From NCBI GenBank assembly GCA_963743635.1, contig CAVUQO010000002.1:64001-128000 (forward strand): a stretch of DNA of 64,000 nucleotides, given 5' to 3'. Source of the DNA: Candidatus Babeliales bacterium. Lineage in GTDB: Bacteria > Babelota > Babeliae > Babelales > Vermiphilaceae. Made by a program: the position numbers and the translations under genes. Shown one piece after another: positions 1-64,000 of the stretch (positions within the stretch are counted from its first letter, which is position 1; every line of letters begins with the position of its first letter). The notes below the pieces were generated by a model. That model saw only the letters and a program-made list of their open reading frames with translations. It was not told the origin of the DNA and searched no databases.

Positions 1-1
1 C

Positions 2-175
2 GGTGACTATGAAATGTGGTTGAGAGCTATGCAAGGAGGGTCGCAATTCAGGAGAATTGATGGTATATATGGTTTGTATTATTCCAATCCAGAAGGGCTT
101 TCAACGCGGCCAGGAAGTATTGGGCGCAAAGAACGTACGAGAATAGTGGCGAAATATCAAAGTCTGTTTAAATGA
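2..175 (+). CDS. 3' end of a glycosyltransferase (GT2-like), 5' truncated by window edge
   Basis: Frame 2 reads GDYEMWLRAMQGG...YQSLFK* (TGA 173-175). The D-Y-E-x-W-L-R motif is typical of GT2 C-terminal halves; lies next to the GT cluster. Confidence 0.6.
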   Translation, partial: GDYEMWLRAMQGGSQFRRIDGIYGLYYSNPEGLSTRPGSIGRKERTRIVAKYQSLFK

Positions 176-206
176 GTGGACTTAAAAAATTAATTTAGGA
201 ATTGCG

Positions 207-1121
207 ATGAAAAAAACATTATTTATTTTAAAGATAGCAACATTTATCTCTCTTTTTTCTGCCCCACAAACCTTAGCTCTTCAAGACCATTATTATTGTA
301 CGGGTGTAGATGAAAACTATTTTCCCCGTGTTGTAAACCTCATTGGCAGCATACATGCAATTGATTTTGACAATTTAGTTGAAATCGCAGTATTTGATTT
401 GGGTATGAATAAAAATCAAGTCAAGCAGCTTAACAGGATTCAAAAAGTTAAAGTTTACGAAGTCGATATGGTACATCCAGATCTTTTGAAGCCCTTTCTA
501 ACGAATAAAAGTGGACGAAAAGTAAGGGGATGGTTTGCGTGGAAATCTGTAATTATTAAACAGGCATTAGATATGTTTCCTTATATAGTCTATACGGATG
601 CGGGCACCACAATTCTAGGGCCGACTGACGACTTGTTTAAACATATTCAACAAAATGGCTATTTCCTTATCGATATCGGGCACAATATAGAAGAAAGAAT
701 TACAAGGCCAGTGATTGAGCAGGTGGTTTCTAGATTGTCTCCTGAAGATCAAAAAATGATTATGGATAAAAACACTATGGAAATAGATGCTGGCTTTCAA
801 GGGCTTTCTCGCGCAATGTACCAAGATTACGTGTTGCCTATGTATAATTTAGCGTCCCATTTAGATCTTTTTGCAGATGATGGCTCTGCTCGTTTAGGAT
901 ATGGCACTGGTCGACACGATCAAATCTTATTTAGTATTTTTGCCAATGTACTCAAACTAAAGTTTGAGACTCAAGGTTGGATGAATTTGTCCATAGATGG
1001 GAAAAGTGTTCCAATGCATTTTCATTGGGATTCTAAGGAAATCAATGAAAAGACAACTATATATAGATCGCGCCACAAGATAAAACCTGCGCGTTTTGAA
1101 AAATGCATTCGGTATAGATAG
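207..1121 (+). CDS. Secreted DUF1647-like / GT-A fold putative glycosyltransferase
   Basis: Signal peptide; VFDLG, FAWKSVII, YTDAG and GRHDQ motifs; paralog of 5308..6237. Confidence 0.6.
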   Translation: MKKTLFILKIATFISLFSAPQTLALQDHYYCTGVDENYFPRVVNLIGSIHAIDFDNLVEIAVFDLGMNKNQVKQLNRIQKVKVYEVDMVHPDLLKPFLTNKSGRKVRGWFAWKSVIIKQALDMFPYIVYTDAGTTILGPTDDLFKHIQQNGYFLIDIGHNIEERITRPVIEQVVSRLSPEDQKMIMDKNTMEIDAGFQGLSRAMYQDYVLPMYNLASHLDLFADDGSARLGYGTGRHDQILFSIFANVLKLKFETQGWMNLSIDGKSVPMHFHWDSKEINEKTTIYRSRHKIKPARFEKCIRYR

Positions 1122-1324
1122 AAACTATTAAAAGAATTGATTTTTGAGCTCATTTTTTGATTAATCAATCCTAGTGAACTTTTCTATTTACGGAAGTGGG
1201 GCTCTTATTAATCATAATGTGTCTATTAATAAAAATTATTGATATTTCAAATTGATCTAATTTAACATCTCAGAATGATGGGCCAGTGGGGAAGGGTCCT
1301 TTAACTTAATTAGAAGGAGGGGTT

Positions 1325-2651
1325 ATGAAAAGAACCTTATTTTTATTGCTGTGTGCAATATCATTACCTATTAATGCGCTTAGGCTTAGTAGAGTTATTT
1401 TAGCTACGGATGCTAATTCAGATTATATAGAATTCTGGCCGATTGTTGCGAAAGCATGGAAAGAGATAGTCGGCGTTAAACCCACTTTGGCGCTTATAGC
1501 GCATAAAGATGTCTATATAGATGAATCTACTTGGCGACGTCATTCGTTTTGAGCCAATAGAAGGGATTCCTACTTCCTTGCAAGCGCAAGTAATAAGATT
1601 GTTATTGCCTGCGTATTTTGAAAATGATGTGTGTATCTTATCAGATATTGATATGATTCCGTTAAGTAAAAGCTATTTTGTTGATTCTATTGCTAGCGCT
1701 CCAGAGGATTCATTTGTTATTTATAGGGATGCTGCATACGGAAAGAATGATTACAGATATCCTATGTGTTATATGGCAGGAAAAGGAAAAACCTACAAAG
1801 AAATATTTAAAATAGATAACGTGAGTGACATTCCAAATATTATTGTAAATTGGCATGCATTAAATCTTGGTTGGGATACGGATGAGCGGCTGTTGTATAC
1901 TTATTTAAAAGATTGGGAGTCTGATAAAAACAAGTGCATTTGTTTGGGGCATGGCGTTTCAAAAAGAATTGATAGAAGTTCTTGGAAGCATGATGCGAAG
2001 CTTCTCGTAAGTGGACATTATATAGATGCGCATTGTCCAAGGCCTTATAGTAAGTATAAAACAGATATAGAGGATATTGTAACAAAATTAAAAGCTGCAA
2101 TTACTGTGAAAAAGCTTACATCTAGATCGGAGCTCGGTGTTGGTAGTCATATGGCATCGCTTGTTACAATGGTAATGAATACCGATGGTCCTGTATTAGA
2201 AATGGGATCTGGTGATTTTAGTACGCCTCTTTTGCATGCAGTATGTTCAAGAAGTAAGAGATTTTTACTTACCACAGATACAGATAAAAAGTGGCTTAAT
2301 TATTTTATTGATTTAGAAACAGAGTGGCATGCATTTCAGTATATTCCTGTTTATGAAGATGATTGGTCAAGAAATCCTAAGCCACAACAATGGGATCAAG
2401 TTGGAACGGATAGACATTGGTCTGTTGTTTTTGTTGATCATAGGCCGGGGGAAAGAAGGGTCGTAGATATCAAGCGCCTTCGAAATAATACGGATATTTT
2501 TGTAGTTCATGATACTGAAGAACGCTCATATGGTTATGCGCCAGTGTTAAATACCTTTAAGTATATATATGTGGATACTCGTTACAGCACGCAAACCACT
2601 GTGGTGAGTGATACGATAGATATTAGGCAATTTTTTGAACCAGCACATTAA
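1325..2651 (+). CDS. Secreted GT-like domain (DIDM) fused to a class I SAM methyltransferase-like domain; frameshifted near 1529
   Basis: ORFs 1325..1552 and 1521..2651 join as VYIDES-LGDVIRF if one base near 1529 is removed. LSDIDMIP is a DxD motif; the C-terminal half has VLEMGSG and VFVDH. Confidence 0.6.
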
Positions 2652-2669
2652 GGGATTTTCAAATCGGGA

Positions 2670-3620
2670 TCAGTGAATTTCTGATCCCCAGGTAATGTCC
2701 CAAATATCGAGCTCTTCAAAAAATGTGATTCCATATTGATCAAACCAGGAAAGGACTTGGTGTTCTCTCCATAGTTCAGGTGCCTGATATATAGTTGGAT
2801 CAAAAAAGGTGTAGTTAGCAAACCATTGGTGTGGCGATTGTAGCGTTCTGATGGTTTGCTCTTTTTTGCTTTCTCCATATATAATATTGATTTCTCTGAT
2901 TGATTTTGATGGGTTACGAATATGCTCAAGACAGCGGTACCATGCTTGCTTTATGAGTAAGTTTCTCCAATTCACGAACTGAAAATGTATGATTCCGTGG
3001 GTATAGTCGTTATCATAATTTTTTAACTTAGTTATTTTGCCTGATAAATTATTAGGTATTCGTGACGTATGTATAAAATCCGATGTATAGGAACACCGTT
3101 GGTCGTCGCAGAAAATAAAGCCAGTGTAATTCCACGTAAAAGGTGACTTGTCTACGCGAAATCTATCCACACTTCGCCATAATTGAATCCATAAAAGATT
3201 TAATTTATCGCCAGGGTTAAGCGAAAGAATTATATTGCGTAGAAAATTATCATCGAGACTATTGGAGGTGATCATTTCATCTACATCAAGCACTATAAAG
3301 TGCGTTCCGCCTATTGCGCGTCCTTCATTAAGTAGTCTATTTCGGTCGCCAGGCTCATCTCTATACCATGTTTCCTTTGTTATGATTTTTTCAATTTTAC
3401 ATTCTGCAGCAATTGATTTAACAATTTCTACGCTATTGTCTTCTGAGGCATCATCGAGATAGACGATGGCATCTACAAAAAGGGAAAGAGCCTTGAGATG
3501 CTGGACAAGAAAGTTGGATTCATTTCTTCCAGGAACAAGTCCAACTATTTTTGCACCATAGGAATGGTTTGCAATAGATAGCATAGACAACAAAGTCATA
3601 AATAATCGTATTTTTTTCAT
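2670..3620 (-). CDS. Secreted glycosyltransferase family 2-like protein
   Basis: Signal peptide; RNE, YLDDASED and LDVDE (DxD) motifs. Confidence 0.75.
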   Translation of the reverse strand: MKKIRLFMTLLSMLSIANHSYGAKIVGLVPGRNESNFLVQHLKALSLFVDAIVYLDDASEDNSVEIVKSIAAECKIEKIITKETWYRDEPGDRNRLLNEGRAIGGTHFIVLDVDEMITSNSLDDNFLRNIILSLNPGDKLNLLWIQLWRSVDRFRVDKSPFTWNYTGFIFCDDQRCSYTSDFIHTSRIPNNLSGKITKLKNYDNDYTHGIIHFQFVNWRNLLIKQAWYRCLEHIRNPSKSIREINIIYGESKKEQTIRTLQSPHQWFANYTFFDPTIYQAPELWREHQVLSWFDQYGITFFEELDIWDITWGSEIH

Positions 3621-3814
3621 TCTTGTTGCTCACTATAAAAAAACATTTCATATCACCTATAGCATAAGGGATATTTTTTTATCTATAGATTTCATATGAA
3701 TATAGTTCATATCGTGTCGTTATTTGGTAATGAAAAAAATATATCCTCAGATACCAGGATTTATAGCCACGCGTTTTCCTGGGCACAATTATTGTATAAA
3801 ACGCGACGGTTCAT

Positions 3815-5104
3815 TTATAGGATTTTCCGTCCTACAAAAAGGTAGAAATAATAAGGCTCATCAATGGTTTCTTCTGTATGTAGTAATTTTGATTTTGCTA
3901 TTTGCATCGCCCAATCGGTATCTTCGCTGAAATTTTTCTCAGGAAAGGTAAATTGCGCGGCTATAGCTCTTCTGATGGGATTTAAGTGGTTTGGTGGCCT
4001 GAAATATACATTATTTTCTTCAAAATACTTTGTATACTGGATGGAATGAATGAAAGATTTAGGTTTAGTTCCATCGAATGTGATAATGCCATTCAGGTTC
4101 ACACAGTCAGGATTGTTAACGAGTCTCGTAGCAATTAATTCTATATATTTATCATGAATATCGTCATCGTCATCAATAAAACTTACATATTTGCCCTTGC
4201 TCTGTTCAAGAAGCACATTGCGTTTATGGCCAACAGTATGCTCGCCTCGCTTGTCTTTAAAATAAAGGATTTCAACATAATCTTGCAAGTCTAAATCACA
4301 TATTTGCATGGCAAGTTTTTCATATAATCTAGTAAAGCTCTGTTCTCTTTCATCCATAGTGCAGATCAATATACTCCATAGTTTTGGAGTTGCACGCTCT
4401 ATTTCTGCTTCTGATAAATCAAAAAAGTTTGCCCGGCGCTGCGTAAAAACATTCTTATCTTCATTTGAGGCTTCTTGTATGGGGTGATTATGCTTCATGA
4501 GTTGTTGATCTACCATTTTTTCTTTTTTAAGTATTCTCGAAACGCTCGTTAGTTCATGCTGGCATATCATAGTTTTATATGCTGGATGATATACGTAATT
4601 GAAACGTCTATAATATTTTCCGCCGATGGCGGGAATAGTGTTGTATAGTCTCTCAATAGTGCCATCATTAATATTCAGGACTCCATCAAAATTGGGGAAT
4701 GCTTCTCTCATATTGTTGAAAATAATAGCATCAAAGTTTTTAACCGCTGGTACCATTTCATCAGATGCAATAAGGAGAAGGTCAAATTCAAAATTATTAA
4801 TATTTCTATTACATGCTTCTACTGTTGATTTATTGCTATTAAAGCTGAATGCCAAGTTGGGATATTTTTTGAGTTTTTTCATGACACTTCTACTATGCAT
4901 AGGTTTATTATTTTCATCACAGGTGATTAAAAATGCAAAAGCAATGGTGTGGGATAGATTTTTGTAATAAGTATCGAGTATTTTGAAAAATTCGTTTGGC
5001 TGCGAGTTGGTATGCATTTTAATTAAAAGATTTGTTTTTATAGCACTGAGATTGAATGCGTTCAAGAGGCCTAGATATAAGAAGATTTTTTTTATATGGT
5101 ACAT
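3815..5104 (-). CDS. Secreted two-domain glycosyltransferase (GT-A-like + GT2)
   Basis: Likely start MYHIKK at 5104, by alignment with paralog 10908..12251. ASDEM in domain 1; WSILICT...GHKRN...FIDDDD...EDTDW in domain 2. Confidence 0.75.
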   Translation of the reverse strand: MYHIKKIFLYLGLLNAFNLSAIKTNLLIKMHTNSQPNEFFKILDTYYKNLSHTIAFAFLITCDENNKPMHSRSVMKKLKKYPNLAFSFNSNKSTVEACNRNINNFEFDLLLIASDEMVPAVKNFDAIIFNNMREAFPNFDGVLNINDGTIERLYNTIPAIGGKYYRRFNYVYHPAYKTMICQHELTSVSRILKKEKMVDQQLMKHNHPIQEASNEDKNVFTQRRANFFDLSEAEIERATPKLWSILICTMDEREQSFTRLYEKLAMQICDLDLQDYVEILYFKDKRGEHTVGHKRNVLLEQSKGKYVSFIDDDDDIHDKYIELIATRLVNNPDCVNLNGIITFDGTKPKSFIHSIQYTKYFEENNVYFRPPNHLNPIRRAIAAQFTFPEKNFSEDTDWAMQIAKSKLLHTEETIDEPYYFYLFVGRKIL

Positions 5105-5307
5105 GTGAAGGCCTCGCTTTTGATTGAACCTAATTTTTTCAATGAAACTATAATGTAATGACAATATTGTCTAGTAAAGAACTGAATCGGATATGACTTA
5201 ATGCGCTATGTTCTTTCGAAAGGTTTGGGTATTGCAAGGGTGGTCTATATATATTATCTTGTGAAGCAAGTAGTAGATTAATGACTATATTTTATTAAGG
5301 ATTGTGT

Positions 5308-6237
5308 ATGAAAAAAGGATTAATTTTTAGAATTGCAGTTTGGGTATGCCTTTCTATAGGCGCAAAAGCATTTGCTCAACAAGATGGTTACCAGGGTAAT
5401 TATTATTGCACATGCGCAGATGAACGATTTTTCTCACGCCTTGTTAATTTAATTGGTAGTATACATGCGGTTGATTTTGATGATTTAGTTGAAATTGCAG
5501 TGTTTGATCTTGGATTGACTCAAGATCAAGTAAAGCGATTGAAAAGTATGCAAAAAGTTAATGTATATGAGATTGAGAAAGTGCATCCGGATATTTTAAA
5601 GCACTTTAAGACCAGTAATCAAGGAAGGAAGGTTCGAGGTTGGTTTGCGTGGAAGCCGGTTGCCATGAAGCAAGCATTGGATATGTTTCCTTACATATTA
5701 TATCTTGATGCGGGGTTAACAGTGCTAAAACCAACGAGGAACTTGTTTAAACATATTCAGCAAAATGGATATTTTCTTGTAAACAATACGTGCAATATAG
5801 AAGAAAGAATTACACAGCCAGTTATGAAAGCTATTATTTCTTCTTTGCCCATTGAACAGCAAGAAATGATATTAGATAAAAACACTCTAGAATTCGATGC
5901 GGGATTCCAGGGACTTTCTAGAGCAATGTATCAAAATTATATACTGCCTATGTATCGTTTAGCCTCTCGGTTGGAGCTTTTTGCAGACGATGGCTCTGCA
6001 AAATTGGGTTTTGGTGCTGGGCGACATGATCAAGTTTTATTTAGCATTCATGCGTATCTATTAAATCCGAAGCCTAAATTTAACTCGTATGGATGGTCCA
6101 ATCTCAACATAGATGGTCAGTCTCACCCGATTAATGTTCAGTGGGAAGTAAGTAAGGTTACTGATGACACAGTTGTGCTTGTGTCTTGCGATCAGAAAAA
6201 AATGAGTTATTTCGAGCAACGTGTTCGGTATCGATAG
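5308..6237 (+). CDS. Secreted DUF1647-like putative glycosyltransferase (paralog of 207..1121)
   Basis: Shares NLIGSIHA, VRGWFAWK, GFQGLSR and GRHDQ blocks with 207..1121; signal peptide ending AFA. Confidence 0.6.
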   Translation: MKKGLIFRIAVWVCLSIGAKAFAQQDGYQGNYYCTCADERFFSRLVNLIGSIHAVDFDDLVEIAVFDLGLTQDQVKRLKSMQKVNVYEIEKVHPDILKHFKTSNQGRKVRGWFAWKPVAMKQALDMFPYILYLDAGLTVLKPTRNLFKHIQQNGYFLVNNTCNIEERITQPVMKAIISSLPIEQQEMILDKNTLEFDAGFQGLSRAMYQNYILPMYRLASRLELFADDGSAKLGFGAGRHDQVLFSIHAYLLNPKPKFNSYGWSNLNIDGQSHPINVQWEVSKVTDDTVVLVSCDQKKMSYFEQRVRYR

Positions 6238-6258
6238 CAAATTTCTCCACAGTTGTGG

Positions 6259-7224
6259 TTATTTTTTTCTTATCTTGTTTTGTACTGCTCTTATCTGATT
6301 AATCCAGTAATCGGCATGCAATTTATTTAAATTATAAGTCTTCTTTTGCAATTTTCGATACTTCTTTTCAAGAAATTCTTGGGTTACTTGATCCCAATTA
6401 TTAATTAGAAGCACTGGTAATCCCTCAAAAAGAGGATCGAGTGCAGAATGTTTTACAATCGGAATGCAACCAAGAAGCATAGCTTCCCAGGTGCGATAAC
6501 AATCAAGGCCATTACCTTCTGGACTTACAACGTACATAAAGCGCGTCAGATCTTGAATGTAGCTTGCATAGGGTAACCGTGGCGCGTACGTACAAAATGG
6601 TGCATTAATGAACGCCTCATATGCCTTTTTGCGCTCGAGGACATTCGTGTTAATCGTGAAATTCATGTAAAGCAGGTGTTCGCATGAACGCGCTTTTGAA
6701 CGCGGACTCTCGTTGATGGCAGCTTCAAGAATAGCAGTATCACCATATTCAAAGCTTTTATTGGCTATGCCAATTGGAATGGGTATGAATTTCGGGTGAT
6801 TGGTGATGCTCGGATTTTGACCGAACCAGGCAATAATACGCGTATCATCGAGATGTTTAAGATATGGGCCTGGCGCTGGATCATCACTATTATGGGTGAT
6901 TAAAATGTAGGGCGTTGTGATGGTAGGATGTATGTCAGTAAAAAAATGTTTGAGGTAATCCGTTTGTACAAAAATAATATCGCCGAGTTGTAAGGCGGTT
7001 GTATCAAAAGAATCATCATCATCTTCAATAATAAACGTGGCGTATGAGCGAAATGTATCGCCTGAAATATAGGGATAGCTGGAGATATGGGGTTTATCTT
7101 TGGGTGCATTGCAGAAGCGATAGTGAGAATCTGAGCTCTGTGCAGCAGCGCGGGTGGATACCGCATCGCTGATGATCACTATGGTAATGCATATGAGGAT
7201 GTATGTATAATATCCGCATTCCAT
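6259..7224 (-). CDS. Exostosin (GT47)-like glycosyltransferase
   Basis: SPEGNGLDCYRTWEAMLLGCIPIV is the exostosin-family signature; N-terminal hydrophobic anchor. Confidence 0.75.
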   Translation of the reverse strand: MECGYYTYILICITIVIISDAVSTRAAAQSSDSHYRFCNAPKDKPHISSYPYISGDTFRSYATFIIEDDDDSFDTTALQLGDIIFVQTDYLKHFFTDIHPTITTPYILITHNSDDPAPGPYLKHLDDTRIIAWFGQNPSITNHPKFIPIPIGIANKSFEYGDTAILEAAINESPRSKARSCEHLLYMNFTINTNVLERKKAYEAFINAPFCTYAPRLPYASYIQDLTRFMYVVSPEGNGLDCYRTWEAMLLGCIPIVKHSALDPLFEGLPVLLINNWDQVTQEFLEKKYRKLQKKTYNLNKLHADYWINQIRAVQNKIRKK

Positions 7225-7246
7225 CTAGTCTCCTCATCTATTATGT

Positions 7247-7906
7247 TTATTTTTTTACAAACAACACATTACCATAAATCCAGGACGTAGTATCAAGAAA
7301 GTCTTGCGCAATGGCTTTAAAGCCTTGCATTTCGAGCCAACTACGAATCTCTTCGTATTGCGCTTGGCCTTCATAGGCTTCAATAAATTCAACTTCTACA
7401 AATAATGCGCGAACTGTTTTAAGGATGTTTATGCCACCTTTTAATACCGGTAGTGCGAGGCCTTGCAGATCAAGCCACATGAAATCGATATGATCGATGT
7501 TCTGTTGCGTGGCCCAACTATCAAGCGTGATGGTTGGCACCGTGATGGTGCGAGGATAGGTGATAGGGGAATGTTTGAGCCGTTCTTTTGGCTTTAGCAG
7601 TGTGCCCGCTTGAAATGGTTCGCCAGGTCTGCTGGGCTTTTCTGAAATGTAGAGTATTGCCGATCCATTTTGATCGCTGAGCGCGATCTGATGACGCATG
7701 ATGTTCGAGCAGTGCTTGGTTTTTGCTTCGAGGATCGCGAAAATGTCCGCCACTGGCTCAAATGCGTGAATGGTGCCTTGTGGCCACTGAGCGCTCATTT
7801 TCTGCGTGTCAGTACCATCGAAAGCACCGGCTTCCACGATAATTGGATTATCGGGAAGATAGTTGGCAACGTACGAAAGAATCTGATTTTTTTTAATGAT
7901 ATCCAT
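7247..7906 (-). CDS. FkbM family methyltransferase
   Basis: EAGAFDG, HAFEP, TLDSW and DFMWLDLQG motifs. Confidence 0.85.
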   Translation of the reverse strand: MDIIKKNQILSYVANYLPDNPIIVEAGAFDGTDTQKMSAQWPQGTIHAFEPVADIFAILEAKTKHCSNIMRHQIALSDQNGSAILYISEKPSRPGEPFQAGTLLKPKERLKHSPITYPRTITVPTITLDSWATQQNIDHIDFMWLDLQGLALPVLKGGINILKTVRALFVEVEFIEAYEGQAQYEEIRSWLEMQGFKAIAQDFLDTTSWIYGNVLFVKK

Positions 7907-7953
7907 ACAACGAGTATAGCAGATTTATCAAAAGATGCAGAAATGTGTGGGTC

Positions 7954-8688
7954 TTATTTATTTCGTTCAGAGTCACCTGGTTTTGAGACGTAATAATAAA
8001 AATAATAAGGTTCATCAATCGTTTCTTCGGTGCGCAATAACCCTGATCGAGCTATTTGCATAGCCCAATCGGTATCTTCCCCGCGAAATTTTTCAGGGAA
8101 TTTAAATTGTGCGGCTATGGATTTTCTTATTGGATTTAGGTGATTGGGAGGTCTGAAATATGTATTATTTTTTTCAAAATAGCTCTTATATTCAATAGAA
8201 TGAATGAATTTTTTAGCTCTTTTGCCATTGAATGTGATGATACCAATGAGGCTTACGCAATCAGGATTGTTGACTAATTTTTTTGAGATCAGCTCTATAT
8301 AATGATCATGAATATCGTCATCATCATCGATGAAACTGATATATTTACCTTTACTTTGCTCCACAAGGACATTGCGTTTATGGCCAACAGTATGCTCTTT
8401 CCGTTTATCTTTATAATAAAGGACTTCGATATGGTCTTGAAGATTTAGATCGTGTATCTGTTTGGTGAGTTTTTCATATAATGCGTTAAAGGAAGTCTCT
8501 CTTCCTTCAATGGTGCAGATTAAGATGCTCCACAATTTTTGAGGCATCTCTTCTATTTGGGTATTATGCCGGTTGTGAGGATCTTTGGGAATGTCTTGAT
8601 TGGCGAGCATAAAAAAAGGTTGTATGCAGAAGCAATAAATGCTCAATATCAGCATTCGTTCTACATAATTATTTTTAATCATGAGCAC
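7954..8688 (-). CDS. Secreted GT2 glycosyltransferase, single-domain relative of the two-domain GTs
   Basis: WSILICT, FIDDDD and EDTDW motifs; 3' end nearly identical to 10908..12251. Confidence 0.75.
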   Translation of the reverse strand: MLMIKNNYVERMLILSIYCFCIQPFFMLANQDIPKDPHNRHNTQIEEMPQKLWSILICTIEGRETSFNALYEKLTKQIHDLNLQDHIEVLYYKDKRKEHTVGHKRNVLVEQSKGKYISFIDDDDDIHDHYIELISKKLVNNPDCVSLIGIITFNGKRAKKFIHSIEYKSYFEKNNTYFRPPNHLNPIRKSIAAQFKFPEKFRGEDTDWAMQIARSGLLRTEETIDEPYYFYYYVSKPGDSERNK

Positions 8689-8760
8689 TCCTTTATATTA
8701 CTCATAGATAGATATGGGTATATCTTGCCGTGAAAATTTAAATATTGCAAAGCAACTTGC

Positions 8761-9861
8761 CTATCTTAACAATGCCGGTTCTTTATAACCAATTTCTAGC
8801 AAATCTTGAAGCCATGCCCTTATTAAAGCGCTGTCTTTTTCTAAGTAAAATTTATGAGCGACCATAGCGTCTGTTAGTTCAATAACGCGATCAAAAAAGT
8901 TAGTTTGTTTGGACTTCCAATGTTTTAGTAGATTTACTAAGTTGCCCGCGTGAACATACAGATCTATTTCATCAATAAAATCATGCATCAAATTATGCTC
9001 ATTGCGTTCTTGTATAACTGCTGGAGGCATAAAGCAGAGATTGCCGCCTATATCCCATAGTAGCCGTTGCGCCCAATAGCCGCGCCAGATATCGCATACG
9101 CGAAATTTAGGTGTTACGGGAATGAGTAGTCCCCAAAATGCCTGTGAGTGAAAGATGGTAATTTGTGTATTGAAGGGACATAACGTTCCTTCAGGTAGGG
9201 AAATTGGTTGTGCGTGTTGATTGAACACAATAGATCCGATTCCTTGCGTCAAACGAAAAATAGCATCTACGTCAGGATCGAGATCGGCGAGTCCTTGCTG
9301 AATGTAGGGATGTGTTTCATGTTTTAAAATGGGTTTTCTTGATAAAACTTTGTCTAGTGGATAACCACGAGGCCATATTGATGGCTGACCAAAATGAGCA
9401 TAGGCATTCACGACAGGTTCTTTTGTTTCATAGAGTAGGGTTTCTGCCGTTGAGGGAAGATATTCTATGGTATTATGGATTAAAATATTGTCGTCATCCG
9501 TGTCATAAATAATGGTCGCGCCATTTTTTATTGCATATAAATAGCCAATATTTTTTCTGCTGTAATGATTCCAAGGCAACAATTTGGTGATATGAAAACC
9601 GAGCTGCTCTTGTTTTTCAGGGCTTAGATAGTCGCAATTTTCTAAATGCCAATCGATTGGAGTTTTTTTGTCGCCTACAACTACGACACGCCAATCTTTG
9701 AGCGCGGCCAATTTTTCAAGAGCCTTGGTTGGATGGTTGATGGTAGTAACTACAACCCAACGAGAAGCAGGTTTAATGGCATCGCACAATAAAGGTTGAT
9801 GGCAAAAACATACAAAAATGCCGCCGATGATACTTGCTACCAGGTTCAATATTCGTTTCAT
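8761..9861 (-). CDS. STELLO/DUF288-like glycosyltransferase, N-terminal domain
   Basis: WVVVTTIN, VVGDKKTP, YSRKNIGYLYAI, DTDDDN, WPRGYP, DPDVDAIFRLT and DIWRGYWAQ motifs. Confidence 0.85.
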   Translation of the reverse strand: MKRILNLVASIIGGIFVCFCHQPLLCDAIKPASRWVVVTTINHPTKALEKLAALKDWRVVVVGDKKTPIDWHLENCDYLSPEKQEQLGFHITKLLPWNHYSRKNIGYLYAIKNGATIIYDTDDDNILIHNTIEYLPSTAETLLYETKEPVVNAYAHFGQPSIWPRGYPLDKVLSRKPILKHETHPYIQQGLADLDPDVDAIFRLTQGIGSIVFNQHAQPISLPEGTLCPFNTQITIFHSQAFWGLLIPVTPKFRVCDIWRGYWAQRLLWDIGGNLCFMPPAVIQERNEHNLMHDFIDEIDLYVHAGNLVNLLKHWKSKQTNFFDRVIELTDAMVAHKFYLEKDSALIRAWLQDLLEIGYKEPALLR

Positions 9862-9872
9862 ATATTTCCTTT

Positions 9873-10742
9873 TTAAGATAATATTTGATTAAAAATTTGA
9901 GTTATCATATCTCTATTTTCTTTTTTGGAAAATTTTATAGGGTGGACCCAGCTGGCATGCCTAGGATAATTTTTTATTGTAAAGTTATGACCCCAACGCC
10001 AATCCATGCGCAATTGCTCCCAATTTTCTATAAGATCTAAAGAACAAAGCATAGTAGGAATGGCGATTTCACAAAAAACTTTTTTTAATAGTTCGCTTAA
10101 TCTTAAGGTAGCATCTCTGAACCTGCCAGGAATATAAAAGAGATCGCACCATATGCCGGGAATATTATCTTCACCAACATTTTTTTGTAAAAAATAGAGC
10201 TCTTGGGTATTAAATTTGGCATGTGCATTCCAGACAGCTTCAAAATAAATTGGCCACCATATCCAAGTTTGATCGCCCGTGCATGTGCCATTTGCATTTC
10301 GGATAGAAAAAAATAGGTTGCGTTGGTTATTGGCTCTGACTGCAAGCCAAATCTTATCAAGGTCATAAGAGAGATAATTCCAAAAATTTAAGATGCAATC
10401 ATCTTGTAAAATGAGATAACCATCATAATTAGGGAACTCAGTGAGAGCGTGTTCTAGCACTTCATGCAGGAAGTATCCAAGGCCAGTATTAACTTTATGT
10501 ACTTGAGGATGCGCCCTTTCTCCATAAAAAACGATATTTTTAAAAATAGGGGAATATAGATTCTTTATGAATTCTATATTGTCATAATATGGATGATTGA
10601 AATTGATTACTAATAAGACATTACGGAATTTTTCTTGATAAATTCTTAGAGGTTCATTGTGAGCAGTAAGATTGCGTGATGATGTAAATAAGCAGAATAT
10701 ACTTAATAAGGCTATGAAATTAACATAGTTTGTTTTGATCAT
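9873..10742 (-). CDS. STELLO/DUF288-like protein, C-terminal domain as a stand-alone gene
   Basis: VLLVINFN, GYLILQDDCILNFWN, DLFYIP, EIAIPT and VHPIK motifs resemble the C-terminal half of STELLO; has its own signal peptide. Confidence 0.65.
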   Translation of the reverse strand: MIKTNYVNFIALLSIFCLFTSSRNLTAHNEPLRIYQEKFRNVLLVINFNHPYYDNIEFIKNLYSPIFKNIVFYGERAHPQVHKVNTGLGYFLHEVLEHALTEFPNYDGYLILQDDCILNFWNYLSYDLDKIWLAVRANNQRNLFFSIRNANGTCTGDQTWIWWPIYFEAVWNAHAKFNTQELYFLQKNVGEDNIPGIWCDLFYIPGRFRDATLRLSELLKKVFCEIAIPTMLCSLDLIENWEQLRMDWRWGHNFTIKNYPRHASWVHPIKFSKKENRDMITQIFNQILS

Positions 10743-10907
10743 TCTTGCTCCTTGTTACTCATTTTTTCATATTTACCAGTTAATGAACTGGTGCCGCCAA
10801 AAAGTGTTGTTATAGCCTCTTTAGTGTGGTCTCATCTAGGTTGACCTCCAGGTGCAATGATTCAGTTGAGCGATGCAACATAAGAATCTGATAGGAATGT
10901 ATGGCCC

Positions 10908-12251
10908 TTATTGGTTCCGTTTAGAATCACCAGGCTTTGAGACGTAGTAATAGAAATAATAAGGTTCATCAATCGTTTCTTCGGTGCGCAATAACCCTGA
11001 TCGGACTATTTGCATGGCCCAGTCAGTATCTTCGCCACGATTTTTTTCAGGAAAAGTAAATTGTACCGCTATGGATCTTCTTATTGGATTTAGGTGATTA
11101 GGGGGTCTGAAATATGTATTATTTTTTTCAAAATAGCTTTTATATTCAATAGAGTGAATAAATTTTTTGGGTCTTTGGTCATTAGACCTGATGATGCCAT
11201 TGAGATTTACGCAGTCAGGATGGTCACCCAATTTTGTAGCTATAAGCTCTATGTATTTATCATGAATATCATCGTCATCATCAATGAAGCTAACATATTT
11301 ACCTTTGCTTTGTTCGAGAAGGACATTGCGTTTGTGGCCTACAGTGTGTTCTCCTCGTTTGTCTTTAAAGTAAAGGACCTCAATATGATCTTGAAGATCT
11401 AGATCTTGTATTTGTTTAGTGAGTTTTTCATATAAAGCAGTAAAGGATGCTTTTCTTTCTTCGATGGTGCAAATTAGTATACTCCATAATTTCGGAGTTG
11501 CCCGCTCTATCTCTTTCTGGGGCAGATCAAAAAAGTTTACGCCTCGCTGTGCAAAGATTATTTTATCTTGGTTATGATACGTTTCATTTTTTTTATACAG
11601 ATTATCTTTGGGTGCAAGATGCCATGTGTGGTGATTATGCTTCATAAGAACTTGATCAACAACCTTTTCCTTTTTGAGTATTTTGGAAACATTAGTGAGT
11701 TCAACATCACATACGAGTGCTTTGTATGCAGGATGATATATGTAGCCAAAACGTTTATAATATTTGCCTCCCAGGATGGGGATGGTATTACATTGTCTGC
11801 CAACTTTGCCATCATTAATATTTAATACGCCATCAAAATCGGGAAATGCTTCTTTCATATTCTGAAACAGGATGGCATCAAAATTTTTCACTACCGGTAC
11901 TATGTCATCCGATGCGACGATGAGCATATCAAAATCAAAATTATTAACATCTTTATTATATGCCTCTACTTTTGAAGTGCAGTTGCCAAAGCTAAAGACT
12001 AAATTGGGATATCTTTTCAACTTTTTGATGACATCCTTATTATTCATACTGGTGTCATCTCGGTCGCACGTGATTAAAAAGGTGAAGGAAAGTGTATGAG
12101 AAAGATTTTCATAATAAGTATCAAGATTTTTAAAAAACTGATCAGGTCTTGAGCGCGTAGGTATTTTGATCAATAATGTGGAGTAGTTAGCAGATATTTC
12201 GAATGAGCTTAACAGTAACATATATAATAAAAATTTTTTGATAAGGTACAT
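10908..12251 (-). CDS. Secreted two-domain glycosyltransferase (paralog of 3815..5104)
   Basis: PTRSRP, ASDD, then WSILICT/FIDDDD/EDTDW motifs. Confidence 0.75.
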   Translation of the reverse strand: MYLIKKFLLYMLLLSSFEISANYSTLLIKIPTRSRPDQFFKNLDTYYENLSHTLSFTFLITCDRDDTSMNNKDVIKKLKRYPNLVFSFGNCTSKVEAYNKDVNNFDFDMLIVASDDIVPVVKNFDAILFQNMKEAFPDFDGVLNINDGKVGRQCNTIPILGGKYYKRFGYIYHPAYKALVCDVELTNVSKILKKEKVVDQVLMKHNHHTWHLAPKDNLYKKNETYHNQDKIIFAQRGVNFFDLPQKEIERATPKLWSILICTIEERKASFTALYEKLTKQIQDLDLQDHIEVLYFKDKRGEHTVGHKRNVLLEQSKGKYVSFIDDDDDIHDKYIELIATKLGDHPDCVNLNGIIRSNDQRPKKFIHSIEYKSYFEKNNTYFRPPNHLNPIRRSIAVQFTFPEKNRGEDTDWAMQIVRSGLLRTEETIDEPYYFYYYVSKPGDSKRNQ

Positions 12252-12395
12252 AGAAGCATTCCCATTTTTGTAAAAAGTTCATTACAGAGATCAACGATAT
12301 TTTTTTCAAAAACAATATAGCGTAATTATTATATTGTCTACTAAAAGCTATTGACAAAGCTCTTCGCTAGTTAGACTTTTTTTAATCTTCTTTTC

Positions 12396-13955
12396 TTACT
12401 TCCCACCACGTGCTAATGATTCAACGAGATCCACCAATAAGCGGACGCCGAAGGCGGGGGCGGAATGGCCTGTATATTCGCGCACTGTTTTTGCGCCAGC
12501 GATGTCGATATGCAGCCATGGGGTGTCCTCCACAAATTGTTGTAAGAAGCATCCTGCCATTTGTGTTTGTGCGGTGCGACTATGGAGCGGTGCGTTGCGC
12601 AGATCGGCGATGTCTGATTGCAGGCGGGCAGTATACTCATTATTGAGTGGCATTTGCCAAACGAGTTCTCCAGTGCGGGCGGCTGATTGCTCTGCGCATT
12701 CGATCAACGCAGTGTCATTGCTCATGATTGCCGCATAACAACCGCCAAAGGTTTGTTTGCATGCATCAGTGAGTGTAGCGATATCAATAATGTAGTCTGG
12801 ATTATGGCGCGTGATTGCATACGTAATTGCGTCTGCAAGAATCAAATTACCTATTACTTTACCGTCTGTTATTTCGACTATGCTTTCATTAGACATGCTG
12901 ATAAGATCGCCAGTTTTGAGTGCAGATTCATTCATGCTTTGTTGCACGAGTGGGGCAATTACGAGGATGTTAGCCGGTATATTGCGATACGCGAAAACGT
13001 TGAGTGCCGTGAATACTGCAGCAGCGCCTGATGCATCTATGCTCGGTTCGTTGACGTTATGCGTAATGCCACTGCCAATGAGTGCAATGGTAGGAACATT
13101 CGGACGTCGTGATTTGAGGTAGTGTGTTACCAATGCGCAGGGTTCATCAGATCCTTGTGAAGCGCCAATTAAACCACCCATTCCCATGCGTGCTATGTCT
13201 GCTTTTTCAAAAATGATCGTTTCAATTTTGGCGATATAGGGAAGAATATACTGCGCTGAGGTTGCGGCAAGTTTGGTGGGGCTCAGCGTATGCGCGGGCG
13301 TATTAATCCAATCGCGCGCTTGGCATATTGAAATGCCTAAATTCGATCCGATACGCAGACCGATATTGACGTCTTTAAAATCATTAGGTGTCTGCATGTG
13401 TGCGTGAACACAGACTCGTTTAACGGCAGGCGCAATTTTTACGTTTTTGACTGCGTTATATTCATAGAGACTAATGTAGGTGATGGTGGCAATCTCTTGA
13501 GCAATTTCTTTCATCGTAGCATCTACGCAGGAAGGAAGGGCTATATGCACGGTGTCGATGCCCCTTTTTGAGGCTTCTTGCAGTGCGCGTCCAAGGCAGC
13601 GTCGAAAAGCTTCTATAGTAATTGGTCCATTGAGCGTTGAGCCAAGGCTGCTTGCAATAATGGTATGGTGAGAATCAGAAAAAAATGCCGTTTCTGCTGC
13701 ATCGGCGCTAAAATCGTTCTCTTCGAGAAGCGAGGGCAGCTGGTTGTACAGCTCGGGTAACTGAGCGGCAAACCCACCGCTGATCTCTCGATCATTGTCG
13801 GCCGCTTGATAGACAGGGACAATGAGGGCCTCATTATTATATTGTTCTGTGTCTGCGGTGGAATCATGAATATCGAATATAAAATCGCGGTCTGCATTGA
13901 TGATAAGAGTGATTGAGAGAGAGAGCAAAAGACTGGTGATGAGAGCTTTTTTCAT
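12396..13955 (-). CDS. M17 leucyl aminopeptidase (PepA)-like protein with signal peptide and degenerate active site
   Basis: ARDWINTP, LILADA, IDIATLT, GELVWQMPL and WLHIDIAG are present; the catalytic GKGITFD and NTDAEGR motifs are degenerate. Confidence 0.8.
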   Translation of the reverse strand: MKKALITSLLLSLSITLIINADRDFIFDIHDSTADTEQYNNEALIVPVYQAADNDREISGGFAAQLPELYNQLPSLLEENDFSADAAETAFFSDSHHTIIASSLGSTLNGPITIEAFRRCLGRALQEASKRGIDTVHIALPSCVDATMKEIAQEIATITYISLYEYNAVKNVKIAPAVKRVCVHAHMQTPNDFKDVNIGLRIGSNLGISICQARDWINTPAHTLSPTKLAATSAQYILPYIAKIETIIFEKADIARMGMGGLIGASQGSDEPCALVTHYLKSRRPNVPTIALIGSGITHNVNEPSIDASGAAAVFTALNVFAYRNIPANILVIAPLVQQSMNESALKTGDLISMSNESIVEITDGKVIGNLILADAITYAITRHNPDYIIDIATLTDACKQTFGGCYAAIMSNDTALIECAEQSAARTGELVWQMPLNNEYTARLQSDIADLRNAPLHSRTAQTQMAGCFLQQFVEDTPWLHIDIAGAKTVREYTGHSAPAFGVRLLVDLVESLARGGK

Positions 13956-14135
13956 GGTAAAATCTTTCCTTTTTTAAAACTAATTCTGGCTGTTTTTAGG
14001 ATTATCATAGGATGGATGTGTATAGCAAGGGAAGGGAGAAAATCCGTCTAAAATGAAGCCTTCGACCAGGAAGGGTTGACTAAATTATCCAGTGCTTCAT
14101 GCTTAATATAAAGCACTTTTTTAAGGATTTAAGAT

Positions 14136-14870
14136 ATGAAATTAGGCATTGTTATTCCCGCCTATAATGAAGAAAAACGTATTGGTGATACCTTACAGGC
14201 GTATTCTAAATTTTTTGCAGAACGGGCAGCCCAAGAAGGCTTTGAGTATGAGTTTATTGTGGTACTCAATGGCTGCAGGGATAATACCCTTCAGGTAGTG
14301 GAACAAGCAGCTGAGAAATTGGGTTCAATCCATGCGGTAAACCTTAAAGAGGCCGGCAAGGGGCTCGCTGTAAAAGAGGGATTTGCGCAGGCATTGGATC
14401 GTGGGCATACCCTTATTGGGTTCTTGGACGCTGATATGTCCACCGAGCCTGAGCATTTTTATGATCTGATCGCTCATGCGCATCGCAATGATGGGGCTAT
14501 TGCCAGCCGTTATTTACCGACTTCTAAGGTTTTTCCACCGCGTCCGGCAATGAAAACCTGGGGACGAAAAATTTTCTATAACGGGTTAACCCGTCTACTC
14601 TTTGGCCTACGTTTTGCAGATTATCAATGCGGCGCCAAGCTATTCAAACGGCCGGTTATTGCGGCCATAACGCCCCAACTTATGGTCAAACAGTGGGCGT
14701 TCGATGTCGAAGTTCTCTATTTGGCCAAAAAACATGGATTTATCATTCATGAAGAGCCGACCGTATGGACTGATAAAGCAGGGAGCAAGCTCCAGCCCTT
14801 TCGCGCTGGGATGTATATGCTCTGGTCTTTAATGGAACTGCGCTTCAAGCATTCACCGTTCAGCAGGTAA
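14136..14870 (+). CDS. Polyprenol/dolichyl-phosphate glycosyltransferase (GT2, DPG-synthase-like)
   Basis: VIPAYNEEKRI, GKGLAV, FLDADMS, DYQCGAKLF and WAFDVE motifs. Confidence 0.85.
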   Translation: MKLGIVIPAYNEEKRIGDTLQAYSKFFAERAAQEGFEYEFIVVLNGCRDNTLQVVEQAAEKLGSIHAVNLKEAGKGLAVKEGFAQALDRGHTLIGFLDADMSTEPEHFYDLIAHAHRNDGAIASRYLPTSKVFPPRPAMKTWGRKIFYNGLTRLLFGLRFADYQCGAKLFKRPVIAAITPQLMVKQWAFDVEVLYLAKKHGFIIHEEPTVWTDKAGSKLQPFRAGMYMLWSLMELRFKHSPFSR

Positions 14871-15052
14871 TCCGGACAGGTTTGGTACCCCATATCCCCG
14901 CCTTCAGGGGCTCATGTGGGGAAAACAGGGAGCTTGACTAAGGTTATGGGAAAAACCCCACCGATAAGCCGATCTGGAGGGGGCGGTTTATTTTGTTGCC
15001 TTCTATGCTATAATCTATATTAGAATTAATATAAGATTTTTAAGGAGTTTAT

Positions 15053-15658
15053 ATGAAGAAAATAATCTTAAGTTTACTATTGCTCCCCGGTATCGCCTTG
15101 GGGAATCAGCCGGCAGAACAAACAAATGATGAGCTTTCTGAGGTTACAACGAGCACAGTTTGCCGCCAAGCGGATGAGCCAAAAATAGTCGATTTGGTTC
15201 AACAATTATGGGATGCTCAATTTTATCAAGAAAGAGTATCGCCTGCCCTTGGTGTGGCTGCTGGCATTTCTACTTTTCCTGTTGCATTGTATAAACTGTT
15301 CAAAGTGGCTGAATCTGCATCTAATGTGCCGTGGTATAAGAATCATGTTGTTTTGCATCAATTTGTAACGATACCTTGCGCTGCGGGATGTATTGCTGCG
15401 ACAACCGCTTTTTTATGTTATAAAGCAATTAATAATTTCGTTATCGATGATCCTGCAACGGTAAAAGAGCAAATCAAAAGAAGAATTATTCAGGCAGATG
15501 GCCTTGAGTGTCTCACTGAAACGAGTAAGCAAGGGATTCCTCCACTTAACCGTTTAGGCTCTATGAAATTGTCTATTCTGAAAAGTAGTAAGAATGATGC
15601 AGGTGAATTGCATGCGCTCTTAAAACAGAAAATTTCGTTCCTGACCCCAAAAAAGTAA
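15053..15658 (+). CDS. Secreted/membrane hypothetical protein
   Basis: RBS aaggag; signal peptide; two hydrophobic segments. Confidence 0.65.
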   Translation: MKKIILSLLLLPGIALGNQPAEQTNDELSEVTTSTVCRQADEPKIVDLVQQLWDAQFYQERVSPALGVAAGISTFPVALYKLFKVAESASNVPWYKNHVVLHQFVTIPCAAGCIAATTAFLCYKAINNFVIDDPATVKEQIKRRIIQADGLECLTETSKQGIPPLNRLGSMKLSILKSSKNDAGELHALLKQKISFLTPKK

Positions 15659-15677
15659 TATCTTGCAAATAAACGTA

Positions 15678-15714
15678 ACGGGTGGTTGTTGTATATCAGC
15701 AACCACCCGTTTTT
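15678..15714 (+). terminator. Rho-independent terminator
   Basis: aacgggtggttg-loop-caaccacccgtt followed by T run. Confidence 0.75.
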
Positions 15715-15742
15715 GCGTCAAGAGGTAATGGAAATATAGTTA

Positions 15743-15975
15743 GTGAGCGAATTGTGAAATTCGGGTGACTAAAGATGGCTATGTTATTGTATTCCGTTAT
15801 CCCTCGCCACATTCTTCGCTTCATATTCATTCACCTCAGAACACTCGGGACGAACGGAAATGACAACCTTTCCCCGTTCGCCCTGAGTGATTTTTATTTT
15901 TGTCCGAAGGATAGAATAAAAATAGTGGCGAAGGGTAAGGGGAGCGCAGCGTCTTGAATTTCACAATTCGCTCAC
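15743..15975. mobile_element. MITE-like element with perfect 20-bp terminal inverted repeats enclosing a REP-like doublet
   Basis: gtgagcgaattgtgaaattc (15743-15762) and its reverse complement (15956-15975); internal ctcgggacgaacgg / ccgttcgccctgag. Confidence 0.65.
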
Positions 15976-16074
15976 AAGTATAGTTAGTTATAGGCGTTAA
16001 ATAATTGATGTTATGTCATTATCGCTTATACTATACGCGATGTAATTTAATCATATTTCATGATGAGGCTTCAT

Positions 16075-16593
16075 ATGAAAAAAATGTTTTTAGGCTTGTT
16101 GATGGTGCCATGTCTCGCATTTGGTATGGATGATCAAGCGCCGCAGCAACAAGTTGCCGAGAAGCCGGTTCTCGCACTTATCAATAAAATTCGTCAAGCA
16201 AGGCGCGATCGGTATTGGCCGGGGCTAGTGCCTGCGACAGTAGGCTATATTGGCGGGATGCTCTTTGGGGTTGGTGCAGCAATTCAAGGTGACATACGTT
16301 CAGTCGAAGATGCTCAAGTGACCATCTATTCTGGAGTTTATGTTGGGGAAGTTCTGGCGCATATGACGTTGGGTAAGTTATTGGGCGTTAACAAGCTGTA
16401 TGCAACAGAGCAAGAAGCAAAAACCGAGTTATATGAGCGCCTTGAAAGAGAGAAGAATGATGTTGCTGAATTGTGTGAATGTAAACAACTTGTTGATGAC
16501 AATATGAGATGGGATTTGACCTCTTATCATGATGCTTATAAGATCAGCGATGCGCTAGACGTTGCATTAGCAAAAACAGGCAATAATAATTAA
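16075..16593 (+). CDS. Secreted/membrane hypothetical protein, probable distant paralog of 15053..15658
   Basis: Similar signal peptide (MKKMFLGLLMVPCLAFG), hydrophobic hairpin and a related terminator. Confidence 0.6.
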   Translation: MKKMFLGLLMVPCLAFGMDDQAPQQQVAEKPVLALINKIRQARRDRYWPGLVPATVGYIGGMLFGVGAAIQGDIRSVEDAQVTIYSGVYVGEVLAHMTLGKLLGVNKLYATEQEAKTELYERLEREKNDVAELCECKQLVDDNMRWDLTSYHDAYKISDALDVALAKTGNNN

Positions 16594-16619
16594 TTATAAA
16601 ATCCAGGCAAAAATAAACG

Positions 16620-16661
16620 TAACGGATGGTTCTATACCAAGAGCCATCCGTTATTTTTTTT
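16620..16661 (+). terminator. Rho-independent terminator
   Basis: taacggatggttc-loop-gagccatccgtta followed by T run. Confidence 0.75.
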
Positions 16662-16707
16662 ATTCTACTTCGCAAAAGACCACATACTTGTAGCATGTCG
16701 ATGGAGG

Positions 16708-16796
16708 CGAATAGAATAACCCGACGAAGCAAAACACTTCCTGAGGTATTACTTCCGTCTTCGCCCTACGGGCTTCTTCGGACACGTCGAAGTATT
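16708..16796. repeat. Dispersed palindromic repeat; inverted copy at 34757..34845
   Basis: aaaacacttcctgaggta..cttccgtcttc..gggcttcttcggacacgtcgaagtatt matches the reverse complement of 34757..34845. Confidence 0.8.
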
Positions 16797-16837
16797 GGCG
16801 AAGCTGGGTCAAATTAATTTTGTGCGATACAAGGGTT

Positions 16838-17518
16838 TTAATCCGTTGAGCGCTTCATCACGCTGATCGCGTACAAGGCGCCACAAGGAAGCCATGTCAG
16901 ATAGCATTCAAGTATGCGCATGTTGCTCAAAAAATTTGGGAAGAAATCATAAAATCTCGTGGTTACCATGCCATATTGCTTGAGTAGTCGGCGCAATTTC
17001 CATGGCGCTATGAGCCGTGCATCCTTTTCGTACGGATTTGTTTTGAAGCGATAGACGGTTGCAAGATTGAGTGGATTAAGTTCAAAAATTATGAACGTGC
17101 CGCCCGGCTTTAATACGCGCATGAGTTCAGCGCAATAGGCTGCATGCTCTTCGCGCGGTATGTGGTGAAAAACTTCGGTTGCGTAGATAAGATCGAATGC
17201 GTCATTGGGAAATGTAAGTGAACCGGTGAACGTGGTAAATTGAATTCCTTCATACATATCTTTTGCAAGCGCGATATGCTCGGCAGAGGGATCGATGCCA
17301 TATATCGTTGCATTCACAAATATGTGTTGCACGAATGAGGTCATAAGCCCGTCGCCGCAGCCAAAATCCAGTATCGATAGTTTTTGTGTATGTTTTTCGG
17401 GAAACCATGAGGCTAATTTTTGCGCCTGATATTCGGCAAAAAAGGTAGCCGCGTCTCCGGAGATTGCGCGAGATTTGGCTACGTTTTCTTGGTATGAATG
17501 TTGGTTGTTTTTAATCAA
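16838..17518 (-). CDS. Class I SAM-dependent methyltransferase
   Basis: ILDFGCGDG, FDLI, FHHI and RVLKPGG motifs. Confidence 0.9.
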   Translation of the reverse strand: MIKNNQHSYQENVAKSRAISGDAATFFAEYQAQKLASWFPEKHTQKLSILDFGCGDGLMTSFVQHIFVNATIYGIDPSAEHIALAKDMYEGIQFTTFTGSLTFPNDAFDLIYATEVFHHIPREEHAAYCAELMRVLKPGGTFIIFELNPLNLATVYRFKTNPYEKDARLIAPWKLRRLLKQYGMVTTRFYDFFPNFLSNMRILECYLTWLPCGALYAISVMKRSTD

Positions 17519-17520
17519 AC

Positions 17521-18756
17521 TTACAATCCAAGCTTAAAATCATGACACAATCTTTCAACTGCATCCGCACGTCGCTTGATTGCCGTATCATCCGTGTGAT
17601 GCATGAGTATATCATCGATCAGTTGAGCAATTTCTTGTGCTTGCTGAATCATCATGCCGCGCGTGGTAATCGCCGGCGTTCCGATGCGAATGCCACTCGT
17701 AATCCATGGTTTTTCTGTGTCAAAAGGAACACAACTTCGGCTGATGGTGATGCCAGCTTTAGAGAGTGCTACTTCAGCTTGTCGGCCGGTCATATTTTTC
17801 GAGCGAAGATCTAACACAAAAAGATGATTATCGGTGCCATCGCTGACGATGCGATAGCCAAGATCTTTAAACGTATGTGCCATTGCTTGCGCATTAGCGA
17901 TCACTTGACGTTGGTAATCTACAAAATCTGGTTGTTGTGCAAGATGGAAAGCAACTGCTTTTGCGGCAATAACATTCATGAAAGGACCACCTTGTAGCCC
18001 TGGCATAATTGCTTTATCGAGCCGTTCTGCGTGTTCTTGTTTGCACATAACCAGGCCGCCGCGTGGTCCGCGTAATGTTTTATGGGTAGTTGAACTCACA
18101 AAATCGGCATGAGGAAATGGATTAGGATGAAGTTGTGCTGCAATGAGGCCTGCAATGTGAGCGATATCGGCAAGTAAATAAGCGTTCACTCCGTGTGCGA
18201 TTTCAGCCATTCGTTTAAAATCGATGGTGCGTGAATATGCAGATGCCCCAACAACGATCAATTTTGGCTTGTGTTGCGCGGCAAGTAGTTCAATAGCATC
18301 ATAATCCAATCGTTCGGTATCTTTGTGTACGGTGTATTGCACTGCGTGGTAGAAGGTGCCTGAAAAGTTGACTTTATGTCCGTGCGTTAAATGTCCCCCT
18401 TCTGCCAAACTCATCCCCATAATCGTGTCACCTGGTTGTAAAGCCGAGAAATAGACTGCCATATTGGCTTGTGACCCAGCGTGGGGTTGAACATTGACAT
18501 GTTCTGCGCCGAACAATGTTTTGCAGCGTTCAATCGCAAGAAGTTCTGCTTCATCAACAAACTGGCATCCGGCATAGTATCGCTTGCCCGGATAACCTTC
18601 TGCATATTTATTAGTCAATTTTGAGCCTGTTGCTTCCATGACTGCAGCAGGGGCATAATTTTCTGATGCGATAAGATTTATTTCGTGTGCTTGGCGTTGC
18701 CCTTCATGCTCGATAATCTGCGCGATAAGGGGGTCAACTGATAATAATTCTTTCAT
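17521..18756 (-). CDS. glyA: Serine hydroxymethyltransferase
   Basis: LIASEN, NKYAEGYPGKRYY, GGHLTHG and TTHKTLRGPRGG motifs. Confidence 0.98.
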   Translation of the reverse strand: MKELLSVDPLIAQIIEHEGQRQAHEINLIASENYAPAAVMEATGSKLTNKYAEGYPGKRYYAGCQFVDEAELLAIERCKTLFGAEHVNVQPHAGSQANMAVYFSALQPGDTIMGMSLAEGGHLTHGHKVNFSGTFYHAVQYTVHKDTERLDYDAIELLAAQHKPKLIVVGASAYSRTIDFKRMAEIAHGVNAYLLADIAHIAGLIAAQLHPNPFPHADFVSSTTHKTLRGPRGGLVMCKQEHAERLDKAIMPGLQGGPFMNVIAAKAVAFHLAQQPDFVDYQRQVIANAQAMAHTFKDLGYRIVSDGTDNHLFVLDLRSKNMTGRQAEVALSKAGITISRSCVPFDTEKPWITSGIRIGTPAITTRGMMIQQAQEIAQLIDDILMHHTDDTAIKRRADAVERLCHDFKLGL

Positions 18757-18808
18757 TGGTTCCTTTGTGTTCCTCGGTACGGTTGACGCATGGTATCAGC
18801 GTATCTGT

Positions 18809-19849
18809 TTAGTGCATCAGCGCAAGAAGTTCTTCGTTGTTCCATTGATTAATGAGTGCGACGCCATTTTTGCAAATGAATCGATCAACATTATCAAGCA
18901 TAATAAAATTCGGATTTTTGTTTTTGGCAACCTTCTTTTTTTTACCGTGATCAATAATGGAAGCGATATGATCAACGTTGTTATCGCGAGCGCGATATTT
19001 ACGAAAATTATTTTCTAGTTTACCCATGAGCGTGGCGCCGATTGCGCAAATCCAGGCGACGCGGCCATCAGCAATACCAGCAAAATGATTCAGTTGATAC
19101 AGTTGGGCATGTGGCTTATTGTGTACGAGGGATTCTGGACGTAAACGGGTTGACTGTTCATGATCTGCAGCGTGTGGCGGTGTGCACATCACATAGCTCC
19201 AATGATGAAAGGTATATTTATATGAGTCATCAAGGCGATCATTAAAAATAATGAGTCGTTTATTATATTTTCTCATCCATCGCAGGGTCGGCCAATGGCC
19301 GTCATGGGCGTCAGGATTCCACATGGCCTGCGTAAGAATGTATTTGGATACCTGAGGAAGAGTGTTGAGTTCTTCATCGATCATATGCGGGCAGACCAAT
19401 GGATCTCGAATGCTATCAAGAAGCAGTATGACGACCTCTCGAGGATTTGCCTCGAGCCATTGGGCAAAGATATTCATGATCTCAGCAAATGATTCAAAGG
19501 CGCCAATTTTCTGAAATGCATAGAGGCCAGTGCATTGTTGATGGCATAGAAAGAGGGTATCGTTTTTGGCGCCAAGATCGAGCTCAAAGACGCGCACCCC
19601 GTGGGTAAGCTGTTCTTGAAGGTTCCAGGTTTGTTGGGCATATAAAAAGGTGCCCCATCGGGTATTGCATCGACGTGAAATTAATGCGTTATGGGCGCCA
19701 ACAAAATGGACTTGATCAAGCCGTAAGGCATCATGGGGAACGTACCAGCTGGTGATATTCTCGGGTACTATGGGCCCATCGGTATTGATATACCCAAGAC
19801 CTATGATGATACTGGCAGCAAGAAAGGCTGTTGTCGTTGTAATACGCAT
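18809..19849 (-). CDS. Secreted PI-PLC X-domain-like phosphodiesterase
   Basis: GAHNA, QLTHGVRVFELD, LCH, WLEANPREVVIL, WPTL and PNFIMLD motifs; N-terminal signal/anchor. Confidence 0.8.
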   Translation of the reverse strand: MRITTTTAFLAASIIIGLGYINTDGPIVPENITSWYVPHDALRLDQVHFVGAHNALISRRCNTRWGTFLYAQQTWNLQEQLTHGVRVFELDLGAKNDTLFLCHQQCTGLYAFQKIGAFESFAEIMNIFAQWLEANPREVVILLLDSIRDPLVCPHMIDEELNTLPQVSKYILTQAMWNPDAHDGHWPTLRWMRKYNKRLIIFNDRLDDSYKYTFHHWSYVMCTPPHAADHEQSTRLRPESLVHNKPHAQLYQLNHFAGIADGRVAWICAIGATLMGKLENNFRKYRARDNNVDHIASIIDHGKKKKVAKNKNPNFIMLDNVDRFICKNGVALINQWNNEELLALMH

Positions 19850-20149
19850 CGGAGTCCCGGGGTTCTAAACTTTTACACTCTATTTTCAGTATAGCCGGAT
19901 GGGTAAAAAAGGGTAGTAGTTGGAGATTTAAGCCCTTTTTGAGTGATTCTATGAGGCTTGTATAGGAGGGACTTTTTGAATTCCGGAGTTTTTCCAATCA
20001 AAGTGAATATTTACGGTTTCATTCATAATGCCGCTCAAAATCAATGGTATTATGAATGAAACTGATAATGAAAGGTCTTGCCGATCATTAATGTAAATCA
20101 AATATAAAGCATTCCCAATAGTTGTCGTCATCAATTTTTTGCGAACGAT

Positions 20150-20770
20150 CTATGCCTGCGTAGAGCAAAAACATTTCCCAGTTTTAAATGCTTTGGTTCG
20201 CTGGTCCAACTTGGCATGTCCTGCCACCAGTGCATAACTGAAGGCTATGTCTTCGCATGCAGTCGGCCTGCCAGCATCATTTCTTGGAGAAAAAATTCTG
20301 TTTTCCTTGAGGCAATGGATAAATTCCATTTCTGCCTTAGATGCTTCTAAAGCCTTTTCATTCACTAGGTCCTTAAGTTTTTCTTTAGTAGTTTGAAAAA
20401 TATATGGCCTTGCATATTGCCCTGCGGTAAGTACTGCAGCAACTTGTCCTACGGTAGTTGTTGGAGCTATCCATGCAGCAACTTCAATAACACCAGCGAC
20501 GACCACACTAGCAACTTGACGTGGCGTGTCGGATAGGAGAATGTGGGGTATGGTTACCAAATGGAAAATTTTTTCGGTTGTCGATAACTTTTGAATATAT
20601 TTCTCGAATGGCGATAACCCTAATTCTTTAATAATAAATTTCTCGATTGGCAGTAACTCGTTCGGTAGAATTTCAAGAGAATATGGGCGATTACAACCGC
20701 AATTTGCTGCTTCACCCCCAGCATACAAATTTGCACTAAACAGCAATGATAGAAGTGTTCTTTTTAACAT
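20150..20770 (-). CDS. Secreted hypothetical protein, C-x-x-x-N...G-x-P-T-A-C family
   Basis: Signal peptide; C-terminal motif CLKEN...AGRPTACE...VAG. Confidence 0.7.
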   Translation of the reverse strand: MLKRTLLSLLFSANLYAGGEAANCGCNRPYSLEILPNELLPIEKFIIKELGLSPFEKYIQKLSTTEKIFHLVTIPHILLSDTPRQVASVVVAGVIEVAAWIAPTTTVGQVAAVLTAGQYARPYIFQTTKEKLKDLVNEKALEASKAEMEFIHCLKENRIFSPRNDAGRPTACEDIAFSYALVAGHAKLDQRTKAFKTGKCFCSTQA

Positions 20771-20773
20771 ATT

Positions 20774-21310
20774 TTAACCCCGATAAGCGTCTTTGAAGGT
20801 GTTTATCATATCATTGCATGCTGCTTTGCCAGCCACTGCAGTAAATGCACTCGCTAGTCCTTCACATGCCGTCGGTATGCCGGCATTGTTTTTTGGCAGC
20901 TGTGCATTTTTCATAAGACAATCTCGAAAGGCATTCTTTGCCTCCCAGATTTTATTGCGTTCGCCAGCTGCCTTTAGGCTAGCCTTTCGCGCCTCACTGG
21001 GATAGCAGTAATCATAGAAGTCTCGTCCCGCAGAGGCAAAGAATACAGCGGCGTAAAGACAGATAGCTATGGATATGCCGGCACTAAGACGATTGCAATA
21101 CAGGGTAACCTTTTTCTGTGTTTCTTCGTCCCATTCTTCTGATGCCTTTATTATGTTTGGAATTATTGCAGCCACTACTAACGTTGCTACCCCAAGCCCT
21201 ATTGCACCATGCGATGATGCAGTGTGGTTAGATAATGTAAAACTTGCTGATTGCGGTGCTGCATGTAAATTTGCACTAAGCAGCAGTAATAAAAATGATT
21301 TTTTTAACAT
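20774..21310 (-). CDS. Secreted/membrane hypothetical protein, same Cys-motif family
   Basis: Signal peptide, two hydrophobic segments, CLMKN...AGIPTACE...VAG. Confidence 0.7.
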   Translation of the reverse strand: MLKKSFLLLLLSANLHAAPQSASFTLSNHTASSHGAIGLGVATLVVAAIIPNIIKASEEWDEETQKKVTLYCNRLSAGISIAICLYAAVFFASAGRDFYDYCYPSEARKASLKAAGERNKIWEAKNAFRDCLMKNAQLPKNNAGIPTACEGLASAFTAVAGKAACNDMINTFKDAYRG

Positions 21311-21313
21311 ATT

Positions 21314-22006
21314 TTAATCCTGATAAGCGGTTTTGAAGTTTGTTGTCATTTCATTGAGTGCTGCTTTACCAGCGACCAGAGTATACTGGCGCGAAAATTC
21401 ATCACACGCAGTTGGGCGACCCGCCCAATTCCTTGGCGTATGCGCATTTTTTATAAAACAATTTCTTAATCCTTGCTTTGCATCAAGATATTCATTTGTT
21501 TCACGATCTGTTTTGATGCGTGCCTTTGTTTCTTCATCTGGATAATAGCTTCTATATACATCGTTTGCTGTGGAGGCTAGTTGAGATATGCCATAAATAG
21601 CAATACCTGCACCAAGATATTTTAATGCTGGTGCCAATATTTCAGCTGCTTCACGTCCAAGCATCGGAGAGGCTTCTTTAACCTTATCGCCTAAGGTACC
21701 AGCCGCTTGGTTGCCGAGTGTTGGATCAATGTTCTGAGCGCCGTTAGCTATTCCTTCTTTAATCTTCTCCCCTATTTCCTTCGCTCCTTCACTACCTAGC
21801 AATGCAGATACATCCTTCACGCTTTGGGTATGTGTAGTAAGCACTTGATCTATTTCCTGCACCATCGCAACCCCTGCAGCCTTTGGTGGTGAGAATGCCG
21901 CCTTGAATGCGTTCCAAAAATCCTCAACCCTTCCAGCCCTGCTGGAAGTATGCGTAGTAGCAATGATAATGGCTGTGTATAAAAAAAATTTCTTAATATT
22001 GTTCAT
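21314..22006 (-). CDS. Secreted hypothetical protein, same Cys-motif family
   Basis: Signal peptide; CFIKN...AGRPTACD...VAG. Confidence 0.7.
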   Translation of the reverse strand: MNNIKKFFLYTAIIIATTHTSSRAGRVEDFWNAFKAAFSPPKAAGVAMVQEIDQVLTTHTQSVKDVSALLGSEGAKEIGEKIKEGIANGAQNIDPTLGNQAAGTLGDKVKEASPMLGREAAEILAPALKYLGAGIAIYGISQLASTANDVYRSYYPDEETKARIKTDRETNEYLDAKQGLRNCFIKNAHTPRNWAGRPTACDEFSRQYTLVAGKAALNEMTTNFKTAYQD

Positions 22007-22031
22007 AACGTTTCCCTATTGAGCTATATAG

Positions 22032-22550
22032 TTACTTTTGTAAATTTTCAAGTTCAGTGTCTAATGCAATCAATTGTTGAATATGAATTTCATATTTTTT
22101 AACAAGGCTTTTTAGTATTGCTTGCTCAATAGCGTATCGTATTGCATAGAATTTTAATGATTGAAATTCGTCCTCTTGAAACAGACCGTTTACAAGTATT
22201 CCTTCAACGCTTTTTTTGTTTTTGTAAGTCATCAAAGCATTCGTATAAAAGATATCGAGCTCCTTATAAAGCCGAGCTTCTTCCTCCTGTGCTAATGCAT
22301 TGCCATCATTTTTTTGACCCAATGCTCGCATTCTTTTATCGATGATTAGTCTAAAAACATCATGAGATTCTGATTTGAGTGAAGAAAGCAACTTGTCTTT
22401 TTCAGCAATAAGCGCGCCAAGCTTAGAGAGTTCCAGCTGTTTTTGAAAAATATTTTCTTCCATCCGTTGTATGCGCGTATCAACAGTATTCCTGCCCATT
22501 GCTGCAATAGGCACGAAGAGCATTGTTAAAAATATGGTTTTATAGTTCAT
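22032..22550 (-). CDS. Secreted coiled-coil hypothetical protein
   Basis: Signal peptide; heptad-rich helical sequence. Confidence 0.65.
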   Translation of the reverse strand: MNYKTIFLTMLFVPIAAMGRNTVDTRIQRMEENIFQKQLELSKLGALIAEKDKLLSSLKSESHDVFRLIIDKRMRALGQKNDGNALAQEEEARLYKELDIFYTNALMTYKNKKSVEGILVNGLFQEDEFQSLKFYAIRYAIEQAILKSLVKKYEIHIQQLIALDTELENLQK

Positions 22551-22596
22551 GATAATCCTTGAGTGTTAAGTATTGTTTTGATCGTTATGCAATTGA

Positions 22597-23121
22597 TTAC
22601 CACCACGATGTGGAGAATTGCTTTCTGTATTGATTGTAATTAGTTGTCAGTTTATCTGCCTCTTTCTTTCCCCCAAATATTTTGAGCACGTGTACTATTT
22701 CTCCGCATGCAGAGGGAAGCCCTGATCGCGCTCTTTTGGAAGTGTTCTTGTTTTCCATAAGGCATTGCTTTAATGCCTTTTCTGCGGTAAGCAAACCATA
22801 TTGGTTAGCAACGTCATGAGCCTCTATTTTTTCTTTCTCATTGGGGAAATTAAGAGATTTTATTTCTTGCACTATCAGACATATTCGAACAATAAGGCCA
22901 ATATATGGCTCGGCCTCAGCCCCCTTTTCAACTGCCTTTCCAATGATTGCCTTGAGGCCAGATTTTGCCGTCTCGTTAATTGCTGCATCAGCAGCCTGTT
23001 CAGTCATTGCTTTAAGTTCTGGTTGTGCGAAGGAAACGAAAACGGAATATAAGAATATCCGTTTAATATTTTGCTTGAATAATGTCATTGGGGTCCCTTT
23101 CCCACTAGTGTTTATGATCAT
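22597..23121 (-). CDS. Secreted hypothetical protein, divergent Cys-motif family member
   Basis: CLMEN...SGLPSACG; true start probably at the downstream Met (MTLFK). Confidence 0.65.
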   Translation of the reverse strand: MIINTSGKGTPMTLFKQNIKRIFLYSVFVSFAQPELKAMTEQAADAAINETAKSGLKAIIGKAVEKGAEAEPYIGLIVRICLIVQEIKSLNFPNEKEKIEAHDVANQYGLLTAEKALKQCLMENKNTSKRARSGLPSACGEIVHVLKIFGGKKEADKLTTNYNQYRKQFSTSWW

Positions 23122-23187
23122 ATGATTGATCAGTGTATTTTATACGTAATTGAAGATGCTTGAGCTATTCAGAAATCCATAATGGAT

Positions 23188-23212
23188 ATAAGCCCCGGGC
23201 TTCCGGGGCTTA
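23188..23212. terminator. Hairpin terminator
   Basis: ataagccccgg-gctt-ccggggcttat perfect stem downstream of 23223..23432. Confidence 0.65.
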
Positions 23213-23222
23213 TTCTAAATGC

Positions 23223-23432
23223 TTAGATTTTCTTGGAACTGGCATTATAAGTAATATTTTTAAGAACTAATCCCATGAATAAGCCTATAACGCATGCGGG
23301 ATAATAGTTGTATTGCCAAGGCAATGGATCGTTGAATCCTAAGGAGCGCATAATGTATACAACGCTTACCATTACACCAACGATGGTCATTGTTTGATAA
23401 AACTGTTCTACAAAAATATTAAATAATTTCAT
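23223..23432 (-). CDS. Small two-TM membrane protein
   Basis: 69 aa with two hydrophobic helices; starts 9 bp after the stop of 23442..24104. Confidence 0.6.
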   Translation of the reverse strand: MKLFNIFVEQFYQTMTIVGVMVSVVYIMRSLGFNDPLPWQYNYYPACVIGLFMGLVLKNITYNASSKKI

Positions 23433-23441
23433 GGTTAACCA

Positions 23442-24104
23442 TTACGGTAATGGTAAGACTAAACCAAGGCCGAACGCACTTACGGATGCTGCTTCAATAA
23501 AAGCCACAAGACCGGTAGTTCCACCAGCAGTTGCTATAGCTCCTGTTGCTAAGCCTGCCGCTGAGGTAGCTGCAGCAGATGTGCCAATAGCAGCGGCTGT
23601 TGCGCCTGCCGCTAAAGTACCAGCGCCGGTTCCAGCGATCGCAACGGTGGTGCCTGCATTAAGAGCGGCGCCAACCGCAACGCCCGCAGTTCCACCGCTT
23701 GCCACTGTGGCAGCCGCTACTGTAGCAGCTCCTGCGGTGGCTGCAGCGCCAACACCGCCCCAACAAAGAGATTTGGTTATCCAATACAAAGCATTCGCGG
23801 TAACTGGACCACCGCCATTAAGACGACCGCCAAGGCGAAGCGCGTAGTCATTACTATTTTCCATCTTATTGAGCTTTAAATAAGCACCAGTTGTAGTAAG
23901 TTGTGCAAGCCGTTCTTCTGATATGCCTCTCAGCTCTTTATCGATGAAAGCGCGTTGAATTTTAGTTGATGTGTTTTCTGTTTCCACAAAGAAGTCATTG
24001 CCTTTGTGGGTGAGTCGCATTGCATTCATTCCTGAGAATGCAAGCATAGATAAGGCTAGAAAGCCTGTCCTGACACAGGAAGGGCCTTTCTTGATTTGTA
24101 ACAT
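23442..24104 (-). CDS. Secreted protein with LRLGGRLNGGG motif and long Gly/Ala/Thr hydrophobic tail
   Basis: Signal-like N-terminus, globular ~70 aa domain, then a glycine-zipper-like tail. Confidence 0.7.
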   Translation of the reverse strand: MLQIKKGPSCVRTGFLALSMLAFSGMNAMRLTHKGNDFFVETENTSTKIQRAFIDKELRGISEERLAQLTTTGAYLKLNKMENSNDYALRLGGRLNGGGPVTANALYWITKSLCWGGVGAAATAGAATVAAATVASGGTAGVAVGAALNAGTTVAIAGTGAGTLAAGATAAAIGTSAAATSAAGLATGAIATAGGTTGLVAFIEAASVSAFGLGLVLPLP

Positions 24105-24133
24105 ATGTTAGTCCGATATGATTAAACGTACTG

Positions 24134-24313
24134 CTAAACGTCCAATTCATTGGGTAATTTCGTACTCAACGATTGAACTTTTCCTTCAATCGCTTCAATT
24201 ACTAGATCTCTCATACTTTTTTCGACCATTACACTTTTGATTTTCAGCTTCTTGTGCAACTCTAGAGGCAAAGCAATAGTGAGACGAGTCGATTCCTTCT
24301 TGCGTTCCATCAT
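24134..24313 (-). CDS. Ribbon-helix-helix (CopG/ParG-like) DNA-binding protein, 59 aa, not in ORF track
   Basis: Manual translation MMERKKESTRLTIALPLELHKKLKIKSVMVEKSMRDLVIEAIE...LDV*; RBS aaggggag just upstream. Confidence 0.75.
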   Translation of the reverse strand: MMERKKESTRLTIALPLELHKKLKIKSVMVEKSMRDLVIEAIEGKVQSLSTKLPNELDV

Positions 24314-24549
24314 TACTCCCCTTTTATGTAATCACGATTATTAGCATATACGTAAATAAATAAGCCGCAAGCAATAAATAAGACTGGATTTTCTTAGTAA
24401 TTTTATAGGTTCGGTTTTTAATCATGTGTGACGCATTGTCTCATAGAGAACGATTTATAAGAGATAATACTCATGGATTGTGTAAGGCCTTATTAATCCA
24501 ATGTTTATAATGCGCTAGCTCTATGTATTTAAGCCCTTTTTGAGTGATT

Positions 24550-26892
24550 CTATGGGGTTTGTTGTTTGGGGGCAGCAGGTTTAACTGGTTTTTGCTGCCC
24601 TTGAATGTTGGAGTATTCGATCCATGGGGTATCAGGGCCTGTTTCAAGCCAGATTCGAGTATTTAAAGAGCGCGTTTGAGGATTGAATGAGAGCTTTATC
24701 CCTTTAAGATCATAGTCTTTCAGTGATTCAATATATTTCTTAATATTCGCGTGGGAATAATTTTTGTTGTACACGCCCGTTGTATCCTTTTCTATGTGAT
24801 CGAGGGCGTCAACAAGGATACTGGTGGCTATATATGCCTCAAGTGAAAAAGTATCGTAATCATATTGATTGACATCCATTTGTTCACGATACTCTTGTAC
24901 GATGGGAAGGTTGCTTAAGCGAGGATTGGGTACAATGGCAGTCAATAAAATAGTGATTCCCTGACGTTTTGCGAAATGACGAATGGATTTTTCTCCCAAA
25001 AATGAATCGCTAAAAATAATCATATCGGTTAGATTTGCAGTGCCCAATTGCTGTATGAATTCTCGTGCTGGTATGGGGCTGGCAAAGAATCCGATAGCCT
25101 GAATACCTTCTTGTTTTAGAGCCTCTACTTGTTTCTTAAAATCTAAGGTTCCTGGTAAATAAGGCAAACCCAAGCATTTTGAGATTCCCTTTTTTTGCAG
25201 ATATGCGCGTGAAGTTTCAAAGCTTATGCGTCCGAATTCAGTATCTTGATAGAAGAAAGCAAATTTATTCATCATTTTTTGATTAATAATGTGATCAAGA
25301 AGAACATTTACTTCATCTTCGTAGGATGGACGGTAATTGATCAGGCCGTGCAATTCTGGTTTGAAAAATTCTTCTCCTCCTGTGACTGGAAAGAGGGTAA
25401 GTATTTTATTTTGTTTTATCAAATCAGTATAGGAGTCAAGAGTTAGGGCGCCAATAGGTAATAAAATGACGTCAGCATTATTTTCATTGGTTAGTTCTAT
25501 GACGTTTTTTCGGGCAAGTACAGCGTTATAGTTATCGTTATAAGTGGTGAGAGAAAGATGCAGCGTGGTTAACTCTGTATTACTGGCGTTTGCTTGTTGA
25601 ATGCGTGCGGACATACCGCGCATAACGCATTGACTGATAACGGGAAGTCCACTAATTAATCCTAGGGTGCTACCAATATTAAAATTTTTCTCAAAAGTGT
25701 TTGCACGGGAGAGAATTATACCGGTTAAAAGATTAAATGCTTCATGTTTTTTAAACCCTCGTTGATTTGATATTTGTTGGTTATACAAAACGATGGCGCT
25801 GTCTTGTATAGTTGATCCTACAGTAATAATACCAAATGCATCATAATCAAAACCAAAAAATTTTTGATGAGCCATATTGGGTGATGATAAGATTGACCAA
25901 GCTGTTGTCCCACGATCCTGTTCTAAAAGACCAAGACCAAGTAGGTCACGTGGTTCACCCGAAACGGCGCGCATCTCGTGCATCGAATTTTCAGATTTAA
26001 TAATGACTTCAACTGAGACTTTTTGGCTTGATGCTTTTTTTTGCGTAATGTCATGGTAGGTTAAGGTATCTCTGGGGGGCTTATCCCAAAAAGATCCATA
26101 TGCATCTTCATTGAGTTCGGGAGAATCAAAGCCTTCAGCTGAAATGCGAATGAAGGTATGCGGACTTTTGAGTGTACTGATATAGAATGCAAGAGGAAGT
26201 GTATTAAAAAAAGCATCAATCGATGCATTTAAGGGAATTTCGCCTGTCATGGGTTCGCCTAAGCGGGTTAAAAGTTCTCGTTTGAGTCCGTAATCCAGCC
26301 ATTTATTATTATCTTCACTGAGGCCGCGCACCCAGATCATTTGGTCGGGATTGCGATACAAAAGAGTCATGAGCGTTGTCAGCATTTCTAAGGTATATGC
26401 AGATCGGTTGAGTGTGTCTCCATACACAACGAATAAATAGTCTTTTTTTATGATTTCGAAATTGTTGTTCAGGATGCCCTGCTGCTCGAGCCACGTGAGA
26501 TCGCGCGTGAAAGAATGTAGACATCCTTCAAGATTTCCGCAGATCACAATATGAGTTGGATAGGAGAGCTGCAGCAGTGCAACCTTGCGCCCGGATAAGT
26601 CAGCTTTTTTTCGTTGTTCTATAACCTCCTGGAGTCTTTTTTTGAATAATGCGATATCCCAGAGGGGTTGCGGACTGAGGCCCCACGAGCGAAGGGTTTT
26701 GGTGAGCATATTGGGCTTAAGGCTTGCCTGATATGACGTATAGTCAGGATCATTCCAATCTTCATCATCACTGTGTGGTGCTTCGGTGTGTTGAGCTACA
26801 TAGTTTTGAAGATCACTGAGGGTGTTAAACGGCATAAGCGTTATATTGCAACAAAGGAGGAGTGTAGAAAAAATATATTTTGCATTGAGCAT
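24550..26892 (-). CDS. Secreted fusion: degenerate calcineurin-like metallophosphoesterase + type I periplasmic-binding (Venus flytrap, LivK-like) domain
   Basis: GNLEG/GDTLNRS/RGLSE/FFNTLPLA resemble PPP motifs; C-terminal NDNY, YRPSY, FFYQD..FG and EAYIA resemble branched-chain amino acid binding proteins. Confidence 0.7.
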   Translation of the reverse strand: MLNAKYIFSTLLLCCNITLMPFNTLSDLQNYVAQHTEAPHSDDEDWNDPDYTSYQASLKPNMLTKTLRSWGLSPQPLWDIALFKKRLQEVIEQRKKADLSGRKVALLQLSYPTHIVICGNLEGCLHSFTRDLTWLEQQGILNNNFEIIKKDYLFVVYGDTLNRSAYTLEMLTTLMTLLYRNPDQMIWVRGLSEDNNKWLDYGLKRELLTRLGEPMTGEIPLNASIDAFFNTLPLAFYISTLKSPHTFIRISAEGFDSPELNEDAYGSFWDKPPRDTLTYHDITQKKASSQKVSVEVIIKSENSMHEMRAVSGEPRDLLGLGLLEQDRGTTAWSILSSPNMAHQKFFGFDYDAFGIITVGSTIQDSAIVLYNQQISNQRGFKKHEAFNLLTGIILSRANTFEKNFNIGSTLGLISGLPVISQCVMRGMSARIQQANASNTELTTLHLSLTTYNDNYNAVLARKNVIELTNENNADVILLPIGALTLDSYTDLIKQNKILTLFPVTGGEEFFKPELHGLINYRPSYEDEVNVLLDHIINQKMMNKFAFFYQDTEFGRISFETSRAYLQKKGISKCLGLPYLPGTLDFKKQVEALKQEGIQAIGFFASPIPAREFIQQLGTANLTDMIIFSDSFLGEKSIRHFAKRQGITILLTAIVPNPRLSNLPIVQEYREQMDVNQYDYDTFSLEAYIATSILVDALDHIEKDTTGVYNKNYSHANIKKYIESLKDYDLKGIKLSFNPQTRSLNTRIWLETGPDTPWIEYSNIQGQQKPVKPAAPKQQTP

Positions 26893-26909
26893 TAACTATT
26901 CCTTGCATG

Positions 26910-27962
26910 TTACATGAATAAAAAATAAGTACTAAAACTATTAAGTAGAAGGTAAAAAGTAACGAGTAATATGGTTTTTGCGGTGCGACTCATGGTGGTG
27001 AGCTGATATGTGGTGATGATAAAAATAATTAATGCAAGACCAGTTAGAATAAGAATAAGGAAAAAGATGTAATCCGATGTCATGAAATAAGCAACACTAG
27101 GAGATAAATGGTCAATAACAAAACGATAACCCAATAAGCCAGTAACACTTCCGGTAGCATTGCGCAGAGCCGTTGCATCATCAAGCGAAAAACCAAAGAG
27201 AGTTATATAAAAAATCAGCAATAAAGGGAGTAAAATACTCATGACCAAACGGTATCCAATGCCATCATAATCGATGATAAACATGGCTGCCGGATTATAG
27301 ATGTCATCCCGTTTATCATAGGCATCGATTGAAGATTTTATATATCCAGTGCTTGTATCTTGCGCAACTTGATGCCATCCACGCGAGGAGAGATCCGGCT
27401 TGACGATGAAATCTCGTACGCTCGAATCCAAAAGGACTTCTTCGGGAGAAAAATACTTAAGAAGAAAGGTAATGCGCAGTCGGTGATCATCAAAGGGAAA
27501 ATTTTTGTAGTTAAGAGGAGAGGAAAATTTTGCTTTAATGTGAAAAGTGACGAGCATTTGGCCATCTGCGAGCTTAACGTCCGCTGGAGAGCGTTCAATG
27601 ATATCGCCCTGAAGTAGTGAAAATTGTTCTAAATGTTGCATTAAAAGGGCGCCCGTAGGATATCTGAACCAGAGGTAACCGGAAAAGATAAAGAGATTAT
27701 TGGTAATATCAAAAGTATGAAATTGATCGATATAGAGCCCGATCGTAACAAACGTTGCAAATCCGCCTAATTGCCGATATATGGGTGGGGTAACAACAAT
27801 AATGTCAGTGGCGCTAGGTTCAGTTGGCTGAAAAGCCTCAAGGCTTTTATGTATTACATATCCCATCCATACTATGCTGATAATCATACAGAGCATTTGA
27901 AAGTAAACAGGAACTCTGTTGCTTTTAGGCTCTTCATGGCTTAAAGGTGCTGTCTCACTCAT
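26910..27962 (-). CDS. Prokaryotic pentameric ligand-gated ion channel (pro-loop receptor) homolog
   Basis: VTIGLYI...GYLWFRY, NFPFDDHRLRI (pro-loop), W in loop, LLP at start of M1, four C-terminal TM helices, extra N-terminal TM. Confidence 0.75.
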   Translation of the reverse strand: MSETAPLSHEEPKSNRVPVYFQMLCMIISIVWMGYVIHKSLEAFQPTEPSATDIIVVTPPIYRQLGGFATFVTIGLYIDQFHTFDITNNLFIFSGYLWFRYPTGALLMQHLEQFSLLQGDIIERSPADVKLADGQMLVTFHIKAKFSSPLNYKNFPFDDHRLRITFLLKYFSPEEVLLDSSVRDFIVKPDLSSRGWHQVAQDTSTGYIKSSIDAYDKRDDIYNPAAMFIIDYDGIGYRLVMSILLPLLLIFYITLFGFSLDDATALRNATGSVTGLLGYRFVIDHLSPSVAYFMTSDYIFFLILILTGLALIIFIITTYQLTTMSRTAKTILLVTFYLLLNSFSTYFLFM

Positions 27963-28153
27963 GATATTTCTCCTTATATAATATTAGGACTACCTTAAAA
28001 AGGTTGGGGGGGCAGAGTCAATGATATCTCAATCAAGGGCCCTATAGACACGATTATTATCGTTCGTTTCGTGTAAAAATTGCTTTTTTTGTAAACTTTT
28101 TTACACTTAGAAATGATCCCTACTTCTATTTCCACGATATGAAAGGTACGCTT

Positions 28154-28720
28154 GTGATAGCAACGTCTGATTTTCGAAAAGGCGCAAAGATTCTTTTTCG
28201 CAATGAACCCTATATAATTGTTGATTTTCAGCATGTAAAGCCTGGTAAGGGTGGCGCATATGTTCGCACCAAGATGCGCAACATGATAACAGGGCTTATT
28301 CTGGAAGAAACCTTCCGATCAGGTGAAAAATTTGACAGTCCAGATTTGGCATACCGCGATATGCTCTTTCTCTATCAAGAGGGAGATTTTTACCACTTCA
28401 TGGATCAAGAGAGCTATGACCAAGTAGCCCTCAGCAAAAAGAATATTGCTGACATTCTTGATTATCTCAAGGAACAAACAGCCTATACAATTCTCTATTT
28501 TGATGAAAAGCCGATTGCAGTGACGGCACCCACCTTTATGGAACTCAAGGTTACTGAAACACCTCCGGGGGTACGTGGTGATACGGCGCAAGGTGGTGGC
28601 TCTAAACCAGCAACCCTTGAAACGGGCTTGGTTATTCAAGTACCATTATTCGTCAATGAGGGAGATATTCTCAAGGTCGATACTCGTGATAACAATTATA
28701 TTGAGCGCGTAAAGAAATAA
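28154..28720 (+). CDS. efp: Elongation factor P
   Basis: HVKPGKGGAYVR, PGVRGDT, LETG and VPLFV motifs; GTG start at 28154 assumed. Confidence 0.97.
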   Translation: MIATSDFRKGAKILFRNEPYIIVDFQHVKPGKGGAYVRTKMRNMITGLILEETFRSGEKFDSPDLAYRDMLFLYQEGDFYHFMDQESYDQVALSKKNIADILDYLKEQTAYTILYFDEKPIAVTAPTFMELKVTETPPGVRGDTAQGGGSKPATLETGLVIQVPLFVNEGDILKVDTRDNNYIERVKK

Positions 28721-28729
28721 GGTATATCA

Positions 28730-29248
28730 ATGGGACATGACGAAAATCCAGAAATCTGTGGTTTAACGACCACTAACAATAACGACAACGAGCAGTATGA
28801 ACCAGGGCAACTTTCCTATGATGATTTAAAATCACGCGATACGCGTGCGCTTATCTTTCATCTGCTTTACGCAATGGACTGCCTTGATTATACGGTTTCA
28901 CTCGACTCAATTGTAGATAACTTTAATCGTGGGTTTGATTTGCAAATTCCTCGCGACAGCAAAGTATTTGCGATAGCTCAGGCGGTTATAGATAATCGAG
29001 AAGCGCTTGATACTATGATTCATCCGTTACTCGTCAATTGGCGTTTTGAACGCATCGGTGTTTGCACGAAGCTTATTTTACGGTTTGCCCTTTGGGAATT
29101 AACTGAAATTAAGACCGTTCATAGCATCGTAATTAACGAGGCTATTGAATTAGCAAAATGTTTTGCAGAACATGATGCTTATAAATTCGTGAACGGCGTA
29201 CTTGATGAGGCGGTTAAGAAAATGGGACTGCAAGCTCCATCTTTGTAA
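28730..29248 (+). CDS. nusB: Transcription antitermination factor NusB
   Basis: NWRFERI, ILR, VINEAIELAK.F and FVNGVLD motifs; follows efp. Confidence 0.93.
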   Translation: MGHDENPEICGLTTTNNNDNEQYEPGQLSYDDLKSRDTRALIFHLLYAMDCLDYTVSLDSIVDNFNRGFDLQIPRDSKVFAIAQAVIDNREALDTMIHPLLVNWRFERIGVCTKLILRFALWELTEIKTVHSIVINEAIELAKCFAEHDAYKFVNGVLDEAVKKMGLQAPSL

Positions 29249-29291
29249 ATTTTATTGAATTCTCTATCAATATTGGTCTAATGCGAGATAT

Positions 29292-29356
29292 CCATTCCCC
29301 GTTCGCCCAGAGGTTTTTTCAACCGTAGGGAGAAAAATAGCGAGTGGGTACGGGGA
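29292..29356 (+). repeat. REP-like palindromic repeat, copy 1 (upstream of GIY-YIG gene)
   Basis: ccccgttcgcccagaggttttttcaaccgtagggagaaaaatagcgagtgggtacgggg. Confidence 0.85.
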
Positions 29357-29365
29357 TAGATAACT

Positions 29366-29668
29366 ATGCAAGATTTTTATGTTTACATTCTCCTGTGTAG
29401 TGATGGTTCATTTTATATAGGACATACGGATAATATGGAAGTACGATTATCCGCACATGAACAGAAACTGTTTCCTCGTTGCTATACTGCAAAACGGCTA
29501 CCCGTTAAATTAGTATTTGTAGAAGCTGCTGCTAGTCGCTATGAAGCATTAGTGGCGGAAAGACAAATGAAAAACTGGAGCCGCTTAAAAAAACAAGCAC
29601 TCATTGATGGTGATTTAGAATTGCTTAGAAAATTAGCAAAGAGAAGAACGCCTTCTATTAAAACCTAA
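29366..29668 (+). CDS. GIY-YIG nuclease family protein (UPF0213-like)
   Basis: FYVYILLCSDGSFYIGHT, RL..H, YT..RLPVKLV and ERQMKNWSR.KK.ALI motifs. Confidence 0.93.
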   Translation: MQDFYVYILLCSDGSFYIGHTDNMEVRLSAHEQKLFPRCYTAKRLPVKLVFVEAAASRYEALVAERQMKNWSRLKKQALIDGDLELLRKLAKRRTPSIKT

Positions 29669-29706
29669 TCTCATTTATAAGAAATTATGTGTGCGAACTT
29701 TGGTTT

Positions 29707-29759
29707 GCACCCCTCGCTATTTTTCTCCCTACGGTCGGAAAAAACCTCTGGGCGAACGG
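29707..29759 (-). repeat. REP-like palindromic repeat, copy 2 (inverted)
   Basis: cccctcgctatttttctccctacggtcggaaaaaacctctgggcgaacgg is the reverse complement of copy 1 with a few mismatches. Confidence 0.85.
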
Positions 29760-29870
29760 TGAGAGGGCTATGTTTTTCAAAGATGGGAGTTGGAAGAAAT
29801 AAGTGAGAATGCATTGTTCTTCGCGTAATGCAAAATATTATCAGATTTCCAAATGTTAAAACACAGGATA

Positions 29871-29935
29871 CCCATTCCCGTTCGCCCAGAGGGTTTTTAG
29901 ACCGTAGGGAGAAAAATAGCGAGGGGTACGGGAAT
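29871..29935 (+). repeat. REP-like palindromic repeat, copy 3
   Basis: cccgttcgcccagagggtttttagaccgtagggagaaaaatagcgaggggtacggg. Confidence 0.85.
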
Positions 29936-29956
29936 AAATCAGCTTGTGATGGTATT

Positions 29957-30778
29957 TTAAATCGAATCGGCTGTATTCAACTCATTACCTTGTTGTCTTC
30001 TAAATAATGCGAGCATATGTTCCTGTATGCTCCGATCCTTTTCAAGCAATGCCTCCCGCTCAACATCGAGCGTGTATCTTGGCTTTGCAACATCAAAAAA
30101 ATCAATTAAGCCCGGAACATGAAATGCAAAAACCGGACTGCATTCATGCTTCATGAGCATGCTATGTAAGTTCGGTATCCAGCGCGCGAGTACCGGATGA
30201 TGAATGCTATAATGATCAGGTTCTTTGCCGTTGATTAATATTCTGATATTCGCAATGCGATCATGGGTAGGATATGTGCGATGACAGTACCCCAAAATTG
30301 GTTGCACGATATCCTTGAATGAAAATAAATTGTAATAATAATCAATTACGTCCATATCGGGCATGTATAGTGTGCGGTCGACCGGCGTTCCAAGGGCATA
30401 GAGTATTTTTATGCGATGATGATTATGTTCTTGTCTGCCCAATTCTTGTGAGGCCACAATCGCGACATTGCTGCCATGACTGTGCGCTACTATATAAAAT
30501 TCTGTGGTTGATGGATAACTGCGTATGAGTTTGGCCAGTGCCTTGCCCGCATTAGCGCGATGCATGGGATCAAGATAGCCAGACCAACTGAAATTGATGG
30601 TGGCGTGCCCCAGGCGTTGCGCATTTTTTTCTAAGGTGTCAAAAAAATCTCCCCCTGGAATATTCCACGAGGATGCTGTTCCCCAGGTGCCGTGCACTAC
30701 AATAAATACACCGCTCATCCTTATCGACGAGTGAGCGAGGAGTGCAAGCGCGCATAAGTAATATTTTTTTATCTTCAT
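29957..30778 (-). CDS. Secreted alpha/beta hydrolase
   Basis: VHGTW, FSWSG, AHSHGSN nucleophile elbow, LGTP; start MKIKK assumed. Confidence 0.8.
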   Translation of the reverse strand: MKIKKYYLCALALLAHSSIRMSGVFIVVHGTWGTASSWNIPGGDFFDTLEKNAQRLGHATINFSWSGYLDPMHRANAGKALAKLIRSYPSTTEFYIVAHSHGSNVAIVASQELGRQEHNHHRIKILYALGTPVDRTLYMPDMDVIDYYYNLFSFKDIVQPILGYCHRTYPTHDRIANIRILINGKEPDHYSIHHPVLARWIPNLHSMLMKHECSPVFAFHVPGLIDFFDVAKPRYTLDVEREALLEKDRSIQEHMLALFRRQQGNELNTADSI

Positions 30779-30971
30779 GGGTATAGACATAACGCTCTGT
30801 GTTTGATTTTTACAATATTTAAAAAAAATGGCCTGCATTTTGTGCTTCTGAATATGAATGTTCTCAAGAAAAAGAGGTTTGCTTTGACAATTGAGATGCG
30901 CTACTTTTAATATGTTCAGCGCTGAGTACTACAAGATGGACATTAGAAAAACGGTTAGAGGGAGTTATTCT

Positions 30972-32087
30972 ATGAAAACAGCATTGTTGAGTATGGCGTT
31001 ATTGAGTTATGGCACTTTAATGCAGGCCATGGATCTAACATTGAGTCCATTCATCCGCACTTCGCAGGCATCTCCGCAGTTGAATGGTGGAGCGGGTTCA
31101 GAAATGAATAGCGCAGTATCATCCGGATCAGGGATATCAAAAAAGTCTAAAATTCCATCTCTACAACTCAATGCAAGCTCCAAAGCGTTTTCGTTGGAAG
31201 AAGGAACAGCTGGTGTAGTTGATGAAAAAGCAGAGCAAAAGAAAAGTGCGATAAGTGAGTCGCTTGAGTTGGTACTTGCCGGTGAGAATTATTATTATGG
31301 TAACTCGGGCAAGCAACAGGATTATCTTGTGGCATATGCCCTATTTGATAGAGCCTTGCAGCGATCAGATGATCAACGAGCGGTGGCATGGGGTAACTTC
31401 TATAAAGGCACTATGCTTGCTATGGGCCATGGAGTGTCGCATGATTTTGATGGGGCAAATAACTCGCTTAAAGCGGCAGCGCGGCAAAAAGTTGACGGTC
31501 TTGTAGTATCAAAGGCAGCCTTGGCGCTTGGACGGTTATATGATAATACTGGAACAACAGAGAATGCGCGTGATCATAAATTACTGTCATCAGCCCACTC
31601 ATGTTTCTTGTACGTAATTGCCAACCCACCCGATGATGATGGATTGGCGGAAGCTCATTTTATGGTTGGTATGCAATATGAGCATGGTGATGGTGCATCT
31701 CAGAGCAATCATGATGCGCTTACACATTATCAAAAATCCGCAGCGGTGAGCCAGAGCTTCGGATATTCATCAGCAGCACGCCTTTGTATGTGCGATTTTG
31801 CCTATTCCGGCAAGGTTATACCAAAAAATAACAAATACGCGTTAAGCTTATGCGAGCAGGTTATTAAGCATACACAAGATCCTCTATATAGAATAAAGGC
31901 GAAGTTGCGACGCGGCGTGCTGTACGTTGAAGGCGATTATGGAATAAAGCCCAATATAGATCTTGCGCGTAAGGATTTGACTGAGGTCATACAGCAAGTA
32001 GATGATCTTGATGCGGCAAAAAAAGCAAAAACATGGCTCGCGTACCTTGATGCTCAGGGAATGCAAAGCAAAGAAAAAAAAGAGTAA
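30972..32087 (+). CDS. Secreted Sel1/TPR repeat protein
   Basis: Repeated G-x-x-Y-x-x-G-x-G-V motifs; signal peptide MKTALL...QA; RBS ggag. Confidence 0.8.
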   Translation: MKTALLSMALLSYGTLMQAMDLTLSPFIRTSQASPQLNGGAGSEMNSAVSSGSGISKKSKIPSLQLNASSKAFSLEEGTAGVVDEKAEQKKSAISESLELVLAGENYYYGNSGKQQDYLVAYALFDRALQRSDDQRAVAWGNFYKGTMLAMGHGVSHDFDGANNSLKAAARQKVDGLVVSKAALALGRLYDNTGTTENARDHKLLSSAHSCFLYVIANPPDDDGLAEAHFMVGMQYEHGDGASQSNHDALTHYQKSAAVSQSFGYSSAARLCMCDFAYSGKVIPKNNKYALSLCEQVIKHTQDPLYRIKAKLRRGVLYVEGDYGIKPNIDLARKDLTEVIQQVDDLDAAKKAKTWLAYLDAQGMQSKEKKE

Positions 32088-32165
32088 AATATGCCATTCA
32101 TATTTCCAAACACCTTATGTTGCGGTACATTTGAGAGTATCTCAATTTCTTTAGGTTAGGAAAAT

Positions 32166-32555
32166 ATGGTCAGCTTTTCACATACCATTTTATATGTAAA
32201 GGATATCCCAAAAGCGCTTTCTTTCTATAAAGACGCGTTCGATATCTCGCCCAAATTTGTTCATGAGAGCAATCAGTATGCGGAACTTAATACAGGGCAA
32301 ACCGTGCTCGCATTTGCTTCTGAATCATTGGCTGCCTATAACCTTCCCAATGGCTACGTTCCTCACGATGTTGCTAAATTACCGCTCGCGTGCGAAATAG
32401 TTTTTACGGTGCCTGACGTACAAGCATGGTATGAAAAAGCGCTCAAGGCTGGCGCAAAACATATCGCTGCTCCGCAGCAAAAGCCTTGGGGGCAGACCGT
32501 TGCCTATGTGCAAGATCCAAATGGTGTGCTGATTGAAATCGCAAGTCCTCTTTAA
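32166..32555 (+). CDS. VOC/glyoxalase family protein
   Basis: ILYVKD..KA..FY, PWGQTVAYV.DPNG.LIEI motifs. Confidence 0.92.
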   Translation: MVSFSHTILYVKDIPKALSFYKDAFDISPKFVHESNQYAELNTGQTVLAFASESLAAYNLPNGYVPHDVAKLPLACEIVFTVPDVQAWYEKALKAGAKHIAAPQQKPWGQTVAYVQDPNGVLIEIASPL

Positions 32556-32563
32556 GGATTCTA

Positions 32564-33580
32564 ATGAACAAGTTATTAATTGGTATGATGTTTTTGGGTA
32601 TGAATACTTTAACCAGAGCAATGCATTATAGCGATGCGCCGCAGCAAATAAGTTTCGGTAAAAGTGCGGTAGAAGCATCGTTTCGGCAAAGATTTAAAGA
32701 TTGTTCCTATCTTGATGTTGCCTATGCAAAAATTCCTGAGGAAACTATCGATCTTGATGCTCAAGATCCCCTTCAGCAAAAGCCATTGAAGGAAATTGAG
32801 CGAAAGCCTGGTCTTCCTTTTATGCTGGCGCGGGTTGCAACGGATTCATCCGTTTATTATTGCGAAGCTAATGGACTGCATAAAAAATTAGGAATAGGTG
32901 AAAACTTGTTGAATATTTCTGACTATAAAGATCCGCGCGATAATAAAACTCCTTTGCGTGCCATAAATTATTATCAGTTGAAACCTGGCGTAAGCAAGTG
33001 TTGTGTGGCCAGGCATAACATACGTACAGCATTCAAAGATTTTAAGAGCTTTCTAGATCAGCAGACTGTTACGGCCCAATCGAATATGGATCAGGTGTTT
33101 GAATCATATGAAAAATTGTTAGAGCTTCTAAAATTTGACTGTAAAGAGTGCAATGAGTGTAATGACACGAGCAGGGCATTGGGTCACATTGCAAAATACG
33201 AAAAAAGTCAGACGTTTAAGTGTCTTGCATACATATATGGCATAGGCATTGATCGTAATATGGAAAAGGGAGTAGAATTGCTTATCCCGGTATTCAAGCC
33301 GAATACAATTGCAGAGAATGGCGGTGTCCAGCCCTTTCTTGTGACAGCTTCATGGGTAGCAGGATATTATATGCAACACATTAGGTATTGTGAGCAATCT
33401 CAGAACTATGCTGCCGCCTCGCGACAATGTGATCTTTGTCTGAGGCATTTAAAAGAGTGTAGAGAGTATGGTGAGCAACAGTATCCCGTTTATTCTGATC
33501 AAATACTTGGGCTGCTAGGCGGGATGCAAGAGGTGATCTCGCATATAAAAAAAATAGTAGAAGCTAGAATTCAGCAGTAA
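32564..33580 (+). CDS. Secreted hypothetical protein (partial Sel1-like segment)
   Basis: Signal peptide ending TRA-M; LAYIYGIGIDRN segment. Confidence 0.6.
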   Translation: MNKLLIGMMFLGMNTLTRAMHYSDAPQQISFGKSAVEASFRQRFKDCSYLDVAYAKIPEETIDLDAQDPLQQKPLKEIERKPGLPFMLARVATDSSVYYCEANGLHKKLGIGENLLNISDYKDPRDNKTPLRAINYYQLKPGVSKCCVARHNIRTAFKDFKSFLDQQTVTAQSNMDQVFESYEKLLELLKFDCKECNECNDTSRALGHIAKYEKSQTFKCLAYIYGIGIDRNMEKGVELLIPVFKPNTIAENGGVQPFLVTASWVAGYYMQHIRYCEQSQNYAAASRQCDLCLRHLKECREYGEQQYPVYSDQILGLLGGMQEVISHIKKIVEARIQQ

Positions 33581-33584
33581 TAAT

Positions 33585-33851
33585 ATGACAAAACAAGAAA
33601 CTCTCAAAGAACTAAGAACTATTCCTGGTGTTGGCAAAATCATCGCGCAAGATTTATGGAATCTGGGTATTCGATCTATCGATGATTTAAAAAAGGCCAA
33701 TCCCGATACGCTCTATAAAGCGCTCTGCAAATTACAAAATACGCAGGTCGATCGTTGCATGCTCTATGTGTTTCGCTGCGCGATTTACTTTGCATCTACC
33801 AAAAATCCCGATCCAGAACTCCTCAAATGGTGGAACTGGAAAGATCGGTAA
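33585..33851 (+). CDS. Cdd1 / pathogenicity-locus family helix-hairpin-helix protein
   Basis: IPGVG HhH motif, DRCMLYVFRCAIY and WWNWKD. Confidence 0.88.
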   Translation: MTKQETLKELRTIPGVGKIIAQDLWNLGIRSIDDLKKANPDTLYKALCKLQNTQVDRCMLYVFRCAIYFASTKNPDPELLKWWNWKDR

Positions 33852-33952
33852 GTATTCGTAGAGGCCTCGCAAAAAATCTATTGCTCTTTTTGTTTGCAGT
33901 TACTAGGTTAATGGAAATATTTATTAACGCATTCTATCCAGTAAGGAGAAGT

Positions 33953-34435
33953 ATGTTAAAAACCAATCGCACGTTAAAAGCAATGGCCATCATGTGTGCA
34001 TTATTCACGGCGCAGTATATAGCTGCAAAAACGATGTACGGTTCTTATTACAGCAGAAAAAAAAATGTTATGTATATGCCCGGTGCTAATATCGCTTTTG
34101 AGAAAGAAATAATAACGCCGAATGGGATATCAGTAGATGAAACAGGCACAGAGTTTAGCATTGCAAAGCCAGGAATTTATCAAGTCTCTTTTATAATAAG
34201 AGCAAAGGCAGAATCTGCAGATAAAACAACAAAAGTTATTCTAGCTCTTAATGATATTGATCTTGAAGAAACACAAACTTCCAGTACCACTGCAGAAATA
34301 AGCAATGCAATAGGCATTTTTTTAATTGACGTGAAGAAAGCAAATAGCACTTTGTCCGTTAAAAACGTATCCAGAGGGAATGTTATTGTGTTGGATGGTT
34401 TAGATCTAACCTTTAATATTAATAAAATATCTTAA
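33953..34435 (+). CDS. Secreted C1q/BclA-C-terminal-like beta-sandwich protein
   Basis: RBS aaggaga; signal peptide; F.I.KPGIYQVSF motif. Confidence 0.55.
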   Translation: MLKTNRTLKAMAIMCALFTAQYIAAKTMYGSYYSRKKNVMYMPGANIAFEKEIITPNGISVDETGTEFSIAKPGIYQVSFIIRAKAESADKTTKVILALNDIDLEETQTSSTTAEISNAIGIFLIDVKKANSTLSVKNVSRGNVIVLDGLDLTFNINKIS

Positions 34436-34446
34436 TGCCAAAATAA

Positions 34447-34489
34447 AAAAAGAGCGGGGGCAGACTATTTAAAGTCCGTCCGCTCTTTT
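34447..34489. terminator. Bidirectional hairpin terminator (family copy 1 of 4)
   Basis: aaaagagcgg...ccgctctttt; related copies near 35682, 36543 and 37111. Confidence 0.7.
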
Positions 34490-34588
34490 AGTTACTACCG
34501 TATTAATCGTATTAATCGAGTTCGCCTTGATACTCAGGGAATACGGCGTAAAGACAAAAAAGAATAAATATGCTCCACATGTTCTAAA

Positions 34589-34708
34589 AAACCTTGCTCG
34601 TATTTGCTTCTGAATCATTGGCTGCATATAACCTTCCCAATGGCTACGTTCCTCACGATGTTGCGAAATTACCGCTCGCGTGCGAAATAGTTTTTAGGGT
34701 GCCTGACG
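34589..34708 (+). pseudogene. ~120-bp duplicated internal fragment of the glyoxalase gene (32299..32418)
   Basis: Near-identical nucleotide match with only a handful of substitutions. Confidence 0.9.
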
Positions 34709-34756
34709 GACCCAGACTTGCGTCTACGCTTTGAGCTACGTCGCACGCAGTCGCAA

Positions 34757-34845
34757 AATACTTCGACGTGTCCGAAGAAGCCCGGAGGGTGAAGACGGAA
34801 GTGTTACCTCAGGAAGTGTTTTGCTACGCCGGGCTCATCTATTCG
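34757..34845. repeat. Dispersed palindromic repeat; inverted copy of 16708..16796
   Basis: Direct sequence comparison. Confidence 0.8.
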
Positions 34846-34920
34846 ATTATGCTCTTCAAGTTAAAATAAAAGTTTTGGGCGAATAGAATCGGCGAATTGG
34901 ATTGTGTGAGGTTTGTGACC

Positions 34921-34978
34921 ATTGCCTTTTGATGTCGCATTTTGGTACTACTGGTATCAGAGTAAAAAATCTATCTTT
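34921..34978 (+). promoter_or_regulatory. Conserved sigma70-like promoter block, repeated at 35733 and 36595
   Basis: ttgcct-N18-tactac with TG extended -10, preceding each of three paralogous membrane genes. Confidence 0.65.
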
Positions 34979-34996
34979 ACGTTGAAAGGAACGCAG

Positions 34997-35665
34997 ATGG
35001 TGAATTTTGAGTGGCATGTTGTATTGCCGATTATGGTAATGAATTATGTCTGGTGGTTAATTATCGCGAGATTCTTGGTGGACTTTACCTGTATGTACAT
35101 GGCCATTAAAGATCATTTTGTAAAAGTTCTTTTTACTACATTGCTTATGAATATTGCAGTGTATTTAACGAGCTGCTTGGTGATTGAGGGTCTTTTTGCA
35201 TACACATATCCGAGCTTGGACGTATTGGGATTAGGATTGCGTCCCCTTTGGGTCTCGTTGGAGAACGGTATCAGACTGAGTATGGGCAGCATATCATTGA
35301 TTTTTATTGTGGTGGCCATCGTGGCGATTGCCGTAAACTTTGCCATTGAATATGGAGTTGCACGTCTTGCTTTTCCAGAAGTAGATCATAAGAAGTTAAT
35401 GTCTTGGTTGTTACTGGCCACATGCATAACCGTTGGATTGAGCATGCGCGCAGCATACGTAAGAGATTCGCAACGAATGGCATTTATCAAAGCTATCGAG
35501 GATGGGCTTATTGCATTGAAAGATAAGAACATGGTGCTATTCCATGAATCTTTTGGAACTTATAAAGATGGGGAAGAAGTGAACCAATATAGTCTGGCAT
35601 ACCATTTGAGGGATGTTGTAGATGCATATAAGAAAGATCGCCCTGAATCCAAAAAAAGAAAATAA
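34997..35665 (+). CDS. Multi-TM membrane protein (paralog 1)
   Basis: RBS aagga before ATG 34997; DFTCMY..K and FPEVDHKKL motifs shared with neighbours. Confidence 0.7.
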   Translation: MVNFEWHVVLPIMVMNYVWWLIIARFLVDFTCMYMAIKDHFVKVLFTTLLMNIAVYLTSCLVIEGLFAYTYPSLDVLGLGLRPLWVSLENGIRLSMGSISLIFIVVAIVAIAVNFAIEYGVARLAFPEVDHKKLMSWLLLATCITVGLSMRAAYVRDSQRMAFIKAIEDGLIALKDKNMVLFHESFGTYKDGEEVNQYSLAYHLRDVVDAYKKDRPESKKRK

Positions 35666-35807
35666 GGCGCGTATATAAAATAAAAGAGCGGAGCTGATTT
35701 TAGATAGTCAGCTCCGCTCTTTTTTACGAATTATTGCCTTTTGATATCGCATTTTGGTACTACTGATATCTGAATAAAAATCTATCTTTGTGTTGGAGGG
35801 GTGGTTT

Positions 35808-36533
35808 ATGGAATTTTTTGAATTTTTAATGCGGCTTACTGAGTGGCATTTTCTTGTATTGTTTTCAATGAACCTTGCATGTGTGTATGTAGCCGTCAAA
35901 AAAGGTTTTTGGCGTGCGGTGGGCGTTACTGGTCTTATTTATCTGGCGTTTTATTTAATTTTTTCAATTATTGCATTTTTCATTAGTTTATTCATGCAAC
36001 CTGCCGCAAAGAAAGTTCTTAATTTTACTTCGATATCCTTAGCTTCCACAGATTCCACGCCTTTGCAATCCACGTTTCCGACTGAAATAACTCCTAAATT
36101 AATAATCGTTTTTCTGGTCATGATGATTGTTGTTGGTGCGCTGCATTATGCAATAGAATGGGCCATAATGCGATTTTGTTATCCGAATCTTGATAAGCGC
36201 CGATTAGCATCGTTTGTGCTCTTAGCTGCCTTTCTTTCGTCCAGTTGGTATGGTTTGTGTGTATATGTAGGAGGCCGTACTCCGAGCTACAAGCAAGAGA
36301 ACAGGAAAGAAGCACAAGAAGACGAAAAGAGAAGATTTATTGATGGTCTCGAGCGCGGGTCTATTGAGCTCAAGATGGACCACAAAATACTTAAGGCGAC
36401 ATTTAATGAACCTTTTTATACTGATTTTTATGAATATAAAAAAGGGCAGACATATTATGTAGAAGGCACGATGCAAAAACATTTACAAGACATTGCCAAG
36501 GAATATGTTAAAAAGCCAAAGCGATCTCGATAG
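35808..36533 (+). CDS. Multi-TM membrane protein (paralog 2)
   Basis: RBS ggagg; NLACVY..KK and YPNLDKRRL motifs. Confidence 0.7.
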   Translation: MEFFEFLMRLTEWHFLVLFSMNLACVYVAVKKGFWRAVGVTGLIYLAFYLIFSIIAFFISLFMQPAAKKVLNFTSISLASTDSTPLQSTFPTEITPKLIIVFLVMMIVVGALHYAIEWAIMRFCYPNLDKRRLASFVLLAAFLSSSWYGLCVYVGGRTPSYKQENRKEAQEDEKRRFIDGLERGSIELKMDHKILKATFNEPFYTDFYEYKKGQTYYVEGTMQKHLQDIAKEYVKKPKRSR

Positions 36534-36667
36534 TTTAAAATAAAAAGGGCGTGGACGACTTTAGGTAGTTCGCTCCGCTCTTTTTTTTACGACTATTGCC
36601 TTTTGATATCGCATTTTGGTACTACTGCTATCAGAGTAAAAATCTATTTTATATTGGAGGAGTGGAT

Positions 36668-37096
36668 ATGGAAACTTTCGATTTTTTACTGCCGTTTGCG
36701 GAGTGGTCAGGTATCGCAATATTTTTGGTCAATTTCATATGCATGTATTTAGTCGTTAAAAAACATGCATTGCGCATTTTCGGGCTGATATTTTTGGTTC
36801 AGGCGATTATAGGTGTCATTGCGTATTACAGTACTGATTTTTATTTGGCACATTATAGATCAATACTCATTCTTCTGGCCATATCATCTGTGATACAATC
36901 TGTTATGCAATATGCGTTAATCCAGTTTTTCTATCCGAATGTTGATAGAAGGCGATTGCAGTTATTAACTTTGTTAGCTGTTTGCCTTTCAGTGAGTTTG
37001 CATGCGGGTAGTTTATATATACTGAATAACGCGCCTAGTGGCCCAAAACAGACTGTGCTGAGACTAGGAAGAGAGCTCGTGGAGCGATCTCGATAG
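36668..37096 (+). CDS. Multi-TM membrane protein (paralog 3, shorter)
   Basis: RBS ggagg; NFICMY..KK and YPNVDRRRL motifs. Confidence 0.7.
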   Translation: METFDFLLPFAEWSGIAIFLVNFICMYLVVKKHALRIFGLIFLVQAIIGVIAYYSTDFYLAHYRSILILLAISSVIQSVMQYALIQFFYPNVDRRRLQLLTLLAVCLSVSLHAGSLYILNNAPSGPKQTVLRLGRELVERSR

Positions 37097-37153
37097 TTAA
37101 AACAAATAAAGAAAGCGGAGCGAACTTTAACATTCGCTCCGCTCTTTTAATTT

Positions 37154-37639
37154 TTATTTTTTTGATTTGCGAGGTTTTTCGGTGACGCGAGATAGATCAA
37201 GAGAAAAACTCCCAAATGATTGAATGAGTTCTCTCGCGATAGTATTACTCTTTTTATAACATTCAAACTTTGCTATGACGTTGTCATGTTTGTCGTAAAA
37301 GAAAATAATGCTTTTTCCTGATCCGAATAATCCATGCATTTTTGATACAGGCTTTATTTCGTACGTAACCGGTTGTGGTTTTGGGGCAGCAGGATCGAGT
37401 CTCAAACGGTTGATTTTAAGGTAGCAGATATATGCCTGAGGATATTTTACCGTGATAATAGGATTGCCATCAAACGTATAGAAGGTTACATTCTTAGGTG
37501 CGCTGAGTAAGCTCGGTACTTTACCGCCTTCGTAAATTACGTATGATGCATCTGGGATAGGTTCAAAAATTGCAAACGCATGCGTTGCAAGAGTGATGGT
37601 TGCGAGTAGCGCTAAGTTGTTTTTTATAGTGAATCTCAT
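37154..37639 (-). CDS. Secreted hypothetical protein
   Basis: Signal peptide ending AFA. Confidence 0.6.
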   Translation of the reverse strand: MRFTIKNNLALLATITLATHAFAIFEPIPDASYVIYEGGKVPSLLSAPKNVTFYTFDGNPIITVKYPQAYICYLKINRLRLDPAAPKPQPVTYEIKPVSKMHGLFGSGKSIIFFYDKHDNVIAKFECYKKSNTIARELIQSFGSFSLDLSRVTEKPRKSKK

Positions 37640-37652
37640 ATTTGTCCCTAAA

Positions 37653-37746
37653 TCCTTCGCACATTTCTATCCTTCATCCTTCGTAACCTCAGGATCAGGA
37701 TAGAAACACTCAGGACGAACGGGATAAGGAATAATTTTTTATCTAT
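37653..37746. repeat. REP-like element (tccttcg...ctcaggacgaacgg) with nested hairpin inserts
   Basis: Shares internal parts and the tail aacgggataaggaataatt..tatctat with 42969..43171. Confidence 0.75.
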
Positions 37747-37816
37747 AAAAAAAAGCGGGTTTTTTAGGCCCGCCTTATTAGATTATCAAGCCGAAGCACG
37801 TTAGTGCGTAGGCGGG

Positions 37817-38242
37817 TTACTTTTGTTCTTCGAAAAATTCCGGAAAGAACATACCAAGTTCTTGTGCAGCCGTTTGAGGCGCATCAGAACCGTGGGTTGC
37901 ATTATTGCCAATGCTGGTACCAAAAATCTTACGAATGGTGCCAGGAGCAGCTTTTACTGGGTCAGTTGCGCCCATAAGATCGCGCCATTCTTGAATAGCG
38001 TTTTCTTTTGCGAGCGCCATGATCACCACAGGCCCAGAAATAATAAAATCAACCAATTCACCAAAGAACGGGCGTTCTTTATGTACTCCATAAAATGCTT
38101 CTGCAACTTCTTTACTCATGTGACCAAGTTGCATACGCACAATGGTAAATCCATGTTCTTCGATCATCGCAAGAATTTTACCCATATTGCCTGATTTAAT
38201 GGCATCTGGTTTGATCATTGCAAAGGTCAATTCTAATGACAT
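37817..38242 (-). CDS. ndk: Nucleoside diphosphate kinase
   Basis: TFAMIKPDA, HKERPFF, GATDP, PGTIR and NATHGSD motifs. Confidence 0.98.
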   Translation of the reverse strand: MSLELTFAMIKPDAIKSGNMGKILAMIEEHGFTIVRMQLGHMSKEVAEAFYGVHKERPFFGELVDFIISGPVVIMALAKENAIQEWRDLMGATDPVKAAPGTIRKIFGTSIGNNATHGSDAPQTAAQELGMFFPEFFEEQK

Positions 38243-38272
38243 AATGTTCCTTAAATTTAAATTGTCCCCTAA

Positions 38273-38376
38273 CCCATTCGATATTTTCTCTCTTATAGAT
38301 CGAAAAATCCTCAGGGTGAACGGGGAGAAGTATTATTTCCGTTCGCCTTGGTTCGATACACTCGTTTGTCGAAGGA
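38273..38376. repeat. REP-like inverted doublet
   Basis: ctcagggtgaacgg...ccgttcgcc...tgtcgaagga. Confidence 0.7.
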
Positions 38377-38400
38377 TCGAATAGGTAACGGAATATACAA

Positions 38401-38444
38401 TGCGACGCAGTGGCTTATAGTACCACTGCGTCGCACGTTTTTTT
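38401..38444. terminator. Hairpin terminator after rpsA
   Basis: tgcgacgcagtgg-loop-ccactgcgtcgca, 13-bp stem. Confidence 0.7.
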
Positions 38445-40285
38445 ACTTGTCTGATTCAGTATCGGTTTCTTGAGTCTTTGCTGCGTGTTTTTCAAGTTCA
38501 AGTTGGAACAAGCTCTTAGTCTTAGGCGCTGCTGGCGCTGCAGGTGCTGCCGATTTTTCTTTTCTCGGAGCTTCTGAGCGTTCAGTGCGCGGTGATCGGC
38601 TTTCGCCACGATCAGTGCGTTCGCGCTTAGGACTTGCTTCAAGCTTTAAGCTTAAGCCAAGTTTGCGATCTTCTTTATTAACATTGATAACTCTAAATTG
38701 GCTTTTTGGCCAACTTTAAGATATCTTCAACTTTATCAACATTTTGATCAGAAAGTTCAGAAATATGAACTAAGCCTTCAATGCCGGTTGGCAATTTCAC
38801 AAATGCGCCAAAATTGGTGATCTTGGATACTTCGCCTTCAACGATGCTGCCCACTGGATATTCTTGTTCAATGTCTATCCCATGGATCTTGCTTAATTGT
38901 TTAATACCCAGAGAGATTTTCTTGTTATCTTTATCGATAGCAAGAATAACAGCTTCAACTTTATCGCCTTGTTTATAGATATCACCTGGATGATCAATAT
39001 GTTCAGTCCAAGAAAGATCAGAAATATGTACTAAGCCATCAATGCCTGGAATTAATTGAACAAAGATACCAAAATCGGTAATGTTGCTGATGGTGCCTTT
39101 AATCTTTTGACCAACTTTGAATTGTTCATCAACTTGTTCCCATGGATTTTTTTCAAGTTGTTTAATACTCAAGACATGCGGCGATTTTCTTTATCAAGAG
39201 AAACCACAAGCACTTCAATTTCTTGACCAACTTTGAATTTGTCATGCAAGATCATTAATGCGATCGGTCCATGAAACTTCAGAAATATGTACAAGGCCTT
39301 CAACGCCTTTTATCAACTTCAACAAATAGACCATAGTCGGTGATGCTTGAAATCTTACCTTTAGATCTTCTGACCAACTTGAGTGTTTCGCTGCATTTTT
39401 CCCATGGATTATCAGCTAAGTTGTTTAAGCCAAGAGAGATCTTTTCATTTTCTTTATCGAATGAAAGAACTTTAACGGTAATGGTTTCACCAATTTTTAC
39501 CATTTCGCTTGGATGTGAAATGCGGCCCCAGGTCATATCAGTGATATGGAGCAAGTCCATCAACGCCGCCAATATCAATAAACACACCATAATTGGTGAT
39601 ATTTTTAACCAGTACCTTGGAATAACTTGGCCTTCACTGAAGGTATCAAGAATCTTCTTACGAGATTCTGAACGTTGTATCAGAAAGATATTTACGGCGA
39701 GAAATAATAACGTTGCCACGTTTTTTATTAATTTTGATAATGCTTGCCGTAATTGATTTGACCAACATATTGATCAAAATCAGCAACGCGTTGTAAGTCA
39801 ATTTGTGATCCAGGCAAGAATGCAGGAATACCAATATCAACACTCAAGCCACCTTTAACTTTATGAGTAACGATACCTTCAACAGGTTTGTTTTCTTCAA
39901 AGAGCTTAGTAATTTCATCCCATGCTTTGAGTGCTTTTGCTTTTTCATAAGAAAGAATAACATTGCCTTCAGCGCTTTCGATGTTATCAAGGATAACTTC
40001 GATAGCATCGCCGGCTTTAAATTTTTTAAGTTCATGTTCTGAAAATTCATACCGGGGAATGAAGCCGTCAGATTTATAGTTGATATCAACTAAAACGCCA
40101 TCGTTGTCGTTTTTAATGATTTTACCAGTGATTAATTTGCCTTGCTTGAAGGATTCAGCGGTTCCTGCATAAAGGTCTTGCAACTCTTGAAGTTGCTCGT
40201 CATTCAGCACGAGTGCTTCATCTTCCATTAAGCGGGTACGATCCGCTTTGGCAAAATCTTCGGGACGTATAAGTTCTTTTGACAT
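38443..40285 (-). CDS. rpsA: 30S ribosomal protein S1 with multiple frameshifts (probably assembly errors)
   Basis: S1 repeats (AFLPGSQID, LLHITDMTW, GLVHISDLSW, GLVHISE) across ORF fragments; reconstructed C-terminus ...DTESDK* with stop at 38443-38445. Confidence 0.92.
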
Positions 40286-40662
40286 GTAAATACCTCGAAA
40301 TAGCTGTAATAGCTATCGCCTCATAAAAGAGGGTTTAAGGGTTATAAAATATGCTTTATATACTATATCATTTTGAAGGGTTATTGACAAATTAACATGT
40401 TTTTGGATAAAACAGCCAAATTGGCAAGAAATCCGGTCATAAAATAGGTGGAACTTAAATCTGTACTACAGGGTATTACCCGCTATAGATAAGGATTTCA
40501 GGGTATGGTTAATTTGACAAAAAGAATAAAATAGGGTAGATTTAGGTTAAATATCATTTCGATAACTATAGATCAGATCGTGTCCGCGATGGCAGTAAAG
40601 CTTAGCTCATGGCAGTTAAGTTGGTCTGTAGGTATCATTTACCTTACATTAAAGGCACATAC

Positions 40663-42697
40663 ATGTCCCAATTTAAAGACTATACGCTCCGTCCGGAGCT
40701 CCATAAAGCACTTGAAAAACTCGGTATTACAACCCCGACTCCTATTCAAGAAAAAACACTCGCTCATTTACTTACTTCAGATCACGTTGATTTCCACGGT
40801 CAAGCCCAAACAGGTACCGGGAAAACGCTTGCTTTCGGGTTACCATTGCTTCATAAGCTTGATACAGAATTACCTAAAACCCAGGCATTAATTGTAGCGC
40901 CAACGCGTGAATTAGTGGTCCAAATTACCGAAGCACTGACTGCTGCAGGTACTTTCCTTCCTTTTTCAATTGTTCCTATTTATGGCGGTATGCCATTGCC
41001 AAACCAAATACGTGCCCTTAATCGTGGCGCGCACATTGTTATTGGTACCCCAGGCCGCTTAAATGACCTTTTGCGTCGCAAGTCTCTTAAGCTTGATGAC
41101 GTACATACTATCGTTCTTGATGAAGCTGATATCATGCTTGATATGGGTTTCAAAGAAGAAGTGGATGAAATCCTGACTTTTGCGCCAGCAAACCGCCGTA
41201 TTTGGTTGTTCTCGGCGACTATTAAAGATGGTATCGAGCAAATTAAAAAGAACCATATGAAAGATGTAGTTGTTGCGCGCGTAGCTTCAAAAATGGTTAC
41301 CGTCGACGCAACCAAGCAGTTCTATTGTTCAGTGCCACGTAAAAATCGTGTTGTCGCTATTGCTCGTTTTATTGATCAAGCGCCAGGTTTTTATGGCTTT
41401 GTTTTCTGTCCTACTAAGTTGCTTGCAAGTGAAGTTTCAGATGCACTCAGCGGTATGGGCTATCCAGCAAGCGCATTACATGGTGATATGAACCAGACAT
41501 TGCGTAATGCCGTTATTAAAAAATTCAAACAACGCTCATTCTCCATTTTAGTTGCAACTGACGTTGCAGCGCGTGGTATTGACGTGAGTGGTCTTACCCA
41601 TGTTATTAACTATTCATTACCAGAAGATCACGAAAATTATGTCCATCGCATTGGTCGAACCGGCCGTGCAGGACTCGAAGGTATTGCAATAACCTTAGTT
41701 AATCGTAACGAAGTGGGTCATATGTCTCGTCTGGCAAAAAAATTAAATGCAACAATCAATCCGTTAAATGTACCCCGAACTGAAGACATTGCGGTCCAAC
41801 GCATGGAACAAGCGGTTAAGTATTTCGCGGAAAAATCGGTAGAATCTGCTGACGTGTCAGCGTATGTTACTGAGTTGCGTACCAAATTAAGCGAATCTTC
41901 ACCAGAAGCTTTGTTGAATGGTGTAGCGCATCTTTTAGTAGATAAATTCTTCTCAGGTCTTGATAAATCTGATGATTGTGTCGAAAGCGATACTCCATCA
42001 TTTGATGCAAGCAACCAAGAAAACAATGGCTTACAAGAAGTCATGTTGAATGTTGGTACTGATGATGGCGTTTCTGCAGATGAAATCAAAAATGCAGTAT
42101 TGGCATGTAAGGGTATTGAGGAAGATCATATTCTTAAAGCGCGCGTTATTAAACGCCGTTCATTCTTTACCTTTGCCGATGAACATGCAGCAATCGTTAT
42201 CCGTGATTTACGCGGTGTAAAGCTTGGTGGCATGGTATTACGTCCAATGCGTGTATACGATGAACGCGAAGAGCGCTCGTCTCGTGATGGCGGTTCATTC
42301 CGTCGTCGGTCACAAGGTGGCGATCGTAGACGTAGTGGTGGTTTCGGTGGTCGTGAACGCAGTGGCGGATTCGGCGGCGAACGTAGTTTTGGCGGCGGTG
42401 ATCGTCCAGAACGCGGTGGCTTTGGTGGTCGTGAACGTAGCAGCTTCGGCGGCGAACGTAGCGAGCGTCCTAGCTTTGGTGGTGAACGTAGCTTCGGTGA
42501 CCGTCCTAGTTTCGGTGGCGGTGATCGTCCAGAACGCGGTGGCTTTGCTGGTCGTGAACGTGGTGAACGTAGCAGCTTTCGGCGGCGAACGTAGCTTCGG
42601 TGGTGGTCGTGAACGCGGCGAACGCGGTGGCTTCGGCGGTGGTCGTGGCGGCAGCGATCGTGGTGGCTTTGGCCGACGTGATCAAAATCGCGGGTAA
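40663..42697 (+). CDS. deaD: DEAD-box RNA helicase (DeaD/CshA-like) with DbpA-like domain and RGG-rich tail; +1 frameshift near 42577
   Basis: AQTGTGKT, PTREL, DEAD, SAT, TDVAARGID and HRIGRTGRAG motifs; agcagctttcggc versus repeat consensus agcagcttcggc. Confidence 0.85.
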
Positions 42698-42723
42698 CCC
42701 TTCGGTACATACGTACATAAATT

Positions 42724-42762
42724 AAAAAAAGAACCTCCGATGAAAGTCGGGGGTTCTTTTTT
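42724..42762 (+). terminator. Rho-independent terminator
   Basis: aaaaaaagaacctccga-loop-tcggggttctttttt. Confidence 0.8.
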
Positions 42763-42838
42763 GCGTCAATGCTAACTCGATGTGAGCACGCTTATTTAAA
42801 TGGCGGTTCCATCATAGAAATAAGTAAAATTCCCTCCC

Positions 42839-43446
42839 CCCGTTCGTCTCGAGTGTTTTTTTCTTACGCGAAGCGTAGGAAAAAAAGTGCGAGAGATGTT
42901 AAATCGGGTAATTCATATTTTAGTGTGAAATACATGAAGATTTTATAGGGAATATTATTTTATCCACAATCTCTCGCACATTTCTCTCCTTCACTTTGTT
43001 CAGGATAGAAATACTCCCATGCTTCGCTATCCTTCGACAGGCTCAGGACGAACGGGGTGCCGCTCATGGTGAGCATAGTCGAACCACGCAGGGCACGCGA
43101 GACGACTGCGTCCGGCGTAGTTCCGTTAGGAAACGTAGACGGAACGGGATAAGGAATAATTCTTTATCTATTAAGTTCTTAGATCGAGTTCGCGTTAAGT
43201 CATAGATTCTATGCATTTATTTATTTAAAGCCGATCCGCTCATCCTGCGTGCCCTGCGTAGCCTTGGCGAAGCATGGGAGGAGTGCCGTCAGGCCGTCAC
43301 GACTGTGTCCGGCGTAGTTTGCCGAGTCTGAAGACCCCGTCGTCGCCTACGGCTATGTCGGACGTTGCCGGATTAATGACGACAGGCCCGGCCTGTCAGA
43401 CGAAGCTCCAAAAGGAGCGAAGACTGAATAAACGTAGACGGAAGGG
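42839..43446. repeat. Composite region of nested REP-like palindromes
   Basis: Contains tccttcgacaggctcaggacgaacgg (43030-43055), ccgctcatggtgagc..tcgaacca and several cg(a/t)ag hairpins. Confidence 0.8.
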
Positions 43447-44313
43447 CTAGAATCGCGGGTAGAATAGGACGTCAATTTCCTCTTCGCGCGGTTCAATATA
43501 GGAGCGATGGTACAATTTAGTACGAAACACTGCTTGAGCACTTGCGCAAATCCAACCAATTAAAATAAGAAGATAAAAGGCGATCCCTGACCAATCATGG
43601 ATCGCCTTGTTATTAAAAAGATAATAGGCCATTGGTTTTTCGAATAAAATCATGAGCGGCAGAACGCTCAATGCCCATATCAATCCTATCCAAAATTCCC
43701 CTCCAATGATCTCAAGTAATGCGGCACGTGCTATTTTCCATGAATGTTTTAATGATTCTACGATTGAAGTGTTTTTTTCCAGTGCAAGAATTTGAATCAT
43801 AAAAAATACCGTCATAATCCAAACAACTCCTAAGATGATTTGCAGCCCAGTCGCTGGCGTTACCACCCCTATGTTTTCTATTTCCATTGACCAGCCCATG
43901 TTCTCAAAAGGTGTATTCAGCAACGATAAGCAGCTGAGCGTGCCATAAATGATTGCTCCTGCGATGATGGACCATGTCGCTATAATTGGCGCGCGTGGCA
44001 CGACCATGCGTATGGTGTCACGGACTGATGATCGTTGATGTTCGATAATGGTAAACATGTGCACCGAAATGCATGCAATGCCCAAATCGGCAACAATTGC
44101 TTTTACCATCGCTTTGATAACGGGCGTAAATTCAGTGGGTGCTCCACGAGAAATAAGCGCGTAGACGAAATCGTAGGCGCTATGGATACCAAAGATAAGA
44201 TTAAGTAACGCGGGGATGAGCAGATATACAAGCAGTTTTTTATGTTCCCATAACGCTAAAAAACTATCTGATGCAAGCATTAAACCGTTATTGATGTGTG
44301 CTATGATCATCAT
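43447..44313 (-). CDS. Multi-TM membrane protein
   Basis: About 6 hydrophobic helices; SIVESLKHSW motif typical of DUF6159/GDPD-anchor-like proteins. Confidence 0.7.
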   Translation of the reverse strand: MMIIAHINNGLMLASDSFLALWEHKKLLVYLLIPALLNLIFGIHSAYDFVYALISRGAPTEFTPVIKAMVKAIVADLGIACISVHMFTIIEHQRSSVRDTIRMVVPRAPIIATWSIIAGAIIYGTLSCLSLLNTPFENMGWSMEIENIGVVTPATGLQIILGVVWIMTVFFMIQILALEKNTSIVESLKHSWKIARAALLEIIGGEFWIGLIWALSVLPLMILFEKPMAYYLFNNKAIHDWSGIAFYLLILIGWICASAQAVFRTKLYHRSYIEPREEEIDVLFYPRF

Positions 44314-44380
44314 TCTGAGCTCCTCTTTTTCATACTAATTTTTTGTACTATACGAAAGAGGAACGGCAAAATGCAATCTT

Positions 44381-45007
44381 TTAGATGAGTGTGTCGAAAA
44401 TGATGCGGCTCCAGGTTTCCATATGGTCAGCGTATGCGGCGCATTCTTCGAGCGTGAAGAGTGTGCCGCTTTTTAGTTCTGAGTGTACTGAGATCTGATC
44501 TGAATCACCTTCGAGTAAGAGCACGAGTCCGATGTGCACTTTTCCTACCTCATTTGAATCATCATTGAGCATGCCCAGTGAGGTTATGGTGAGATTGCCG
44601 CTATAGGCAACTTCTTCATGAAATTCGCGACGCGCCCAATCAAAAAGCGTTGAGCCTTCTTGCAAATCTTCCGCACGTACATGTCCGCCAATGCCGAGCG
44701 TGAATTTATTTTGCAGACGCGTTTCAGATGCTTTATTGGAGCGCTGCATCAAGAAATAACGATCTTGATACTTGAAAACCAAATAGGGAATAATTTGTTT
44801 GTAGGTTTCATCCAATTCCATCGCTGGCCTTGGTAAAAATTCTTTGTGGGTTTGAATCAAGGAAAGATAGGCATCAATATTCACCGTTTTCAGTCCATGC
44901 CACGCGGCTTCATAGGCAAACAGGGTATCTCTTTTAACCACTAAAATATGTTCGGGAGCGGTTTGAGGTATTGGTTGTGGCGCTGATTGTTGGATGGGTA
45001 TTGCCAT
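44381..45007 (-). CDS. NUDIX-family phosphoesterase
   Basis: KQIIPY, ETRL, LGIGGHV, RREFHEEV, NDDSNEVGKVHIG and ETWS motifs; start MAIPIQ assumed. Confidence 0.85.
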   Translation of the reverse strand: MAIPIQQSAPQPIPQTAPEHILVVKRDTLFAYEAAWHGLKTVNIDAYLSLIQTHKEFLPRPAMELDETYKQIIPYLVFKYQDRYFLMQRSNKASETRLQNKFTLGIGGHVRAEDLQEGSTLFDWARREFHEEVAYSGNLTITSLGMLNDDSNEVGKVHIGLVLLLEGDSDQISVHSELKSGTLFTLEECAAYADHMETWSRIIFDTLI

Positions 45008-45191
45008 AGTGAGATCCTTACATTCGATTGTGGTGATGGGTGTTATTGAGTGTAAAGGGTGTGTCGTTTTTTGCAACTTGTAGTGACAATGTTTGAATTC
45101 TTGATTTATCCACATGCATTTTGCCATGATAGGGTAACGCAAGGTGTGAGTATAGGGGTCCATATGAATTGATCTGAGGGGGAAATCGGGA

Positions 45192-47063
45192 ATGAAAAAG
45201 ATTATAGCGGTTACGGCACTGGCGGTGGCATTCTTGGCATGGCGCATGGGTGCGATGGAGCAGGTCGGGCAAGCAGTTACATTAGTGACCAAAGATGGAC
45301 AAAGCACAGCTATTGCAAAAAACAAGGCCGAACTCTTTGGAACTCTGCATGATCTCATGAGTGATCTATCAGAAGATGATCAGAATAAGCAGAACTTGGA
45401 AATACCGATCAAAGGAATAGCAAAAAAAGCTGACTTGGAGGCGCTCCTCAAAGATCTGGACTGGGTTGAGCAAGTGCGAAGGCAAAAAGAAGCAAACGAG
45501 AGTGAGCAGCAGGTAGCAAGAAGAATAGTAAGTGCTATGCCTCGGGTTGATTTTAATCGACAGATGTTATCGCAGCTAGTAAAGGCATTTGGGGGGGCAG
45601 TTTATTTAGGGCAGATGACATTGCTAGAGCTCTATGCGCGTCAGATCACAGATATGATTATGTCAGATGTATCAATGAGGTTATTGAGTCAAGGCGATCA
45701 GGAATACAGCGACCTTATAACGAAACTTGATTGTAATTTGGTTATTTTGCAATATATGCCAGGGGCTTGGGTTGAGTATTGGTATACGATTAAGCATGAT
45801 CAATCGGTTACATCGGTAGCGATATCAGCTGAGGGCAATAGGGCAGTGATGGGATCGTGGAATAAAGATGTCATGATTGTAAGCAGAGATGAAGCAGGAA
45901 TATGGCAAAACCGCCAAGAGGCCACTAAATTTTCGCATACTGGGGGTATTACATCAGTAGCGATATCAGGAGATGGCAATACGGTAGTAACGGGATGTAG
46001 TGATAATAGTGCAAAGATCTTGGTAAGAGATAAAGATGGAGCATGGCAAGAGCGTTATAGTTGCCAGCCTGCACAGTCACCTTCTGAGGAGAATGTAGTT
46101 TCGGTAGCAATATCAGCGGGTGGTAATGCGGTAGTAATAGGATCGTTTGATGGGAATAGCGCAAAGATCATTGAGAGAGATGCAGCTGGATCGTGGCACC
46201 TGCGTCATACCATTCCGCATGCTGGTGCGGTGCAGGCAGTAGCAATATCAGCAGGAGGAAATAAGGTGGTGACCGGAGCTAGAGACATGAAGGTAAAGAT
46301 ACAGGAAAAAAATGTGGCAGGAACTTGGCATGAGCGTGGCGACATTACGCATGGTGATTTTATTCATGCGGTAGCGATCTCAGCGAATGGTGACAGAGTG
46401 GTGACGGGATGTTTGGATAAGCATGTACGGATTCTAGAACCAAATGCTGGAGGATGGCAAGAGCGTTATAGGTATAAGTATGCGGGCTTTGTTGTATCGG
46501 TAGCGATATCAGTCGATGGCAATCGAGTGGCGGTGGGCTCTGTGGGTGAGGCAAAGATACTGGAAAATACACCAGGAGGATGGAAAGATTGTTATAGCCT
46601 TCCCAATAGTTATAGATCAGTAGCGATATCGGCAGAAGGTGATAGGGTAGTGACGGAAAGTGAGGATAGATTTGCCAAGATCATTGAGAGAGATGCAGCA
46701 GGAAAATGGCGTGAACGGGAGCGCTGTAGAATTAAGTGTGGAGATAGGGTTAATTCAGTAGCGATATCAGCAAATGGCAATGAAGTGGTGGCGGGATCTT
46801 CGGATCATAATGCAAAGATACTACATATCGAAGTATTGAGATATTTGCCGGGGCTGTCTGATTTTGATGGGTTATTACTTATACAGTTATTGTATTGGGC
46901 GTATACGAATAAGCGGAAAATAACTAACGCATGGGTGGGCAAGGTTTTGGGTGATATTTCATGGAAAGACGTAAAACCTCATGAGCAAAGGAAGATTCAA
47001 GAATGGATTCGAGATGTTATGCCTAGATCATTATTTTCCACTGCTTCTTGTTCGCTTCAATAA
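45192..47063 (+). CDS. Secreted BTB/SKP1-like + 8xWD40 repeat protein
   Basis: Signal peptide AWRMGAM; N-terminal VTL.TKDG...LFGTL.DL; 8 SVAIS..G..VVTG repeats; LPGLSDFD. Confidence 0.8.
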   Translation: MKKIIAVTALAVAFLAWRMGAMEQVGQAVTLVTKDGQSTAIAKNKAELFGTLHDLMSDLSEDDQNKQNLEIPIKGIAKKADLEALLKDLDWVEQVRRQKEANESEQQVARRIVSAMPRVDFNRQMLSQLVKAFGGAVYLGQMTLLELYARQITDMIMSDVSMRLLSQGDQEYSDLITKLDCNLVILQYMPGAWVEYWYTIKHDQSVTSVAISAEGNRAVMGSWNKDVMIVSRDEAGIWQNRQEATKFSHTGGITSVAISGDGNTVVTGCSDNSAKILVRDKDGAWQERYSCQPAQSPSEENVVSVAISAGGNAVVIGSFDGNSAKIIERDAAGSWHLRHTIPHAGAVQAVAISAGGNKVVTGARDMKVKIQEKNVAGTWHERGDITHGDFIHAVAISANGDRVVTGCLDKHVRILEPNAGGWQERYRYKYAGFVVSVAISVDGNRVAVGSVGEAKILENTPGGWKDCYSLPNSYRSVAISAEGDRVVTESEDRFAKIIERDAAGKWRERERCRIKCGDRVNSVAISANGNEVVAGSSDHNAKILHIEVLRYLPGLSDFDGLLLIQLLYWAYTNKRKITNAWVGKVLGDISWKDVKPHEQRKIQEWIRDVMPRSLFSTASCSLQ

Positions 47064-47103
47064 TCATAGGGATTCACGTCAGATTTAAAAAAATGGGGGA
47101 AAA

Positions 47104-48951
47104 GTGGAAAGAAATAAAATTATAGCAGTTGCGGCATTGGCGATTGGGATTATTGCATGGCGCATGGGGGCGATGCAGCAGGAAGTTGTGCCAGCAGGCA
47201 TGATTAGGGTGACGTTTGGTGATGGCTCAGCATTGAATGTGCCTATCAATCAAGCGCGTTTATTTGATTATTTTAATGCGATGTTGAGTTCGGAGTTTAG
47301 CGAACAGCAGGCAAGGGCGGTCAATGTACCTGAAATTAGCAGTGACTCTTTTCAGGGGTTGCTGAAAGATCTGGGTTGGGTGGAGCAAGTGCGCGCTCAG
47401 CAACGAGCAAATGAGACGGAGCAACAGGCGGCAAGAAGAATAGTGCAAACGATGCCGCTCGTCGCGCTTGATAGAGATAGATTAAGGTTATTAATAGCAC
47501 AATTACAAGCAGCCGATTTTTTACAGCAACCATCATTGGTAGAGCTCTATGCGCTTCAGATATCAGATATGATCATATCTGATGCATCGATGAGATTGTT
47601 GAGTCAGGGCGATCAAGAATATGGTCAGTTTATAAGGGTCTTAACAACTGATTTACTTCCTCATTTGCGGCGGCATATTGCGAAAAATATGCCAAAAGTA
47701 GCAATATGGGTTGAGCAATATACGGTTCAGCATAATAGTTCGGTTTACTCAGTAGCGATATCAGCAGATGGCAATAGGGTGGTGACAGGATTTGCTGATG
47801 GTACGGCAAAGATAATTGCATGGAATGGCAATGCATGGGTTGAGCAGTATACGATTAGGCATACTCGAGTGGTTAATTCAGTAGCGATATCAGCAGATGG
47901 CAATAGGGTGGTGACGGGATCTTGGGATGATACGGCAAAGATAGTTGCATGGAATGGCAATGCGTGGGTTGAGCAGTATACGATTCGGCATAACAGTGCG
48001 GTTAATTCAGTAGCGATATCAGCAGATGGCAATAGGGTGGTGGCGGGATTTGACGATAAAACGGCAAAGATAGTTGCGTGGAATGGCGTTGCGTGGGTTG
48101 AGCAGTATACGATTCGTCATAATGATTCGGTTGTATCAGTAGCGATATCAGCAGATGGCAATAAGGTAGTGACGGGATCTAGGGATAATACGGCAAAGAT
48201 AATTGCATGGAATGGCGATGCAAATGCATGGGTTGAGCAATATACGATTCGTCATGATGATTCGGTTAATTCAGTAGCGATATCAGCAGATGGCAATAGG
48301 GTAGTGACGGGATCTAATGATAATACGGCAAAGATAGTTGTATGGAATGGCAATGCATGGGTTGAGCAGTATACGATTAGGCATACTCGAGCGGTTAATT
48401 CAGTAGCGATATCAGCAGATGGCAATAGGGTGGTGGCGGGATCTAATGATAAAACAGCAAAGATAGTTGTATGGAATGGCAATGCATGGATTGAGCAGTG
48501 TACGATTACGCATAATAGTTTGTTTGGTCTTTATCTATCTCGTATTTCAGTAGCGATAGCAGCAGATGGCAATAGGGTAGTGATGGGATCCGATTATGAG
48601 GCAGAGATCGTCGTATTGGATGGCAGTGCATGTGTTGAGCAATATACGATTCGTCATAAACATTGGGTTGACTCAGTGGCGATATCAGCAGATAGTAATA
48701 GAGTGGTGACGGGATCTAGGGATAATACGGTAAAGATAGTGGGACTTTTGCCAATGCCGTTGCCAGGGATATCTGATTTTGATACCTGTATATTTGAGCA
48801 TCTATTGGTATGGGGCCAGAGGCGTAGGCAGAGAATATCTAATGCAGGGTGGGCGAGAGATATAGAGAGCAGTATCACATGGCGTGAGGTAGCACCAGCT
48901 GCTAGAGAAAGGCTTCAAACATTAATACGAGAAACAATGCAGCAGCAATAA
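47104..48951 (+). CDS. Secreted BTB/SKP1-like + 8xWD40 repeat protein
   Basis: FDYFNAMLSSEFSE and AADFL (BTB-like); 8 highly similar 43-aa WD40 repeats. Confidence 0.85.
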   Translation: MERNKIIAVAALAIGIIAWRMGAMQQEVVPAGMIRVTFGDGSALNVPINQARLFDYFNAMLSSEFSEQQARAVNVPEISSDSFQGLLKDLGWVEQVRAQQRANETEQQAARRIVQTMPLVALDRDRLRLLIAQLQAADFLQQPSLVELYALQISDMIISDASMRLLSQGDQEYGQFIRVLTTDLLPHLRRHIAKNMPKVAIWVEQYTVQHNSSVYSVAISADGNRVVTGFADGTAKIIAWNGNAWVEQYTIRHTRVVNSVAISADGNRVVTGSWDDTAKIVAWNGNAWVEQYTIRHNSAVNSVAISADGNRVVAGFDDKTAKIVAWNGVAWVEQYTIRHNDSVVSVAISADGNKVVTGSRDNTAKIIAWNGDANAWVEQYTIRHDDSVNSVAISADGNRVVTGSNDNTAKIVVWNGNAWVEQYTIRHTRAVNSVAISADGNRVVAGSNDKTAKIVVWNGNAWIEQCTITHNSLFGLYLSRISVAIAADGNRVVMGSDYEAEIVVLDGSACVEQYTIRHKHWVDSVAISADSNRVVTGSRDNTVKIVGLLPMPLPGISDFDTCIFEHLLVWGQRRRQRISNAGWARDIESSITWREVAPAARERLQTLIRETMQQQ

Positions 48952-49103
48952 TATTGAGAACAAAATGATAACGGCCTCGGGAGAAAGATAAACTTGCCCG
49001 GGGCCGTATCATTATTTCATTGTTTTTGCATGGGCAATTCTGCCAGGATAAGTGATGTAAGGTACGAGATAGGGATTCATATCAGTTTTTAAAAGGGGGA
49101 ATT

Positions 49104-50927
49104 ATGGAGAGAAATAAAATCATAGCAGTTGCGGTATTGGCGATTGGCATTATTGCATGGCGCATGGGGGCGATGGAGCAGGAGGGTATTCCAGCAGGCA
49201 TGATTAGGGTGACTTGTAATGATAGCGCAGCGTTGAATGTGCCTATCAATAGAGCACGGCTTTTTGATTTTTTTAATGCGATGTTGAGTGCGGAATGGAG
49301 AGAACAGCAGGTAAGGGCGGTAAATTTACCATTAATAAGTAGTGACCTTTTTCAAGAGCTGCTGAACGATCTGGATTGGGTAGAGCAAGTGCGAGCTCAG
49401 CAACAAGCAAATGAGACGGAGCAACAGGCGGCAAGAAGAATAGTGCAAACTATGCCGGCGGTTGCGTTTGATAGAGATAGGTTAGAGTCATTAATAGCGC
49501 AATTACAAGCCGCCGATTTTTTACAGCAAGCATCATTGCTAGAGCTCTATGCGCATCAGATAGCAGATATGATCATATCACGTGCATCGATGGGACTGCT
49601 AAGTCAAGGCGATCAGGAATATGGCGCATTGATAACTAATTTGTTCCCTCATTTGAAAGAGCAGATTGCGAAAAATATGCCAAAAGTAGCAATATGGATT
49701 GAGCAATATACGGTTCAGCATAATAGTTCGGTTGGCTCAGTAGCGATATCAGCAGATGGCAATAAGGTGGTGACCGGATCTTTAGATCATACGGCAAAGA
49801 TAGTGGTATGGGATGGCAATGCATGGATTGAGCAGCATGTGATTGCGCATAATAGCCCGGTTTACTCAGTAGCGATATCAGCAGATGGCAATAGAGTGGT
49901 GACGGGATCTGATGATAGGACGGCAAGGATAGTAGCATGGGATGGCAATGCATGGACTGAGCAGCATACGATTCGTCATAATGATTGGGTTCACTCAGTA
50001 GCGATATCGGCAGATGGCAATAAAGTGGTGACGGGATATAGGGATAATACGGCAAAGATATTTGCATGGAATGGCAATGCATGGATTGAGCAGTATACGA
50101 TTAGGCATAATAGTTCGGTTTACTCAGTAGCGATATCGGCAGATGGCAATAAAGTGGTGACGGGATCTTTCGATAATACGGCAAAGATAGTTGCATGGGA
50201 TGGCAATGCATGGCTTGATCAGTATACGATTCGTCATAATGAGGGGAAGGTTTTATCAGTAGCGATATCAGCAGATGGCAATAGGGTGGTGAGCGGATCT
50301 TTAGATCATACGGCAAGGATAGTTGCATGGAATGGCAATGCATGGGTTGAGCAGTATACGATTCGTCATAATAATTGGGTTTTATCAGTAGCGATATCAG
50401 CAGATGGCAATAGGGTAGTGACGGGATCTGATGGTAATACGGCAAAGATAGTGGTATGGAATGGTAATGCATGGATTGAGCAGCATACGATTGCGCATAA
50501 TGACGCAGTTAAATCAGTAGCGATATCAGCAGATGGCAATAGGATAGTGACGGGATCTGATGATAGGACGGCAAGGATAGTAGCATGGGATGGCAATGCA
50601 TGGACTGAGCAGCATACGATTCGTCATAATGATTGGGTTTGGTCAGTAGCGATATCAGCAGATGGCAATAAGGTGGTGACCGGATCTCGAGATAATACGG
50701 CAAAGATAGTGGGGCGTATATCAAGATCATTACCAGGAATATCTGATTTTGATACCTTGTTATTTGAACATCTATTGCTGTGGGCAAAAAGAAGTGGGCA
50801 CAAAATATCTAAATCCGGCTGGGCAGGAGATATATTGCGCAGTATTCAATGGCGTGCTGTAGAGTCAGTTGCGAAAAAAGAATTGCAGAAAATGATTCGA
50901 GAAACAATGCAGCATGCAGTGCGATAG
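49104..50927 (+). CDS. Secreted BTB/SKP1-like + 8xWD40 repeat protein
   Basis: Close paralog of 47104..48951. Confidence 0.85.
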   Translation: MERNKIIAVAVLAIGIIAWRMGAMEQEGIPAGMIRVTCNDSAALNVPINRARLFDFFNAMLSAEWREQQVRAVNLPLISSDLFQELLNDLDWVEQVRAQQQANETEQQAARRIVQTMPAVAFDRDRLESLIAQLQAADFLQQASLLELYAHQIADMIISRASMGLLSQGDQEYGALITNLFPHLKEQIAKNMPKVAIWIEQYTVQHNSSVGSVAISADGNKVVTGSLDHTAKIVVWDGNAWIEQHVIAHNSPVYSVAISADGNRVVTGSDDRTARIVAWDGNAWTEQHTIRHNDWVHSVAISADGNKVVTGYRDNTAKIFAWNGNAWIEQYTIRHNSSVYSVAISADGNKVVTGSFDNTAKIVAWDGNAWLDQYTIRHNEGKVLSVAISADGNRVVSGSLDHTARIVAWNGNAWVEQYTIRHNNWVLSVAISADGNRVVTGSDGNTAKIVVWNGNAWIEQHTIAHNDAVKSVAISADGNRIVTGSDDRTARIVAWDGNAWTEQHTIRHNDWVWSVAISADGNKVVTGSRDNTAKIVGRISRSLPGISDFDTLLFEHLLLWAKRSGHKISKSGWAGDILRSIQWRAVESVAKKELQKMIRETMQHAVR

Positions 50928-51077
50928 CGGTAGCCGCAGAATAAAATGAAATATGGCCTCGGGAGATACTCCCGGGGCTTTTTGATTCTTCATTGTTTTT
51001 GCATCGATGATTTTGCAAGAATAAATGATGTAAGATATGACTATAGGATTCATATCAGATTTTAAAAAGGGGGAAAG

Positions 51078-51737
51078 ATGGAGAGAAATAAAATCATAAC
51101 GATTGCGGTGCTGGTGGTTGGCATTATTGCATGGCGCATGGGGGCGATGGAGCCGCAGCGATATAGGCGTATGTCTGATCTTGGCTTCGTGTTAGGAATA
51201 AATCCCGAATTTATGAATCTTCCATATGAATTGAAAAATCAAGTTCAAGCGTTCGGTAATAACGTACGAGTACTCGATGTCGGAGCTGGTGATGGGACTA
51301 TTACCAAGAAAATGATTAATGAGTTTGGCATTAATCATGTATGTGCTTTGGAACCAGGTTCAGAGTATGATGTGGCTTCATTGAGACAAAATCTTCCGCA
51401 GAATGCCTGTATTATTCCCAAAACATTGCAAGATGCTGTTATATCAGAGCCAAACTTTGCCTCTAGTTTTGATGTTGTGACTGTCTTTAAATACAATATT
51501 TCTTTGAATGAAAAAAAAGAATTCATAAAAGCTTTAGCTGAAACCGTTAAGCCATCGGGCAAGGTTTTTATGACTTCAGTAGAACCGGAACGATTCCATG
51601 AACCTAGCAATGTTTGGGATAAGCCTTTGTATTTAATAGATGATTTACAAGAATACTTCATCATTGATTCCATAGAAAGAATAGAGCAACGAGAAGGACG
51701 GTACGATTTTTTGATTATGCATCCAAAGCAACGCTGA
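51078..51737 (+). CDS. Secreted class I SAM methyltransferase carrying the WD40-family leader
   Basis: MERNKII...AWRMGAM leader; VLDVGAGDG, FDVV and VKPSG motifs. Confidence 0.8.
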   Translation: MERNKIITIAVLVVGIIAWRMGAMEPQRYRRMSDLGFVLGINPEFMNLPYELKNQVQAFGNNVRVLDVGAGDGTITKKMINEFGINHVCALEPGSEYDVASLRQNLPQNACIIPKTLQDAVISEPNFASSFDVVTVFKYNISLNEKKEFIKALAETVKPSGKVFMTSVEPERFHEPSNVWDKPLYLIDDLQEYFIIDSIERIEQREGRYDFLIMHPKQR

Positions 51738-51841
51738 GCTTTGCCCCAAGAAAACGAGTCGGAGAATAGTTGTTTATTGCCCTCGGCATGTAATCTATAT
51801 TGAAGCGAAAAGTCTAACCACGCAGCAGCATAATAACTTTC

Positions 51842-51872
51842 GGGCTCCGGATGCACATCAGGAGCCCTTTTT
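51842..51872 (+). terminator. Rho-independent terminator upstream of leuS
   Basis: gggctccggatg-ca-catcaggagccc followed by T run. Confidence 0.65.
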
Positions 51873-51943
51873 TGACGGAGAGAGCGAAAAAAAGTACCAT
51901 AAATATATCCTAAAATCCCTTTAAGTCACGCGAGTAAAAACCC

Positions 51944-54392
51944 ATGAAATACGAAGTTGCTCAGATAGAAGGCAAATGGCAGAAGCGTTGGAAAGATAAT
52001 CCGGTTGCAAAGGCACGCAAAGCCGGCAATGGTAAGAAATACTATTGCCTGGACATGTTCCCGTATCCATCAGGTTCGGGCCTGCATGTGGGCCACTGGC
52101 GCGGTTACGTTTTATCCGATCTCTATGCACGTATGAAATGGCTCGAGGGGTACAATGTACTCCATCCAATGGGTTGGGATGCGTTCGGGTTGCCGGCTGA
52201 AAATGCGGCAATCAAATTGGGTATTCACCCACGGGAAAGCACTGAAAAAAATATTGCCGTCTTCAAGCGTCAGCTTGAGCAGTTGGCTGCAATTTATGAC
52301 TGGTACAAAGAGGTTGATACTACCGATCCTGAAGTATTATAAATGGACGCAGTGGATCTTCTTACAAATGTATAAAGCGGGCCTTGCATACGAAGATTTT
52401 ATGCCGATCAATTGGTGCCCATCATGTTTGACTGGTCTTGCAAATGAAGAAGTAGTCAACGGGAAATGTGATCGTTGCGGCTCAGCCGTTGAAGAAAACA
52501 CCATTCGCCAATGGGTGCTCAGAATTACTGATTACGCACAAAAATTACTCGATGGCCTCGATACGCTCGAATGGTCTGAAAAAATTAAATTAATGCAACG
52601 CAATTGGATTGGCCGTAGCGAAGGGCTTGTCTTTACCGCACCGGTGAAAGATACCGATTTAACCATTCAAACATTCTCTGCGCACTTTGAAGCATTCTGC
52701 GCTGATACGTTCGTCGTGATCGCGCCTGATCATGCATTCTTGCCGACCTTACTTGAAGGCGTGCCGAATAAAGATGAGATTCTTGCCTTCTGTAAACAGC
52801 TCGTCGATAAACGCATTGAACGTGGCTTTGAAGAAGAAAAAGAAAGCGAAGGCATTTTCACGGGCCGTTATATCGTAGATCCAATTGGCAATGGCGATTT
52901 ACCAATTTGGATTGCGAGCTTTGCGCTTGCGCATTATGGCACCGGGATTGTAAAATGCTCAGCGCATGATACGCGCGATTTTGCATTCGCTAAAAAATAT
53001 AACATTCCATTAAAAGCAGTATTGCTTCCGGAAGATCCTGCGCTTGCTGAACGCGTTAAAAACTTTGAAGTTTGCTATACCGATATGGAAAAAGGCATTC
53101 TGGCCGAACCGGCGCCCTTTGCGGGAAAACGCGCAGGAGATTGCCGCGAATTAATTATCGAATATTGCGAACAAAAAGGGTATGCGCAGCGTAAAACGAG
53201 TTATCGTTTGCGTGATTGGATATTCTCTCGTCAGCGTTATTGGGGTGAGCCGATTCCATTGATTCATTGTGCGGCATGTGGCGTAGTTCCCGTGCCTGAA
53301 GATCAATTGCCGATAAAATTACCTGATGTTGAGCGCTATCAACCGACGGGCACTGGCGAATCACCGCTTGCTGCTATTCATGATTGGGTTAATACAACGT
53401 GTCCACAATGCGGTGGTGATGCAAGGCGTGAAACGAACACCATGCCGCAATGGGCTGGTTCATGCTGGTATTTCTTGCGTTATCCAAATCCTGATTTGAA
53501 AGATAAGCCATGGGATGCTGAAGATATGAAATACTGGATGCCTGTTGATCTTTATGTCGGCGGTATTGAGCATGCAATTTTACATTTACTCTATGCGCGC
53601 TTCTATGTAAAAGTGCTTTATGATCTTGGCCATCTTCCGTTTAACGAGCCATTCTCTCATTTATTTAACCAAGGCATGGTTTTAAAATATTCAGAAAAAT
53701 CGGGCTTGGTAGAAAAAATGTCTAAATCTCAAGGTAACGTTGTCAATCCTGACGACATTGTCCGCACCTATGGATCAGACGTCTTGCGCGCCTATATCAT
53801 GTTTATGGGGCCTCCTGAGCTTGATTGCGAATGGCAAGATACTGGGCTTGAAGGTATCAAGCGCTTTTTGAATAAAGTGTGGAATTTTGCGACCAATCAA
53901 TCATTAGTGCTGCCAGACACTGAGCAAGAAGATATGGTTGTAACGAAACGAGTGCATAAATTTGTGCACGATTTTCAAGATCGCATGCGTTATTTCAAGC
54001 CAAACACGGCAATTTCTGCGGCGATGGAACTCTTCAATGATATCCAAGCCGATTCAATGCGGCTGAGTAAGGCGTCGCTTGAAAAAGTGCTTATTACACT
54101 TTCTATTTTTGTACCGCATATTGCGAGCGAACTACTGGAACAAATCATTGGTAAACAATTAGCCGATTGTTCATGGCCAACGTATGATGAGGCATTGCTT
54201 GTGCAAGATACGGTAACGTATGTGGTGCAGGTCAATGGTAAGTTGCGCGCAAGTCTTATTGCGAACGTGGTTGCGGAACAAGATATCGTGGAACGTGAAG
54301 CGGCTAAGCTGATTGATAAATGGCTTGAGGGCAAAGAGATTGTGAAGGTCATCTTCGTTCACGGTCGTTTGGTAAATTTCGTCATTAGATAA
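51944..54392 (+). CDS. leuS: Leucine--tRNA ligase; +1 frameshift near 52333
   Basis: [37 protein letters not shown] and KMSKS motifs; the two ORFs join at TTDPE-YYKWTQ. Confidence 0.95.
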
Positions 54393-54408
54393 AAACGAAA
54401 GGTTCAAA

Positions 54409-54903
54409 ATGAAACGTATTATTGCATCATTAATACTTCTACCGAGCGCGCTTGAAGCGGGGCTTGGTTGGTCGCAACCACCACTTGAGGTCAAAAGTGT
54501 TATGCTAGCGGTTGATTTGTTCAATAAAGGAGCTGGCGATGCTGTTTTTTCAGCAGTATTAAAATATACGCTAGATGATCAAGGCACACCCAGCCCTGTC
54601 CAAAGGACAGCCAATGCAATCACGCAGAATAATCCAGTTAAGGATCTGTTGTATGCATGTAATGTAACGGGCGGTCTGACAAAAGTATCTGATGGTAAGG
54701 CAAGCCTTGAGTATGAAGTAACGAAAACTAAAGCTGGTGAAGAACCTATCGTTTTATTGGCAAAAAAAACTGTAGAGCTTACCTTATTGCGCAAGGCCAT
54801 GACGCGCCATGAAGAAGAAATTCAAAACGCTGGTCATCCGTTCTTATTGCACATAGATGTTTATCACTCGGATGAGAAGATTACTTGGAGCCCGGGTGAA
54901 TAA
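54409..54903 (+). CDS. Secreted hypothetical protein
   Basis: Signal peptide MKRIIASLILLPSALEA. Confidence 0.6.
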   Translation: MKRIIASLILLPSALEAGLGWSQPPLEVKSVMLAVDLFNKGAGDAVFSAVLKYTLDDQGTPSPVQRTANAITQNNPVKDLLYACNVTGGLTKVSDGKASLEYEVTKTKAGEEPIVLLAKKTVELTLLRKAMTRHEEEIQNAGHPFLLHIDVYHSDEKITWSPGE

Positions 54904-54973
54904 GTCATGCAAGGATTTAATACAATCCTTGGTAGTAAGATAAAGTATAAAAACGACCTTAATAATAATTGAA

Positions 54974-55005
54974 TGCGCTCAACGGGGTTTTCCCCCGTTG
55001 GGCGC
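54974..55005. terminator. Hairpin between convergent genes
   Basis: gcgctcaacgggg-tttt-ccccgttgggcgc. Confidence 0.65.
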
Positions 55006-55006
55006 T

Positions 55007-55414
55007 TCATCGCTCTGCATGAATTTCGAGTTTACCTTTGCTATTTCTGCAAATAATAAAGGTATCTCGATTTTGCACATTATACTTTGGCAGAATAGCT
55101 TGGTCATGGTTTTCGCCATCAAATACACGAATGCTGCCAGGGATAACGCGACGTGAGCTGAGTGGATCGCCGGTGAGTATGATGGTTTTGAATTCGTGGG
55201 GATTAAGCGTATTTTTAACGCTATTTGCTAGTTGTTTTGAGCGCACCTTTATTCTTTTCTTTGGTTGCACAATCTGTTGCACGACCTGCGTATATTCGGT
55301 TATAATTTCGACCGGATAATCGGTCATGTTGCGATAGGTATGATCGGCCCATTTATCGTGCGTTGCTCGTGAGGCAGTATGAATCAATACTAAGCCAATG
55401 ATGAGTTTTTTCAT
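55007..55414 (-). CDS. Small secreted beta-rich protein (paralog pair)
   Basis: Signal peptide; TYRN.TD..V.I and C-terminal TF.I....GKL.I resemble 55411..55809. Confidence 0.6.
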   Translation of the reverse strand: MKKLIIGLVLIHTASRATHDKWADHTYRNMTDYPVEIITEYTQVVQQIVQPKKRIKVRSKQLANSVKNTLNPHEFKTIILTGDPLSSRRVIPGSIRVFDGENHDQAILPKYNVQNRDTFIICRNSKGKLEIHAER

Positions 55415-55809
55415 GATAATTTCCTTGATGAGCTGGTAATGGTGAGAGAGTTGTTATCGTCATATACAATCGTATAGTCGTTATTCTTTTGCAAGTCTTT
55501 GTAAGTTAATGCGGTCCACTCGTTTCTGCGGCGGGTATTGGTTGCCATCAAATAACAAAATTCAAGATCTTCAAACATTGTTGCGCGTAGGGTAATGGTT
55601 GCTGATCTTCCAGGTTTTATATAAGTGGTATATTTGCGCATGCGGTTTTCATAGCGAATGCCATTTTTTACGTGTTTATACCGCTTATACCATAAGGTGA
55701 CGCGTATCTTTTTATCCGCATCATTGTGAAAGGTGCGTGGTGTATCTACATGCGCTGCGAGGGAAGAGAATGCGCACGCCAGGATAAGCATGAAAGGACG
55801 ATAGTGCAT
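55411..55809 (-). CDS. Small secreted beta-rich protein (paralog pair)
   Basis: Signal peptide; TFHN.AD..I.V; stop overlaps start of the next gene. Confidence 0.6.
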   Translation of the reverse strand: MHYRPFMLILACAFSSLAAHVDTPRTFHNDADKKIRVTLWYKRYKHVKNGIRYENRMRKYTTYIKPGRSATITLRATMFEDLEFCYLMATNTRRRNEWTALTYKDLQKNNDYTIVYDDNNSLTITSSSRKLS

Positions 55810-55984
55810 AATGAAGCCTTATGGTTATTGTGTGATTTGTGTTCTTATGTCGAGCCACCTTTATTGAGGGTAATCATAGTTGATTAAAACTATTTTTTTC
55901 AAGATTTTTGAACGAAGATTCTGATTTTCTTGTGTAGTCGAAGATTCATACGCTATGGTGAATTTCAGACTCAAGGAGAGCACG

Positions 55985-56689
55985 GTGAAAAAAAGAGTGT
56001 GTATTGGCGCATTGATTTTTGCAGCATGGGCATTCAATGGAGATGGGGCATCGATGGCAAAAAATAAATTAGAAGTATATCGCAAACGAAGAAATCTTAA
56101 GGTTTCTCCAGAGCCAGTCGGTACTGTTAAGAAAACTCGTGGAAAAAAAGCGATCTTTGTAATTCAAAAGCATGCGGCCCGAGCATTGCACTATGATGTG
56201 CGGCTTGAAATCGATGGGGTGCTTGTTTCATGGGCAGTGCCAAAGGGCCCGTCAATGAATCCGCGCGTGAAGCATTTAGCAGTTCGTACCGATGATCATC
56301 CGATGGAATATGCGAAATTTGAGGGCGTAATTCCCGAAGGGTCGTATGGTGCTGGCACGGTAATGGTTTGGGATATTGGAACCTATAAAAATATAAAAAC
56401 CACTGATGATGGTGAGTTGGTACCGATGAAAGAATGTCTCAAGCAAGGCCGCGTAGAAGTCTTTCTGAAGGGAAAGAAACTTGAAGGCGGTTACGCATTG
56501 ATAAAGACTGCGCTCAGAGGCGGTGAGCAGTGGCTCCTTATAAAAATGCGTGATGAATATGCTGACGCGCGCAGAAATCCGGTCAGTAGCGAACAAAAAT
56601 CAGCTTTAACTGATCGCACCATGACTGAAATTAAGCAGGATGAGGGAAAACAGACGCGCAAAAGAAAGGTTCCTTCATGTCGATGTTAA
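55985..56689 (+). CDS. LigD 3'-phosphoesterase domain, stand-alone
   Basis: FVIQKHAARALHYDVRLE, SWAVPKGPS, DH and YGAGTVMVWD motifs; RBS aaggag before GTG 55985. Confidence 0.92.
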   Translation: MKKRVCIGALIFAAWAFNGDGASMAKNKLEVYRKRRNLKVSPEPVGTVKKTRGKKAIFVIQKHAARALHYDVRLEIDGVLVSWAVPKGPSMNPRVKHLAVRTDDHPMEYAKFEGVIPEGSYGAGTVMVWDIGTYKNIKTTDDGELVPMKECLKQGRVEVFLKGKKLEGGYALIKTALRGGEQWLLIKMRDEYADARRNPVSSEQKSALTDRTMTEIKQDEGKQTRKRKVPSCRC

Positions 56690-57606
56690 AAGTAGGAAAA
56701 TACAACATAGAGATTACTAACAGTGCTAAAGAAATTTTTCCGCTCTCTCATATCACAAAGGGTGAGATTGTTAATTATTATGTGCGCATCGCAGATACTA
56801 TGGTTCCCCATATGAAAAATCGTTTAATATCGATGCAGCGATTTCCAAACGGTATTAATCATGAGAGCTTTTTTCAGAAAAATATCGGTGATTATTTTCC
56901 AGCATGGATCAAAAATGTTTCCGTTAAAAAACAAACTGAGGGTGTAGTGCACTATGCGGTTTGTAATGATGCAGCAACACTCGTGTACCTTGCCAATCAA
57001 CTCTGTTTAACGCCACATATTTGGCTGAGTAAAGCTGATAAGCTTGATTATCCTGATCGCATGATTTTTGATCTTGATCCTGCGACTGCGCACGATGTAA
57101 CCACAAAAAAGGATTTTGACTCGGTAAGAAAAACTGCCTTTTTGATTAAAGAGGCGCTTGAGCAATTGGACTTGATTCCTTTTGTGATGACGACCGGTTC
57201 AAGAGGCGTACACGTAGTGGTACCCATTAAACGGCAATATACCTTTGATGAAGTGCGTGATTTCGCACGCGATATTGCACAGCTCTTAGTGAATGAATAT
57301 CCCAAGGAATTAACGCTCGAAGTTCGCAAGGAAAAACGAAGAGGCCGCATATTTATGGATGTATTACGCAATGCATTTGGGCAGACCGGTGTTGCTCCTT
57401 ATGCTATTCGTGCGCGAGAAGGAGCACCTATTGCAACTCCCATCACATGGCAAGAATTGAAGAGTCCAACAATGCATGCGCAACGCTACACCATAAAAAC
57501 AATATTCAGGCGCCTTACGCAAAGGGGTGATCCATGGAAAGAAATAGATGCATCAGCGCAATCGATAACGCAAGCGCGTAAAAAACTGAGTAAATTAGCG
57601 CCATAG
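56677..57606 (+). CDS. LigD polymerase (primase-like) domain, stand-alone
   Basis: RFPNGI, FFQKN, FDLDP, TTGSRGVHV, D.LRN and APYAIRAR motifs. Confidence 0.92.
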   Translation: MSMLKVGKYNIEITNSAKEIFPLSHITKGEIVNYYVRIADTMVPHMKNRLISMQRFPNGINHESFFQKNIGDYFPAWIKNVSVKKQTEGVVHYAVCNDAATLVYLANQLCLTPHIWLSKADKLDYPDRMIFDLDPATAHDVTTKKDFDSVRKTAFLIKEALEQLDLIPFVMTTGSRGVHVVVPIKRQYTFDEVRDFARDIAQLLVNEYPKELTLEVRKEKRRGRIFMDVLRNAFGQTGVAPYAIRAREGAPIATPITWQELKSPTMHAQRYTIKTIFRRLTQRGDPWKEIDASAQSITQARKKLSKLAP

Positions 57607-57678
57607 TGGTTAAAAATGTGTCTAATCTTGACCAGGGCGCTGTGAGGGTGATAGTTTTTTAGCAAAAAAGGATTAAGT

Positions 57679-58719
57679 GTGAATATAGTTTCTATTGTAA
57701 GTCATAGTATGTATCGTCTCAGCCTGTTGCTGCTGACCATTTTTCTTACTGGTTGTATCTGGTATGCGGGTTTCTATAATCGTCCTGCGTGCGATGCAAT
57801 ACCAAATTTAAAAGCAGTAACTCCCGCTTTATATCGGGAATGGGCGAAAAGTTCGAATATAGTTAAAACGGGTATCTATATTACGAATTTTTCCATGGTG
57901 AATATGGCGGAAAATCAATTTTTAATGGATGCATACATATGGTTAAAATTCAATCCTTTGACACTTTCCCTTGATACGGTAAGCCAATTTAGCTTTGATA
58001 AGGGGCGAATGAATGCAAAGGATCTGATAGATGCAAAAAAACTTAATGATGATTTACAAGTGCGATATCGCGTACAGGTTGAGTTTGTGAGTGTACTTAA
58101 TTATAAGTATTATCCTTTTGATAGTCATCGTCTTTATATGGTACTGAGAAGTGATGGCGTTTCTCCCCGAGAAATACTTTTAACGACTGATTATACGAGT
58201 ACTTGGTTTTGCCGTGATGCATTATCTTACAATTGGACATACGATGAACCGGCAACCGATTATGGATTTTTGGAAATGCAGCTCGATTCGCGACAGCCAA
58301 GCAAGGTAGATATGGTGCCAGCATCCGCGATATATTTTGATTTTTCTCGCAAAGATTTTCAAGATGCGATATCTATTTTTCTACCTCTTATGTGCTTAAT
58401 GTTGTTAATGCTGGGTTCGTTTTTGATTGCATTTACTCCTGCGCAAGCAGTGGGTTTTTCTGTGGTGGGCATTCTAAGTGCCATTGTGTATAGAATAATC
58501 ATTAATGGGATGAGTCCCAAAGTGGTATATTATATGCTCAGTGATCTAGGATTTATATTCGTATTTTTATGTGCATGTATGATATGCATTTTTCATAGTA
58601 TAAATGCATGGTATAAAGATGAAGAAAAAGTAAATCTTGAGCTGCTGCGGGGCGGGGAACTTACGATTTCGAGTATCGTATTTCTTGTTGGATGGTTTTT
58701 TATATTATGTGTATGGTAA
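57679..58719 (+). CDS. Prokaryotic pentameric ligand-gated ion channel homolog (copy 2)
   Basis: VKTGIYI...AYIWLKF, YYPFDSHRL pro-loop, FLP at M1, four C-terminal TMs plus N-terminal TM. Confidence 0.75.
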   Translation: MNIVSIVSHSMYRLSLLLLTIFLTGCIWYAGFYNRPACDAIPNLKAVTPALYREWAKSSNIVKTGIYITNFSMVNMAENQFLMDAYIWLKFNPLTLSLDTVSQFSFDKGRMNAKDLIDAKKLNDDLQVRYRVQVEFVSVLNYKYYPFDSHRLYMVLRSDGVSPREILLTTDYTSTWFCRDALSYNWTYDEPATDYGFLEMQLDSRQPSKVDMVPASAIYFDFSRKDFQDAISIFLPLMCLMLLMLGSFLIAFTPAQAVGFSVVGILSAIVYRIIINGMSPKVVYYMLSDLGFIFVFLCACMICIFHSINAWYKDEEKVNLELLRGGELTISSIVFLVGWFFILCVW

Positions 58720-58728
58720 GGAAATTGA

Positions 58729-61116
58729 GTGAAAAAATTATCTATAAAAGGTGCACTTTTTTTGATGCTCTGTGCCGCACCGCTCTCTGCAGGGCAAATA
58801 TTTCAAACTCTGGATATTATAAAGGCCTATGCTCAGTGGTGTCCTGCAACGTACGATATTAACAATTTTGATTATTTAAATCCTGATTATGTACCATCCT
58901 ATTCATATTTGATGCCCAATGGCTGGGATAAGCTTTTAATGACAGTCGGATTAAAAAGTAGGCCTTTATGGCAACCAAAACCATTTCTTGAGTTGTTAGA
59001 AAAGGTAACCAAAGAGCGAAATAAGGAAGGTTTGAAGGGACAATGCATTCAGCGCATTGAGGTTTCACAGGGAGATCATTTTCTGATTTGGGCTAGTTTG
59101 CATGGAGCCTTCCATTCATTCGTGCGGACACTTGAGCATTTGAAAGAACAAAGGATTATCGATAATGATTTGAAAATTATTGAGCCAAAGTATTATATGA
59201 TTTTTGATGGAAATACCATTGATCGTTCTCCCTATGGCATGGAAACATTAACCGTTATATTGCGGCTACTCGAGGCCAATCCAACACGCGTATTTTATGC
59301 GCAGGGCAATCATGAGGCTGATGGTTATTGGGAAGAATATGATTTTCATGATGAGCAAACATATAAGCTTGGCGCTTTGCAAGGATTCATGCCTCCCTAT
59401 AAAGATGGGAAAACGCCATACACCGCTGAATTATATAATTTTTTTGATACATTGCCCATGGCCTTATTTTTGGCTGCAAATACCGTTGAGCGTTCTGATG
59501 GAATCCAGATTGGGCATTATGATCGATCCGAATTCCCACTGACATTTGAAGAACAAAAATACATATTAAACGCAGTTGATACGAAAGTATTTCCTTATCC
59601 AATTTCTATACCGAAAGAGCAGAAGGTTCAAAAACCTGCAAAAGTCACCTCAATAATAGAAGGTGATTCGGCTATTGTTCCCGACTACACCTCTGATGGG
59701 TTGCGCTTTTTGCCGGCGGATCAAGGCATTGCTGCATGGTCTGTGCTTTCTTCGCCAACGATTGCCTATCAAAAAATGTATAATTTTTATATGGATTCTT
59801 ACGTAGAAATAACGATTGAGATACCTATTGAGAAAACAACTATTAAGCAACATTATCAAGATGTACGTAAGCTTACTGGTTTCAAGACTGGCCGAGTGTA
59901 TAACATGTTTTCTGGCCAAGCAGATGAACAGTTTCGCGCACAATCAAAGGTCGAACTCGTTAATGTAGGAACGACTACTGATTTGAAAGGCGCATTAGTA
60001 CACTTTGGTACAGAGCTTTACACCGGCTTAGCGCTTGCATTCAATAAACAAAATCAAGATGGCGTCATTCCAGGATGTTTGGCTGAACTCATTGTGTTAA
60101 ATGATGGTCATTCACCAATACGCAGTCGTCGTAATATTGAAGCGCTGATGAAGGACTTTGATACCAAAATCATGATTGGCCTTGACGAGACCATGTTGTT
60201 AAATGCATATCTCGATTTAGTGCTGAAAAAAGATTTCTTGGTGATGTTTCCGGTTAATGGCGTTGAAAAATTTCGCTCCCCTCAATACAGCAACGTGATA
60301 CATTATAACCATTCATATATTAATGAGTCTGAGATATCAACCGCATATATATTGGATAAGGTCGGCGCTAATAAAATTGCAGTGGTCTATGAAAAGCCAG
60401 GGGTGGGAGACGATGCCCTCCTGGGTGTGCGTATTGCATGCAAGGATAGAAAGTTTACCTCGTTAATCGAGTTACCATTCACCACGAGCATTCTTGATTT
60501 TAAAGATCAAATTGCGGCAATACATCGAGAAAATCCTGATGTGATTGCATTATTCTTGTCAGAGGCATCGGTGCATGAATTTATTCGTCAAATAGGGGTG
60601 CAGAATATCGCAGAAAAAATACTATATGGGGCGAGTTCGATTGGTGCGGAATCAGTAAGACAATACTGCCAAGAAAAAGGGTTGCGCCTTATTGTAACCT
60701 ATTTAGTACCAAATCCTTTTAAGAGTGAAATGCCCATTGTGCAGGAGTTTAGAAAGGATGCTTCAAGTAACAACGCTGTAATTTCTGCTCAGGGATTGGA
60801 AGCGTATATCATAGCGAGTATTTTTGTGGAAGGCCTGCGCATTATAAAGGGGCCTATCAATAATGATACGATTATGAAATCGTTTGAATCGATGCATGAT
60901 TATAAGTTCAAGGGTCTGACGTTAAACTTTAATAAGAACACTCGTGAGTTATTAAATACCATCTGGATTGATACTGGCGAAAATAAAGATTGGATTCCAA
61001 ATGAGGTACATGATCGCACGGAAGCCGAAATTGATACAGTGAGAAAGGCATCAGACTCCAAAAAAGAAGAGCCTCAAAAGCATGAGCCTGAAAAGCATAC
61101 AACGTCTTGGTGGTAA
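58729..61116 (+). CDS. Secreted degenerate metallophosphoesterase + periplasmic-binding domain fusion (copy 2)
   Basis: ASLHG, GNTIDRS, QGNHE and FFDTLPMA motifs; C-terminal LivK-like domain; colinear paralog of 24550..26892. Confidence 0.7.
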   Translation: MKKLSIKGALFLMLCAAPLSAGQIFQTLDIIKAYAQWCPATYDINNFDYLNPDYVPSYSYLMPNGWDKLLMTVGLKSRPLWQPKPFLELLEKVTKERNKEGLKGQCIQRIEVSQGDHFLIWASLHGAFHSFVRTLEHLKEQRIIDNDLKIIEPKYYMIFDGNTIDRSPYGMETLTVILRLLEANPTRVFYAQGNHEADGYWEEYDFHDEQTYKLGALQGFMPPYKDGKTPYTAELYNFFDTLPMALFLAANTVERSDGIQIGHYDRSEFPLTFEEQKYILNAVDTKVFPYPISIPKEQKVQKPAKVTSIIEGDSAIVPDYTSDGLRFLPADQGIAAWSVLSSPTIAYQKMYNFYMDSYVEITIEIPIEKTTIKQHYQDVRKLTGFKTGRVYNMFSGQADEQFRAQSKVELVNVGTTTDLKGALVHFGTELYTGLALAFNKQNQDGVIPGCLAELIVLNDGHSPIRSRRNIEALMKDFDTKIMIGLDETMLLNAYLDLVLKKDFLVMFPVNGVEKFRSPQYSNVIHYNHSYINESEISTAYILDKVGANKIAVVYEKPGVGDDALLGVRIACKDRKFTSLIELPFTTSILDFKDQIAAIHRENPDVIALFLSEASVHEFIRQIGVQNIAEKILYGASSIGAESVRQYCQEKGLRLIVTYLVPNPFKSEMPIVQEFRKDASSNNAVISAQGLEAYIIASIFVEGLRIIKGPINNDTIMKSFESMHDYKFKGLTLNFNKNTRELLNTIWIDTGENKDWIPNEVHDRTEAEIDTVRKASDSKKEEPQKHEPEKHTTSWW

Positions 61117-61128
61117 GAAAGGATCAGT

Positions 61129-61788
61129 GTGAAAATTTTTCTTGATACGGCAAATCTTGAGGGCATCAAAAAATGGTCTTCAACGGGACTCATTGATGGG
61201 GTTACTACCAATCCGACACATTTAAGCAAAGAGGGCAAAGATCCCAAACATCAGGTTTTGGCTATTTGTGCCGCTCTGCCAGACGGCGAAATTAGTGTTG
61301 AGGTTACTGAATCGGATCCGGATGCAGTCTACAAACAAGCTCACGACATTGCGGCCTTGGCTGAGAATATCGTCGTTAAAATACCCTGCCACAAAGATTA
61401 CTATCATGTCATCAGTCGTCTTGCTCAAGAGGAGATTCCCCTCAATATTACTCTGGTGTTTACTCTGGTGCAGGGTCTTATGATGGCTAAACTGGGAGTT
61501 CGTTACATTTCGCCTTTTGTCGGCCGTTGGGATGATATTGACGTCGATGGCATCCAATTATTGCCTGAATTACGAGAAATGGTGGATGAATACGGGTATG
61601 ATACCGGTATTTTAGCTGCTTCTATGCGAAGCGTGCGCCATGTGCATGATGCAATCCTTGCAGGAGCCGACGTGGCAACCGTTACGCCCGCAGTTTTTGA
61701 AAAAATGATCGAGCATCCTTTGACCGATCAAGGCATCACGCTTTTCAAAGCTGATTGGGAAAAGCTGGGCATAAAAAAGTTTCCATAA
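61129..61788 (+). CDS. tal: Transaldolase / fructose-6-phosphate aldolase family
   Basis: IFLDTAN, GVTTNPT, VVKIP, YISPFVGR and LAASMR motifs. Confidence 0.9.
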   Translation: MKIFLDTANLEGIKKWSSTGLIDGVTTNPTHLSKEGKDPKHQVLAICAALPDGEISVEVTESDPDAVYKQAHDIAALAENIVVKIPCHKDYYHVISRLAQEEIPLNITLVFTLVQGLMMAKLGVRYISPFVGRWDDIDVDGIQLLPELREMVDEYGYDTGILAASMRSVRHVHDAILAGADVATVTPAVFEKMIEHPLTDQGITLFKADWEKLGIKKFP

Positions 61789-61891
61789 GTCAATATATCA
61801 ATCCAGTTATTCTATAAAATTATGAAAATTCTTGCTTTATTATGTTTTCTATTTGTAAACTTAGACTAGGAAATATAATAAAGGGAGAATA

Positions 61892-62332
61892 ATGAATTAC
61901 TATAGACTATGGATCTTGATCATGGCAGTCGGCACAGTGCAAGCGCTTGCCTATAATAAAATGTGTTATGTGCGTCCGCAGTATGGTTGCAAGGGTGAAA
62001 TACAGTGTTTATCCTCCAAATATTTTGTCTGTAAATCGAATAAATCGAGTCAGGACATTGAGATCGAATCTCCTAATGGACGTCGTGTCTGCTATGTGAA
62101 TCTTAATTCTACCGATAAAACCCGAGCGAAAATGTTTCTGGATCGGTATGATGGGGATACAAAAATCGCTGATGAGAGCATTGAGCATCAGTTGCAAAAA
62201 AATAGATCTCATTTTAAGGCCGTAGGCCTACTTCTGCGTGATTTTAAGCTTAATAATAAGAATATGACGGTACAACAGGTGCGGGATGCGCTTGGAATTG
62301 CCAAGAGACCAGTCGATCAGGGCAAAAAATAG
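61892..62332 (+). CDS. Secreted Cys-containing hypothetical protein
   Basis: RBS gggag; signal peptide ending ALA. Confidence 0.6.
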   Translation: MNYYRLWILIMAVGTVQALAYNKMCYVRPQYGCKGEIQCLSSKYFVCKSNKSSQDIEIESPNGRRVCYVNLNSTDKTRAKMFLDRYDGDTKIADESIEHQLQKNRSHFKAVGLLLRDFKLNNKNMTVQQVRDALGIAKRPVDQGKK

Positions 62333-62412
62333 GTTACTCAAGGGCCTGAATAGCACCGTGAGCCTCTGGCAGCCCCATTCCCCTTTTTTGGTATATTTGC
62401 TATACTAAAGGG

Positions 62413-64000
62413 ATGAAAAAGCCATTATTTAAACTTCACTCCCCATTTCTGCCGTCTGGAAGCCAACCTGAAGCTATTAAGCAGCTCGTTGCGGGGCGTC
62501 CAGGCAATTCTACCCTCATCGGGGTGACCGGTTCGGGTAAGACCTTTACTATGGCCAACCTCATAGCTCAGCAGGATAAGCCCGTATTGATCTTATCTCC
62601 TAATAAGACGCTTGCGGCCCAACTGTATGAGGAGTTCTCGCTTTTCTTTCCTGAGAATAAGGTCTGCTATTTTGTAAGTTATTATGATTACTATCAACCA
62701 GAATCATATCTCGCGGCGCAGGATATCTACATTCCTAAAGAAACCAAAATAAACTCTGAAATTGAACGTTTGCGGGTTGAGTCGACCGCATCACTCGTGA
62801 ACCGGCGAGATACCATTATTATTGCATCCGTTTCTTGTATTTACTCACTCGGTAACCCAACCGATTATAAAAATTTAGCCCTTTCATTGAAAGTAGGGCA
62901 AAAAATAAGCCGTTCTGAATTACTGCATAAGCTTATTTTTATACAATATATTCGCAACGATGTTGATCGCGCATCAGGCACTATGCAAGTTTTTGGTAAC
63001 ACGATAGAAGTTAATTTGCCGTATCAAAAAGATAAGTTACGCATTGAACTCTTTGGTGATCAAATTGATGGCTTGCAATGGATTAGCAAACACAACAATA
63101 CGGTAACGATGGACTTGGATAATACTATTATCTTTCCGGCAAAACATTTTGTGACGACTGAAGATAAAAAACAACAAGCAATGGCAAGCATCGAATCAGA
63201 GCTTGAGCAATGGATACCCCAAATCAGCAATCCGCTCTATCGCGAGCGCATTAGAACGCGCGTAAATCATGATCTTGAAATGCTTAATGAAGTTGGCTAT
63301 TGCTCTGGTATTGAAAACTATTCGGTTCATTTTGATGGCCGTGGGCCTGGCGAACCGCCGTTTTGTCTTTTTGACTTCTTTGAGAATGATGATTTTTTAC
63401 TCATGATCGATGAATCTCATATTGCAATTCCGCAGTTGCGGGGCATGTATGCGGGTGACCGTGCGCGTAAATCCGAGCTCGTAAAATACGGCTTTAGATT
63501 GCCATCGGCTTATGATAATCGGCCACTAAAATTTGAAGAAATTGAACGTTACTTTAAAGACGTTGTGTTTGTATCGGCAACACCTGGTGATTATGAGCTA
63601 CAACGATCAGATACGATCGTAGAGCAATTGATTCGTCCAACCGGCTTGCTTGATCCGGTGGTGAAGGTGCAATCGCGCGTTGGGCAAATTGATCATCTCA
63701 TTAAGACCATTAAAGATACCACCAAGAAAGGCTATCGCACATTGGTGACGGTTCTAACCAAAAAGCTTGCAGAAGAGCTTGCGCGATATCTTGAGGAAAA
63801 ACAGATTAAGGTTTGTTACTTGCATAGCGATTTAAAAACGCCGCAACGAACTGAGTTATTACAAAAATTACGCCTTGGGATTTTCGATTGTTTAGTCGGC
63901 GTTAACTTACTCCGTGAAGGGCTCGATTTACCTGAAGTTGCATTCGTTGCTATCATGGATGCTGACGTTGAAAGTTTCTTGCGCGATAAGCGTTCTCTCA
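62413..64000 (+). CDS. uvrB: Excinuclease ABC subunit B, 3' truncated by window edge (absent from ORF track)
   Basis: Manual translation MKKPLFKLHSPF...GVTGSGKT...PNKTLAAQLY...FVSYYDYYQPE...GIENYS...DESH...GFRLPSA.DNRPL...NLLREGLDLPEV. Confidence 0.97.
   Translation, partial: MKKPLFKLHSPFLPSGSQPEAIKQLVAGRPGNSTLIGVTGSGKTFTMANLIAQQDKPVLILSPNKTLAAQLYEEFSLFFPENKVCYFVSYYDYYQPESYLAAQDIYIPKETKINSEIERLRVESTASLVNRRDTIIIASVSCIYSLGNPTDYKNLALSLKVGQKISRSELLHKLIFIQYIRNDVDRASGTMQVFGNTIEVNLPYQKDKLRIELFGDQIDGLQWISKHNNTVTMDLDNTIIFPAKHFVTTEDKKQQAMASIESELEQWIPQISNPLYRERIRTRVNHDLEMLNEVGYCSGIENYSVHFDGRGPGEPPFCLFDFFENDDFLLMIDESHIAIPQLRGMYAGDRARKSELVKYGFRLPSAYDNRPLKFEEIERYFKDVVFVSATPGDYELQRSDTIVEQLIRPTGLLDPVVKVQSRVGQIDHLIKTIKDTTKKGYRTLVTVLTKKLAEELARYLEEKQIKVCYLHSDLKTPQRTELLQKLRLGIFDCLVGVNLLREGLDLPEVAFVAIMDADVESFLRDKRSL

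Follow-up and report, generated by a model that had tools for sequence, protein, structure and literature searches.

Binding-protein-dependent membrane receptors include the LuxP-LuxQ and TorT-TorS kinases, and maltose-binding protein acting with Tar. In these systems, as with the amino-terminal domains of the iGluRs, ligand capture by a Venus-flytrap domain controls a membrane signalling protein. The locus described here would share this logic, with a pLGIC as the output in place of the kinase, chemoreceptor or tetrameric glutamate receptor. For bacterial pLGICs, fusions with PBP-I at the N-terminus and PBP-II or Cache genes in the same operon were reported, and their cooperation with the channel was predicted, in the account of accessory domains by Tasneem, Iyer, Jakobsson and Aravind (2004, PMC549065). 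In DeCLIC, a pLGIC of Desulfofustis, the periplasmic domains NTD1 and NTD2 are described as packing on the ECD periphery and influencing gating (PMC9897478).

The window analyzed here is the whole stretch of DNA, 64,000 nt in length. On its minus strand, a channel gene (26910..27962, −; stop codon within the coordinates) encodes a divergent pLGIC homologue of 350 aa, and is followed by a partner gene (24550..26892, −) with an ORF of 780 aa that comprises a putative pseudophosphatase domain and a binding domain. As originally predicted, both ORFs are present and separated by 17 nt (26893..26909, −). An AAGGAA Shine-Dalgarno-like stretch was read from the sequence of this spacer, and a terminator and promoter scan, whose match numbers were not above those of shuffles, gave no terminator-like site in it. 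A second pair was found in the same window (57679-61116, +), with 27-30% identity to the first. Its channel gene (57679..58719, +) encodes 346 aa, is 27% identical to copy 1 and was recovered with the A1 profile (E 7.9e-103); its partner gene (58729..61116, +) encodes 795 aa with Peripla_BP_6 (E 3.1e-24) and Metallophos (E 2e-6) matches. The genes flanking copies 1 and 2 were EF-P/NusB-side genes, LigD and transaldolase. The host is a small parasitic-type bacterium, and its genome is 85% complete.

According to the AF2 model of the copy 1 channel (pLDDT 92.8, pTM 0.84), helices are located at residues 19-42, 238-259, 262-286, 295-319 and 326-349, with a beta-sandwich at about residues 70-234. 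The first helix is the predicted extra N-terminal transmembrane helix, TM0 (residues 19-42; 27837..27908, −; AF2 block pLDDT 85-97), a region in which a hydrophobic segment and a conserved FQ motif were aligned in 30 of the 31 relatives. It is followed by a periplasmic (extracellular-type) domain of beta-sandwich strands (residues 43-237; 27252..27836, −) and by the helices of a four-helix pore domain, M1-M4 (residues 238-350; 26913..27251, −). The pro-loop FPFD (residues 155-158; 27489-27500, −) lies inside the beta-sandwich domain. Its proline, P156, is invariant in the aligned relatives (31/31) and lines up with YPFD in GLIC; the pro-loop proline has been described as the one residue that is conserved without exception in the superfamily (Jaiteh 2016, PMC4795631). 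In the pore domain of the 31 aligned relatives, P246 and P288 were invariant, and R280, F281, I283 and S287 were nearly so. The FPFD pro-loop, the four C-terminal membrane helices and the extra N-terminal helix named in the original prediction were all borne out by the sequence and the AF2 helices.

When the channel model was used for a Foldseek search, GLIC, sTeLIC, ELIC and GABA-A were recovered at E values of about 1e-15 to 3e-15, with TM (target) of 0.64-0.74. The PDB matches included GLIC (6hyz_A, TM 0.74, rmsd 4.9 over 309 columns), sTeLIC (6fl9_A, TM 0.70) and ELIC (6ssp_B, TM 0.72), each with a probability of 1.00, which GABA-A also reached. The profile of the channel family, built from 31 sequences, reached GLIC chains at E 6.9e-14 and 188 PDB sequences at E <= 0.01; the single copy 1 sequence reached only E 1.3e-4. 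PF02931 Neur_chan_LBD was below threshold in copy 1 (residues 132-179, E 0.034, 14 bits versus a cut-off of 26), the cut-off of NCBIfam LGIC_1 (NF033918) was missed by the same protein (26.1 bits versus 500), and the Pfam scan of the copy 2 channel gave nothing at E <= 0.01. The channel family is therefore outside the reach of the curated Pfam and NCBIfam pLGIC models, and automatic annotation misses the channel. At the fold level, the copy 1 channel is a very divergent member of the pLGIC / Pro-loop superfamily, and hence distantly related to the ligand-gated channels of nerve cells, which agrees with the fold first suggested for it: GLIC was recovered both by the profile and by AF2 with Foldseek, and ELIC by the latter, and the contrary outcome, a protein without the pLGIC fold, did not occur. 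Its subunits, with five modelled membrane helices each (TM0 and M1-M4), presumably form a pentamer.

Like GLIC, ELIC and sTeLIC, the channel has a beta-sandwich periplasmic domain, a four-helix pore, the pro-loop proline and a short M3-M4 loop. It differs from them in sequence (12-18% identity), in the extra conserved N-terminal transmembrane helix and in its dedicated partner protein. A further difference concerns M2, the numbering of which assumes that P288 is 23', the one anchor on which the register hangs: in this assumed register, T/S is found at 9' (24/31) in place of a hydrophobic residue and the 9' hydrophobic gate is absent, G/A occupies 6' (24/31) and A/G/S occupies 13' (29/31), and F at 16' (30/31) with V/I at 17' gives a hydrophobic ring.

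The whole copy 1 partner was modelled by AF2 with pLDDT 87.5 and pTM 0.87. Its N-terminus is hydrophobic and forms a helix (residues 2-15) in the model, in line with the signal peptide that had been noted, and the protein is predicted to be exported. The N-terminal half (PN, residues about 23-398; 25699..26826, −) appears to be derived from a PPP phosphatase with decayed catalytic motifs. Intact PPP enzymes carry the motifs GDxHG, GDxVDRG and GNHE and the HGG histidine. The motifs read GNLEG (119-123), GDTLNRS (158-164), GLSE (190-193) and ISAEG (250-254) in copy 1, and ASLHG, GNTIDRS, GNHE and IGHYD in copy 2, so that two and four, respectively, of the six catalytic positions checked are kept. 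Among 25 relatives, none kept all six positions, five kept none and some kept five; in 19, the GDxxDRG motif retained its Arg, which contacts the phosphate. The N-half profile matched the phosphatases PP5 (E 2.4e-11, profile positions 93-237), PP2A (about 4e-9) and PP1 (about 1e-7). Metallophos was matched in 13/25 relatives at E <= 0.01 (best 3.5e-11) and, in copy 1 alone, at E 0.027, under the cut-off. In the fold searches with the whole partner (Foldseek, VIA-align), binding-protein matches to residues 398-773 took up the lists.

Two secreted paralogues with intact GD(I/T)HG, GDCVDRG, GNHE and CCHGG were found in the same genome, and both match Metallophos over the full length (70 and 64 bits); an intact paralogue shares 38% identity with PN of copy 1 over 93 residues. 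Because the catalytic motifs are lost here and kept in the same-genome paralogues, PN is best regarded, from its motifs, as a pseudoenzyme derived from the PPP family and not as a phosphatase, although some members may have residual activity since some relatives keep five of the six positions. The profile matches and the tabulated motif decay thus agree with the PPP/calcineurin-like half with lost metal ligands that had been described.

The C-terminal half (PC, residues 399-765; 24598..25698, −) is a two-lobed type-I periplasmic binding domain of the Peripla_BP_6/LIVBP-like (Venus-flytrap) kind, as its earlier description as LivK-like implied. Peripla_BP_6 was matched above the cut-off in copy 1 (residues 423-728, E 9.8e-25, 88.4 bits versus 31.7) and was found in 25/25 partner relatives. 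Structure searches gave the Venus-flytrap fold: 4kv7 was retrieved with Foldseek at E 2.2e-24 (TM (target) 0.85) and was aligned to the model range 399-769 by VIA-align with Z 40.8 and rmsd 2.6 over 349 residues, and further matches were obtained with iGluR ATDs and class C GPCR flytraps, among them the GluK3 ATD (Z 27.3) and mGlu (Z 32.5). Relatives carry the JGI label 'ABC-type branched-subunit amino acid transport system substrate-binding protein', and public pipelines likewise name the partner as a Liv-type substrate-binding protein. The partner shares the Peripla_BP_6 fold with LivJ/LivK; it differs from them in its extra N-terminal putative pseudophosphatase of 400 aa, in its constant linkage to a channel and in that no Liv-type permease or ATPase was found adjoining either copy. 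The two partners are the only two Peripla_BP_6 matches in the genome (85% complete). A role as the binding protein of a Liv-type ABC importer was considered and rejected: the one BPD_transp_2 permease in this 85%-complete genome is located on another contig, in a separate operon that also codes for an ATPase and an ABC_sub_bind protein, and thus already has its own binding protein.

The channel was present in 163 of the 261 Dependentiae-type genomes surveyed. The channel gene lies directly upstream of the partner on the same strand in 26/29 partner loci, and the remaining three are partner arrays with a channel at the head. In a scripted comparison of the 150 best channel places with the 150 best PN matches, a PN match lies <= 600 nt downstream of at least 87 channel places. 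When the scripted count was combined with manual reading of coordinates and fetched loci, 128 of the best 150 channel loci had partner modules clustered with the channel or fused to it, 15 were solo channels and seven were unclassified. The linkage holds at 25-45% protein identity, over many families. The pairing is therefore kept across the phylum, sometimes as one polypeptide, and the loss of the pairing in other genomes that would have spoken against the original prediction was not what the neighbourhood survey found. The solo channels include L088, L089, L090 (three tandem channels), L093, L096, L102, L103, L112 and L116, and are scattered in a midpoint-rooted FastTree, which was read without support values. 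Since these 15 of the best 150 loci lack a partner, the channel can exist without it, and the partner is an accessory that the channel does not always require.

Fusions of the modules were also observed. Single ORFs of the CHAN-PC type are found as two tandem genes (767 and 815 aa) in L080 and as P0162 (743 aa), and single proteins of the CHAN-PN-PC type (1070-1112 aa) are P0032, P0110, P0119, P0132 and P0153, with Peripla_BP_6 in 5/5 and Metallophos in 4/5. In all seven distinct domain-scanned fusions, and in the second tandem L080 copy, the accessory part is C-terminal, after M4. In the established pLGIC topology, M4 ends on the extracellular/periplasmic side, so the position of the fused partners is consistent with an exported stand-alone partner. 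Other loci hold PC, CHAN and PN as three separate genes (L111, L113, L117), with PN-only genes beside the channel in L113 and, as a PN protein of 710 aa, in L111; further layouts were PN-3xPC (L084) and, in L083, a single channel with four full partners behind it. In genome G196, which holds L080, the search with the PN profile gave nothing at E <= 1e-10.

Because relatives keep the two proteins together or fused, the partner is most likely the sensor subunit of the channel. The two genes probably specify one periplasmic receptor-channel, in which PN-PC would be a modular sensor subunit docked on the pLGIC. The exported PN-PC would sit on the periplasmic domain of the channel, at about one per subunit, and a small molecule caught in the PC cleft would open or modulate the pore, thereby converting a host- or environment-derived metabolite signal into ion flux. 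PN would serve as a structural adaptor or second binding site, not as an enzyme. The analysis shows the channel and PC folds, the decayed motifs, the conserved linkage, the natural fusions and, in the 85%-complete genome, no ABC partner, whereas physical docking, gating in trans by a ligand, the nature of that ligand and the function of PN are inferred. The proposed placement would resemble that in DeCLIC, the NTDs of which are N-terminally fused jelly-roll lobes (PMC9897478), whereas the modules here are PPP-like and Venus-flytrap and usually form a separate polypeptide.

The docking was modelled with a single channel ECD (residues 43-240) and partner residues 22-765. The pair scored 0.59 versus 0.00 for the best of three controls, which was graded as weak support; the three runs scored 0.63, 0.01 and 0.59, and the prediction with one ECD and the partner returned no interface. 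According to the report of the tool, the runs share >= 80% of contacts, with partner pLDDT >= 84. In the calibration, the mark was reached by 116/157 solved complexes and 2/215 mismatched pairs; scores at the mark and up to 0.60 covered only 18/157 solved complexes, yet both of the passing mismatches.

Gene linkage alone cannot tell docking from a hand-off, in which PC would concentrate a small molecule and release it to the orthosteric site of the channel, with no stable complex or conformational coupling. Such a mechanism was proposed for operonic binding proteins (Tasneem et al. 2004, PMC549065), and the solo channels suggest that gating may need no more than the domain of the channel itself. 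A hand-off is nevertheless unlikely here, since the CHAN-PC and CHAN-PN-PC fusions tether the modules 1:1, which suits a subunit better than a diffusible carrier, and a conserved, non-catalytic PN would be idle in a pure hand-off. Binding-protein-dependent uptake, with the pentamer as the conduit for a PC-captured solute and with transport in place of signalling in a reduced-genome organism, would be in keeping with partners that are the only Peripla_BP_6 proteins of the 85%-complete genome and have no Liv-type permease, with an M2 lining that is small or polar and has no 9' hydrophobic gate (assuming P288 = 23'), and with up to four partner genes behind one channel, like the substrate-binding proteins of some transporters. 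No pLGIC is known to us to transport organic solutes, and the ring of F at 16' (30/31) and V/I at 17', in a register taken from one assumed anchor, also argues against uptake, which we consider improbable.

PN might also be the real sensor or effector: by binding a protein or compound that carries phosphate, or through weak phosphatase activity, it would regulate the channel, leaving PC secondary. The relatives with five of six catalytic positions, the Arg kept in 19/25 and the PN-only genes that adjoin channels in the three-gene layout (L113; L111, 710 aa) point in this direction. This arrangement has little probability in view of the PN-less CHAN-PC fusions (L080, P0162), of G196 without a PN-profile match at E <= 1e-10, and of the 25 relatives, in which the full motif set occurs in none and five have zero of six positions. 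Independent roles under co-transcription only, for example an ion-homeostasis channel and a secreted host-directed protein, were already disfavoured and are extremely improbable, given that the linkage lasts at 25-45% identity across many families and that there are independent fusion architectures. One receptor-channel with a docked sensor subunit is thus the reading that we prefer.

Compared with the systems of Tasneem et al. (2004, PMC549065), a periplasmic binding-protein fold that is fused to, or operonic with, a pLGIC is common to both. The PBP-I domain here is supplied in trans or C-terminally after M4, whereas the fusions in that account are N-terminal to the ECD; a degenerate PPP-phosphatase module is present here and is not mentioned in its account of accessory domains; and the arrays here, unlike the systems described in it, are expanded across one phylum. 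The word 'phosphatase' is absent from the text of Jaiteh 2016 (PMC4795631), and no experimental test of a flytrap-pLGIC pairing was found in the literature searched. The pairing had been called unrecognised in the original prediction. This does not wholly stand, because the 2004 account (PMC549065) had already put forward, in general terms, binding proteins as partners of bacterial pLGICs; the new part is the pseudophosphatase module. Neither that module nor the C-terminal fusions were found in the literature searched.

If the docking is true, the partner would be a detachable sensor of a bacterial ion channel. A more far-reaching proposal, which we put forward tentatively and regard as rather doubtful, is an undescribed class of ionotropic receptors, in which the agonist-recognising part would be a separate flytrap on a dead phosphatase, plugged in 1:1, and the channel would be gated by a ligand-loaded protein, without direct action of the small molecule on it. 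If this were true, the up to four divergent partner genes per channel would let one pore read several ligands, and the family would have converged, from a pLGIC, on the combination of flytrap and pore known from the glutamate receptors.

The channel gene of copy 1 (350 aa, 26910..27962, minus strand) is followed in the same direction by its partner gene (780 aa, 24550..26892, minus strand), and the 17-nt spacer between the two ORFs carries, on reading of the sequence, an AAGGAA ribosome-binding-like stretch. No terminator-like site was detected in this spacer, and the whole promoter/terminator scan stood at or below shuffle counts. Copy 2 consists of a channel ORF of 346 aa (57679..58719, plus strand) and a partner ORF of 795 aa (58729..61116, plus strand), with 27% identity to copy 1 in the channel and ∼29% in the partner. 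The genome comprises 1.45 Mb in 3 contigs and is 85% complete, and the window covers 64001-128000 of contig 2.

Several neighboring features were recorded. Directly downstream of partner copy 1, the low-complexity stretch 23431-24104 contains a Gly/Ala-rich ORF of 220 aa (minus strand) overlapping an Ala/Pro-rich ORF of 138 aa (plus strand), with no Pfam match. At 20150-23121 (minus strand), four tandem small paralogues (174-230 aa) with signal-peptide-like starts share a C-terminal motif of approximately ...AG(R/I)PTAC..., and a fifth, unrelated ORF among them is coiled-coil-like; Pfam matches were found in 0/3 of the ORFs scanned there. Just upstream of channel copy 2 (55955-57606, plus strand), the 3'-phosphoesterase and the primase-polymerase domain of LigD have separate genes, which adjoin and overlap slightly. 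No formamidase gene was seen among the scanned flanking genes of either copy. At 45192-50927 (plus strand), where the GC skew within the window is strongest (0.26-0.33), three WD40-repeat proteins of ∼610 aa are encoded in tandem; such arrays are unusual among bacteria and a typical feature of host-associated lineages.

As a single sequence, channel copy 1 matched Pfam Neur_chan_LBD at E 0.034 (14 bits, cut-off 26), NCBIfam LGIC_1 at 26 bits (cut-off 500) and GLIC chains at E ∼1e-4. When a profile of 31 family members from related loci was used, GLIC was reached at E 6.9e-14, and 188 PDB sequences were matched at E ≤ 0.01. The AlphaFold2 model built on the 31-member alignment (pLDDT 92.8, pTM 0.84) contained a beta-sandwich followed by four helices, and its Foldseek matches were GLIC, sTeLIC, ELIC and GABA-A subunits (E ∼2e-15, probability 1.00, target-normalised TM 0.64-0.74). 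The pLGIC fold put forward in the original prediction was thus borne out by both the profile and the structural matches.

The prolines P156 of the pro-loop (FPFD), P246 in M1 and P288 after M2 were invariant in 31/31 channels. The extra N-terminal helix (TM0; 24 residues, 19-42) was predicted with high confidence and could be aligned in 30/31 members, which share a conserved FQ motif, the remaining one having a shorter called start. With TM0 counted, the predicted topology is N-in, followed by the periplasmic domain, M1-M4 and an end outside. For the numbering of M2, P288 was assumed to be 23' on the basis of the HMMER alignment with GLIC. Within this assumed register (n = 31), G/A was found at 6' (24/31), T/S at 9' (24/31), A/G/S at 13' (29/31), R at 15' (29/31), F at 16' (30/31) and E/D at 19' (26/31). 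Because of these column counts, with P288 as 23', a hydroxyl residue would replace the usual hydrophobic residue at 9', and a phenylalanine ring would sit higher in M2. Longer channels of 541-577 aa, with an extra N-terminal region of ∼200-250 aa before the channel, were also observed, both at genomic loci (L081:1387-3072, L082:967-2655 and L115:4357-6012) and among further protein-cluster representatives (P0053, P0107, P0117, P0134, P0145 and P0165). No Pfam match to this region was obtained in the three scanned (L081, L082 and P0053), and a partner gene was still present 3' of the longer channel in 3/3 loci examined.

The partner was modeled as a whole protein with pLDDT 87.5 and pTM 0.87. 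Its C-half (PC, residues 399-765) is a type-I periplasmic binding domain, matching Peripla_BP_6 at 88.4 bits; the partner model matched 4kv7 in Foldseek (E 2.2e-24, TM 0.85) and gave Z 40.8 with an rmsd of 2.6 over 349 residues in VIA-align. The fold matches of PC included binders of Leu/Ile/Val, 4-hydroxybenzoate, urea, acetamide (AmiC), GABA and pyroglutamate, as well as class C GPCR flytraps and glutamate-receptor ATDs, and because they span so many ligand classes, the fold does not name the ligand.

For the N-half (PN), all matches listed by Foldseek and VIA-align for the whole partner were to binding proteins, and a word-seeded homologue search, of limited sensitivity, yielded 23 proteins. 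Partner copy 1 alone matched Metallophos at E 0.027, and 13 of 25 partner relatives did so at E ≤ 0.01 (best 3.5e-11). The profile of 25 N-halves matched PP5 at E 2.4e-11, PP2A at ∼4e-9 and PP1 at ∼1e-7 over the catalytic domain's first half, which indicates that PN is derived from PPP-type Ser/Thr phosphatases. Together with the Peripla_BP_6 match, this upheld the proposed architecture of a Metallophos-type N-half joined to a Peripla_BP_6 C-half. The motifs read GNLEG, GDTLNRS, GLSE and ISAEG in copy 1 and ASLHG, GNTIDRS, GNHE and IGHYD in copy 2; when six catalytic positions were checked in the 25 relatives, 0 to 5 were kept and all six were present in 0/25. Two intact stand-alone PPP-type paralogues of 435 and 513 aa, both with hydrophobic N-termini, are encoded in the same genome, one on contig 3 (L120:838-2145, minus strand) and one at ∼57-58 kb of contig 2, just upstream of the window (L121:844-2385, minus strand). 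They carry GD(I/T)HG, GDCVDRG, GNHE and CCHGG and match Metallophos over the full length with 70 and 64 bits, and one of them aligned with the partner N-half motif against motif (38% identity over 93 residues, E 2e-17). These stand-alone phosphatases are likely to be active relatives of the dead N-domain. Because the motifs have decayed and an intact paralogue aligns motif to motif, PN is read, at the sequence level, as a pseudoenzyme with its origin in a family of secreted phosphatases in this lineage.

The pairing was surveyed across 261 genomes of the phylum. On the partner side, the gene immediately upstream, in the same orientation, was a channel ORF at 26 of the 29 best loci outside the window's own; the other three (L004, L021 and L028) belong to tandem partner arrays that start with a channel gene. 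On the channel side, the family profile detected the channel in 163/261 genomes, and 397 channel clusters at 50% identity reached E ≤ 1e-30. The channel was absent from whole families (f3 0/16, f5 0/14, f8 0/4, f14 0/5 and f17 0/2) and nearly universal in f18 (34/35) and f2 (36/41). The PN profile gave a similar single weaker match in channel-less genomes (E 1e-17 to 1e-39), and adjacency was used instead of a genome-level 2x2 table because E-values could not separate PN from the intact paralogues. Among the best 150 channel places (of 282 matches), at least 87 had a same-strand PN match that started ≤ 600 nt downstream, a lower bound given that the best 150 of 578 PN-profile matches were used; the median gap in the places with a PN match downstream was 60 nt. 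The remaining 63 places were read from coordinates and 29 further loci: 41 had PN and/or PC either in the same gene cluster or fused to the channel, 15 were solo, and 7 were not classed (contig end or locus not read). By this partly manual tally, 128 of the best 150 channel places were linked to PN/PC, and the expected conservation of the pairing across genomes therefore held from both sides.

The solo channels were scattered in a midpoint-rooted FastTree of 71 channels; one is followed by EF-G (L112) and another by a TolB-like protein and an OPT transporter (L091). One locus (L090:803-3975) is a channel-only expansion, with three tandem channel paralogues of 347-354 aa and no partner gene on the 8.3-kb contig. 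A related-loci scan with a 9-sequence channel alignment, which is pattern-based and no proof of phylum restriction, returned 17 loci, 3 of them labelled 'uncultured Pseudomonadota' and the rest in Dependentiae/Babeliales-labelled or unlabelled MAG records; the named records of relatives read Candidatus Dependentiae or Babeliales, besides these three and several 'uncultured bacterium'.

Channel, PN and PC were found in various layouts. Besides the channel followed by PN-PC, as in the window, there were one channel followed by four full partners (L083), channel-partner-channel (L022, L023, L026 and L029), PC, channel and PN as three genes (L113, L117 and L111), and separate PN and PC genes plus a 1599-aa PN-3xPC protein (L084). 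In the three-gene layout, an ORF of 706 aa, possibly a fourth conserved component, lies 3' of the PN gene in two genomes (L113:7327-9447 and L114:1308-3428), and one of the two weakly matched Alginate_exp (outer-membrane barrel; E 0.003). Five distinct 50%-identity representatives of 1070-1112 aa (P0032, P0110, P0119, P0132 and P0153) are channel-PN-PC fusions, with the channel at ∼2-350, Metallophos at ∼455-593 (4/5) and Peripla_BP_6 at ∼730-1075 (5/5). In L080, channel-PC fusions of 767 and 815 aa are encoded in tandem; the first was read as a single open frame in which M4 leads, over ∼50 residues, into the binding domain. P0162 (743 aa) has the same build. [quoted passage not shown]

Complex prediction was performed with a single channel extracellular-type domain (residues 43-240, not the pentamer) and partner residues 22-765, with an alignment for each. 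The pair scored 0.59 (0.63, 0.01 and 0.59 in three runs) against 0.00 for the best of 3 controls, where the score mark is reached by 116/157 solved complexes and 2/215 mismatched pairs, 18 of these solved complexes and both passing mismatches doing so at 0.60 or under. Contact agreement between runs was at least 80% and partner pLDDT at least 84, while no interface was given, and the prediction weakly suggests a complex. Mere co-transcription of two independently acting products is regarded as a very unlikely rival; from the linkage taken together with the two fusion architectures and, weakly, the complex prediction, we consider that PN-PC probably associates physically with the channel.

As to function, in the best-supported reading PN-PC would be an accessory sensor subunit, about one per channel subunit as in the fusions, and closure of the flytrap around its ligand would be coupled to gating. 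We regard this whole reading as moderately likely, ligand-dependent gating through the partner being its inferred part. Less likely rivals are ligand hand-off, in which PC passes its ligand on, and binding-protein-dependent uptake, in which the ligand enters through the pore. The partner as an ABC-transporter component was set aside: the single BPD_transp_2 permease of the genome shares an operon on another contig with an ATPase and an ABC_sub_bind protein of its own, and the only two Peripla_BP_6 matches in this 85%-complete genome are the two partners. PN as the true sensor is a further, less likely rival; PN is most simply an adaptor because it is non-catalytic yet conserved, and it is dispensable where PC is covalently tethered, as in L080, in whose genome no PN-profile match was found at E ≤ 1e-10.

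Tasneem et al. 2004 (PMC549065) describe bacterial pLGICs that are fused to PBP-I at the N-terminus or accompanied in operons by PBP-II or Cache genes, and propose that such domains cooperate functionally with the channel. The pairing had been taken as unrecognised, which does not apply to the general theme, because cooperation was proposed in 2004; it does stand for the pseudophosphatase-binding-protein partner, on which no paper was found in the literature covered. [quoted passage not shown] A literature search that took in a minority of subscription-journal papers returned nothing on pseudophosphatase-binding-protein fusions as partners of a pLGIC, on pLGICs in Dependentiae, or on a pLGIC with an operonic substrate-binding protein in bacteria.

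The channel subfamily is phylum-wide yet missed by curated models, and both genes are currently mislabelled: the nearest Atlas clusters of the channel read 'hypothetical protein', and the partner carries the annotation of an amino-acid transport protein, its relatives publicly as 'ABC-type branched-subunit amino acid transport system substrate-binding protein'. PN is a clear example of a phosphatase fold taken into service without its catalysis, and the intact paralogues of this genome are there to compare it with. The natural channel-PN-PC and channel-PC chains are ready-made constructs for asking whether a Venus-flytrap can gate a pentameric channel, a question standing since the 2004 prediction of binding-protein partners. 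In reduced-genome intracellular bacteria, the system may be a main route for host-metabolite sensing.
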